Shown in pieces: positions 1-64,000 of a stretch of DNA of 64,000 nt. A program made the translations under genes and the position numbers. The notes beneath the pieces are model-generated. The model saw only the letters and a list, made by a program, of their open reading frames with translations, did no database searches and was not told the origin of the DNA. Source of the DNA: Phoronis australis (lineage: Eukaryota > Animalia > Phoronida); NCBI GenBank assembly GCA_002633005.1, contig NMRA01000210.1:515104-579103 (forward strand). The letters are read 5' to 3'. The number at the start of each line of letters is the position of its first letter. Position 1 is the stretch's first letter.

Positions 1-334
1 TTGGGTATAAGACACGTCATTCAAATTTTGACGGGCCACTGCAACCTAGCCCGACACAGACACATTACTGGGCATATGGGGAGCCCTGTTTGTCCCGAGT
101 GTGGTACTGACGTAGAATCTCCTAAACACCTGGTAGAGTCTTGCCCAGCTTTTTATAGGCTAAGGAGCAACCTACTGGATGGCATTGTTACATGCCTACA
201 ACATATAGTGCATGGCAACAAATGGAAACGTCTGTCCGTTTTCCTAAAGGAGACTGGCAGACTTGAAAACTTTCTTCACGAGGAGCCATAATTGGGGTCT
301 CGTGCCTTTGCTCAGGTGTTTTGTGCAATGGGCC
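1..334 (+). mobile_element. 3' end of a non-LTR retrotransposon ORF2 (C-terminal CCHC zinc knuckle; LOA/R1/I-group-like) plus start of its 3' UTR, in a GRK intron
   Basis: Translation ILTGHCNLARHRH...CPECGTDVESPKHLVESCP fits the LTGH..CxxC..E/T..H....C motif at the end of LINE ORF2; stop at 289-291; cut by the N gap at 335. Confidence 0.8.
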
Positions 335-806
335 NNNNNNNNNNNNNNNNNNNNNNNNNNNNNNNNNNNNNNNNNNNNNNNNNNNNNNNNNNNNNNNNNN
401 NNNNNNNNNNNNNNNNNNNNNNNNNNNNNNNNNNNNNNNNNNNNNNNNNNNNNNNNNNNNNNNNNNNNNNNNNNNNNNNNNNNNNNNNNNNNNNNNNNNN
501 NNNNNNNNNNNNNNNNNNNNNTAAAACCCCAAGTTGTTAAATTTTAAAGTTTTTGCAGAATGCCCAGCACAGTTTTCTGCACAGAAATATCAAATCACAA
601 TTTTGGTATATCCTAGTTTAGTTTCTTCAATTTCTTTTCGCAATTTCAGAATAACGGGTCAAAACCAGTACATTTGAATCAATTTTTTCGCAGCATGACC
701 AGCTTAGTTAACAAAATCGTAATTATTTTAATGCACCTCGTATACATGGTGACGGGCAGAGCAAATTCTCTTATACTATATCGTTAGCATTCCTTTTTAA
801 TTGCAG

Positions 807-914
807 GGGCACACATGGCTACATGGCCCCAGAGGTGTTGAGTAAGGGTACGGCCTACGACTCGAGTGCTGACTGGTTCTCATTTGGTTGTATGCTCTAC
901 AAGTTACTAAAGGG
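807..914 (+). CDS. GRK2: GRK2/3 (beta-adrenergic receptor kinase) internal exon, kinase subdomains VIII-IX
   Basis: ttgcag|...|gtgagt; encodes [36 protein letters not shown]. Confidence 0.95.
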
Positions 915-1188
915 GTGAGTGACCTAGATCTCGCGTTGCGCATGTCACATGGCTAGTTTTGTTGGAGGTGGTTTTGTTTTTGTAGAGGGACACAGTGTGG
1001 GACTAGCAAGATTTATTGTTGTTATCAATTTTGTCTGAAAGCGTGTGAGCTATGTATGGTAGAGTGAGATAGTCTTACCAGAGAGAGCTGTTGACCTATA
1101 TTTAATCAAAACTTTACTGAACACTTTAAGACACTTGGCTTTCCTTCTTGTGAACTTCTGCAGCTGTTAAGCAGTTGTTGGCAGTATC

Positions 1189-1412
1189 CGTGTGTTTTAG
1201 TGGTCAATGTGGTCCACTTAACTTAAGTGTTCCTGTCTGTTGCAGTCACATAGCCTTGTTGTAGTTGACTCTACCGCATGCATAAGTACCACCTATGGCT
1301 GGAAGTGACCTGCAATGGACCAGTGCGTTGTCCAGGGGAACTTGGCTCTAGCTACAGAAGCCAATTAGTAGTGGTTCAATGAGCCTAAGGGATCATGAAG
1401 GTTGACTTTAAC
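1189..1412 (+). mobile_element. Degenerate SINE-like repeat
   Basis: GTGACCTGCAATGGACCAGTGCGTTGTCCAGGGGA central block and ...GAGCCTAAGGGATCATGAAGGTTGACTTTAAC tail resemble old metazoan tRNA-SINE bodies; assigned by recognition only. Confidence 0.4.
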
Positions 1413-1437
1413 AAACGGTTGTTGTTGCTGTTTGCAG

Positions 1438-1504
1438 ACACAGTCCGTTCAGACAGCACAAGACAAAGGACAAGCACGAGATAGACAGGATGACTATGAC
1501 AATG
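1438..1504 (+). CDS. GRK2: GRK2/3 exon
   Basis: ttgcag|...|gtgaga; [22 protein letters not shown], in phase with the previous exon. Confidence 0.95.
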
Positions 1505-1830
1505 GTGAGACACACACAGTCATAGTTGTTACATTCATAATGTTACTGTCACGAGTCAATAGGTTAGGGTTGATTAAGTCTTGTTGTTTCACTACATGTG
1601 ATTGTACTTTCAATTTCAACTGTACATCATTCTATAAGTAATGCATCTTTAGTAGTTCAACTATTTGAAATCAATGTTAAAGGCGACAGCATGCCCTATA
1701 AAAAGATAATACTTGCCTAAGGTTATTCCTTCTTGGTTTGGCCAAGTTTCTATTGCAAAATAACAGTTATAAGTCTTGGTCCAGACAATCTTTGTGGGAA
1801 ACTTTATTTCAAGTAGAAATTGAGATTTCA

Positions 1831-1943
1831 GCAATAGTCTGTCTGATATAACGTGGCCATATTTTGGAAACCAGTTAATGTCTGTGATACAGTGGAGAAA
1901 ACTGATTCTCAAAAATGCGGGCACGTTATGTCAGACTTTTGCC
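1831..1943. mobile_element. Short palindromic MITE (Tc1/mariner-like), copy 1
   Basis: Arms CTGATATAACGTGGCCATATTTTGGAAACCAGTT / AACTGATTCTCAAAAATGCGGGCACGTTATGTCAG; second copy at 6389-6492. Confidence 0.7.
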
Positions 1944-2237
1944 ACGATTTCTGTCAGTTTTCGCACAAGGGTAATTCTCGATGCGATTTCGAAAATGGGA
2001 CGATATCCGAGTTGAAACCAATCAGGTACCGTACAATCTGAGTAAGAACCTAGTGCACGATTTCGCATTGGAGATATGCATTTGTCCAAAGTTGCCAGTC
2101 TCCAAACCGTTTCTTCGAGACATTAAGACGAACTCAGACATTCTAAGAATGAGTTTGGTGTGGCGTGCCGGTTAATGTACTTACTTATTTTTACCTAGGC
2201 CAGAGTATTTTTAAATCTTTGTATTCTTGGTGTCCAG

Positions 2238-2338
2238 AATGTCGAGTTCCCAGAATCAATGTCGCCGGACATGAAGTCATTATTAGACGGTCTGCTGAAG
2301 AGAGAGGTGGACGAGAGGCTTGGCTGTAAAGGAAAAGG
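2238..2338 (+). CDS. GRK2: GRK2/3 exon
   Basis: tccag|...|gtaagg; [34 protein letters not shown]. Confidence 0.93.
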
Positions 2339-2676
2339 GTAAGGAGTGAGGGGTGGAACATAAAAGCTAAGGGTAATGTGTTGAGGGCTGAGACATGAAT
2401 GGAAAGGGTTCTATCATCCTGCACTATAGTAGGATAAGGGTTGTGCATATTGGAGTCCAAGTAGTTCATTTGATCCATTATAGCCTGCTGTACCCAATAC
2501 TGTTTTGAGGTTTACGATGCACACTAATACTGTACGCTTTCTCTGCTGCAGTACTGCTATGTACGAATAAATATGGAAGATACTCGCCAGTTGTTATTGA
2601 AGCTTTCCGTTGAGTCTCATCTTCTGAAAGCAATCTTTGCTGAACGAGACGTCATTTATTATCTTTGAATCACCAG

Positions 2677-2839
2677 GGCATCAGAACTGAAGGAACATGG
2701 TTACTTCAAGGGTATTGACTGGCAGCAGGTGTCCTTACAGAAGTACACGCCTCCTCTGATCCCCCCACGGGGTGAGGTTAATGCAGCTGATGCCTTTGAC
2801 ATTGGGTCGTTTGACGAGGACGATACTAAGGGGATCAAG
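2677..2839 (+). CDS. GRK2: GRK2/3 exon (AGC C-terminal tail)
   Basis: caccag|...|gtaata; [54 protein letters not shown]. Confidence 0.95.
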
Positions 2840-3269
2840 GTAATAATACGGAGTAACTTACAATAATATTTGTAAGGTATATATGTAATATTTGCTATAT
2901 ATTATTAAGCTTTAAACTGTCATGAGATTTGTTCGGGGCTTGGAATTTTCCGTGGAAACGCGGATTTCCGCTTTTTTCAAATGTTCTGTCCGCGTATTTT
3001 ATTATATTTCCATGTAAAAAATATCGGATTTGATGTAAAATTTCCGCGGCAAATTTCTTTCTTGCTGCGGCGTTGCCGACAACTTTCACCTCGGAAAGCA
3101 AGAAGTTGCTCTTTATGTTTCGGAGGAATGTAAATTGTCATCATTGCCGGGGCACCTGGGATAGCGTGGTTTTCTTCAATGGCACCTCGTGAGATTGTAA
3201 ATCGTGGTGACAAATAGACGGATGAGCTAAAAAGACGCACGCAGACGCACGCTTCAGTAGGTGGTACCT

Positions 3270-3362
3270 TTTTTTTAGTCCTCCCGATGTTTTGTCGGCA
3301 AAAGGTCCACATCGACAACATTTCGAGCCCCCCCCCCATTTTCAAGGCTGGGTGCGCGCCTG
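3270..3362 (-). mobile_element. Terminal fragment of the MITE family at 17037-17304
   Basis: TTTTTTAGTCCTC...TTCGAGCCCCC...GGCTGGGTGCGCGCCTG matches the reverse complement of 17037-17127. Confidence 0.6.
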
Positions 3363-5196
3363 TTTAGGGTCGTAAAAATTGCTGCTTTTTTGTCATGGTT
3401 CATTCCAAGCCCTGTTTCTTCCTGTTATCGGCGCTGGTGGTTTTAATTGCAAAAACAGAAACTGAGTTAGTTGTTCGTATTGGTGTAGGTCACGAAGGTT
3501 TTAGACACAGGTAATGGATTCCAATATGAATTCTTCTCCGTTCTCTTCAGCGGTCAAAGACTCAAGTTTCACGAAGTGGGTGTAGGAAAGTAATGGTATT
3601 GTGGAAAAGTGCAAGTTTGTGTGAACCGTACTTCTTAAATCTGTGCATTGCACTTGCTTATCTGTATTGCTTACAGCTTTTGGTTGCCATTCACTTGTAG
3701 GTCTTCTTTACACTTACTGTCATGGAAAAACAAACTTTGACTGTTTAAAGTGTTGAAAGCCAACATATTCTTATCTCCATAATGTTAGCATTAATTTTGT
3801 TATGATCTCTATATTGTTTGACCTAGTTATAGTCCTTATTTCAAATAAAACTAACTGTATTTGTGTTTCCGTAGAATAAATGGCTAATGATTTAGACCTT
3901 CAAATAATGGAACCAGTGTTTGAGACTTTAGCAATTTCACCTCATTATGACCTACTTTTCAAATATGTAGGTCACGGAACAATCTGCTGTGCTCAGTTGC
4001 ATGAAACAGTCCCAGGGACTCAACAAATTTCCCTAAATCTTTTGCGTATTGGTGTCGTTGTTTTTACTCACAAATGTAATCTTTTTCTATCATTTTGTCT
4101 TTTATTATTAGCTCCTCGTTGACTTATGTCATTTTCTAATATTATAACTGAAAACTGAACCCTGAGTTCAGTGAAAATAAATAGGAAATTAGTCCTTAAA
4201 TTACTGGCATTGCATGAAAAGGCCCCTATTAATTTTTGATAATATTGAGAATTCAACGAAGAGTTCACCATCGATTTGTACTAAATTCAGAAAATGACTT
4301 ATTAATGAAACTAAAACAGCATAGGGAAAGGCGATCGATGTTTGCTCAAGTCCGTAAATGTGCAAAAGAAGATTTTAGGAACTTAGTTGAGTCCCTATTG
4401 GGAACCGTTTCATGCAGCGTGGCACTGACCTACATGGAATTATTGGCTAGATAATGTATTTGTATGTTTTGCAAACCTGAACACTGTGTCCAGTTGTCAC
4501 CCAAATTGAGAAAATAGTTACAACTTTATCAAAATAAAAAGTCTTTGAATGCACTACATTGGGGTAACTCAGTTAGCATGCAGACATTTGGCAAAATGAA
4601 ACACTAGGTGAAGCTAAACTAGGAATTGAAAATTAGAATTTCATTTCTAGTTGTCATTTTTCATCTTTCATTTTTTTAGAAATTAAATATAAGTGGTGTA
4701 CAGTACTTTTGTCAAAGCAAGACACGTGAAAATGATCACTGTAGATAGTGAAGTTGGGAAACATGTTGTCCTGAATGGGTTTGTTACATACCCTGCTCTA
4801 AAACTCGTGCCTTTTTCCGGCGAGTGCCTTTTCCGGTGGGGAAACAAAATTGCCATGGTGTGACTGAAAGCCGTGTTGTTACAATCTGCGCCACAAATGC
4901 TGCACCTCACCTTTGTCAACTTTGTTTAAAATTGCAAAAATATCAGGCAACTGCGTCGCAACCACGCAGACAATGGAAAGCTTAGGCACGCAGTATTGGT
5001 CGTTCACACCACTACATTATTCGGGTCAGCCAGTAACAAGTCAGCAGCTGATTAGTTATTCATGGTCTATGCTTCACTCATCTCAATGTTGTTTGATTAC
5101 TTGTCCCCAAGTCTCACTTCACACTTAAGTGCACATGCCCTTATAAGCCTTCGAGGAAGATTTTGCTTATATTCCAACCAGCCCAAGGACTGTCCA

Positions 5197-5420
5197 GGGG
5201 TCGGGGTACAATCTTTTTTCTGAAAATCGAACTCGAAATTTATTTTGGCATTTTTCATTCTACTTTTGTGCGAACTCAAGAGAAGCGTCTATTAGTCTGT
5301 GTTCAAGTACATTATGGTTTAGGTGCATGAGTTTCTATTCCAAGTTCATACTTTATGACCCCTAGATTCGAGCTATAATCTTGAGTAAAAAGTCAAGTTT
5401 TTAATTCAGACTCGAATTTA
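5197..5420 (+). mobile_element. Partial copy of the MITE at 8139-8528
   Basis: AATCTTTTT..GAACTCGAA..TTTTGGCATTTT..CGAACTCAAGA..AAGTACATTATG aligns with 8150-8260. Confidence 0.65.
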
Positions 5421-5786
5421 ATGCCGGGCTCATCAAGAGCAAGCTAGGATTAACAGATTAGGCTGCGGGCCCAGATGTTGAACACGCTGCCATCTGTTGG
5501 TATATCCCATTTACATCTGTTGATATGTATATGCTTTACAAGCATATTTACTGCTCTAAATTTGCGTGCTTTGAGTAGCTCATGTCCAGTCTTGCTTCAT
5601 GTGTTATACGAGGCTGTCGAGAGCCTGGTTTCCCCAATAACCCGTGACCAGTATTCGAGGTATTTGCTCTTGTCGATGCATTTCAAGGGCGTGTGCTTAT
5701 GTGGACTTCTTCCGAGTTATTTCGATGGAAGATAGTGTCCTCGGCCACGTGACAGACTGTCTGAAGTGCAGTGTCTTCTCTTGTAG

Positions 5787-5949
5787 CTGTCTGACTCTGA
5801 TCAAGAGCTGTACAGGAACTTCCCACTTGTTGTCTCGGAGCGTTGGCAGCAGGAAGTAGCCGAAACTGTGTTTGAAACTGTTAATCAAGAAACGGACAAA
5901 ATCGAGCAAAAGCGGCGGCAGAAGCCCAAGACTGAAGAAGTTGATGCTG
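5787..5949 (+). CDS. GRK2: GRK2/3 exon
   Basis: ttgtag|...|gtaggt; [54 protein letters not shown]. Confidence 0.95.
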
Positions 5950-6388
5950 GTAGGTTTCGCCTTTAACATTTAATCTAATTAAGCCGCAGTGCTATTCATA
6001 GGTGGAGCAAAACATGTGTGATATCGTGTTACCCTGGCAGCACTTGGAGGATTGTGGTGGTGTTAAAACACCAGTGTGCTTGATATCACGTGTCAAAAGT
6101 TATCCTCTAATTCAGATATTACACTAAGATGTATATTTGGTTCTGGTTCATGCCCAGACTCATTTTGAAACCTGCACCCAACTACTTAAAGCCGTAAAAA
6201 CAAGTTCTATACAGACCACTTACCATTATGGAACTGGTCTCAAATCATTCCTTACTTTCAAGGCTTCCAGACAACTAGCAGTTTGTTATTTTTTTCTGAC
6301 CATGCTCATAAAATTCCGATCATGGCTTAAACTGAAAATTTTTGAGCTTTTTATGAAGAAGTAAATGAACAGTAATGGTGGGATATAA

Positions 6389-6492
6389 CTGATATAACGT
6401 GCCTGAATTTTGAGAACCAGTTTTCTCCGCTGAATAATGGGCATCAAACTGGTTCTCAAAATACGGGCAGGTTATATCAGACTATTGCCGTA
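6389..6492. mobile_element. Short palindromic MITE (Tc1/mariner-like), copy 2
   Basis: CTGATATAACGTGCCTGAATTTTGAGAACCAGTT / AACTGGTTCTCAAAATACGGGCAGGTTATATCAG, ending ...TATTGCCG-TA. Confidence 0.7.
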
Positions 6493-7648
6493 ATGAACTG
6501 TCCTATCTTGCCAAGCCTAGAGATCACTTTTAAACTGCATAGGGAAAAAGATCAAGCCAATTTTATAATTGTAAATGGCCCTATCACAAAACTTGGTTTT
6601 TGACAGAAAGCGCTGTTTAATATCATTTAAACAAAAGACTCACATCCTTACCAAGTGCAACACATAGCTATCCAGCCTGACTTTTAAATGATGTGCTTCG
6701 TCAACTCGGCCACAATCACCTCCTTAATGACATTTTAAAATTGATGTAACTACTGGCTGAAATGAACTAGTGTCACTCCCGTCTCCCAGTCAATGCCAGT
6801 ACGGCCAATTGCATCACTGGACCAATCGCATCACTTGACCTGAGGAAAAAACATCACTTAAGTTGATATTAGATGAATTTTAATTTGCTGACCACCTAAT
6901 ATAGAATACTTCATCACCACATCAGTTTTCAAAACAAACAGTCCAGAACCAGCTATGTTCGTTTGGCCTTACATGGAAAATATTCATCCTATTGAGATCT
7001 TACAGTAAATTGTGCCAAATTAACATGCAAGTTTTCAATCAAACTAGGATAATCAGAATGGTATGACATGTTTGGGATGATGTAGTTACAAACTGCCCTA
7101 TCTTCAACTTGGGATGATGTAGTTACTAACTGTGTCCTATCCTCAACTTGCCATGCTTAAATGTTTTGACCTTCACAGTTATAAGTGAAGTCCTTCGCTA
7201 AAACTCGTCGGTTCTTCCAAATCACAGAAATCACTGTTTAAATTGAGTGCAGCATCAGCAGGTCAAAAAAATTGTGCAAAAGAAATGAGAATCAAATGGT
7301 TCATTATGCCAATATGAGAATAAATGAAGAAAACGAAACGTGTTGGCTTGCCTTATCTCGTGACTCAATTTTTTGTGAGGATCACAAAATCAAATTAAAA
7401 CATTCGTCACTTGTCACTGTGTAAAACGTGATGTCCCAAGGTAAAAGTCAAATTACTTAAACAGCACTCAAGATAACTCAAACTTGACTAGGAGCAGGCC
7501 AGGGCTAACTTGTCATTGGTAATTGTTTTTTGAAGTTGAAAATTGATAAGAACCAGTAATTTGTGAGCGAGGATGGTTGTTGTGAGCGTACATTGCGTGC
7601 TTGATAGTGACCTAGACATCACTGTGTTTGTGTCCTGCTTGCTGGTAG

Positions 7649-7803
7649 GTCCTACCGACTGTATTGTGGAGGGTGAGGTGCTAAAGTTGGGCGGACCATT
7701 CCTGCAAACATGGCAGAGAAAGCACCTGAAACTGTACCCCAACAGGCTGGAGTTCTACCACAAGAACCGTGACGGACAAGTAGTGAAAAGCAAAGGTGTA
7801 GAG
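7649..7803 (+). CDS. GRK2: GRK2/3 exon, PH domain N-terminal part
   Basis: ggtag|...|gtaagg; [51 protein letters not shown]. Confidence 0.93.
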
Positions 7804-7818
7804 GTAAGGACACCACTG

Positions 7819-8135
7819 GTGCCTGTTTCATCAAAAAGTGACTTGTGACTTCCGACAGAAATTTGGCCTCGCGCTCCCACTTGAAAATTGCTGAAAAAAG
7901 TCTTAGCCAAATAACTGTGACTGCATGGCAGTCTAGAAATGATTTAAAGAATTTATCCTAGTGACTGGCAGCCATGTACATGCTGCCAAATTATCTTAGT
8001 GACTGGTAGCCGTGTGCGTATTGCCAAACTTACATTTGCTCAAATGAGATTTACATATTTTTCAGAAATAGTTGTGTGGGGCATAAGACCAAATTTCTGA
8101 CTTAAGTCTTTAGTCACTTTTCATAAAACAGACCC
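7819..8135. mobile_element. PIF/Harbinger-like MITE family A
   Basis: TIRs GTGCCTGTTTCATCAAAAAGTGACT / AGTCACTTTTCATAAAACAGACCC; CTG and CAG flanks; more copies at 10994-11271, 52639-52874 and an end at ~60795. Confidence 0.7.
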
Positions 8136-8138
8136 CAG

Positions 8139-8528
8139 GGCCTAGTCGCTAATCTTTTTGTTCGAAATGGAACTCGAACTTATGTTTGGCATTTTCTACT
8201 CTACATTTGTACGAACTCAAGATAAGTGTCTGTTACTCTATGCTCGAGTACATAATGACTTACGTGGATAATTCATTAGTCCTAGTTTGCAGTTGATAAA
8301 CCCAATATTAAGGTTAAAATTTCAAGTTTGAACTCGACTTTGTAGTTTCAGGTCAATATAAGGGTCATCAGATGCAAACTTGAACTGGAAACTCCTCATA
8401 TGCGTATAAACTATAATGTATTCAAGCACAGTCTAATAATCACTTACCTTCAAGTTGCACAAAAGTAGCAGAGAAATTGCCAAATTAATTTCACTTTCGT
8501 TTTGAGTATAGAGATTAGAGACAGGGCC
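8139..8528. mobile_element. PIF/Harbinger-like MITE family B with CAG target-site duplication
   Basis: TIRs GGCCTAGTCGCTAATCT / AGATTAGAGACAGGGCC with long imperfect inner inverted arms; CAG at 8136-8138 and 8529-8531. Confidence 0.75.
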
Positions 8529-8950
8529 CAGGTCTATTAAAGGCTTCACGGTGCATGACACATAATCCGACGAGAAGAAGTAGATATTAAAAATCTTTTC
8601 AACTTACTGAGAGATTAGACTTTTCCCACAAGGAACCTCTTGCTGAGGGGTGTCCATGCTCACAATGAGGCGAGCAATGCAGTGGCTTTAACCATGTGAT
8701 CGAATCACATTTCACAGATGCAACAATCCTTGCTTGTAAATCTCAAGTTTACACAAGTCTTTGTACATTTTCACCATGCATTACTTTCAAAGCATGTGTT
8801 CACACTAGCTTTACGCGCGAGTGTCTTGGGTCTACGTTAAACAGCCCTAGAGCGCTGCATAACGTCAACCCTTGATACGAAGGTGGAGATAAACTTTTGT
8901 TAATCATTGCTACCCTCTGTATCAAGACTGAGGTGTTTTTGTTCTTGCAG

Positions 8951-9067
8951 CTGGTCTCCATGCTGGATATTAAAGAAATCCTAACAGATTTTCAGAAGTT
9001 GAACAAAACAGAGAACTGTATTGTCGTTCATTTAAAAAATGACCAAAAGTTGGCTGTCACATCACCG
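8951..9067 (+). CDS. GRK2: GRK2/3 exon, PH domain
   Basis: ttgcag|...|gtaagt; LVSMLDIKEILTDFQKLNKTENCIVVHLKNDQKLAVTSP. Confidence 0.9.
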
Positions 9068-9805
9068 GTAAGTCAACTACTACCACGTTAATACCGTTGC
9101 TCCTTGTGTCCGGGATCATATAGTGTCGCATGTTACTAGATCTAGACTTGCTATTGTTACTTTTTACCTAATACTTTATTGCCTTATAAAGTCTGTATAA
9201 AAAAATTACTCAGTTCCTGTTTTTACTCCAGCTCATGCACAAGTAAACGTTCATCGAATAAATTCCATTTTTCTTCAAATTAACTGGCTTCAAGTCAGCG
9301 CGAAGAAGACAAAGTTGTGATTAGTTGTTCACTCATTTCCTCACCCAGCGTTGACCTATTACTAGCGTTTGGAATCGCATTTAATAAGGTCATAGGATTT
9401 CTTTTATGCATTTAACTTTTTAAATAAAATGTAGTTACTTGGTTATGAGCATGTAGGCATTATTTTGATGCACGTAAAGACTCTGTGATCTTCAATATTA
9501 AAAAGTGGCTGTGGTTCTCTTAACCATTTTACACCATACCTGTGGTAAATACTCTCACTGTGTAGTATTTATTTCATCTCTTTGAAATCCAATTTTCACC
9601 ACCCTTCGTCATTTATTTATTATCTTAATTCTCAACCTATTTTAATTGCATCTCTTTTACATGTATTTAAGTGTTGTTGTATTACTTAATTGTATTATAT
9701 TACTGTTTTTTGTTATTGAGGGCCCTCTTGGAAAGCAGTGTACTTCTTGGTTATCGTATGGTTGAAACCAAATGTATGTCTCTGACCTGTGTAGTCTGTC
9801 TATAG

Positions 9806-9976
9806 GACAAGGTGTTGATTAACCAGTGGAAGGATGAGATCATCAATGGCTTCCGTATGTCCACTCAAATCATGGCCAACATGAACCCCAAAGCCTCCAA
9901 GATGTATGGCGCACAGTGTAACAATCACAACTCGAACCGACCACCTCTGGAACACCGCAACAGTAACGGCAGTTAA
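9806..9976 (+). CDS. GRK2: GRK2/3 terminal coding exon (copy 1)
   Basis: ctatag|; DKVLINQWKDEIINGFRMSTQIMANMNPKASKMYGAQCNNHNSNRPPLEHRNSNGS-stop; PH C-terminal helix (QWKDEI) and a GRK3-like HRNSNG tail. Confidence 0.88.
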   Translation, partial: DKVLINQWKDEIINGFRMSTQIMANMNPKASKMYGAQCNNHNSNRPPLEHRNSNGS

Positions 9977-10091
9977 GCTGGTTAGGTGACGTGGTGAAAT
10001 CCAATCATGAAATCCTGGTGGTGGCAACGATAGGAACTGCCGAGGACAGCCTGTTGAGACCGTGTCACCAGTTGATGTCAGACGGGGCAGN

Positions 10092-10183
10092 CTGGCCACT
10101 TTATGGTACCAATAAACAACCCTAGAAGGATACCGTATGCGGTGCAATTGTGGGCGCATTTCAACGCTCCGCGTTTCTCTTGT
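10092..10183 (+). mobile_element. 3' end of the HINE/Helentron-like element (present before GRK last-exon copy 2 only)
   Basis: TGGCCACTTTATG..AAACAACCCTAGAAG..GTGGGCGCATTTCAACGCTCCGCGTTTCTCTTGTT aligns with 55035-55126. Confidence 0.75.
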
Positions 10184-10278
10184 TGTTGTTGGGGGCCCTT
10201 TTGGAAAGCAGTGTACTTCTTGGTTATCGTATGGTTGAAACCCAATGTATGTCTCTGACCTGTGTAGTCTGTCTATAG

Positions 10279-10449
10279 GACAAGGTGTTGATTAACCAGT
10301 GGAAGGATGAGATCATCAATGGCTTCCGTATGTCCACTCAAATTATGGCCAACATGAACCCCAAAGCCTCCAAGATGTATGGCGCACAGTGTAACAATCA
10401 CAACTCGAACCGACCACCTCTGGAACACCGCAACAGTAACGGCAGTTAA
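10279..10449 (+). CDS. GRK2: GRK2/3 terminal coding exon (copy 2, probably the other haplotype; continuous with the 3' UTR)
   Basis: Same peptide as 9806-9976 with one synonymous ATC/ATT difference; the two copies are separated by a single N at 10091. Confidence 0.8.
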   Translation, partial: DKVLINQWKDEIINGFRMSTQIMANMNPKASKMYGAQCNNHNSNRPPLEHRNSNGS

Positions 10450-10993
10450 GCTGGTTAGGTGACGTGGTGAAATCCAATCATGAAATCCTGGTGGTGGCAA
10501 CGATAGGAACTGCCGAGGACAGCCTGTTGAGACCGTGTCACCAGTTGATGTCAGACGGGGCAGGACTGTGGCACAGTCACTGGGCATCATGTGGAGCGGC
10601 TGACATTTTGTATGTTTCTAAACACCATTTTGGTTTATGTCAGTGAACACGCTTCCAACAAACTGTAACATCAGCGGGTTTATTTTTGTATATTTATTGT
10701 TTTGTTCTTCTTCAATTGGTCTGCCGCTGCGCCGATTTGATCATTAGCCTGGACTGTGAGTTTGTTAGCTGACCAAGTGGGGGTGCTGCAGGGTGATGGT
10801 TGCTAGGTAACACGCCTACAAGTGTGTTGAGGAACTCTTGGTAAATGGCTGTTTCCTTCTGAATGATAAAATTGGAACTAGGCGATAATGTTGAACGCAG
10901 TGTTGTGTGTCACCAGTGAGCATGTGATAGCGATTTTTTAATTGTTGATTTATTATCAGAGTTAACGTATCAAACTCAACATGAGGTTATAAC

Positions 10994-11271
10994 GAGCCTA
11001 TTTAGGGAAAAGTGACTTATGGCTTAAGACGGGAGTTTCATTTTATGTTTATAATTCATTTTACCCTTCTATAGTCAGGACAAATATTTCTAAAAAATGA
11101 ATTAATCTCAATTCAGTGCAGAACGTTGATGAGATGGTGTCTTTAAATTGTCACTAATTTGAGGTGTGCTGACAAGTGCATTGAAAAAACTTTGTTCTGT
11201 AATATTGTAAAGAGGGAGAATAAGGAAAATTTCAGACTTGAGGCTTAAGTCACTTTTCATAAGGTAGGCCC
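10994..11271. mobile_element. MITE family A copy in the GRK 3' UTR
   Basis: GCCTATTTAGGGAAAAGTGACTTA / TAAGTCACTTTTCATAAGGTAGGCCC inverted ends. Confidence 0.6.
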
Positions 11272-12209
11272 TAGAACAGTGTGTTAGAGGCACAATTTTA
11301 TATTGCTTGTACGTTGGCAGTTGTATTTTGTCAGTGTTGTTCATAGTCGAATCAGATTACTCGTCGGTGTCTTACAGGCTCCTATGCTGAGTTTTGGAGG
11401 TATGGCCTATTTCTACATGTTTATGTTGACAGAAGGCTACACCAATGTTCTGTTGATCTAACATTAGTGTTCACATTACATTGCCGTCAAAAACCAGGAA
11501 TGATCAGACAGGGTGGATATAAATGTATGTACTGGTATTTGCATGGATGACTCTGTTGATAACTTACGAATTAAGATTTTCAACTTCAGATGGCAAATGA
11601 AAATGTAAAAAATGAAAGCTCGTTTGGAAACGTATTGGCTTGCTCTGTGAGAGTTATTGTGTGACACCTCGGCTCATGAACCTTCCTACAGTGTTTGGCT
11701 GAACTTGATGGTACAATTAATGGTTCCACTGTTCATTGGTATGATTTGCCTTGCAGAGCACTGTTCTCAATGTTTAATGAATCTCACGTTTCAAGAATCT
11801 TTTGTCCTCAAGTATGTTAAGCAATGACACTGTCTGATAATGGCGTCTCTCGACAGCGCCTTCTGTTTGTGGTCCTTGAAAGGACTGTGGTCTTGCTGTG
11901 CTGTATTGTCTTAAGTGCACTAGTAGGTCTGGTTTACCAGTCAATACAACAGCATAATGCTAAACAACTGTTTGTTCACAACATTCTTTACCGGTGTCCC
12001 CAGTTGACGTTTGACGTCAATAGTTCAGACTAGGAGTCCATTGCTGCTTTTTGTCTACTCTATATTGTTCATGGTGTGGAAAATGTGATCATTTTACAGT
12101 TTCCATCCACCAGTTATCAGTCTTAATTTATTTAATGTCTTAAAACCTATTCATTCGGGTAGGGCAATGTAGTTAAAGCGCTTGCCTGTGTCTGCTCTGT
12201 CCATACTTG

Positions 12210-12932
12210 ATGTGGATTCACCGAGTCTTCAACCTGGCTTCTTACAGTAGAGGCTGTGTTTGTATTGGCTGTATGTAAAGTGACAGTCCTTGGCGAGTAT
12301 CAGGAGTGGATCCAGGATTTTGAGTTATGGGGGGCCTGGGCAGAATATTAGCCGGAATTTTGCCTGCCAGACATTCGCACCCCTAAACTAATGGAATCCG
12401 GGAGAATTTTAGGGGGGGCATGCCTCCCTTGGCCCCCCTCTAAATCCGCCACTGAGTACAGTTATTAAATCTGGTTAGTGATCTGTCACAGAACACAATA
12501 TCCGCGAGGCTGCCTCACTCCATCTGTCTTGTGCTTCTCTTGCGGGTCCCTGCTGTTCATCATGTCAACCNATGTGGATTCACTGAGTCTTCAACCTGTC
12601 TTCTTACAGTAGAGGCTGTGTTTGTATTGGCTGTACGTAAAGTGACAGTCCTTGGTGAGTATCTGGAGTGGATCCAGGATTTTGAGTTATGGGGGGCCAG
12701 GGGAGAATATTAGCCGGAATTTTGCCTGCCAGACATTCGCACCCCTAAACTAATGGAATCTGGGAGAATTTTAGGAGGGGCATGCCTCCCTTGGCCCCCC
12801 TCTAAATCCGCCACTGAGTACAGTTATTAAATCTGGCTAGTGATCTGTCACAGAACACAATATCCGCGAGGCTGCCTCACTCCATCTGTCTTGTGCTTCT
12901 CTTGCGGGTCCCTGCTGTTCATCATGTCAACC
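12210..12932 (+). repeat. ~360-bp direct duplication across the single N at 12571 (probable haplotype overlap); each copy contains a ~155-bp CAGGAGTGGATCC...ATCCGCCACTG MITE
   Basis: 12210-12570 and 12572-12932 are near identical with scattered SNPs. Confidence 0.85.
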
Positions 12933-13656
12933 TGGACATCCCACGGCAGAATATAGCTGTCATGTTCCCACATAGAATTACTTTTGTTTCGGAAAGACGC
13001 TGACAGTGTAATCACTTCATCTAGCTTCTTCTTTTCTTGCAATTTTTGTAAGATTTTTAGGATCTGAAAACTAGTCCCCTACTCCAGGGTGGCCTGTTGT
13101 CAACAATGCTATGGTTTTAAATTGAAGGGGAGTAATCTGGCGTCTTGGGTCCTCTTTCCTACACCACATAATTGTGTATATGAGTGTCATGATCTGTGTA
13201 GACTCGCTGGACGGACGTTTTAATAGCAAGTGTATTTTTACTATTCATAATCATTATATGTATTTGTACATAAAGTTGATCTAATCCACGTGTGGAAGCT
13301 GTTTACTTAGACGTTCATGGTATGTGTTCTGTCCTCAGACCGGCTTGGCTATTGTTTGTCCGCACAACTTTGCCTTCCTTTAGTGTCGTTGTAAATAGGT
13401 GTAAAGTGAACAAATTAAGGTGAATTGTAAAGCTTTTACTGACTGCCAGTCAACCAGTCAATTGTTGGTCCCTACAGTTTTTCAAGTTGACATTGTTTGC
13501 TTCTGCCCATACAGGGTCATCGTCAACCTTTGGATGTTTCGTTGTTTTAGTCATCCTAAGCTTTTTGCCTATCAAGTCTATTTACGGCTCTTATCTTCAG
13601 TGCAATATTGTGATTTAAGTGATTATATATATAAATATTAAAGTTCTTGCAGGTAA

Positions 13657-13662
13657 AATAAA
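13657..13662 (+). terminator. Candidate GRK polyadenylation signal (~3.2 kb 3' UTR)
   Basis: AATAAA after a long TG/TGTA-rich UTR-like tract, followed by a GT/T-rich downstream element. Confidence 0.45.
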
Positions 13663-16600
13663 ATTTCACTGTGTTTATAGGAGTTAGTTTTCGTTCTTAT
13701 TGGGCTGTTCTGGATCGATACAACCACAGAGAAGTGCCTTTGGACATCCGTGAGAACTACAACTCTGATAATTGCGGCAATTCGGAGGACAAATGGTCAA
13801 TTTTAAATACACTCAATGAAAGAATATATGTTCCATCATCAATACTAATAGGTTGCCGTCCTGTCCTAACTTTGATCAGAGGCATTCCAGTTCAGCCGAC
13901 TTGGCAAAGTTTCACATACTTTTCTGTAACCATTTTAAGACATTTTAATTGTTTTGACAGAAAATCGAAACTTAAACTTTGGAACATTAAGAATGTTTTA
14001 GTAATTTCGTCAAAAAACTCTCCAGAGTACCTTTTGTCAAACACTACAGAAGCTTAAAAGGATGGGTTTCGTTTTTGTTTTTGATCATCTCTGAACTCGT
14101 CGGCAATTTTCGCGCCTCTAACCGATGTTCATCGCTAACGTGGATGGCCGTATTTTTTTAATGCTAGAGAATTTTCGTGATTTTGTTTTTAACAACTGTG
14201 CACTGTCTTAACATACGAATCGATTTATAATGGCCTACTTAAATTGCCGCCATGACTTGACAAGCCCGTAAGAAGGAAAAATTATTGGGGGGGGGCACAA
14301 ACCAATTATAGTTTTTTTCCATATTCAGGCTTCAACTTAATTCCCTGAATCGTCATCATTTCTTAAAAGATTAGTTTCTAATTACCAAAAATCATTTATT
14401 AACCTGTCGGTTTTCGTAGATACATAAACATGTAAATCAGAAACCAACGAATTTGTTAATCAAAACGGAATGTTAGAAGCATTTTCCGCATGCATGCTCG
14501 CAGACTTTTGACGGGTAACCGGGGGAATACGGGGTTTGGGCATTCATAGTGAGGTGTATTTTTGGTCTTTCCGATGTATCTATAACAGTTCACGAATTTA
14601 ACTTGACCTCAAGAAAACGCTGAAATATATATTTAATTCGTTTATTATTGCGAGTATTTGGGTACACTCGTTCGACATGAACACGGTTACTCTAATGGTA
14701 GCCCCGACAGCAGTGTTTTCCACATGTGGGAATTTCTTACAAACAACTCAAAGAAACCATCTTCAAAAGAGATACTATTCTTGTGATAATGTGGGAAACA
14801 GTAACATTAATTTATTACTAACCATAGGAAATAGTCCTTTTGTGTCATTAACAAGCAATGGTCTTCACGTTCTTTAAAATTCCTTACTCCTTTACGATGG
14901 TGGTCAATCATGTTGTATTTTTACAAAATTTGTTGGTTGTTTGAGCCGAATGTCTTGATACTGCTGTGCTGTACATGAATGTTTTGCGCTTTTTGATGAA
15001 TTTCGAATCGCAACTTCCCTCGTGAATACTTGTCAGTGTCGGATTTACATGTAAAGACGGACAAAGGGACATTTCTCCGAACTGCTCCACCGAGAGAGGG
15101 TCCCGTCTGAAATGCGACACCTTAACAATGAAAACCTAAACATCATTAAGCTTGGAAAGAGTGACAGTTCATTCCACCGTCGTGTGGTCAGACGGCGGCG
15201 CAGGAAGTGACCTTCTTCAACATGAAAGTTGGTTTCACGATTTCACAAAAACAGGAAAATAGACGTAATCGAATCCAACATTGGGTCCTCTCTCCGTGAG
15301 CTTACCCTTAAGAATTTGTCAATAGAAATATAAAAACTGTGGTCACTTGAATGTCATAAATGACCTCCTTCAGACGTGGGCCCCCTCTCTATGAAAATAT
15401 CTATATTTTCAAAAATCAAGAAATGAGCAGCAATTGATGATATCTGTCAGGTCATCAATTTTTCTCAAGTGATATACAATTCGAAAAAAGCGACATTCTT
15501 CTCCGTTATCCTTTTCCAGAGAGGGGCCCCTGGAAAAATATGGTTTTGCAGTTGCAAAATTGACTTACTGAATTTAAAAATCCAGTAAATTATACGCTCC
15601 ACAAAAGCTTCGCTTTATAGATTTTCTCGATTTTTCGAAATGTGTGTAGGAGTGATTACGTGCACGTTTCCACTGAGGTGCGTTTAGACGACCTGTGCTG
15701 TGAAAGCGGATACCACAGCAACAATGCCATGGCCAGGATCTCAAAAGGTAAACCATGCACTGATACAGAGTTGTAAAATGTCCTCTTGAGTTTTCTCTCT
15801 TATCCGTATTTAGCAGTCTTTCTTTTCTCGACTGTCCCCGCCCCACGCGTCGGTTGCCACGGGTTAACCCTAACGCCTGAAAATTTTGGGGGGCCCGTGC
15901 CTCCCCGCTTCCTACGGCCCTGCTTGATGATTAAGTTAAGCAGAGAAAGCGCGACAAAAGAACCCATAGCGTGTCTGCGTGTACATGAAAGTAACCAGTG
16001 ACAGACAAAACAGTTGCTGCCTGACCTAGCCGTAAAAGTCGAGGTGCTCCGTTCATTCACTTTTCAACCCGCAGTTCCTTGACAGTGGCGGATCTAGGAT
16101 ATCACAAGGGGGTCCAACATTTTTTCTTTGAGCATTTGCGCAAACCACGATTGCAGATGCGCATAGCACCGAATGGGGGGGGGGTTTCAACTAANGGGGG
16201 GGGGGGTTTCAACTAAGGTAGTAACTAAGAACGTCAGTTCTATCCGATTTATGATGAAATGCGCTGTCAAAGATTATGTGGGACCTTACTGGCAAGTCTA
16301 CAGCCAATGACAAAACACTGACTCGGAGAGATTTTACTGAACTCGGCGAGTCACTTTCTGAAAGTAGAACGCCCATAGGAATTTTTACTTTTTCATGAAC
16401 CAAGGACATAGGGTCACGTGACCATATCTTTTTAGCAAAATGTAGGCAAAAAAGAAAGCCCCATTGATAGCAATGACAACCGTATTAATAGTACGACTAA
16501 ATTTTATTTGATATAACTAAGCTCATTCTTCACTGCCAGTCACGCTATTACATTTTTCTAAACGATCGTTTCAATTTCACTTGGCGAAACGATCGGTGGT

Positions 16601-17036
16601 CGAGCTCTTCCATACTAAATATTTCTATGGTGCCCCAATACAAAAGTAGAAGTTTCGAGAACAGTTCATAAAGCATACAGTTTCTGAGGTTTCCAGCACA
16701 CTCGCGGTGGCAAGGCACGTAAGCTCCTAGGTCCCGTCCTCGAAACAGCCAGGCGCCTATGCCTCGCGCAAAAACTCCACTAGACCAGTATATTTCGTCT
16801 TTGACTGGACTCCGTGACGGATAAAAGTCAAATTTCTAACTTTTACTCTCATAAAATCCGTCGGTTTCGGAGCATTCGCTTACCGTGCCTATGAACATGA
16901 ACCTCGAGGTGGGCCGGCCGGACCGGCTAGTAATTGAAGTTTCTAAGTTTTGAAATGGTCACGCATGATGGGAGGGGCACCACATGGGGATGAGGGGGCT
17001 ATAGCCCCACTTTTTTCAGTGCTGCACAGCCCATAT

Positions 17037-17304
17037 CATGCGCGCACCCAGCCTAAAATATAGGGGGGCTCGAATTTTACGCTATGCGTACCCTTTATTG
17101 ACAAAAACAACGAGGACTTAAAAAAAACCGACAGCTAGATTCGAATCGGGCCAACGTACGCCGTTGTGCGTCCGCGCAGATTTTCTATGGACTTTTGTCT
17201 CGTTTACTCGGACCTTTTGTTTCGCTGAGGCGGACCTCTTTTTTCCAATTCGCCAAATTGGGGGGCTTGTTCGAGCCCCCCTCCCCCCTCGGGGTGCGCC
17301 CATG
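17037..17304. mobile_element. MITE with CATG termini and a 5-bp flanking duplication
   Basis: TIRs CATGCGCGCACCC / GGGTGCGCCCATG; CATAT on both sides (17032-17036, 17305-17309). Confidence 0.7.
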
Positions 17305-17615
17305 CATATGGGTGGTGCACCCGCATCAGGAGGGCCGGCTAGCTGTGCCGCCCATGTGTAGTGCTTAATTGATTTGCTATGACTTGAGTTAATTGCCGGC
17401 AACACGTGCAATTCAGGACTGATATCTGGTGGCGATGTTGAACACAAGATGCTTCCATTGACCATTGACAGTTTCGGCTTGGCGGCGTTGACTCGAGTGA
17501 AGCCCGCCTATATGCTGGCGACCTCTTACTATAACGACACTCCAACCGTTAATTTTCTGCCACCTGGCGGGTTCAGAGCGGCAAGCCTCGTATGCCACCC
17601 GCAGCTATGAGGTCT

Positions 17616-17678
17616 CACAGGCGTCCCAGCTTCTCAGTGGTTGTCCCCAATGATTGCGGACGATCAAAAGCTGAGGAC
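17616..17678. mobile_element. Internally deleted relic of the foldback MITE family at 62953-63324
   Basis: CACAGGCGTCCCAGCTTCT..TTGTCCCCAAT..GGACGATCAAAAGCTGAGGAC shares both arms. Confidence 0.55.
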
Positions 17679-19099
17679 AAGGCTTTAGTGGTAGAGGGGT
17701 CACTATTGCAGCCTCAGAGTAGGTGATTTTAGCATGACAGCGTTTGAATTCCCGTTCAGTGACTTTACCAGACGATCCTGAGCGTGTGATAACATCTGGC
17801 TTCTTTGTTATACTGCCAAGCAAAGTCTTTTGTCTGTTTAGTTATGAATACAGGCAGGCCAATTATCTATATAGTACCAGGTTTAATTTTTATTACAGAC
17901 CACGTGTGAACACCGGAGTCAAACCTCTGAGAGCGAATTGCCAAGAATAGATTATCGTAACTTCGGTTGCAGTTGGGCGATTTTGGCGATTCAACACTAA
18001 ACATGATCACCATTAGACGAGTATTTCAAAAATGCTATTGGTTTATGTGAGAACCTCGAGAGAGTTGTGTTCTGTAACTATCTTGTCTGATTGTCGACAT
18101 CACTTTTATTTAGACCTGATGACATCACACAGCATACCAATGAAAAACTAATATTCATTTAATTGCACGTTTAAAAATGAAATTAGTATTTCCACCGACT
18201 TTATTTGCCAAAACTAACACTTTTACTCAACAAGTACGTGTTATCTGAACTTCTTCCTTAATCCCTGCTTAACTTCAAACATGTCAGCACAGCCCAGTCA
18301 CGGCAAGCTAGATACGATCTTTTTGAAGATTAGAGCAATTATCGAACAAAAGAGAGCTGGCCCTCCAACCATGAATGCCAGAATGGAGTTTATCAGTCGA
18401 GTAAGTTGGCTCCCGAGGGGTAAACTTCCCAATTAAACTTGTTGTTTACCTATATCATAGCGGATGGCGAACGTACCAAGTTCGGCGAGCAACGGGCGAA
18501 AACGCCGTAATGAGGGCTTCGAAAGAATTGACAATATTCGTTAGTGCTGTCGAAAAAGCTCTATTATGATGATCTCACAAGTGTACGAAAGGGCATCACG
18601 GTAAAAATTTGATTTTTTGCGACAGCCCATGCAGTCCGCGTCTCGGATCGGATGGCGGGGAGTGGGAACGCCGAGAATAAGCGTAACTAACGCAAGTACC
18701 TGCGCCAGGACATTGCTAAAATCTAACCAAAGTCACGTGCTCTCATTTGAAATACACAGGAATATCTAACGTAGTCTCGCGAAGACTTTCTTTGAGGTCC
18801 TAGTGTTACTGAACGGGAGCCACTCAATCAATGCGAACTGACTAGGTGACGTAAAACAAGAAATATTTTAGAACGGCTGAATGAAGTTGGCCCTGGCAAC
18901 AGCCAACACAGCCATAGCTCGTAGATAAAGTGGATGCGCCTTTGGTAGAAAAAAACACGCGGCGCCACTAGGACGTGAGTGAGGACCCGGACCTCCCCGA
19001 ATCCTCTTGCAGTCTTACACTCTATCATAGTGTTAAACGAAAGTTGCAGTATAGGTGGCGCTGTGTCAGAGGGTACTTGCAGTCTGTGATCCAGTCCGG

Positions 19100-19190
19100 C
19101 GACTTCACGAACGACTTCAGTGACGCTACATCAGTCACGTGAGTTTGGTGACCAATCAATTTGCACATTGCAAAACCAAGATGGCGGCCC
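19100..19190 (+). promoter_or_regulatory. Putative ERK proximal promoter: TGACG half-CRE, GTCACGTGA E-box, CCAAT box and a YY1 motif over the ATG
   Basis: TGACG 19121-19125, GTCACGTGAG 19134-19143, CCAAT 19152-19156, CAAGATGGCGGC 19177-19188 in a CpG-retaining segment. Confidence 0.5.
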
Positions 19191-19299
19191 AGGGAGGAGA
19201 TCATGCAACTAAAAATGTCATAAGAGGACAATATTTTGACGTTGGCCCACGGTTTACTAACTTGAACTACATTGGAGAAGGGGCATATGGCATGGTGGT
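19181..19299 (+). CDS. MAPK1: ERK1/2 MAP kinase exon 1
   Basis: [40 protein letters not shown]; glycine loop; donor gtaagt; followed by an 11.7-kb intron. Confidence 0.95.
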
Positions 19300-20029
19300 G
19301 TAAGTATGCTTGCAATTTTGCACGATCGGTTTCGAGATATTGTTTTATGAGCAGTTTGTCATTGACGGAAACTGGCACCAGTCCCGAGACCGCAGAACCA
19401 GGGGGCAGACAACATAAAGGTGTCAATTCAACTTGGGGAAAAATTACTGATTTGAACTGCCGTTGGCATTATGCCCTGTAGTGAGGGAGTTGTCGTATTA
19501 GCATGGGATTGTCAAAGTTAGCCTAACCTGCTAATGATGCCTTGAAAGAAATTTAAATTCCGTTAAAGAAATGGCAAGAGCTAGGCAATTACATCGCGGT
19601 AATACATCCCCATAAAAAGTTACACATTTCAAAATACAGCAAATAAAATCGAATGAAACGAACAAAAAGTCCAAGGGACACAAAACTCACAAATTCCAAC
19701 TGATATCTTCCCATGCTTTTTTGCAAGTGTCGTGCACCAGGTCACGCACTTCGCTCAGTCTCGCGCTAGCCTTAGCCCAACTCACGAGACTCAGTTGAAA
19801 TATTTTGTGGTTATCGCGTGCGCTGTGAAGAAGTTGACGGTGACCAAAAAGTGGAGTTGGAATTCTTTTCCAAAGTCACCTTAATTCTAGTAGATATGCT
19901 TCATCGAAGATATGTGTAGAAGCAGAAAGGATCAGTGAAGAAAGTAAGCTCATTTTTAAGTGATAGTTTTGAGTGTGGAATGTGTTTTTGATGAGGTGAA
20001 AACTCCAAATCGGTGGCTGGATTTGGCCT

Positions 20030-20335
20030 ATGGCCCGTATAAAATACATGGGACGAAATGCGTACAGAAAGCAATGTGAAGTATTGTAGCCCCCAACCGG
20101 TCAACCGAGGGGCTACGTGCTGCCCACAGGACCTAGTGCCAGTGGCAATTGACAGTGAGTGAGTGATTGACACCTGCCAGTTTCTGTTTACTCTGCTAGT
20201 CAATTGTTTTCTACTGTCATTTTGTTTACAATCTGACTCCAAAATCGTACCCCCTTGATATTGTACCTGGCTAAAGTTTCGAACCCGGTACTTCTTGCTT
20301 CAGTGCCAGTTGTCTTAACCAGTCGACCAAAGAGC
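20030..20335 (-). mobile_element. tRNA-derived SINE (minus strand) in ERK intron 1
   Basis: Minus-strand head TGGTCGACTGGTTAAG (A box) ... GGTTCGAAAC (B box); 3' boundary uncertain. Confidence 0.5.
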
Positions 20336-20552
20336 AATTGCCCGAAGGAGATTGATTAAGAGAGGCCTTTATATTACTACACTCACTGCAGATTCACCAT
20401 GATATTAGTATTTTCTGAATCCCTCTTCATGCTGAATCCTAAAACGTATCAAACTTACTGATTTTTCTCGTCGCAAAGTTTCAAAAATGTTTGTTGTCGC
20501 AACATTTACTTGAACATTGCATAACTCTGGAGGAATAGTTGGTCCTTCAATC

Positions 20553-20689
20553 ATAGGATTAGTGCCTCTACCCTTCGATCACAGGATTAGTGCCTCTACC
20601 CTTCGATCACAGGATTAGTGCCTCTACCCTTCGATCACTGGATTAGTGCCTCTACCCTTCGATCACAGGATTAGTGCCTCTACCCTTCC
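20553..20689. repeat. Minisatellite, 28-bp unit ACAGGATTAGTGCCTCTACCCTTCGATC, about 5 copies
   Basis: Direct reading of contiguous units with no spacers. Confidence 0.95.
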
Positions 20690-21943
20690 ATTTTTGGGTT
20701 ATAGGGCTACTCTTCCCTCATTTTTAGAGGTAGTGCTACCCTTCGTTGGGGTTTTCTGTACAGTGTCATGATTGTGTCCAGTTACAACTACTAGAGGTCA
20801 CTCTGGTGGAAAAGAACTTTATTTAGCACACCAAAGACCAATGGAAAACAGTGATTCATCATTCATGCTGAGGCAAGAAAAGAAAAATGAGTGTGTTTTA
20901 TGCATTTTTCGAATCAGCAGAAAGAGAAAGTTTAGAAAATGTCAATATTAAGTGGTTAGGATTTTGAAGTCACATTGTAAAAAATAACCATGATGGTTAT
21001 AGGTAAGTAAACCGTTTTACTGCATCACAGACCTGTTTATTTTGATCATGGCCTACTTTGTTTATATTGTTTGCATGACAGGGATATAATCCACAAATGT
21101 GTTCATGCCTCAGGAAGTGATACATTATTATTCATAGGTCACACGCATATGATGGGTTCAATGCTCTCGACAGGCTTTTTGTACATGGCCAGCTACCACA
21201 CTCAAATTTCAGGCCACCATATTTGAATCACACCGACATGATAATTTTCTTAGCCGCCACGCTCAAACACCAAAGTCATGTTTAATATCAGCAATGCAAT
21301 TTTCATGCTCTAAAGTGAAATACTAACCTCAGTATTGACTGTCTCTGAAACTCTGCTTTCACTGTGTTGCTGGCAACTGAAATGTAGCATGGGGTGTTTT
21401 GAAACAAATAGCAGAGATTAATGACTGCAGAGCTCATTCATATCCAGTGACTCACACACGCCTGCCATTTGGAAGTAGACTTGCTTCATTTTTTGGAACT
21501 CTCATTCACACACCTACCGACACTAGTTTACACTAACAACTGAAACCGAGTTGATGTGGCACAACAATTTGTCTTCCTAAAACCACTATGAGGTGGTAGA
21601 CAACCTCTAGCCTATTTACATTGGTCAGTGGAGGCTGGCGGTTGGTGTAAATAGACCAATAAAATTTAGAAGTGATGTCACAACCATGTATGTTTAACAG
21701 AAGTTGATTCGGAATGAGTTGATGCTAGGGTGTTAATGTTGTCACCAATTTCTGCCCAGAGGAAGTCGTACTAATCCTCTCGTTGTATGTCAACTACATG
21801 TCTAAAGACAAAACTACGTAAAGCTGGAATGGATCAAGTCAGCACCGTGCCTCCTTGTGGCAATTTCTTTTTTCGTTTTTCTCTGTTTCTTTGGAGGTCC
21901 TTAACAGATTTTTGTGAAATGAGGTAAATAGGTTGCTACTGAA

Positions 21944-24900
21944 GGGCAATTCCATTTGTGACGGAGGTACAATCAGAGAACATTTCGATCAATTGTGAAA
22001 AATACGTTCATCCTAGGAAAATAATTAATACTTCAATTCTTAGGTCTCTGTGATAGCTTTCAAAACATGTATCAACTTTCCCCCTATCTTTTAATCTGAC
22101 TGAGAAAATTGCCTTTAAAGGGTGTGACGGACGTACGCAGAGAATTTGAACTTTTTGAAAAAATTTTTTAACGTTAATTTCCTGTGGGTTACATTAAGTT
22201 ACAATTTTATGTTTTACAGGATGATTTTGTGGAATGTTGGCGTGATGATTTTTGTGGAATATTTGCAAAGTAAAACAGTCAGACAGTTCGATATAAGTTG
22301 AGTTAGTGTGACAGACGTACGTGATGGACGTACACTCAGGCCTTTATGCAGCGTACGTCCTGGGCGTCCATTTGGACGCCCAGGACGTACTAATGTGGAT
22401 GCCCTGGCAAGGACGCCCAGTGTATCATTTGGACGCCCAATGTATCATTTGGACGCCCACTGTCAATAGGAACCTTTCAGGTTTGAACTCACACATTGTA
22501 ATGAATACTAGGAAGCCTCTGAAGGCTCACAGTGGGGGCTCTTTTTTCAAAGCTGGAAGAAATATACAATGTATATACATATACAATGTATATACAAAGT
22601 ATATGCATTGTTGCTATTTTGACACTTGATTGACAGCATTGTATAAGTCTTGGTCTACACATTTTTTTTTAGTAAAAATGCTCACCATAGAAGTCTGTTT
22701 TATGAACTTAGATGTAAAAACCTTGATCTATGCATTTTTTGTAAAAAATCTATGTGTTTGGGGTATTGCTCGGGGTGGGGGGTTACGCGTCGGAATCATG
22801 GACGCCCTGGAACCCTATTTTGGACACCCTATTTTCAAAATCCTGGATGAAAGCCTGCGTACACTATGAATTTCTAGTATTGAATTATTTGTTGTGACTT
22901 AGATATCAATTCAGAATGATTCCAACTTTTGCAGTATTTAAGCTATATTGGTCTTTTGCTACGAATTCAATGTTTTTTATTAAAATGTGCCGATTGACCT
23001 TTGCGTGAAATCATCACAGGTAGGGCTATACTAGAAGTATAATCTAGGATTTTAACTTTTCAATGCATTTGATTAAAAGATATAAAATAGTCACCTAAAA
23101 TCATCACTTCCTTTTGAAGAGGGTAAGCATTATTGATGGGAATGAGAGTGATAATCATTTTGTATTTGACAGCTGTTAGTTATCAGGAAAATCTGTTTTT
23201 AAGCACTAAATAGAACATTAATTCAAAACTAATAAGTAAATATGACAGTCAAAATATAAAATGTGAAATAAAGTTTAAAACATTACTAATCACTGTCATT
23301 AAAATGCATTTTAATTAATTGTTTTTTAAATCAGAACTTGTCCTTAGAGCTTGTACAAAATTATTCTCTGGTCCATGCTGTTGATGGTTCTGATGCATGC
23401 CCATGTAAGTAATAACTGTGATGTTTTTAAAGTCCTTGTTGCAAACTGCCCATGTGGTTCCAGTATCCGAAAATACTTACTACATAAAATCTTATTTTCG
23501 ACACCCTTTCTTTACATTCTTTTCGCCTTTCTTGCCAAAAGCGATTTTTCAACCGTATTTGACCCTTTTCTCTGAGCGTATGATTACTGGTTGTCATCGG
23601 TTATTTCCGTAACCACATTTCCGGCTCATCAGTTCAGGAACTTGTCCTGAACGCCGCCATTTTTTCCTTGTAACTGAATGTGCTATGGCTTGCTCGAAAA
23701 GTCTTCATTATTTTGTTTTATTAGTAATATATCGTGATTCGTTTGCATATGTAGTGTATTTATAGTTTGTAGTTTGTGGTCGTTGATTCTTTTTGGAATG
23801 TTACGCATACTTAGTATGTTAAAATAGCATTGGTGCTTAGTTCCTTACGTAGGCCGGTCGAACCTAGGAACCAATATGGGTCGAACGTATTTTTTTCCTC
23901 GTTTTGAAAAAGTACTTTGCTATCATCGGAAAGGTAGTACATTCTACTCAGTAAAAATCGAAAAAGTATCAAAATCGGGGCAAGCACTGTAAAGTTATTG
24001 CAAGTTTTGTGGCCAAATTTGGGTCACTTTGTTTGGATCGCGTCGGCCATATTGGAGGACAGCGGGATAAGTTACGAGTTTAAAACTTTGTGTAAATTGT
24101 TTTCGCCAACAAATTACGGTGAAATTTAGTTAGACATATCTTTACTTACTATTCTGCACGATTTAACAGTGTTCACCAAATTTCAGCCTCGCAGTTGTTA
24201 CTCATTAAGTGATAAATGTGCTCACAATTCCCGTTGGACTTCGTCTCATTTCTGGCGGCACCGACAATGTCGACTTTTGCTGAACTGAAAGGCATGTTCA
24301 ATCGGCTACTTTGTAATTTGTGAAGATTTAACGTTGATACATTTTGACAAACGTTGCTACAAAAAAGAAACTTTGTTCAATTTTCGTGTTTTTTGTGTTT
24401 GTGGCCAGCGACCAGTTAGGCCTAAGGGTAGTCTTGGCGCAAAGCTGTCTAGGCCTACTAACAAGCTGTATTTTGACTATAGTCTTCACTGGTAGCTGGT
24501 GACTGAGGCTAACTAAGGTCTGCCGCGGCAGTGTGACACAGGACTAACCAGCCCGTAATTTCATGCAAGTGTCTGAAACTACCCTTGAATATATGCAGCA
24601 TTTATCATTTGACCATTTTACTTCGACAAAACAGCTTGCAACCGCATGCATTTACCGTTCGCCAGTGTCTGGTCTCGATCCGCACCGGGTCCGATAGGCT
24701 GCGGTCCCGAGTCTGGCAAAATAATTTCTGTCAAAATTTATTCGCCACATTTCTTCAGCAAATTCCATAAAATTGTCCGTAGTTTGATTTTATCAAAATT
24801 AAGGCGCGCTGTCGATTTTTTTATCCCCGTTTGCTGGCTGGTAACAGTACAGGCACTGCTCCAGTCGCACTGACGGCGTTTTCTCGGCCTGGGTTCCTGA

Positions 24901-26477
24901 ATGAATTGTACTTCCGGGTTCGCGGCAAGTTCAAAATGGCGGTGTTTCTTCGGGTGCGAATCGTGAGTGGCGCGTTCATTTAAACTGTTTTCGAGTACGG
25001 ATCGTGTATTAGTTATGGGGTAGGTACTTCTTGGATCCTTATAACATCTTCTAACCATGTAATAAGGGTTAACAACGTGTGAGAGAAGGACTTTAAAGTA
25101 TGTAATAACAGGACTTAAGTATCTTCTTAAAGCAAAGTGTGAAGCATATGGTTTAGTTGACATCATTGACTTTTGGCATTCATATTTTGATTCAAATCGC
25201 CCCTCCTGTCGTCAAGTGTGAAAACAAGACATTTTAAATTAATTGCATTTAGGATTGTGATTTAGGAATATGTAGAGCTAACTTATGTTTCATCCAGCTC
25301 TTTAACTCATGCCTTTTCAAATTTAAAGAGAGGCTTTAAATAATGCCACATCGCAGTACGTGCAAGTACAATTATGAATTTCTTGATCTACGATGGCATT
25401 TTTTTTGCGATTCAGAAAATATTCCAGCAGATATTTGTTTTACCAGTTTCGTCTCTCCTTCCCGTGGTCTCCAACAATTTCCTCTATCCTTTCTAAATGC
25501 CTGATTAATTTTCTCGAAGATCAGCAGAAAAAATAGTCTAATTCTTAAAAAGATTGAAGGATCAAAGATATGTAAGATGAGACAATGTAATCATTTGCTG
25601 TGAAATAATTTCATGCAAGCTACCCAATGATCCAATACACTGAAAAACACAAAAAGAGTGCCTACAGCCAGTGAGGGTGTGACAAAAATGCTCAATAAAG
25701 TAGTTGACAGATTCCTCCTGGTATCTGCTTTTTCAACACAAAACACAGCATAGCATGTCAGAACAGAAATAACATGTTGACTTCAGTGCAGTAGTATTCT
25801 TTTAGGTTTATTGTTATTTGCGTATACTCTAGAGCACCTTAGGATTTCTTTTGTATGAATATTTTTACATCTCGAATTTCCTAAAGGTAAGCATTTCTTT
25901 ACTAACACGGGGTACCAACAGAAAAACAGTAAGTTAATTAAATTAACATTTTGTTTTATTTACATTTTATAATGTGGTCCAACTGTTTGATTTTAATAAG
26001 TTGAATTCTACTAAGAATAACTAGATGATATTGTAAACTATAACTTTTCTGCAAATACTTTTGAAATTGAAATAATTCAATACATTTAGTTAAAATCTGC
26101 AACAACTTCTCCACTTACTTTTGAAGCTGCCTTTGTAATATTTTATTATTTTGAGGTTCTTATGTGTTAAATACATTTTATCTTATGCAAGTTTAGAAAT
26201 TAAAAATATGTCCTAAGGTTGTTTTTATTGGCTGAAAATTGCAATTTCATGGGTGTAATGGACGTATGTGAAGGACGTATGAATTTGCCTTACGTCTGTC
26301 ACACAATTTCTGACTAAACGAATAATCCGTGGGATCCAAAATTTTGGTCAGCATATGAGTAACAAGTTAAAAGAGAATCTGAAATTATTTTAATTTTGAT
26401 TTTAAACCTTTAAAGTAACTAAACTTTTTAACACTTTTGTGATGGACGTAAGGCACCATGATATCCAGGAGTTGACC
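21944..26477. mobile_element. Possible large decayed TIR DNA transposon (Sola-like termini) with nested insertions
   Basis: Imperfect ends GGGCAATTCC / GGAGTTGACC; subterminal motif TGTGAYGGACGTA repeated near both ends (21957, 22123, 22307, 22320, 26254, 26290 reverse, 26438); no intact ORF. Confidence 0.4.
22337..22857. mobile_element. hAT-like non-autonomous element with 8-bp TSD
   Basis: TIRs CAGGCCTTTATGCAG / CTGGATGAAAGCCTG; CGTACACT duplicated at 22329-22336 and 22858-22865; internal GGACGCCCA repeats; related end at 41646-41900. Confidence 0.8.
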
Positions 26478-26619
26478 TTTGACCCTAAGAGGTCAGGGAT
26501 GTTCCAAAGTTGAAATGTTATTTTTTATAAAGTTTGGGCTTTCAGATCAGACCAGAAATGTTAGTGTAGCCACAATTTTAAATTTTTTGTCTCGAGGTTG
26601 ACCTTTTCACGGAACGATG

Positions 26620-26835
26620 ACATGCTCCCGTTATTGGGTGGATGCAGCGCATTTCGTGCCATCTAGTGGCCATTTTTACTGTTTTCCAGTCTGTTTTTGG
26701 TGTCACCCCTCTGTCGACCACACCACTATAAGGATGATTTTGAGAGAGGAAGGTTGGTAGTGATATTTGAATGACTCCAACTACTGTGGCGCCCCATAGT
26801 GACGGTTCTTTTGCATTGATGGCTATATCTCTTAA
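26620..26835 (+). repeat. Fragment (about 1.5 monomers) of the HINE internal ~150-bp repeat
   Basis: GTGCCATCTAGTGGCCATTTTTACTGTTTT..ACCACTATAAGGATGATT..AACTACTGTGGCGCC aligns with 46710-46880. Confidence 0.75.
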
Positions 26836-27984
26836 AGGCGAAGGCAACCTTTTCTCATGTCACTTTTAGCAAAAATAAGGTTCGTTGATTATCCCAGACA
26901 CAAAGTGATCATTATTAAAATGTGGAGATGTGTTCCTGACCAAGGCTGTTGCTGATTTTCGAACGTGTCCGACTATGCTGTCACCCTCTAATGGCATTTT
27001 TTTGCGTCCGTCTGTATCTCATTTACCCTTTGTCCTATGGAGATGGCAACAGGTGATGACAAATTTCAGACCAGTCCAACTACAGCTGTGCTCCGTATTG
27101 GAAGTTTTATTTTTCACGTTTGCCTCTGTAACTTCATAGTTCCTTGATGCTTTTTCATGTCATGAAATTTGGCAAACAAATTTTTGTTTTGAGGACGATA
27201 GCATCTTTTCATTTTGTGATGGATTGGACGTATTCTGCAACAAGTGGTCGTGGAGCAAACTAGTGGAGCTATGCCCAAGTGTTGTAAAATCAGATGCTGA
27301 CGGGCAATGTCAGCCCTGGAGTTCCACACCTTCTGCTGTAACGGGTATGGTCTGGGGAGGGGATTAATTCACCAGCATATCCCCGATGATCCTGTCCGTG
27401 ACAGGTATTACATGTATTACAGGTAAATGTTCCCAAATTGTCACATTTAAAAAAATCTTAGCGTGCAGCGCTAGCTTGCGATAACTTCGATGATGACAGC
27501 GTCACCTACTGTTAAATTCGCTTTTCATTCACAACCGAAGCCAGTATGAACAGTCCAGTTAATTGTGCTGTTTACGTTGACGCTCCGCTCAGACCGGAGT
27601 TAGTCAATATGAAAGGGCCTTAAGGCTCTTGAGGATTTCGTGAAAATCTTATAGATTTAATGTAGGACGTACACAAACACAAAACGGATCTTTAGGCTTT
27701 AAGCTTGTGACATGTGATTAGCACATTATGCAATTTGCAATCCAAAACTTTGTCATTTGGTGCACATGTGGGGTCATTTTTCGCATTTTTCATGCAACGC
27801 ATATTCCTCTATGTAGACTATTGGACATTCATGATTCTCAGGTCATTCATTATTTTTATGTAATTCACTTTTGTTGCACTGTCATGACTTCTAAGGGTCA
27901 GTTGGTACAAAAAGTTATTTTTTGTTGAAATTTGAAGATGTATTTTTTTACTTCAATACAGTTGTAAGGTTAAGTGTGTTAAAG

Positions 27985-28229
27985 CAGGGCCCTCTGCCCT
28001 GACGGGACAGGTGCCTGTACCTTCTTAGAGGAGAATTTTTGAGGGGAAAACCGTGTTCGGAACAAATTTGAGGAATTGTGATTTGAAAGTGATTCTAAAC
28101 AAGAGGGGACTTTTTAATGATTGGAAGGGAATTTTTGGGCCTGATGAGAGGGATTTCGCATGAATTTAAAGTATTTTCAGAGGGAATGTAGCCAAATTCG
28201 GTCCCAAAATTGCGGCATCAGGGGCCCTG
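27985..28229. mobile_element. Small CAGGGC-terminated MITE (hAT-like)
   Basis: CAGGGCCCTCTGCC / GGCATCAGGGGCCCTG inverted ends; no clear TSD. Confidence 0.5.
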
Positions 28230-30958
28230 TATTTTACTTGCGGTCACTCCTAGTGTGATGTCTATTGTTGTCATGGTGATGACCTTCTAGTTTCTTCTCT
28301 ATGATTGTTCTGTGGTTTGTCACTGAACTGAAATCTTTCATTTCACTTATTCATGTTTGTGCGTATTATCTTCACACAACTGCCATCATTTTTACCTAAA
28401 TGAAACATTCAGGATTGGGGTGCAACATTTATTTCAATTAGGCAAAAAGGCTGCCAGAGTGTGAGAAAACCCGCCAAATTGTAAAATGCACGAGCTACTT
28501 ATTGCGTGCATCGCGTTTCATTTAAGGAAACGGAGCATTTTATAGTTCAAGTGCTTTTTTGAACTTTCATGCAAATGTGCTTTGAGATTTTTTCAAGCCA
28601 GGTGCTATTCAATTAAGTTCAGACTGCATTGAAGGCTTGGATAGTCTCAATCCCACATGCAGCCTGTGTTGTCTCATGTAGTCTCTCCTCATCAAGGGCA
28701 TTGAGAAATACTTGAAAAGGTATTGATCGTTGCGCCAGCTGAAAATGACTTACTAATGAGCCGGTGCTCATGTGCTGAAATCAAGGGCAATTTAAAAACT
28801 GACTGTAACTAGTCAGGCAGTGAACTGGAAACATTGGTGTTGTTTGACATCATTAAGTTTTTCGCTGATGTCTGCAAGGTTACCCGGAACCGTTTCAGTT
28901 TTCTGGCCAGGTTGTGAATGTTGCAACAGTGCATTTGTTTGTTCGATTTCATACGCAAGTGTCATTTCTCCTGGGGAAGGAAAGAAACTTGTTTAGTTCC
29001 TTTAAGGATTTCAAATGAGGCTTCCTAGAGGATATAGAAAGCTGAATTTCAGTTTGTCATATTTCTCATCAAAAATAAATACCAGTAAATAAGTTTTATT
29101 CCATTGTTACCATTGTTTGTACAGCTGTGTGTGATTAACATAAAGACTTCTGGGTAGATAATTTTGACTTGGATTTTGTAAATTTGACCTGGAAAATCAT
29201 GCTAGTCAACGTAATTTGTGCTTTGAGAAATTTTCAACTTGCGTAAAGCGAATGCCTGAATTGGCGCCAACCTTAACTATTTTAGATTGAGTGATATATT
29301 TTGCATATAGTACAATTTAAGTAATGTTTCCGATAGTGTCGTATTAAATGTTTCTAAGAAACGATGCCTGGACAATAGGCAGCAGAACGTCACTGTTCTA
29401 TCGAGTGTCCATTTATCATTATGGACGGACTTTATTTTTGTGAATTATACCAAACTTCTAATGGATCATTATTCAGTCATTTAAAGCAAAGTATTAAGAG
29501 TGATCTTTCTGTGTTGTATGCTGTTCATGTAAAAAACGCGAAGAAAACACCGTGAATAATTTCTGTGGCCAGAGCAGCAATTATCAATTATGTCAATCGA
29601 CTGGGAAGGAACATGAGGTTGACTTTGAGTAGAAATTTGCGAGCAAGCAAAAAGTTGCTCTTAAAAAGTGATTGTTGAGTGCAATTGTATCCTGGTCAGG
29701 TGTTCTGTAGAAGGTTTGCGGTTGATACTTTTTCTGTTGACGCAGGTGACTTATTATTCATTTTTAAAAAATACTTAGTCATGTGAGTTGCCATGCTGTC
29801 AATCAAACCCACATCTGCATAGTAAACAAGGATTGGTACTACATTCTTTCTAGCGAAAAATCTCATCTTTTGTTGCGAAAATCATAAAATAGAAAATATT
29901 TCTAAACAAGGTTGTTGTAATTGTGGGCACCAACTTTTTCAATAACATTAAAAGTCAAGTTAATAGCGACAGGGTCGAGATCCCTGCATGGGTAGGAATT
30001 GGATTCCCTCTATTGACTTAAAAATTGAATAGTGAAAATAAAATTCAATTTATGTGGATTAAAACATTGGCAATTATAGCAAATATTTGTATCTTCATTG
30101 CTTGATTTAAAAACAAGCAAATGAAAGTTTAATTTGAAAACAGTTCCTCTGGTAGGAGGGACATCCTGTATTTCCTGTTTTCGATATGGATTTCTTAGTT
30201 TCAACCTGAAATTTAAAATTGTGACCTAGAATTGATTGTATGTCAAAATGTCAGGTGTGTTTTGAAGTCTGATCAAGCATTAACAGCAACTGTCATCTTG
30301 GTTGCTATAGTTTCCAGTCAAATGGTGATCTCCATCCCTGGACTGAGACTTACTAAGTATTTTGGTAAACTTTTTGACCCAATTGCCAATGACCTGCTAT
30401 GGTAATCTCCTCAATTTTGCACAACAAATTACCAAATTAGCAGTTTCTCTATTTCTCAAATTCTGATTACGGTACTTGTTAAAAATGTTCAACATTTTGT
30501 TTAAATTGTATTTTATACTCTGATTCAAAATTTAAACCCAAAAGAACTCATTGTAAAAAGTTGTTTAAATTAACAACCACGTAACGGGTTAGCTAATCAT
30601 ACAAATCCACATGGGCATATCGTGAATACACGTGGAAAGCTTTCATTGGTGAATTTTTTTTCTACTTTCAAAGTGCTCGCTGCTCATCGTTGCAAGCCAG
30701 TATTTACTCAACAGTGGCTGGCGATGTTATTTGAAAAAGTCAAACCCAGCTGAGTATTGTTGATAGCACCCGTCCAGTGATATTTATGACTGGTGACCAC
30801 AAAATTACTTTGAATAAGAATTTTGTTTTACAGTTTCCTGTAGCCTGATATCATCCAGTCACGCTTTATGTGACCTTGCTGAGTTTGCCTGTTACCTTTG
30901 ACCCTTTTTCTTCAAACCATATGGCAGTCTTGCTGGAAGTTTTGCTTGTCAATTTCAG

Positions 30959-31085
30959 GTCTGCTCAAGACAACACGAAAGGAATCAAAGTTGCCATAAA
31001 AAAGATCTCTCCATTTGAACATCAGACGTACTGCCAGAGGACTTTACGAGAAATAAAGATCTTAAACAGATTCAAGCATGAAAAT
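30959..31085 (+). CDS. MAPK1: ERK exon 2
   Basis: ttcag|...|gtaagt; [42 protein letters not shown]. Confidence 0.97.
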
Positions 31086-31713
31086 GTAAGTACTGTTAAT
31101 TGCTTTACTGGACTCTGGTCATATTGCCTAATGTGCACTAAAATCAACTACTGTATAATTATGCAGTTAAATATGAGCTTGAATTGTACTTTTACTTAGA
31201 AAAGGGATATGAGCTCAATAGAACTACCTCCATAAATTACGCAATATATAGGATGAAAGGCCCAAGACCAGGGTTCTGTTTCAACATTTTGTCTATCATG
31301 TTTTGGTCTCTGTTTTGCCCACATTCTGATCAATTTTCATTTGTTCAAACTGTGTATGGAATTACGTATCCGTGTGTGTTGTCATTTGGTGCGTACAATT
31401 CAATCCAATTCAATCGTTAGTTACTGTATTATGCATAACAACCTACATTTTCAACTAGTAAAAGCAATATCCACTCAAAGCAGTAACCTGAGTTTCTCAT
31501 AAGTATTAATATTGAGGTTATGACAGATGATAGAAGTTAACTGAATCATTGGCAATACCCTCTAGAATTATATCTCATGAAAGACGTGGTCACTTAAGTT
31601 ACTGTGATGGAGTACAGAAATGTTGTTTACTTAGTTGTACATTTTACCGGGTCAAGGGGCAACTTGATGCTTTGTGTTACAGGTGCATAACCTTAAATGT
31701 TCAATTGTTGCAG

Positions 31714-31769
31714 ATCATTGATATAATGGACATCCTGAGAGCAGACACTATTGAAACTATGAAAGATGT
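31714..31769 (+). CDS. MAPK1: ERK exon 3 (followed by a U12-type donor)
   Basis: ttgcag|IIDIMDILRADTIETMKDV|GTATCCTTG. Confidence 0.93.
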
Positions 31770-32913
31770 GTATCCTTGCACTGATTGGTCACTATTTTTA
31801 TATGTTCACATGGCAATGTTGATTTGGGACTTCTTGACCTGTATTAACTGGGAATGAGTTATCCATTATCTGTATCACCATTGTCCAGTAATGCTTCCAA
31901 ATATAGAGAATTTCTAAATTTCGAACTCTGAAACATTGTTTTATGCTAAAACTTGAAGGCATTTAAGTATGAGGGTATTTGATCTGTTGGATATAGGCGG
32001 AGAAATGCTTTCGGAAAGAAAAATGCCCTTCACTCCAGTTCATATTTTAGTAACTATTTCACCTTTTTGATTTTTTTTCCCCAATTGAAAGTCCCCAGCC
32101 TAAGTTCGATACATTTTACTTCAATATAGAAGGTACGTTGAACTGAGGTACAGTAGACATTTTTGACACTCTTAGTTTGTTTCGTGTCATTTTTGTTGAG
32201 TTTCATATTTGTGATATACCTCACGTGTACACAGCAGTGAATAAGTGTCTAGTACGGTCGTTCATCCTTGGTGCTGTAGACACTGTCTAGACAAAATCGT
32301 GTCAGAAATTTTCTCTTCGCTGTAAAGTTCTACTGCCCTCCCATCTGTGCATGGCTGTAACTGCTCAGCGTAGCAATGCTCTGACCAGGTTGAGTTTCGT
32401 AGACACAAAAATCTTGCGAATGAAGCTGTTTTGAATTCGTGCTTCATGGTGTTTTGTGAAGTCGTGCTTGGACTTGCATTGTGTGGCACCTTGGCATGGC
32501 AAAAATAATTTTGATTAATACAAATTGGCAGTAGCAGAAGACGCGACTAATACTGTGTTGATTTAGGCGATGAATACAATACAATCAGCATTTTGTATGG
32601 TGCAGTTAATTATATGCTTAATACAAGATTCCTAAATGGCTATAGAAGTTCACGCTGACAGGTACTCCAACATTCGCATCCTGAATGCTGTATGTTTAAT
32701 AGAGTGCAGCATTCTCCACGGCCTGTTTTGACTCGAAGCGGTAACGAGTTTGGATTTTGCCGTGTCGAGTTAGGGGAAAGCGCGTCAAGTTTAAAAATTG
32801 CCACACCAGGTTTAAAATTTTGTCTGGTTTGGTACTTCAGCCTTCAGCTTCTAATCAGAGCCTGATCTTTCGAACAGTAAACTTAGTTCACTTTACTAAG
32901 ACGCAGTTAGCAG

Positions 32914-32980
32914 TATCGTATTCGCCATAAGGTGCCCGGGGCGCATAGTAAAATTGGTTAAGGGAGGCGCTTATTGAATA
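32914..32980 (+). mobile_element. Left end of a pogo/Tigger-like DNA element; matching family end at 60900-60966
   Basis: TATCGTATTCGCCATAAGGTGCCCGGGGCGC..AGGGAGGCGCTTATT resembles the reverse complement of AATAAGCGCCTCCCT..GCGCCCTGGCCGCTTATTATGATGAATACGGTA. Confidence 0.5.
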
Positions 32981-34417
32981 TTGTAACCCAAGGCGGTTGA
33001 AACCCTGTCTCCAAAACGGGTGAAATCGGAAGTTAGGATTCATCAAATTTACGCTACGTGATGTATCTGTAGCCTATGACAGACTTTCTACAAAACAACG
33101 GCGCATTGCTATCAAATTTCTTTGTTAAATTACGATCATTTTACAGAAAATTGTACTGAAATCCCAGGGCGAAAATTCGCCGATGCACTACTGCCTCGCG
33201 TTCGTGGACGGGGCAGCTTGAATAAAAATATAGTTTCGGCTCAACAAGTTAGCTGATATCGTCACTTAAGTTTTCCGAATAGCGTCCATAAGATTTTAAG
33301 TTCCTGTGGTGTTGGTATTAAGAACAATATAGGTTCAGATGTGTGCAAAATTGTACCCAGCAACATGAGAAAAATCACGTGACTTTTGTTGTGAAGATCG
33401 TCTGTGTGTGTGAGTGAGCGAGCGCGTGCGTGTCATCAGCGTTCATTTGCCGGAGTAAACGCAATGTAGGCCTAACGATTTAGGTGTGCATTGTAACTAA
33501 AGAAATAACACGTCAAGCAGTATCACGAGAATGCATTTTATTTAGCACTTGCTGATCACATCAACTATTAAAACATGCGAGAATTGTCTCGGTAGGGTCT
33601 AAGGCCAAATGACATTGAGTCGCCAGGTGACTGGATGTGTGACAGTCCGAGTTATTTTCCGGGAGATTCTGGGGCGTAGGTGTCCACTATCAGTGGGTCA
33701 TTTTATCAGGTATGTTACTTTAAAAACAACAATTATGAACACATTAAACAAGGGATTAATAAAGCAATCCCTCTTAACAATATTGCACAGTTTTTATGGC
33801 ATTAGAAACTTTCTGAAATTAGTGCCAATGTTTATTTCTTGCCGGTATGCTACCAGTATAGTTTTATTGATAGTTCCCGAAGAGCTGCGATGACAAGTGA
33901 CAGGTATGTAGCGCGCGCTTCCTGGCCACATGCTTTTAACAACAAGTTTTTTTTATTTGTGAGACAGTTGTCACCTGAATGGGCGCTTTGAGTATGATTC
34001 ACGGTTTTCACGTGTAGACCCTACAAAGTGACAAAAAGTAGGTCAGACCTGACCAGTTCAGTGTACATTTTTGAAACATATATAAATACCTCCAGTGGAG
34101 ATGTAAAGGCTATAGACTATGGAAAAGACAGTGTTGGCTACTGATATTGAACTCTAGAAATTTGCGTCGAGTTTGGAATTGGTATTGTGGAGAACATTGG
34201 AGTGTTGGGCACTTTAGAAGCACCACCCTAATCATTTGCATACAGAGATAATTGTTCACCTCGGTAGTGTCTTTTGGAGTATCAGCTTTGCAACCTAACG
34301 TAGCAATAGTAAAAATAATTGGCTCTAGAATGGCAGTGAATTTGAAATGGGGTCTTGCTGGGTACAGCAGTAGTGAACAACATTAGAAATAACAGGAAAA
34401 TATCTTGTGAACACACA

Positions 34418-34420
<3 letters not shown>

Positions 34421-34453
<33 letters not shown>
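34421..34453. repeat. (GT)n microsatellite
   Basis: Direct reading. Confidence 0.95.
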
Positions 34454-34681
34454 CAAATATTGCATGCTAATTCCTGCCCTGCCAGGGTTCCAATTATAGA
34501 GCATTTCAAAACATGCTAGTTGTGGAAGAAAACTGTGAAGAGCTTAGTTGCTGTTATAGTACAGTTGACCTGAGGATTGTGGAATTGAGCTGCATATCCT
34601 TTAAGCTAGTAAATTTAGTAAATCGTACATCTTGCAACACATTTTGTCAGCTGTTGCCATTCGTCTGCATGTTACAAGTGA

Positions 34682-34915
<234 letters not shown>

Positions 34916-35770
34916 TGAGCTGTGGTAGTTCTGTTAATTCGTACTCCCTAGCGCAGCTTTGCATTTCTTAACATTTTGAGCGTGTAACAATCGGTACACC
35001 TGAAAATGCCGACTCTTTGTGTAACTACGAAAAACTTCAGTCACTTAGCGCAGTGCATTTGTACGGCAATGTATAAATTTTTGTACAAATAATTAATTGA
35101 AGAATTATTTAACCCTTAAGAGTTAATGCATGAAATACAAAATCGATTTCTGGATGTAATTTAATAGAGTAGATACGTAAGAAATTGATCTAATTTTTCA
35201 TCTTATTTGACAAACTGGATGTCTGAGAACATTCATCATTTAATGTAGTTAGCGTTAATGACGTGTAACTCTAATGCCAGTGGCATGAATTGTGGTGGCA
35301 ATAATAATTGAGTTATTAATGGCCATGTTGATAATTATCATATAGTGGAGCATGAGTCTAGATATGACGGGGCTCGTATTGGCGACCAGGACGTTGCCAA
35401 TGCAACCTCAGAGTTGTTAGGTGACCTGGTAAAAATCTCAAGTCGCCACGCATGCATTCGAGCACGTGATCAAAATACAACCGTAAGTAAATGGACTGTT
35501 GTCAGAATCATGCGACGTAAGTTGCAAGGGCCCATTCACGAGTTTTACACATGCACAGGTAACACGTCTCGATTAGCTGCTCCTGCCGTTGGAGGTGAGC
35601 TTGAGCAGGATGTTAGAACCGAGGGGAAAATTTGACGTTATCGAGCACACCGAACTTTCTTAGTTTTCCCTTCGACTGTCTGCCCAATCTCGAGTGCTTG
35701 GCAGACATTTTCTCAGTTCGTCAATTCGATTCCTCAATTCAGGTATCCCGCATTTGGCGCTTCCTTGTTT

Positions 35771-36053
35771 TGACGACCATAGTGTCCATTTGATGACCAT
35801 AGCGTCTATTTGACGACCGTATTGTCCATTTGGCGACCATAGTGTCCATGTGATGACCATAGTGTCCATTTGGCGACCGTAGTGTCCATTTTTTCGACCA
35901 TAGTGTCCATTTGACGACCATAGTGTCCATTTGACGACCATAGTGTCCATTTGGCGACCATAGTGTCCATTTGGTGACCATAGTGTCCATTTGACAACCA
36001 TAGTGTCCATTTGACAACCATAGTGTCTATTTGATGACCATAGAGTCCATTTG
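35771..36053. repeat. Minisatellite, 20-bp unit TGACGACCATAGTGTCCATT, about 14 copies
   Basis: Direct reading; explains the three repetitive minus-strand ORFs in the track. Confidence 0.95.
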
Positions 36054-36319
36054 ATTCACACGCTTGTGTTAACTTAATGACATGGCTTGGTGTTGGTTCG
36101 TGTGCTAATTTCATTTATTGTTTCACAAATGCTACCACTGTATGCACCCAAGGGCTAAGGTGTTAAGGCACACTACACACTGTCTGCTGCAGGCAAATGG
36201 CTTACCTTTTGCCTGTTTTTGAGACGGGTATACATTTTGTGCAAATTGCTGATGGCAAACACCATCAATCATACTGTGTAGTTCGTTGTTAGCCGCCTTA
36301 GACTCTGTTCCATTTTCAG

Positions 36320-36524
36320 ATATGCGATTTTGGCCTGGCCCGTGTTGCAGACCCTGTTCAAGATCACACGGGCATCTTGACTGAATACGTGGCCACCAGG
36401 TGGTACCGTGCTCCAGAGATTATGTTGAACTCCAAGGGTTACACAAAAGCGATCGATGTCTGGTCTGTTGGCTGTATACTGGCCGAGATGTTGGGCAACA
36501 AGCCACTGTTTCCTGGCAAACATT
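36320..36524 (+). CDS. MAPK1: ERK exon 5 (DFG, TEY activation loop; followed by a U12-type donor)
   Basis: ttcag|[68 protein letters not shown]|GTATCCTAC. Confidence 0.97.
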
Positions 36525-37457
36525 GTATCCTACAAAATTTTCATTGCAAATAAGTTCAGTGCAGTTACTTTGCTAAAGGTCTGTCCGTACTTCCCGTAAT
36601 GCTCGTCTTCAACTGTTGTTCTGTGTGTTGTGCTAAGCGAACACAGGACTGAGGTTGTGCATGGCTCAGAATGAAATGATTCTATACTGTTTAATACCTC
36701 ACGAAATGATGTGATATTCAGACAATTTCTTTTAACAATATGTCAGTGTGTTTTGATATTTAAAGGACAACGTTTAACTTTATTTTTATTTCTCCTTCAG
36801 AGGCTCAAACTAAGCACCACTCTTAATTCCTATTTTGTTCATTTTGAGTCGTGTAGTGTTTACATTGTGTGATTGTTGCCATGTTCCTTTGTGAAAACTA
36901 ACAAGATACACAGTGTGAAAAAAGGCACATTTCTCCAACTGAAAATTTCCCTTGTTGATACGATTGTTATCTGTGTTAGTAGGTGGTACCTTTTATGGAT
37001 TAGAGAATTGTGGGATATACATTTTCCTTGCCATCTGTTGGCTGCAAATATAGTTGTATGTTGTCTGATTTCATCGGCTGATTACATTCTGCTTGCCCAG
37101 CCAGTGTCTAACAATCCAGTGCAGATATTCCTCAAATCTCTTACAGTAACATCAGTCCAGAAAGCTCAGGTTCACACAGGGACAATGTTATGCAAAGTCT
37201 AGGAATTCTACATCGAGCTGGTGTCAAAAGTCAATAAATGTCCCCAGCTTGTACTGAGCGCAAACCCCATCACCCATTAGTTCAAAGTGGTGGAACCTAT
37301 TTGTCAAGTTTGTCACAGGGAGCCATAGTGTTTACTGTGACTTGTCAAAAATCTATTAGTCTATGCTGTGTCTTAAATCAGAACTAACAAGTGTGTGTCA
37401 GAGGACTGTACGAGGTATTCTTGAAGAGCAGAAAACTTTCCTTGACAGAGACGTAAG
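36525..37457 (+). other. Second U12-type GT-AG intron of ERK
   Basis: Donor GTATCCTAC; branch TTCCTTGAC 37438-37446; purine-rich acceptor ACGTAAG. Confidence 0.88.
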
Positions 37458-37537
37458 ATTTGGACCAATTAAATCTTATACTAAACATGCTGGGGTCTCC
37501 CACTGGTGATGACATGGAATGTATCGTCAACGAAAAG
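37458..37537 (+). CDS. MAPK1: ERK exon 6 (80 nt)
   Basis: TTCCTTGAC branch site, then aag|YLDQLNLILNMLGSPTGDDMECIVNEK|gtaggc. Confidence 0.93.
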
Positions 37538-37872
37538 GTAGGCTCCTTCACCATCTTGACACCTGTTTCACTGTTTGCAGCTTTCGGCAAGCTTTACTTT
37601 ATCTTGGTTGTCCTTTGAAGTTCAACCTGCTCGTTTGTTTTTATGCACCCACATATTCCTATGATGTGGTCATCTCCTTCCTGTCTTCCTGTGTCCTTCC
37701 TGTCTCGTATGTCCATCCAATGTTTGCTGCTGGATATTTTTGATATTTGACGTTTGCATTCATATCAACACGATGATGGATGACGTCAACTTTAGGACTA
37801 AGTCCACTTGTGCATGTGCCACCTTGTAGCAATTATATATATATTACTTGCGATTGTTTTGATATCCTTTAA

Positions 37873-40663
37873 AGCCCCCATATAATGGCCAAATGACTTT
37901 TGAACATGTTAGATATATGTATCATTGATTGACACAAACATATCATCCCTACCTTTACTCCTGACATTAACTAATTTCACCAATTGTAATCATACGACCA
38001 CATTAAGAAACCTGTTTAGCACCGAAAAAACTTTTGGTGGCGCTCGTTCTAATCGACGTAAGTGACATCGTTGTGACCCAAGAAGTACCGCACAGTTGGT
38101 TGCCACAGGAAACTTACCTTAGGGTGACGGGTTCATATTTCAAATCACAGATTTTTAAAATTATGTCTGTCAGAGACAACAAAGTTTATATACTATACAA
38201 CACTTATCTCGACACTTCCACGTGCATGTAATATCCTACAAGCCACTGTGCCTCGATAGTCTATCGTCGCCGAAGTCAGTAGCGCGTTCTCGGTGGGGAC
38301 CACTTACTCAGTCTAACATCAAACGCTTATTCACAAAGACGCCAGGGTCTAATGAACCAAGGGTCCCTGCGTGTATTGGGGGTCAGTTTGGCAATGAATG
38401 GAGATTCGTCCGTCCCACGGCGACATCCTGGCGGAATGCGTGCACCAGAGAACTAATCTGTTCATAGTCGATCCGTGATAATTGCAGGATTGTGTCGGGG
38501 CGTAAGGCGGCGTTACGCATCTTACGAAATGAAGGGCTCACGCGCAGCATGATAAAAAAGAATGATACGAGATTTTTCGCACTTGGGTCAGAAAAGCATA
38601 ATACTATGTCATGGATGGACGTTACAGCGGAAGAGTTCAATGAAATGTACGGCGAAATGGAAGATTAATGAAATGTAGAAACGTTTGGATGGATTAGCTC
38701 CGTATATGTCCAAACCAGAGGAATCCGAGTAAAGTGAAACAGAAGGGAAAAACCGGCCAATTGTTACGGAACATGCTACGGACCGTCTTGTAGGTGATGC
38801 TTGTTGGTGAGTAAAATGTATTATCAATCCACGAAATTGATAATACGGTAGAATTCAAATTAATCCGACATTATTTCTTGCGGTCGAAAATTCAGGAAAT
38901 TAAGTAGCAAAATTTTCCCGTGAAATTCCAAATACATTTAGTTATTTCCACCAGGTTTCATTTTTGGTTTCACAATGATTTCTATGAAGAAAAATATAAA
39001 TTTATAAGCATACGCTGCGACATCGGCTCATTCAAACTTTAAGTTGAAATTGTGTCGGAAGTCACCCGTGTTTAACTTGCCACCTGAATAGTATGCATTG
39101 GATTAGTTTCTAACACAACAGCATAGGTCAATTGGTCATTTGCATTTCAAATGTCTGAGATCAACACAAACAGCAGGCCGTCAGGAAGGTCTAAGCTGTT
39201 CAGGTGCGGGCAAAATATCAAACAAAAAAAAACGACAAAACAAACACGACGACTATGTCGCCACCTTGATACGACGAAATTCGTCATTTTTATCACTATT
39301 ATTCTTCATTTGAAGACGAAGGCAATTTACACAAGGCGCACGAAACTTAGCCCGTAGCCGACACAGTTAGCTGAACGCCGATTACTGAGACCTGCAGGAA
39401 AGTCTAAATGATTGAGGTGGGAACAAAATATCATTGAATAAAAAGGACAGACAAAGTTAGCGCTACGAATAGGTTGTCATATTTAAACTATCGTGAAAGA
39501 CCAATTGCACAAGGCATTTTATACTTTGAAGTCGGGGAAATACACCGTCCCCATCATACCACAACCCATCGACATGCCGACTGCACACTTTTTCCAGTGC
39601 GTGCCTCCAAAATGTACCCAAAGCCGTACTGCCCAACGTTCACATGCAGAGTTTGTAAGAACACCCTTTCGCGATGTTGAGTTCAAAGAATGTGTCACAA
39701 GGCTAAAGTTGAATCAGCGCTATCTAACGGTCACATGCAATCGAGTATATGCAACACCCAAGCACTTAATCGAGCCAAGCCGGTGCAAAATTTTGATTAG
39801 AACTGCCGCCGTTCTCTTTTGATGTGCAACTTGGGAGGTGTGCACATCTGAGTTCCGACATTGGCTGCAACATGTGAGTGACAGATGACAAGGGCTTGAG
39901 AATTTTTAGCCAACTAATGATTACTCTAATGCAAGACAAGTTGCGACCGTCGTTTGGCAAGTAACAGCCAAGGGTTGTCATCTTCACGTATGCTTTTTTG
40001 CGATAAAAATGAGACGTACATTCACACACTCCATTCGACGTTTCTGAGTCACGATCGTATGAAATGGTATCGACCAGTGCCGCGGTGATTTACTGTCGGG
40101 GATATTGTTTGTGGATAATCAAGACATCTTACCTGAAAACAAATATTTTTCCACCACAGAATTTGGTAAGTTTGGCGTTGTCAGATTTAGTATGAAACGT
40201 GGCTGTTGTATGGCATTTTACGTGGGTGCAAATACTTAGAAACTTGGTTCATCGTGGGTCGTGATTGAATTGATAGCGCCCTCTCGAAGATCTACGCCGC
40301 TGTTCGGTTCGAAGGGTGCTTTACCTGACACGATTGTTTTGCTTAGTAATTGCATTACCAATCGACGTTGATGCCTAACGTCGGCAATGTTTCTATTTGG
40401 TGAAGTTCCTTGAGCCGATCAGATGCTTAGGTTGTGGTTAGTGCGGTAATGTGTAGCTCACAGCTATGATGTCAATAGACCAGTCTACTGTAACTCCTCC
40501 AGAGGATTAAAGGGGTTTCCGATGGGGGCACATAATATTAGGGGCATAAAATGTGTAACAATTAGTTAATGGTTGTGTGGAATAAAACGAAACAAAGATA
40601 TGTTGCACAAAAGTACATGTATTTAACATATCTAAAAGGCAGTTGGCTCATTTTAGCCTGTCT
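37873..40663. mobile_element. Decayed Kolobok-like DNA transposon (~2.8 kb) in ERK intron 6
   Basis: TTAA|AG...CT|TTAA boundaries; imperfect ~60-bp TIRs (AATGGCCAAATGACTTTTGAACATGTTAGATATATGTA vs reverse complement AATGAGCCAACTGCCTTTTAGATATGTTAAATACATGTA); CpG-rich interior. Confidence 0.6.
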
Positions 40664-42504
40664 TTAAGAGGATTTCCTCTTTTTTGGTTTCACTTTCCTC
40701 TTACTTGATTTCCAGTTTCTCTTTTTCATCTCTTTTTTGTAATTATTTTGACTTTATTCATGCAAAAAAACGTTTCTTGCAGTTAAATTTTACAACAAAA
40801 TATATTTCTATCTTATAAGGCTATTTGTTGAACGATATTTCACGTGGAAAATTTTCCTCTTTTTTGTCATGGGTCATTCCAAGCCCTATGATATATACCA
40901 GTTCCTTGAGTGGAACTTAACAAAACTTTGCAAATATATTGTATATTAAGGAGGGGACATCAATTTCTCATTTTCACACAGCTGTGATATTTTGTGACCC
41001 CTTATGGCATTTATGTGTTATAACATTTGTTTTGGTGTAGTGTGTCTCTATCTCGGACTGTTTGAAGGACCATGAAATTTTGAAGATATGTTCCAATTGA
41101 GAAATTAAAGCATGCTTGATTTTAATTTTCGAAGACTGCTGTACCCTCTAGGGGCAGGTGCACTTCTTGTGCCTGACTCAGTATTTACCAAGTTCAGTAA
41201 TGTACGATCATCATTTATGGCAAATTTGTTCCTGCCAATGAAAGCAGGCTTTACATTAATTTTTTATGACTACTGCTGTGTCCTTGATCAATGTTCGTGC
41301 AAATTCGTTTCTATCATGAACAGGACAACATCCGTTCGTTTCTGGACAGATCTGACCTGTACTGTGCTCCGTAGTGGCCTGTTTGATCTCCATTTTTGAT
41401 GTCTACTGTAGTTTGAGAATGAAACTACCTTTGTCAGCTGAGCTTTAATAAACCTGCTATTGGATTGTCTTCCGGAGTCCCGTAGCCACTTGCGTATGTC
41501 TTTTTTTAATCTAAAAGAAATTGAAACACACTGTATAATTCTCAAGTAAGGTAATTTATGGAGAATTTTTGATAACATATGGAAGTGGCTGTATTGTTCC
41601 AAGAAACTTAACTCTAGTTTTGCACATTAAAAGATATGGACCACGCAGGGCTTTATCCAGGATTTTGAAAATGGGGTATCCAAAATAGGGTTCCTAATAT
41701 TCCAGAGCGTCCATGATTCCAACGACGGGTTACCCCTACCCTCCACCACCATTCACCAGTAACCCCCCCTCCCTCACACACACACTGAAGTTTTTTACAA
41801 AATTGCGTAGAGCAAGGCTTTTACATCTTAGTTTACAAAAGCAGCTCTCTTGTAGTGAGCTTTTTACTAAAAAGACTGTAGATCAAGTCTTTTATGCCTA
41901 AATTTACAAAAACAGCCAATTTAAATAGCTTAACAAACAAGTATTACAGATATTGGTTGAATGGTGAGTTTACTGTTTTTGGTGATATCAATTCGAATTG
42001 CTGTTACAAAGTTTATCATATCATCTTAACTAGCTTTATATTCTGTACAACGAGTCATCAAAGCTGCAGATAGCAACACAAGAAATATGCAAGATGATGT
42101 GTAGTTTATGTTTTGGCAACAGGTGTCACAAATTTGGCAGATGTGTTCATTTTGAGGATTGTGTGGCTTACGTTTTTCGAACCAATTTGATTGCAATCAC
42201 CCTCACCCCTCATATCTTTGCTTTTTTGTGATGCTCATGTTGGGTGCATTTCAAACCTTGTTCTGTTGAGGTTCTTCCAAATGTATCGGTGTTGCTCTCC
42301 ATCATGGGAATGTTTTGAAATAAGAGTTTTCCCATAACAGTAACTTTGTCATTTACTGTGCACACAGTGGGCACTTGGTGTTGCTCTTGCTTGCAGTTTG
42401 AAATGATACCGTGCTGAACTTTTTATTTTAATTTTTATCACTTGCTTTCTTTTGTCTGTGATTTAGCTGTTCACTTCATTCTGTTGCCGTCTTGTCCTTT
42501 TCAG

Positions 42505-42583
42505 GCACGAGCCTACATGTCGTCCCTCCATTATCGTGATAAGAAAGACTGGGCCACTATATTTCCTGGTGCCAATGCTCGCG
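42505..42583 (+). CDS. MAPK1: ERK exon 7 (79 nt)
   Basis: ttcag|ARAYMSSLHYRDKKDWATIFPGANAR|gtgagt. Confidence 0.92.
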
Positions 42584-43981
42584 GTGAGTTATTAACGCCT
42601 ACCATTGAGGAGCAAACACAACAGGGGTGTGTTCCTTGGACACAACAACCGGGAAAAAAAATGAAAGATCACGCACGGCCACGTGAAATCACAACGAATG
42701 AAAGACAAGTGTGTTATGATTGGGAATTTACTAGCGTACCCTGTGAATATGGCGGCCACTGAAGTGAATGTTCGCTGTGGTTTTAGGGTTTTACGCGAGC
42801 TGTTACAAGAGGACAGCTGATGGCTTTGGGCTCTCTGTTATGCCCTCTTTTAATTTGTTTACCCAGAAAATGTATAGGGTATTCTTTTCAGTCCTTTTGA
42901 ATTTGGTTTAGACTGCCATTGCCTGGTGCAGAAGCTGGTTTTGGTGTCTGTAGTAATCAGATTTAATAGTTTTCAAATTCATGGAAACACTTCTTCATTC
43001 AATACGTAGCACAGGAATTGATATTTACTGTGACAAAAGTTGCCAGACAAACACCTCGTGGTAGAATAGGCCATAAACCTAAAGCTCTATCCAATTTTAT
43101 CTCTCAATATTGCACTAGTCCCACTGTCATTCCCAGTTGTCAAATGTATCTATTTTGCCTGATGGCAGAGATCAGAGGGGAAGTTTGAATGAAACTCTGG
43201 CTCGGATTTAACTGATGAAAAACAAGCTTCAGCTTTGTATTACGGGTTATTAAACGGAATTAAAGAGAAATTCTGTACTTTACATTGGTGAGATCATTGG
43301 CAAAACTTGGGCGCAAAATGAATCATATTTTTTTTGCAGACTTCACTCATTCTTGCAATGACATATTTCAACAAAAAGACTTTCTAAAATGCTGGAAACA
43401 AGCTCTAAATTTTGCAAAAAATGGGACAGTCCACCCAAAACCCCCAATATAAGGAACCGATTCCTTTGATAGCCTTCTTTTGTTAAGCACACGAGTGCCC
43501 TTTGCGGTCTACCATGATTCTGCCAAATTACACTGCATTTACATGAAACTAGTCTCAAACTTATGTTGATGATTGGCTACTGCATGAATTGAAACCTCAG
43601 AGAATGTTTTTTCTTTGCCTGGTCTGTTGTCAAAGTGATTTGATTTGACCTCCTGACACGGAACCTGTCCATTCCTGTATGCTACTGGAGGTTTCCGCAG
43701 ACAAGCCTAGAGTTGATTCTAAATATTTTGTTTTACTGAAACTAAGACAGATTCAAATATATTAGTAGTTTTAGAGTTTAACCATGCAAAGTTCTCTACC
43801 CTGGGCGTAGTGTCAGGAAATTCTTTGTATATTCCTGCGGGGCAACTCTGGTAAATCAGACTTGAGGTAAATCTTAAGACAAAAGTTTCAGGTAAACTTA
43901 ACATCTCTTAAATTTTATCATAAAATTGAGATTTGCCGGGGCTAAGACACGTTATTACTCCTGAAATGTATTTTTATGTGA

Positions 43982-44122
<141 letters not shown>

Positions 44123-44199
44123 TGAGGGTAATAGGGTAGTGTTTAGCCGAGGTGTTAACTGTACAGTTCATAACTCATTGCTCACCTAGGTTACAGTGA

Positions 44200-44441
44200 G
44201 AGGAGGCAGTGTGGCCTGGTTGATAAGTGCCCGCTTTCTTTACTCGAGGTCGTGGGTTCAAGTCCCACCAGGTCACACTGCTAAACCCTTGAGCCAGGTT
44301 TCTAGCTCCTCAGCTCGGTTTTAACTATATATCAATGAAGCATAAAAATATTTCCAGGTGATCAGTGCAATGGGCCCACATGCGAGGCCTGCGCACGTCT
44401 GATACAACGTGTATCAGACCGCCTGCAATTAAAAAAAAAAC
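44200..44441 (+). mobile_element. Full-length tRNA-derived SINE with poly(A) tail and 11-bp TSD
   Basis: A box TGGCCTGGTTGAT, B box GGTTCAAGTCC (44255-44265), 3' hairpin GTCTGATACA-ACG-TGTATCAGAC, A10 tail, GGTTACAGTGA at 44189-44199 and 44442-44452. Confidence 0.9.
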
Positions 44442-44896
44442 GGTTACAGTGAAGAGAAATAACGCTCAATAGAAACTACCGTTCTTTCAACTTTTTACTT
44501 CATAAAAGCTGCTTTGAACTCGTATGTCAAAAGGACCTTTTGATTTAAATCACTTTGCCGTTCTAAACTGGTTTGTTCCTTGCCAGAGTTATAAGTGGTC
44601 TTTGGATGAAGTTGACAATTCAGTGGCGTTTGAGATCAGGTTCAGTGAGTGCTTTTTCTATGGTGTCGTTTTATGTGCTGAGCATAGCCTCGAGGAATAA
44701 TAAGCTACTAGAGTTCATTTGTAGCTCAGAAACCATTTCGCAAGGAACAGTTAGAGACCAGTTTTGTTATGATAGAATGGCAGAAAGCAGGTTCATAGCA
44801 GCTATAAATTTTAGTTCACGTGTCAATTTTTTCGCTTTAAAGTGAATATTTCTGTTTGGCAAGCACAACGTTCATCCGTAGCCATGCGTTTTGCAG

Positions 44897-45022
44897 CCCG
44901 TTGCCCTATCGCCGTTCACATTTGAGACAGAACTCGATGACCTGCCGAAAGAGAAATTAAAGGAGTTGATATTTGAAGAGATCATCTTTTTAGAAAAGAA
45001 GAACCAAGGACTCATAGAATAA
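44897..45022 (+). CDS. MAPK1: ERK exon 9 with stop codon (total CDS 1092 nt, 363 aa)
   Basis: ttgcag|[41 protein letters not shown]-stop. Confidence 0.95.
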
Positions 45023-45458
45023 GGCAAGTGTTGACACAGGCTGCTATTAAGTTTCAGGATTTGTCAACTGATATAATCATTTAATGTCAGTGAGCACCCT
45101 CTAGTGTCCATTCATTGAACATAAGTATGGACCTCACTTAGTAGTACAAGAAAGAACACTAGAACACTAGTCTAGAACACTAGTCTCCCACGAGTACCTG
45201 CCAATCACACATGCCCCAACACACACTCACTCACATAATAACACGAGTACATTGAAGGAACATTTAAACTTGCTTCGATCATATATAATAACGATTTAAG
45301 AATTTGAGGTTGATGTAGTCTTTAGCATTAGTTATATTTCAGATCGTCTCGATCCCAGAAATGTCCTTGAAACCAAGTACAGATATATGTGTATTTGTTG
45401 CCGAGTCAAAAATGATATCGTTTGGAAAAACAAAGATCTTGGAAATCATCTTAAGCAA

Positions 45459-47227
45459 TTTTTATGCGCCAACATATTTCTGTGGTCGCATATTGCCGTC
45501 ATCTCTGTCTGGGTGTCCGTTGTCCCGTGTCCACCATCTGCAGCTGTATCTCCTAAACCCCTTACAGGGTCTTGATGAGATTTGGCAGACATGTTCCTAT
45601 TTAGCTGACGACGGAGGACGACAAATTTCGGACCTCTCCGACTACAGATGTGCCCCCTAGTGGAAATTTTAGTTTTTTAAACTTATCTCTGTATCTTTGG
45701 AAGTCCTCTGAGTCAATGGATTTTCATAAAATTTAGCAGGAAGATGAGGCTATCATCCTGTTTTATGATGGATTCAAGGTGTTTTGCACCACCTAGTGGC
45801 CATTTTTACTGTTTTCAGGTCTGTTTTTTGGCGTCCGCCCTTCTACAATCAAACTGCTCCAGGTGTGATTTTGAAAATTGGAATATATGTTCCTACTGTG
45901 GAGAGGGTGGCTGATGATGATTTTCCGACGATTTCAACTACTGTGGTGCCTCCTAGTGGCAGTTTTGTTTGTTTTTGTGCCCATGGCTGCATCGCCTAAA
46001 TGCTCTACAGGATCTTTATTGAATTTTACCGGTGTATTTATATGAAGTTGAAAGTAGAGTATGACGACATTCGAACGGATCGGACTATTGGTGTGTCCCC
46101 TAGTGGCATTTTTTTTGTTTTTACATTTACCTCTGTATCTTCAAAGGTTCTCAACAGATTTTCATAAAATTTAGCAACTACGCATTTATTAGTGAGGTAA
46201 GCTATCCTCTGGTTTTTGGTTGAATTTGGGTATTTTGTGCCACCTAGTGGCCATTTTTACTGTTTTCGAGTCTCTTTTTTGGCGTCCGTCCTTCTGTCAA
46301 TCAAACTGCTCTAGGGATGATTTTGAAAATTGGCATTATGTTCTTTCTATGAAGAGGGTGGCTGACGATGATTTTCCGACAACTTCAACTTCAACATCTG
46401 TGGCACCTCCTAGTGGCAGTTTTGTTTGTTTTTGTGGCCATGGCTGTATCTCCTAAATACTCTACAGAATCTTTATTGAATTTTACTGGTGTATTTATAT
46501 GTTTCAGAAGTTAAAAGCAGAGTACGACGACTTTGGAACGGATTGGAGTATTGGTGTGTTCCTTAGTGGCATTTTTTTTGTTGGTTTTTTTGGTTTACCT
46601 CTATATCTTTAAAGGCTCTCACCAGATTTTCATAAAATTTAGGAAATAGGCATATATTAGGAAGGTGACGTTCGTTATCCTCTGTCTTTTGGTTGAATTC
46701 GAGGTATTTTGCGCCACCTAGTGGCCATTTTTACTGTTTTCAAGTCTGTTTTTTCGGCATCTGCCCCTCTGTCTACCAAACCACTCTAAGGATGATTGTG
46801 GAAATTGGCATATATGTTCCTAATGTGAAGTGGAGGGTTGATGATTTTCTGACTTAAACTACTGTGGTGCCTCCTAGTGGCAGTTTTGTTTTTTTTTTGA
46901 CCCCATAGCTGTATCTCCCAAACACTCAGCAGGATGTTTAATTAAATTTAGCAAATGTATTCATATGAAGTTGACAACGGATGATGACGACTTTCAGACG
47001 TATCTGACGAACGCTGTGTCCCCTAGTGGCAATTTCATTTTTTTCTGTTTTCCTCTATTTCTTTGAAGTTCCTTTATGGATTTTTATGAAATTCCAGAAA
47101 TAACTTTCTATTAAAAAACAATGGCATGATCCCATTTTGGGACAGATTGGATGTATTTTGCGCCATCTAGTGGCCATTTTATGCGGTGGATTCGTGGACG
47201 CATTGCAACACTCTGCGTTGCTCCCGT
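45459..47227 (+). mobile_element. Helentron/HINE (DINE-1/pearl-like) non-autonomous element with an internal ~150-bp tandem array
   Basis: Starts in a T-run: TTTATGCGCCAACA..TGTGGTCGCATA 5' palindromic subTIR, GTCY-rich tract, 11 monomers, 3' subTIR GTGGACGCAT plus stem-loop GCAACACTCTGCGTTGC. Confidence 0.75.
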
Positions 47228-48053
47228 AGAAGATGTTAAAATGCAAAGTCCATGCTTATCGATACGATTGTTGGGGCATGCTTGTACTAGAATTTGATTC
47301 NNNNNNNNNNNNNNNNNNNNNNNNNNNNNNNNNNNNNNNNNNNNNNNNNNNNNNNNNNNNNNNNNNNNNNNNNNNNNNNNNNNNNNNNNNNNNNNNNNNN
47401 NNNNNNNNNNNNNNNNNNNNNNNNNNNNNNNNNNNNNNNNNNNNNNNNNNNNNNNNNNNNNNNNNNNNNNNNNNNNNNNNNNNNNNNNNNNNNNNNNNNN
47501 NNNNNNNNNNNNNNNNNNNNNNNNNNNNNNNNNNNNNNNNNNNNNNNNNNNNNNNNNNNNNNNNNNNNNNNNNNNNNNNNNNNNNNNNNNNNNNNNNNNN
47601 NNNNNNNNNNNNNNNNNNNNNNNNNNNNNNNNNNNNNNNNNNNNNNNNNNNNNNNNNNNNNNNNNNNNNNNNNNNNNNNNNNNNNNNNNNNNNNNNNNNN
47701 NNNNNNNNNNNNNNNNNNNNNNNNNNNNNNNNNNNNNNNNNNNNNNNNNNNNNNNNNNNNNNNNNNNNNNNNNNNNNNNNNNNNNNNNNNNNNNNNNNNN
47801 NNNNNNNNNNNNNNNNNNNNNNNNNNNNNNNNNNNNNNNNNNNNNNNNNNNNNNNNNNNNNNNNNNNNNNNNNNNNNNNNNNNNNNNNNNNNNNNNNNNN
47901 NNNNNNNNNNNNNNNNNNNNNNNNNNNNNNNNNNNNNNNNNNNNNNNNNNNNNNNNNNNNNNNNNNNNNNNNNNNNNNNNNNNNNNNNNNNNNNNNNNNN
48001 NNNNNNNNNNNNNNNNNNNNNNNNNNNNNNNNNNNNNNNNNNNNNNNNNNNNN

Positions 48054-49300
48054 GTTTTGTTTGTTTTTGTGCCCATGGCTGCATCGCCTAAATGCTCTAC
48101 AGGATCTTTATTATGTATGACGACATTTGAACGGATCCGACTATCGGTGTGCCCCCTAGTGGCATTTTTTTTTGCTTTTACATTTACCTCTGTATCTTCA
48201 AAGGTTCTCAACAGATTTTCATAAAATTTAGCAACTACGCATTTATTAGTGAGGTAAGCTATCCTCTGGTTTTTGGTTGAATTTGGGTATTTTGCGCCAC
48301 CTAGTCACCATTTTTACTGTTTTCGAGTCTCTTTTTAAGCGTCCGTCCTTCTGTCAATCAAACTGCTCTAGGGATGATTTTGAAAATTGGCATTATGTTT
48401 TTTCTGTGAAGAGGGTGGCTGACGATGATTTTCCGACAACTTCAACTTCTGTGGCACCTCCTAGTGGTAGTTTTGTTTGTTTTTGTGGCCATGGCTGTAT
48501 CTCCTAAATGCTCTACAGAATCTTTATTGGAATTTTACTGGTGTATTTATATGAAGTTAAAAGCAGAGTACGACGACTTTGGAGCGGATTGGAGTATCGG
48601 TGTGTTCCTTAATGGCATTTTTTTTTTGGTTTTTTTGGTTTACCTCTATATCTTTAAAGGCTCTCACCAGATTTTCATAAAATTTGGGAAATAGGCATCT
48701 ATTAGGAAGGTGACGTACGTTATCCTAGTGACCATTTTTACTGTTTTCAAGTCTGTTTTTTCGGCATCTGCCCCTCTGTCTACCAAACCACTCTAAGGAT
48801 GATTGTGGAAATTGGCATGTTCCTAATGTGAAGTGGAGGGTTGACGATTTTCTGACTTCAACTACTGTGGTGCCTCCTAGTGGCAGTTTTGTTTTTTTGT
48901 CCCCATAGCTGTATCTCCTAAACACTCAGCAGGATGTTTAATTAAATTTAGCAAATTTATTCATATGAAGTTGACAACGGATGATGACGACTTTCAGACG
49001 TATCTGACGAACGCTGTGTCCCCTAGTGGCAATTTCATTTTTTTCCGTTTTCCTCTATTTCTTTGAAGTTCTTTTATGGATTTTTATGAAATTCCAGAAA
49101 TAACTTTCTATTAAAAAACAATGGCATGTTCCCGTTTTGGGACAGATTGGATGTATTTTGCGCCATCTAGTGGCCATTTTATGCGGTGGATTCGTGGGCG
49201 CATTGCAACACTCTGCGTTGCTCCCGTAGAAGATGTTAAAATGCAAAGTCCATGCTTATTGATACGATTGTTGGGGCATGCTTGTACTAGAATTTGATTC
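48054..49300 (+). repeat. Second assembly of 45962-47300 (element plus unique flank) after an N gap; probable haplotype duplicate
   Basis: Includes the same unique 3' flank (AGAAGATGTTAAAATGC...GAATTTGATTC) at an offset of exactly 2000 bp. Confidence 0.8.
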
Positions 49301-49660
49301 TGTATGGAAAATCGTTCAGTTAAATACTGGTAAAATAGTGTCAAAAGAAACAATGTTACAGGCGATACTTAAGAAGTGTAACTCATTGGTTTGTGACATT
49401 TTTTCGTAAGATTTTGGTGACTTCATATCCTGTTTTTCACCAAGAAACAGTTCGGCATTCAACATCAATTTCCTGTCTCTAGAACGAAAATGTTCAGTCC
49501 AACTTTGGGGTGTACTTTTCTTCAACTACACAAATGTCATTAAATATATCCTCACCAGAATATCACCTCATCAAGTGTCTAATATATGGATTTTGTCATT
49601 TCGTACTAACGCAGCTCCATACAACCCACTGATAATATGATATGCTTTGTTCCATTGTAG

Positions 49661-52600
49661 GCCTCCAACTGACCAGATCTGACTTCTGTGAATTCCAGCT
49701 TGTGTGCACAGCTACTAACCTGCAACCCTGTTGATGTGCTGTACCACCGTATGAAAGGCTATCTCATTTTCACCCATAGACTATGGTGTCTGTACCCACT
49801 GGCAGGGCCAGGGGACAGTCATCCTCATAGACATTCACTGCTTTGTAGCGACTGGATTTATCAGGTGCTCCCGTAGACAGTGAAATTCGTCATGGAACTG
49901 CATTTCAACCTGCCTTGCGCACGTCACTAGACCGTCACCTCTAGACGAAGTGTGCTGTATTTCAACGCGAAACTGTCAGCAATTCATGTTCCAAATCCGA
50001 CTCGTGTTACTGTAGTTAATTTGTTTATGAAGCATGCCGTGTCGTGGTCGTCGTGAAATGAGAGGTATAGGATTTCCAATTTCTCCATATTGTCATGCAT
50101 ATGTAAACATGTGATCTTTACTGTGGAACATTGGTTGTTGCCGAGATCATTTTACTGTGGCCGTAGTGATGTATTAGTCCCGTTTAACACTTATCACACA
50201 GTGCAATCACGTCTTATTGGTGGTTACATGTTGTGTTCGGATGTCACTTTGACATTGTGTCTTGTCTTTCACTTTTGAAGTGACTAGTGCTTTTTAACAA
50301 ATAATCATGTATTTGTATATATATATATATTTATACATCAAAATCAATGGCTTATGTCGCTCATTGTAAGTCTGCGAAGGCAGACATGCCCCAGAAAGCT
50401 AACTGGAGCCATAGATATGTAGAAACCAATGTAATCTTGGCTTAGTGTTTTGTGTTGAGCTTGTGGTATTGTTCATGAGCCTTTGTTGGGAAGACTTGCT
50501 TTATATAAAAAATAGGGTAGTGTCACTTATCTTTTTCCACAGTTGCAGGTAATTTACTCTTTTTGAAACCAGTTTGGTGACTTTTTCGAGTTCCTCGTTG
50601 TGAGTCTAAGCTAAGTGTGTCTGTTATTCAGGGTAACTCTTAAACTCTGACTCATTGATGCGAATATTGCCGAGTGCATGCACTTGTGTTGGAATGTTCT
50701 TGCTGACAAGTGCTGAGAACGGAACTCTTTGTATCTGATGCCGACTGGGAGGTGTGTTAAGGAGTAGTCCTTCTGTACAATCGAATCGTAGCAATGTGTC
50801 AAGTGTTGCATAAATGCTTCATTCCCACTAACAGGGCCACTTGAGGGAAATAGTTTGTTTCTCTGGAACGCACTCTTAATGAGTAACACGATTTATGGAG
50901 CTGTTATTTGGCAGTGCTTACTCGTAAAGTTAGTGGCACTGGAAGACTTTGATCAAGCAAAGAGGATTGGTCACATGAGATGGATGATTTCTGCTGCCAT
51001 GGTGTATTGGGAGGTACTTCTGGTTTGTAGCGGATGTTACAGGGGAACACTTTTGAGTGCAAAAAACATTTACTGTGTTTGCATATTTTAGATTTTTTTC
51101 CCAGGAGAGAAGTTATTTTGTTATCATCTAGGAAGTACACTACGGACATCTGCTACAAGAAATATTTTCCAGCGCCATATTATACAAAAACCTGACTCGA
51201 TAAACTTCTAGTAAACATCTATTGTGTCGCAATAAATGACAACTCTAACTACTTGGCTTCCAGTGAGCACAAATTTGCTGATCAATATGTTTGTTGAATG
51301 AGAATAAGATTCAAGAGGCTCCTGGTCACACTTGATGTACGAGATGAGCTTATCACCAGGGGCCTATTCTTCAACACAAGATACTTTCCTATGAAAGCTA
51401 TTGTGATTATGTGCTTCACTTATGATGCATGGCGATGTTGCTTTCCTTGCAAAAATGTTGCTCAGATTTGAACATTGAGCATGTGTGGTGATTCACTTAG
51501 GAGCAATTCTTGGGTGTGAGTCAGCGGGTTCACTTTATCGATTGCCATTGCTTCTCAATATTCTCTGGTTGGCTGAAGATCAGCTTATTAAAATCCTTTG
51601 CAGACCCAATGGGTTACTCAATAATCACTATGTGCTAATTAAGAAAGCTATTTAATTCCCGTTAACACCAGAGTGGATTGAAAACAGTTCGTCTCCATGA
51701 AGGTGTTTGGGTGATGTGACCCCCTGGTCTTGAATGCACACATTTCTATGAGTGCGACTCTCGTTGCTCTGCCGTCACCTCGTGAGTTTCCCATTGCTTA
51801 ATGTTCAGATTTAAGCAAACTGTGGATGGTTACGAATTTGTTCTGGAGTGATAGAGTAAACATCTATCTGATTTACACGCTGATGTTGAGGTGTCACCAG
51901 GGGACCACTAGTCCACTACATTTAAATTGATGAAAAATTAATTTGGTCGCATGCTACGTCATCGGAATGTCTGTATATTCTTTTTGTTTGTTGTTGCACC
52001 TTTTTAGATGATGGTTATAAGCCTATAATGACTGTATGTTATTGTTATATACATCAGTTGATGCATGTTCTCTAATGGCATCTCAAAATGTTATAGTTCT
52101 GCAAGTTTTTATGTATTCTATTGCTAGTAATGAACCAGTCTTATCATCTTTCAACAAGACTTCACGTTTCGTGTGTATGACAAATCATGTATTTCGTTTC
52201 TACTATAAAATACAGTAACGCTTGCTCTGTTGTATTGAGAATGGTATACGCATACAAAATATTTTTGTCTGCTTTAGCTACATGGCTGTCATTCGCTGTA
52301 GGGGTTCTCCCACTCACGGAAAATATGGAAATTTGCTACTATAGGGAACTTTTTGTATAAAAACTATGGAGGGGCTGTAGGGAGGGAGGGGCTGTAGGGA
52401 GGGAGGGGTGGGTATTTCAAAACTAACTCCAGTGGCATACACACCCATTGATTGCTGAATCAATCACCACCTCACCCCCCTCACTGGAGCCATGATCGAA
52501 TTTTGACTGCATCGTATTGTGTAGACTTGTGCTAATATCTGCATAAGGTGGATGGAATTGGGTACTGAGAAACTTGATAAATTGTTAATATACCCGCACC

Positions 52601-53465
52601 AGCCATGAATGAAACCTTTGACAGGTAAGGACCTCTATGGTCTGTTTCATGAAAAGTGACTAGAGACAGAATTTTGACTCGCGTTCCCACGTTTTTATGA
52701 ATTAAGTTCATGCCACGTAATTGCTGTCACATCACAGATTATAAATTATTTATGATAAATATATGAGCATGTGGCATATTTTCAGACACCCTGTACTTTT
52801 GCCGAGGTTACCTAAAATGATTTTTCAAAAATCGTGTGGCCTGCAGGTCTCGAGTAACTTTTCGTAAAACAGACAAGCTCGGCCAGTTCTAGGAATCCGT
52901 CGTGGGAAGTCGACTTGTTGCCAATGTCATTACCGCAGTTTGTTCTGCCGCAGATGAACACTTTGGTCTATGACCACTTTACTCAACAAGATAGTAAACA
53001 AATCAGATGCCACTAATCCAGTAGTTTCAAATTTCGTGGTCTTAAAGCATGTGGTTAATTTTTCTTAAATGACCGCACTCTTCTTGATTTCGTGTTTGAT
53101 CAATTCTCATTGGGAGTGTAAAGCAGTGTGTCGAACAAAGATTGAAAGCGATTACAGCGAAATGTTTAGTACTTCCCCAGAGGCTGTGTTGATAAAAGTC
53201 TCCATCTCTTGTCAGTTGCTTGGCAGAAAGAATCTTTGTACAAGTTTCAATGAAGATTAGCTTTGTTTCACGTTTATTCTTTTTGAGAGTTTATTATTTT
53301 ATCCATAGTCATGGATTAGAACGTGACCTTGACATTGACAAGCAGTATGTTACAAGACATTACTGGACAATGATTTTGGTTAAAGTTTTAGTCTTTTCTT
53401 ATACAAATGGTTATATTATTGTGAAAGAAAATCTTATATCGATGTTAGTTATTTGTCTAAATAAA
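49661..53465 (+). other. Probable non-coding terminal (3' UTR) exon of ERK
   Basis: Acceptor TGCTTTGTTCCATTGTAG at 49660; long TGT-rich UTR-like tract; AATAAA at 51231-51236 and 53460-53465. Confidence 0.5.
52639..52874. mobile_element. MITE family A copy in the putative ERK 3' UTR
   Basis: GGTCTGTTTCATGAAAAGTGACT / AGTAACTTTTCGTAAAACAGAC. Confidence 0.65.
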
Positions 53466-53850
53466 ATTTTCATTGGTATTATGATGAATTTGTTTCCGTG
53501 TTATTATATCACAATATTTGTTTACCATTTTTGTGTGTATTTATTTTTGTGTGTATTTAGGCCCATGCACTTGTGTGTGACAGTGCACTTATATGCAGAA
53601 CTACGCACATGGACCTATGTAATGAAACACTTGAGTAGAACCAAGCACTGCAAGTAATGTTTACCTGATCTGTTACAACAATTGATTTTGACATGCAGTT
53701 AATTTAAATATTAGACATTTTAATGAAAAGTACGAACCTGGGACAAAAAGGCATACAAAAACATAGTTTAAATTAAAACGCACACACACACATATATAAA
53801 TAATTTTATATATAACAGAATGTGTTTAAGTGCTCGGGTAAAAAAAATTC

Positions 53851-55126
53851 TTTATGCGCCCACATATTTATATGTGGGTGCATATTGCCGTCATCTCTGT
53901 CTGGGCATCCGGCGTCTGCATCTACTAAACCCCTTGCTAGATCTTATTGAAATTTGGCAGGTGTGTTCCTATGGGTTTGACGACAGAGGGCAAAGAGTTT
54001 CGGACCGACCCAAATACCGCTGTGCCCCCCTAGTGGCAAGTTTAGTTTTTTACGTTTGTCTATCTTCAAAGGTCTGCAACCGATTTTCATGAAATTTGGC
54101 ACATAGGCATCTATTAATGAGGTGACGCTATCCTCCCATTTTCCGATGGATTCGAGGCATTTTGCGCCATCTGGTGGCCATTTTTACTATTTTCGAGTCC
54201 GTTTTTTTGGCGTACGTCTCACCATCAACCGAACCACTCTAAGGATGATTGTGAAAATTGACATGTATGTTCTTACTATGAAGAGAACGGTTGACAATTT
54301 TCCTACGACTTCGACTAGTGTGGCACCTCCTAGTAGCAGTTTTGTTTGTTTTTGCGCCCACGGCTGTATCTCCTAAACACTCTACAGGATCTTTATTAAA
54401 TGTAGCAAATGTGTTTATATGAATTTAACAGCAGACAATGATGACTTTCATGACTCCGACTAACACTGCCCCCTAGTGGCAATTTCATTTTTTCTGTTTT
54501 CCTGTTTCTCTGAAGTTCCTTGACGAGTTTTCATGCAATTTGTTAAATAGCTTTCTTTTAAAGAAACTGACATTTTCCGGTTTTCATATGGATTTTACAT
54601 ATTTTGCACCATCAAGTGACCATTTTTACTGTTTTCTAGTCTGTTTTTGTGGTCTGCCCTCTGTCAACCAAACCACTCTTAGGATGATTGTGAAAATTGG
54701 CTTATATATTGTTAGTGTAAAGAAGACATTTGACGATTATTTTCCGGCTTCAATTACTGTGGCACCTCCTAGTGGCAGTTTTTTGCGCCCTTAGCTGTAT
54801 CTCCAAAACCCTCTGCAGAATGTTTATTAAATTTAGCAAGTGTGTTTATATGATGTTGATAATGGAAGACGACAACTTTCAGACGGATCCGATGAACCTA
54901 CTGGCAATTTCATTTTTTACATTTTGCTAAAGTTTCTCAACGCATTTTCATGAAATGTGGTGAATAGCTTTCTGTTAAAAAATGGTGACATTTTCCAGTT
55001 TTTTGATGGATTCGAAACATTTTTCACTATCTAGTGGCCATTTTTATGACACAAACAAACACCCTAGAAGCACACTGTTTGCAGTGCATTCGTGGGTGCA
55101 TTTCAACGCTCTGCCTTGCACTTGTT
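53851..55126 (+). mobile_element. Independent, diverged full-length copy of the HINE-like element between ERK and PAGR1
   Basis: 5' palindrome ATGCGCCCACATAT-TT-ATATGTGGGTGCAT, about 8 monomers, 3' GTGGGTGCAT plus CAACGCTCTGCCTTG, ends in CTTGTT. Confidence 0.78.
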
Positions 55127-56260
55127 TTGGACGTAGGTGCATAGGCTTAAACACATGCATACCCACAGAATACCATGAAACGTGCGATGAATGAATATCA
55201 AAACATGACAATAAATTCCGTGTGTGTTCAATTTTATAATGGACAATAAAAAGATGACAATACAAGTATAAATTGCAGAATACTCTACTCTAGTTGATTT
55301 TCCAAGGTATTGTCAGGAAAGACCTTAACCTATAATAGGGCAAACTATTGATCTACAAATGTCTTCCGCACACAGAATGGACCACAGTCTCCCAAATATG
55401 GAATCACTCGAGAGCCCAAAAGTAAACTTCAATCATCAAACCATGTTGCGATGTGCCCGGTTTATAATTTTCGCTCATTGATAGCTTCCTGTCTCAAGTC
55501 AACAGTAATAGTGCTTCTGATTTGGTTCATGGACCAGCAAACTTCAGATAAAAACAAACATTTTAGAAAATTCCCAGGTGGGTTTATTGTAACATAATTT
55601 GACACGCAATTATTAAAGCCACAATAAACCTCTGTTCTATCAAAAAATAACACCATTAACACCACTTTTCATCGCCGACATCAAACAACTTTCAACTTGT
55701 TTTTTACTCACATGAAAAGTGGTAAGTGAGATTCAAAACGACAGTTCATTTACTCTTGAGACTCATTTACTATGAAAATCAAGATTATACTGTGTGTTAT
55801 CTTACTGATATGAACCACTAAAGTAATAAGCACATGAAGTATCAAGTCTTTGCCTCAGTTTGGTCGGTAGAGTGCAGAATCAGCGACCAGCCCCTTGAGC
55901 TCAGCATTCATGTTGCCATGGTGATTCTCTGTCTTAGCAAAACGTCTGTCAACTGAGTAATTAGCAGTATTCTCATATGCAGGTCCGAGTGATTCTGCGT
56001 TCTCGAGACTGGAGATAGTAAATTCAATAGTTGAGCAGGTTGATTTCAATGTTGAAAACACATATTTCTCACTCCACCTGATTTAGACAACAAATGTCTC
56101 TGATAAACAAGACGATGGCTTGAAGCTGTGCTTCACATTTGCAGACAATTTCTGCACATAAATATATGCTCGTTTTGGATGGTAAAAAAGAAATGCTCTG
56201 TCACAATTCCACCATCCTGATGATTTTACACTTTACTTCTTCAAAAGCTGCCACTGCGCA

Positions 56261-56384
56261 ACATGCCATATCATGTCACAACATGCCATGTCATGTCACA
56301 ACATGCCATGTCATGTCACAGCATGCCATGTCATGTCACAAGATGCCAAGTCATTCACAACATGCCATGTCATGTCACAACATG
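56261..56384. repeat. Minisatellite, 20-bp unit ACATGCCATGTCATGTCACA, about 6 copies, right after the PAGR1 stop
   Basis: Direct reading; built from NCATG pentamers. Confidence 0.9.
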
Positions 56385-56527
56385 TCAAGGCATCGGTCTA
56401 ATCTTAATTCCGGTCACTGGTCTACTAGGTGTACTGGCCGTCTGATCCTTCTTGTTTTTAAAGAGGTCACCCATGATTTTGTCCATTGAAGCGACACGTT
56501 TTTGACTCTTTGGTGTCTTGGAATGGC
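56385..56527 (-). CDS. PAGR1: PAGR1/PA1 last coding exon
   Basis: Minus strand ttttag|; GHSKTPKSQKRVASMDKIMGDLFKNKKDQTASTPSRPVTGIKIRPMP-stop; in phase; KRVASMDKIM resembles the family KREARLDKVL helix. Confidence 0.75.
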
Positions 56528-57841
56528 CTAAAAAGACAAAAAACGTGACTTTTATAGAAGAATCTTCCAATTTTCAAGAAAACAGTTAAACTATAGTCTG
56601 ATCTATAATTGCAGCTGAAAATGACTATTAGCTGGCTAAGCCTTTAGCTGCCATCAACTTTAAACTCCTGAATAGAGTACATGCCACAAGATGTCAGGTG
56701 TTCTGCAGCTTCACAAAGGATATACTCAACAGACAGAAAAACCAGATGATATTAATGTCACTTTAACTTTCAGTGGTGCCACCTAGGAATTAATTCCAAC
56801 ACACTATTCAGTGCACGTATCAGAAACAAGAATAGTTAGTCACCAGGAAGATGATGACCTGTACATGCAAATATCTTGAAAACCTACAGAAATGCCATGA
56901 ATTTCTTTTTTCATTTACCAATTAAGCTAGCATAGATGTTTGGGATATTTTTCCAAAACTACACTGGTGTGTAGAGATGAAAGTGAAGGGACACACATAA
57001 GAACACAACTATGTATGCATACGCCTGTGCCCAAATACTACCACCACAGTCCGGAGACGTGACTTACACAATGTTCAAGTTTGGTTGAGATAATCCTGCA
57101 TGCAATGTCCCCTTAGGATTGGAAAGTGTGCCACTTCTAAGTAAAACGCAAAGACCAGCATCAGCAGGACAGGTAGAAATGCACACTGAACTGTCATTTA
57201 TAAAATACAGCAGTTTGTGTCTTTCGCTGAAAAAACTACCAAGCTTCGGGAAGAACAATAATTAAGGACCCTAAATGAGCACATGGTGCATTCTCCAATT
57301 TCGTTGTAATTAGCCACAACACTGCACTTTATTAAAGCACTAACTTCACAGTGGTTGCTATGGTTACAAGCATTAATTTTACATTAAAAATTGATATATC
57401 ACTCCAATGCCAATAAGGTTTTACTGGTGGATAGTGAAACGCAATGATGACATACAAAATATGAAAAGCTAAGGAAGAGGGCGCAATAACTTGTTCCTCA
57501 CTTGCATAACTAAGCGAGTTAGCAGCGCCTACATTTTGAAAACTAAGTCAAACAAACAATACGTTTTTCTACCCGAGTGCAGCTGAATTCCATCAAGAGT
57601 GTTATGATTTCACATGTGTAAGAAGACAAACATAAAATTCAGAATTAAGGAAATTAAAGACGTCTTCAAGTTTTCAAGACGGAGCATTCAACCAGCATTT
57701 TAGGTGTGTTAAACAGTCTCACACTCGTTCTATTTCAGCCTAAAGACACCGATTTTTGGGATTCCAAAAGCTCACTTGATCCTAACCCTTTTTCCCTCAT
57801 CGGTACACAATACCTGGTGTTTTACGCGGTGTACACTATAC

Positions 57842-57915
57842 CTGGTGTTCTACGCGGTGTCACTAAATTTGTTTCAGGTGCATCATCAAAGTCAAACTCT
57901 GTATGAACCACTGGC
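57842..57915 (-). CDS. PAGR1: PAGR1/PA1 coding exon 3
   Basis: ttgcag|PVVHTEFDFDDAPETNLVTPRRTPG|gtatag; EFDFDD and RRTPG are hallmark PAGR1 motifs. Confidence 0.88.
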
Positions 57916-58454
57916 CTGCAACAAAGAGACATAAGATAGAAGACATAAGTCTTTTCCACCTTTGGATGGGCTGAGGTGAATCTCCACAGACTCCTGAATA
58001 GTTGTTATAGACACACAAGAACAAAATGGGAGGATATCGAAAGTGTGCCAGCATTCAAGAAAGTTTTGTATCACGTAACAAGATAAAAGAGTCACGGAGT
58101 TAAAAATTAAGGCCAATTAACCAACTAAACACTGAAGAGCTTCTAAACTACATGTTTAAGGCATGTTTCTGTGTATGACTGTTTTAAAATGCAGAAGAGA
58201 CTCAAAAAAGATAACTCAACAAGTCACCACAAAAGGAAGCAAGTCTTAAATCTTAGAGATATGATTTTTTAGCCGTGCGGTTTCCCTTGTATCCAAATAG
58301 GCCTTGTGTACAAATCGTTGTATAATACATTTAATATACATTTTTAAATAATCTTGCATTTTATACCACATTATCAGCCTAACACGGCCAATACAACCGT
58401 TAAATAACTCATTTAGTTATTCAGTGCATGTTGAATAGCATTTTGGCGGGAACC

Positions 58455-58526
58455 CCAGGCTGGTGTCAAACCCGCTTCGCAAGAGTTCCGAGTTGTCAAC
58501 TTAACCGCTGAGCCACACAGCAGCCG
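58455..58526 (-). mobile_element. tRNA-like SINE head fragment
   Basis: Minus strand TGGCTCAGCGGTTAAG (A box) ... GGTTTGACACC (degenerate B box). Confidence 0.4.
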
Positions 58527-60019
58527 ATGTCATCGAACAAGAAAATAGAATATTTAAATGAGGATGCGCAATAATCACATGTTCAACAAATGGCATTGTA
58601 CCAACATTTATACGCTATGAAAAATAAGACGCACAATTTCAATAAAAACGACATCTATAATTCAGTAAAATTTGTCATTTTCCCTCACTTGTAACTCATC
58701 GATCTCCAGTTTGAATGCGGGTAATGTATCATTGAGATCCTTTGACTTGGACATTATACTCAGAAACCAGTGATAACCTACTTTAGCAGATGACATTTTC
58801 ATGGTGGAAACTTAGCATGGTAAGACGTGTAGTAAGGTAGACTAGTTGCTTAAAACTTATTTCATACATCCACTTTAAAATTTTCAAATTGGTTTTGAGT
58901 AAAAACATTATTTTAACAAGAATAACTTGGCATTTCTTAAAAGGTCATGACCTCCGACCCCCAACCCCGGAATTATTGCCAGAGGGGTGTTAGTTCCCTC
59001 CGGGAGAAAATTTTCCAAAATCCACTCGGGCTCTAGATTACGGGGAATAACGACTTCGCCGTGTAATAATCTATATGTAGTTTATTTCCCTATACATGTA
59101 CTGTTTCCTGCTGTTAGCTTTGTTGTTCTCACTTGTTTTTATCTATTCAATATATTGTTACACGGTGGTAAGTTATCAGCGGCCCGTGCCTTTGGTGGCC
59201 ACCCAGTCATATAACAATGTATGTTTTTATATGATTTAAAAAATAAAGTTTGTTTCTCTCTCCCTCTCGCTCTCTCCCTCTCCCTCTCTCGACCACTTAC
59301 ACCAGTTCTTTCCATGCCCAGACACCCCTTTTAATTGGAGTAAGGAAAAAGCTGAGAGCAGCTGTAGTAAGTGGTCTATCACAAGTTTGTTTATTTGACA
59401 AAACGCACGTTTAATTAAATGGATGTTTTAAATACTACTCAATCTTGTGTACAGTTTATTACCATGTGTTTGATCTCTCAGTGCCACGGAAGTTTTAATG
59501 GGCTGCACACTACTGTACTAAGATAAAATGCCGACACAAAGAAATCTGTCAAATTCGACACACATCCATACCTTCTCAAACTATCACCTGTGTTTGCATG
59601 ACTACACTCAAAGTTTTCGAAATTTCATCAACCTAAGGTGAAGTATAAAATTGATTTTCCTACTTTCATGACAAAGTTCAACTCGGGAGGGCCCTATTCC
59701 TGAACACAACCCCTAAACCACTGTCACTACACACAAGGTTTCTACTCCAATTGTGTTTTCAGTCTCCGTGTGCTTTTCTAGGATATAATTTTTTTCCACG
59801 AGTTATTTTTCCGACAAAAAAAAAGACTTGCGACATTTTTGGCTAATGATTGTTGCAAAACTTAACTGAATGCACAAACTCGTAATATGAATTGCAAATT
59901 AAACGTGGTGTTTCGTACATCACGATGCATTCCACACATTTTCCATGAGTCTTTTATAACTTTTTTCCTCCCATGAATTTTATTTTTCCAGATTATCATT
60001 GATGAGTGTAGTCCCTTAC

Positions 60020-60188
60020 CTGTCAATCTCCATGTGTTGCGCCGTCTCCTCAGGCTCCGTTTGCATTTCTATTTTTTCCACTTGAGGTGATCTACGACCA
60101 GGCATAATCCAGGACACACTTAAGCATCTTGGGTCTTCTGACAGTTTAGTATAAAGGTCAATAACATCTTTTGGAAGTGGCTCCCATA
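60020..60188 (-). CDS. PAGR1: PAGR1/PA1 coding exon 2
   Basis: ttccag|VWEPLPKDVIDLYTKLSEDPRCLSVSWIMPGRRSPQVEKIEMQTEPEETAQHMEIDR|gtaagg; W.P.P..I..LY and W..PGRR.P motifs. Confidence 0.88.
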
Positions 60189-61559
60189 CTGGAAACAAAA
60201 ACCAATAAACCAAGCTGTCAAGAAATTTGTTTCAATAATTAATATACAAATCAAAAACCGAATCTGACTCATCTACTCACATCATTTATAAGTACTTGGG
60301 TAATCGGAACTCACTTCAGTCCATAAGCATGTTATGATATTGGAGTCCACGGTTTCGAGTTGAGCATGTGTAGCGCATGTACACTGCCGTGATAGTGAAC
60401 TAATCAATTTTTACATTGTGCACCCTGAGGCACAACAATGAAAATTAAATGCAGATTTCTCGCAAAATTGCGAGAAGAGAGACACAGTCACAATGAAAAG
60501 AATATGACAAAAACAACAAAGCCACAAAATTGAAAGAACATGTCCACTGCAACATGCTTTTTGGTGTGGTTTGACTAATCAATCATCAGAACAGGTCCAC
60601 CGCAACATGCTTTTTGGTGCCATGGTTATGACTAATCAATCATCATTCAAAAATAAAAGATTGAAAGTGAGCCTCAAATTACATTGGATTAATACAGAGA
60701 TTAGCAAATATTTTGCGCAAAACATTCTTGAGGCACGCACCATCTTATCACGCTTAAGTTAAATCTCAACGTCTTTAACGCAAATTATAAACCAGGGTCC
60801 TATCTCGTGAAAAGTGACTTAAAAGTGTATATTTTATGAATTCTAGCTTACGATTTCACCTGTTTCGGAGACCGAGTTTCAACCACTTTTGGGTTATAAT
60901 AAGCGCCTCCCTTCCTGAAGTGGATTTTTCTAAGCGCCCTGGCCGCTTATTATGATGAATACGGTAATATTTCAGAAGGGCAATACTTTATGCAAGGGAC
61001 CCTTTTGTTACATTAGGAGTGGGATTGGTTTATTATGTACCCTAAAGGTGGCATAGGACTTTACAAAACTGGTTGCAGAATTTTGTTTTCGTCATAAACG
61101 TTCATTTGAAAGGCTTAAGTTTGGAAATGTTAGGACTTAAGGCGGAAATTTAAAAACCATTTATCCCCTTACAAAAATTTAACATTGAAGAATAAAAACA
61201 ACCTTCACACCCCTCTGGTGTTCCTGTTCCATGTTTTCAAAGAAGTTGGTTGCATTTTCATAGACTACAGTTGACAGATTTTGTGCGGCATATATTCGAC
61301 ATGAAATGAGTATGTAACCTGCTGTTGAATAGCGAGATCGATTTCGAGAAGGCAAATTGGTCACTTCTGGACTATTAATGTGATCTTTATTGATGTTAAA
61401 GGTTTTACCAGCATTCAATTTATTTGTTCATGGATTTATAAATCGGCTAAGTCGGTGATCCAAACCCGCCGAAATGTGCGTATTCTGCTGAGATAGTAAC
61501 CGCCAGATTAGGGCCAGCGATGATGACTAATTTGATAATTCGCGCACTAGGCTATGGCT

Positions 61560-61712
61560 GAAGTTCCTCCAAAGGACAGGATTTCGTGAATCGCTATCTT
61601 TTGAAAGGTTTTTCTCCCACAGCCGATTATCGGGTCTCCGTACGCTATGGAAGCTAATGCCTTTGCATTTCAACTGTGTGGCGGAACAACCGGCCACACA
61701 GCAGCCGACCAT
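61560..61712 (-). pseudogene. Degenerate THAP zinc-finger relic, probably from a DNA transposon, in a PAGR1 intron
   Basis: MVGCCVAGCSATQLKCKGISFHS matches the THAP N-terminus M..CCV.GC......GISFH; the downstream CxxHF is not retained. Confidence 0.6.
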
Positions 61713-62175
61713 ACTGGAAGCAAAAACCAATAAATAATAATGACGTAAGGGCTTGTGCGAAACAGCACAGATTTCGTCCATTGAAAGTATACTGAGTTGG
61801 CGGTCCATGTACTATAGTCTATGCTTTAACAGAAACAGTTTGCATGAAGACATCTACCCAAATAACTTACTTATCTGACAATAATGTTGATGTAACTATA
61901 AAGAAAAATGAAGTCAACAGTTCAAATTTGAATGAGATACTCATGTGCCAAAAATTCTCACAGGAATGGAAATGTACTGCCATAATTTCAAAGTGATAGT
62001 TGTTTCAGCGTAAACAATTCCAAGTTTTCAAATCACATGTTCAAATAATTATGCTCCAACAATTTTGTGCAACATGCCTTTACCGTGAACTTTGCACCCA
62101 TCACGAGAAAATTTCCCCATTGTTAGAATATGCATTCAAATTTGAGCTCCACACACTAAAGATGACATCCCTTAC

Positions 62176-62260
62176 CTCTAGGGGAGTACTTTGCTGGATT
62201 GTAAGTGTCATCATCACTCTCCTGAACACACCAGTCTTCATCCCCCATGTCTGCAGACAT
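62176..62260 (-). CDS. PAGR1: PAGR1/PA1 first coding exon (ATG directly after an acceptor, so a 5' UTR exon lies upstream)
   Basis: ttccag|MSADMGDEDWCVQESDDDTYNPAKYSPR|gtaagg; EDWCV..SDD motif. Confidence 0.87.
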
Positions 62261-62952
62261 CTGGAAAATAGCATCTGGCTTAGTTAGCAGTTCAAAACAA
62301 CAGCCAAGCCGATTTAAGGCAAATGGTAACCACCCAACTTTTAATGTGAATTTTCAACTGTTACAAAAAAAAGTACTTGGTATATATATTTTCAAAATCC
62401 ATGATGACTGAAAAAAATTGAAATGAAGCTTTAAAACGTCGCGCAACTACCACTTGCTTGAAGAGACGTAGTTGTGCTTTGCGCACAAGTTTTTTTAAAA
62501 ACCCAACCTGCTGGCAGTACAATTGAGATGAACGTTCTAGTAACAAAGTTACTGATATGGAGAATTGTTTTTCAGCCACTCACAAGTATACCCCGAGTCA
62601 GTGCCAACAGTCTCACTCCAAGACACTTAATATGTACAGTGCAATGCAGTGCCAGTGGTCTGAGGTCTCAGTTGGCAGTCCGAAGAGCTACTGGTCTGAA
62701 GGGTCGATAGTTCGAAAACATTCTTTTCAACTATTGGCCTTTAGACTAAACAAGCATTCAAGTTTGTCATTCTATAATTTATATTGCTATTTTTATCACT
62801 TAATGGTTGTTAGTCTATAAGGCCGATAGTCCAAAGAGTCACTTTTTGATATTCATCTGACAATCTTTCAACAATGTCATTGGTCAAACAGCAGGCAATC
62901 AGGCCATCAGGGACGAGCACCTCGGTTGGGTTTTATTGAAGCTTGAGTAGCT

Positions 62953-63324
62953 CACAGGCATCTTCAGCTAATTGTCCCCAATACACTATATAATACTATA
63001 AGGTACATGACACTCCGGACTACAAATTCCACGGGTGCTTCACTTCAGCAGTCCATAGCAAATGGAATATGGGCCGGACAGCCGACGTCGACAGTCTCCA
63101 AGACGAACAACAGTCGTCTCTCGATGCCGACAGAAGGCACACGCTGCAGAAGGCCAGCGAAGCAGACTGAGCAGAGAGACAGGTCAAATAACGTCTCACT
63201 ACATTGCTATGGACAACTGAAGTGAAGCACCCATGGAATTTCAAGTCTGGAGTGCCATACCTTGTAGTATTACTAGTATTATATATAGTGTATTGGGGAC
63301 GATCAGAAGCTGAGGACGCCTGTG
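62953..63324. mobile_element. Foldback MITE with ~110-125-bp TIRs and 8-bp TSD (hAT-like)
   Basis: CACAGGCATCTTCAGCT..CAGTCCATAGCAA / TTGCTATGGACAACTG..AGCTGAGGACGCCTGTG; GAGTAGCT at 62945-62952 and 63325-63332. Confidence 0.85.
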
Positions 63325-64000
63325 GAGTAGCTGTGTTTTAACTGGTGAGTACTTCTGGAGGCCTACTGAACGTGAACCTGCACTGGCTGTAGGCAATGAC
63401 CATCGCCTCTGTTGGCCCGAACCAGAGGCGATGTAGAGGCTATAGGCGCTCTGTACGCCGGAAGCTTTTCGGCGAATTATGCCTTGCACCGACTAAACCA
63501 TCAAAGCCATGTTGTTATAAATACCTTTTGCGCATAGAGGAACACCTTAAGAGGTTGTCGATGTGTTTAAGTTCTTCCAACTCGAACAAATACTCCCGTT
63601 ATGAAACTTTTTCTTCGAGCAGTCCCTATTTCAGTTCCCAAAATTGTGAAATCAAAATTTTTGTACTGCGCACGCTCCAACTTTTACCGCGCTCGCTAGG
63701 TGATGTGACTTCATAACCTCAATAATTTTTAAATAGGCCAAAGGTGAGCCATTGCGGTCTTGTCAGTCAAATGTTCGTTTCCAAAATGCCCACTTATACT
63801 TGTCTTTAATTGGCGTTAATTGAAACTGTTTGTATTTCAATGAATTATTGTTTGTATTTGATAAAAATAAATGCTGTTGATATGACATTTAAAAGTCTTT
63901 GTGCACATATTTGACATTTTAATGTTTAACAACACGGCAAATGCACGGCTGGTTCCCGGCAGCACGTACGCAAAGGGCGGGAACTTCAGCTTTCAAAGTT

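Follow-up and report, generated by a model that had tools for sequence, protein, structure and literature searches.

HINE/DINE-1 elements are defined by subTIRs, an inverted repeat, a microsatellite and central repeats (PMC4067079), and in the oyster Cg_HINE families the central monomers are 138–181 bp long (PMC7492417). The element that we describe, at 45459–47228 of the window (the whole stretch of 64,000 nucleotides that was analysed), is similar to HINE/DINE-1 and to oyster Cg_HINE1-13 (PMC4067079, PMC7492417) in its subTIRs, inverted repeat, GTCY microsatellite, nucleosome-length monomers, candidate 3' palindrome, T-rich flanks and non-coding nature. In contrast to the oyster Cg_HINEs, as far as the available parts of these papers describe them, it carries a strong predicted CTCF core in nearly every monomer, and its monomers form a higher-order repeat of three types. 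The word "CTCF" is absent from the text and supplements of PMC7492417.

Mobile elements that spread CTCF motifs are known, such as the rodent B2, dog SINEC-Cf and opossum MAR_Mdo SINEs (PMC3368268), and the lamprey hAT-Tip100 repeat #274, a transposon which disperses a CTCF motif and has 80% of its copies under ChIP peaks (PMC5504073). In these vertebrate SINEs and hAT elements binding was seen by ChIP-seq and the available parts of the papers describe no internal tandem arrays, whereas our element comes from an invertebrate and its about ten co-oriented sites are predicted from sequence alone. The monomers of the DXZ4 macrosatellite are kilobase-sized. DXZ4/Dxz4 is also a tandem repeat with CTCF sites (PMC3491370), but it is a single X-linked locus, while the family described here is dispersed and mobile. 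The ISX Helitron of Drosophila miranda (PMC6598467) is likewise a non-autonomous element of the Helitron class which spreads a chromatin-factor motif, refined by gene conversion; however, in ISX the motif serves a dosage-compensation factor, arose by one 10-bp deletion and has a demonstrated host function. The PATC barriers of C. elegans Helitron minisatellites (bioRxiv 10.64898/2026.08.08.743475) are intronic Helitron repeats with phased A/T tracts, proposed to act as chromatin barriers, but they are protein-independent and mechanical, belong to a species without CTCF and, in the available part of the preprint, include no CTCF motif array. The parts are known separately, and what appears to be new is the presence of about ten co-oriented predicted CTCF cores inside an invertebrate rolling-circle element. 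Our literature search, with repeat databases and most subscription papers outside its scope, found no description of CTCF arrays in Helentrons or HINEs in the available texts.

A Helentron-type element within the final ERK intron

Two genes, both on the plus strand, lie in the window: a GRK2/3 kinase gene, represented by its 3' part, and an ERK/MAPK1 gene. Among the matches listed for the GRK PH-domain exon, the best named ones are from a chiton (98%) and from molluscs, nemerteans and annelids (86–96%), and all the named ones are spiralian. Judged by its exon sequences the host is a lophotrochozoan, with no single phylum favoured across all exons; a search with an ERK exon gave no placement of it. 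The locus is organised as follows:

808–9973, plus strand: exons of the GRK2/3 gene, 3' part
19181 (ATG nearby) to 45020–45022 (stop codon), plus strand: ERK/MAPK1 gene
45024–49660, plus strand: last ERK/MAPK1 intron, which hosts the element; GC donor just 3' of the stop codon, AG acceptor
47301–48053, no strand: assembly gap of 753 N
48054–49300, plus strand: most likely the second allele of 45962–47300, placed in tandem by the assembly; identity 97.4% with gaps left aside

Splicing from the end of the exon at 45023 to 49661 is seen in 83 RNA reads (RNA run X7), and RNA depth is zero over 45040–45381 and 49306–49617 but continuous from about 49660 to 53450. Since the reads are spliced across it and depth on the intron flanks is zero, the element is intronic and outside the mRNA. 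A location inside the mature ERK 3' UTR, which we had considered, is ruled out by the same splice reads.

The stretch 48054–49300 is most likely the other allele, assembled twice across the gap, and not a second element. A 383-nt contig (run X2, depth 38.6) shows 0 differences over 47154–47300 and extends beyond that stretch, while a contig of equal length, depth and strand covers 49154–49536 in full with 7 differences; we take the two to be the same contig on the basis of length, depth and strand. The simplest reading of these matches is that the first copy continues straight into the DNA after 49300. We rejected a tandem duplication of the element in favour of an allelic duplicate because of the contig matches and the 97.4% identity. 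Another contig, with 13 differences, also crosses from the flank into the start of the element, and from this the insertion seems to be present on both alleles. Comparable duplications are seen on either side of the single Ns at 10091 and 12571.

The element itself has the following parts:

45459–47228, plus strand: whole copy of the non-autonomous Helentron-type element (HINE); 3' end approximate, termini taken from the loose ends of other copies' reads and contigs
45459–45492, plus strand: 5' T-run, 5' subTIR (45464–45473) and inverted-repeat hairpin
45504–45533, plus strand: degenerate GTCY/GTCC microsatellite-like segment of the left module, of the same motif class as in oyster Cg_HINEs
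45540–47180, plus strand: central array of 11 monomers of 136–166 bp, types C-A-B
47194–47221, plus strand: 3' subTIR (47194–47203) and 5-bp stem-loop (47205–47221)

A 5' subTIR with hairpin, a complementary 3' subTIR, a microsatellite with central repeats, non-coding sequence and multiple copies make up the anatomy of HINE/DINE-1, and so the feature is a non-autonomous Helentron-type element; the rolling-circle class proposed in the earlier note is borne out by these ends and by the array. The 5' hairpin (45463–45492) folds with a z of −3.3, and the same hairpin in the copy at 53853–53884 with −6.6. The 3' subTIR is complementary to the 5' one at 8 of 10 positions (9 of 10 for the other allele, and likewise for the 53851 copy), and a stem-loop with a 5-bp stem and a 7-nt loop is found in the expected place, though its stability does not exceed that of shuffles (z −0.4 and −0.9). 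The flanks are T-rich at both ends in the loose-end consensus of many records, and no direct repeat is visible flanking the element. No stop-to-stop frame longer than 113 aa overlaps it, frames spanning the Ns excepted, and the array at 45540–47180 is not reported by Tandem Repeats Finder. Movement would probably rely on the Rep/helicase of an autonomous Helentron acting in trans.

The element, which had been suggested to be mobile, is present at many loci, as seen in the mixed flanks of reads and contigs at both ends. Other copies share the 5' terminus behind mixed T-rich flanks in 116 reads (X6) and in 30 and 41 contigs (X1 and X2, respectively), and on the 3' side they diverge past the stem into mixed flanks starting with TTGTT (157 + 210 reads, 12 + 9 contigs). 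The proposed boundaries also hold: the similarity to other copies, as judged from their reads and contigs, ends at the 5' T-run and hairpin (45459) and just past the 3' stem-loop (about 47228). Summed contig depth on the element reaches 471,449, compared with about 40 on the unique flanks, which is a mark of abundance and not a copy number. Further pieces of the family are found in the window:

53851–55128, plus strand: complete copy with 8 monomers and about 70% identity, shortly after the ERK 3' UTR; some of its sites decayed
26613–27250, plus strand: older degraded fragment in an ERK intron, with 3 sites at p ≤ 1e-4
21845–21932, plus strand: single type-C monomer fragment in the first ERK intron, with one site of 18.5 bits

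Predicted CTCF cores in the central array

The CTCF core, as defined in PMC10484683 and PMC12885311, is 12–15 bp long and is bound by zinc fingers ZF3–7. We scored the array with JASPAR MA0139.1, a vertebrate-derived matrix which may not fit the host CTCF. By this matrix, 10 of the 11 monomers have a minus-strand match to the CTCF core (16.7–25.6 bits, p 1e-6 to 8e-10):

45648–45666, minus strand: predicted CTCF core, type C, 18.8 bits
45784–45802, minus strand: predicted CTCF core, type A, 21.5 bits
45944–45962, minus strand: predicted CTCF core, type B, 22.2 bits
46091–46109, minus strand: predicted CTCF core, type C, 16.7 bits
46235–46253, minus strand: predicted CTCF core, type A, 24.5 bits
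46401–46419, minus strand: predicted CTCF core, type B, 19.2 bits
46554–46572, minus strand: decayed site, type C, 2.1 bits (−4.0 bits on the other allele, at 48600)
46709–46727, minus strand: predicted CTCF core, type A, 25.6 bits, the best
46865–46883, minus strand: predicted CTCF core, type B, 22.2 bits
47014–47032, minus strand: predicted CTCF core, type C, 19.6 bits
47158–47176, minus strand: predicted CTCF core, type A, 24.2 bits

All eleven co-oriented sites that the earlier note had listed are found where it placed them, on the minus strand and spaced by 136–166 bp (mean 151), with 117–147 bp free between the 19-mers. Its statement that each monomer contains the core is correct for the ten strong matches but not for 46554, which is decayed; mismatches to the 14-base consensus core given there number 2–3 at the ten sites and 5 at 46554. 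The motif clearly exceeds shuffled monomers: single 150-bp slices outscore 20000, 19999 and 20000 of 20000 shuffles, so that the observed score is reached 0, 1 and 0 times (the array being taken as one event), and dinucleotide shuffles of the whole element (n = 2000) contain on average 0.01 CTCF matches, with a maximum of 1. Type C is close to the core of the human IL3 insulator, a proven one, as quoted in PMC12885311. The upstream TGCAG-type motif (ZF9–11), whose usual place is 2–7 bp ahead of the core, was not found within 24 bp at any of the 11 sites, the best matches being 2–3 of 5 bases; this region is an A-tract, and a T/A tract adjoins every site. Beyond the family, 6 sites in the window score above 14 bits where 0.95 would be expected (at most 3 in any of 40 simulations), an excess which is weakly in line with a CTCF-using genome. 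CTCF orthologues were reported in molluscs and annelids, and the CTCF motif is the commonest one in annelid open chromatin (PMC10658182, PMC7854359); among spiralians, flatworms are without CTCF (PMC10658182).

The monomers belong to three homologous types, which follow each other in the order C-A-B and make up a higher-order repeat of about 455 bp. Between-type identity is 0.73–0.74 in the 13-bp core as compared to 0.52 in other windows, the shuffled-monomer baseline being 0.47. In a retention test on 15 monomers of the 45459 and 53851 copies, which excluded terminal monomers as well as the allelic duplicate and the two fragments, the core beats every other 13-mer outside the T-tract in 9 or 11 of the 15, depending on how the unit is cut. 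The T-tract adjoining each site is as well kept as the core, and a box containing AAATTT is also kept between monomers. The claim that the motif is the best-kept part of the monomers is thus upheld against other windows but has to be shared with the T-tract, and the core comes top in only those 9 or 11 monomers.

Conservation of the individual columns correlates with CTCF information content with a Spearman coefficient of 0.45 (p 0.056, not significant). Most bases that differ between types sit where CTCF tolerates variation. Positions 3, 7 and 8, which carry little information, hardly change either, consistent with simple descent or gene conversion. Positions 15–16 vary between CG, CA and TG, resembling CpG decay, and sites decaying in this way would have been methylated, not protected. 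In the copy at 53851–55128 only 3 of 8 sites are above 16.5 bits, and the site at 46554 is decayed on both alleles. Bins with a site do not have significantly greater summed contig depth than bins without one (10 vs 4 bins, p 0.12). Retention of the core across the types together with decay within single copies points to a constraint on the propagating lineage, rather than on each host locus.

Core motifs in other HINE arrays

In the oyster Cg_HINE supplement (covering about 7,151 arrays, each cell truncated to 400 characters; PMC7492417) four exact core words are found 25, 25, 11 and 54 times, that is 115 matches in 3.37 million characters. So few core words indicate that HINE monomers do not yield the motif by default. 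Six core words had 0 matches in the supplements of PMC4067079 (42,774 characters, probably without most element sequences), and the supplement of PMC8268682 had 1 core-word match. On the sequences covered, the CTCF-core motif is not generic to HINEs.

A search for three cores 139–169 bp apart in viral contigs and in 19 of 64 metagenome parts gave 10 viral loci and at least 111 metagenome loci, and a further viral search gave 1 locus. Compared with our element by BLAST, none of 121 loci was better than E 0.009. Most of them are unrelated tandem repeats, often coding, and the ten viral loci look like coding repeats. Three AT-rich arrays stand out, L033, L018 and L113, of which L033 and L018 come from metagenome contigs. 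L033 is a complete HINE, with a 5' hairpin (z −8.2), a GTCC microsatellite and a 3' subTIR and stem, and it has monomers of about 146 bp with six sites at 23–28 bits, oriented as in the element at 45459. L018 carries eight sites with a 162-bp period, which lie downstream of a HINE 5' end (z −7.7) and are oriented the opposite way, while L113 has three sites with a 147-bp period and no ends visible in its 906 bases. At the 8 positions that the search pattern left free, the mean score is 5.2 bits in L033, 6.0 in L113 and 2.0 in L018, compared with −5.8 for random sequence, and only 2 of the 121 loci, L033 and L113, average above 3 bits there. The spacers of the three arrays do not align reliably with those of our element: 2 of 45 masked comparisons exceed z 3, both in L033, and these are not colinear and are lost on correction. 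As the foreign arrays were found via the motif, they demonstrate its recurrence and not its frequency.

Possible reasons for keeping the motif, and orientation of the family

Why, then, would a motif be kept in a lineage whose single copies lose it? We give about an even chance to the proposal that it is kept because recruiting host CTCF would leave new copies open and unsilenced. Zinc fingers 3–7 of the host CTCF would bind the cores, and several occupied sites would create a nucleosome-poor patch of about 1.5 kb rather than a row of phased nucleosomes. A nucleosome core takes 147 bp and would barely fit between sites that are 117–147 bp apart, which argues for the open patch. The nucleosome phasing brought up in the earlier note is not supported, given these gaps and given that a period of about 150 bp is the ordinary HINE length in oyster (138–181 bp), where core words are rare. 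The benefit would go first to the element, as protection from methylation or heterochromatin and as access for the transposase; after insertion each copy would drift and lose sites, and insulation or cohesin stalling would be a by-product, occasionally co-opted by the host. Survival via protection by CTCF from silencing was proposed for mammalian SINEs (PMC3368268). Against such a role, most HINE families described so far do well without the core words that we searched for. If it is real, CTCF recruitment for transposon survival would extend from vertebrate SINEs and the lamprey hAT to rolling-circle elements, and the conserved boxes in HINE central repeats would acquire a functional reason; if binding fails, this is an ordinary HINE family.

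The retention could also be unselected, if an ancestral monomer caught a host CTCF site once and amplification with patchy gene conversion around the T-tract kept it; CTCF might still bind in that case. The homology of the three types, the equally kept T-tract and low-information positions and the CpG-type changes inside the motif would all agree with that, and Helitron-type elements do capture host DNA (PMC4067079), with gene conversion documented among such copies (PMC6598467). However, the spacers have gone down to 0.52, close to the baseline of 0.47, and yet all three types keep a site with p < 1e-6, and the design of one site per monomer recurs in at least two further arrays with HINE ends, whose spacers cannot be aligned, so in our opinion an inherited passenger is rather unlikely. 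Another protein could be reading the conserved word, either the Helentron Rep/helicase or a different host zinc-finger protein, with the likeness to CTCF being secondary. CTAG is a Helitron end motif and is contained in the core, the invariant stretch is GCCACTAG while the 3' half differs between types, and bases disfavoured by CTCF are found at position 12 in type B and at position 14 in most of type C. But CTAG appears dispensable, since CCACCAG is found throughout L033 and L018 and at one site (54162) of the 53851 copy; additionally, the L018 array runs against the direction of its HINE end, oyster HINEs transpose in the absence of the core word, and L033 and L113 agree with CTCF at positions 15–17, which the search pattern had left free. 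We regard such a reader as very unlikely. Finally, a chance likeness could have been multiplied by tandem duplication, given the dependence among array copies and the many motif libraries that might have been tried, but the near-absence of shuffles reaching the observed score, the best p of 8e-10 and the retention across three types make this hardly credible.

The earlier note saw here a mobile insulator or loop-anchor cassette that leaves about ten same-direction sites with every insertion. On this view the sites would block cohesin or enhancers, and the host would keep insertions for this function. The sites are indeed strong and co-oriented, and they point back to the ERK gene body as would be the case at a right-hand domain border. 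In one screen, cited in PMC12885311, insulation depended on several tandem sites; a CTCF-like motif is enriched at the TAD borders of squid (PMC10658182, PMC10658181), and the orientation of the family pieces and of the family RNA, given below, is one-sided. On the other side, the sites decay in situ, and the upstream motif is absent, which PMC12885311 found necessary for IL3 enhancer blocking (perhaps in vertebrates only). CTCF motifs in annelids are mostly single, located at promoters and without directional arrangement (PMC7854359), direct evidence for loop extrusion in invertebrates is called lacking (PMC10658181), and for spiralians it is not established that CTCF anchors loops directionally (PMC10658182, PMC10658181). 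A cassette kept by the host for insulation is, on this evidence, quite unlikely. Directional loop blocking by CTCF in spiralians is called open in reviews (PMC10658182, PMC10658181), and the family, with many loci, copies of different ages and about ten same-direction cores in each, offers a ready test of it. It is similarly improbable, in our view, that unrelated Helentron families of marine animals have converged on CTCF-site monomers, with oriented insertions acting as ten-site one-directional cohesin barriers and as the main source of new spiralian borders; if so, they would be a natural experiment on CTCF directionality outside vertebrates.

All four pieces of the family in the window share the orientation of the ERK and GRK genes. 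RNA reads matching the element stem almost entirely from other copies, with 82% of them continuing into unlike sequence, and they are biased 34:1 and 31:1 towards its plus strand, compared with 3.4–3.8:1 for a neighbouring SINE; the T-run skew within the ERK gene is about 1.5–2:1. A strand bias of this size indicates that the transcribed copies are oriented non-randomly. The mixed flanks at both ends favour an origin of the RNA from many loci; alternatively, a few highly expressed loci may be the source of the bias. Strand-specific insertion at T-runs, purging of the reverse orientation or an effect of CTCF orientation on transcription are possible causes. The word AATAAA, which bears on such purging, occurs in the element 3 times on the minus strand and 0 times on the plus strand.

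Strand bias of element-family RNA and the 3' region of the insertion

Among the family RNA reads, taken as those mapped to window 45382-47300, the plus strand of the Helentron-type (HINE) element outnumbers the minus strand by 31-34:1. This is far above both the ratio of 3.4-3.8:1 found for RNA of the neighbouring SINE and the local T-run skew, and therefore suggests a strong orientation bias of the transcribed copies of the element family. At window 49180-49182 (and 47180), between the last CTCF-like site and the 3' subTIR, about 35 bases present in other family copies are absent from this insertion.

The host gene and CTCF-like sites outside the family

The stop codon of ERK/MAPK1 is followed directly by a GC-AG intron (window 45024-49660) and then by a non-coding last exon of about 3.8 kb, which extends from 49661 to about 53450. 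The intron that holds the element also contains, 350 bp ahead of it, a lone CTCF-like site, scored with the MA0139.1 matrix:

45092-45110, minus strand, predicted CTCF-like site, 18.1 bits

Five other non-family CTCF-like sites in the window exceed 14 bits with the same matrix, one of them (at 36390) falling in an ERK coding exon. Within an ERK intron there is also a high-copy SINE with an A-tail (44200-44431), tRNA-like as judged by eye, over which both DNA and RNA depth are very high.

Other motifs in HINE interiors and in foreign arrays

Motifs of several host factors may accumulate inside HINEs. In L018, a metagenome-contig locus, the words between the HINE 5' end and the CTCF array (1200-1720) are presumably YY1-like, and the direct repeat at window 26474, immediately ahead of a degraded family fragment, we take to be nuclear-receptor-like. 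Another locus, L021, carries at 1640-2400 four copies of a 164-bp unit in which a coding stretch of C2H2 zinc-finger-like character is combined with a CTCF-like site and a GC box; a similar CTCF-like site is found in L099, in units of 148-160 bp.

Probable assembly repeats and a possible MITE

Near-identical direct repeats flank the single Ns at 10091 (window 9707-10479, where the last exon of the GRK2/3 kinase gene is duplicated) and at 12571 (window 12210-12932). Both are probably overlap artefacts, as for 48054-49300, most likely the second allele of the element assembled in tandem. Nested inverted repeats with arms of 25 nt and 55 nt, at window 62968-63306, represent a possible MITE.
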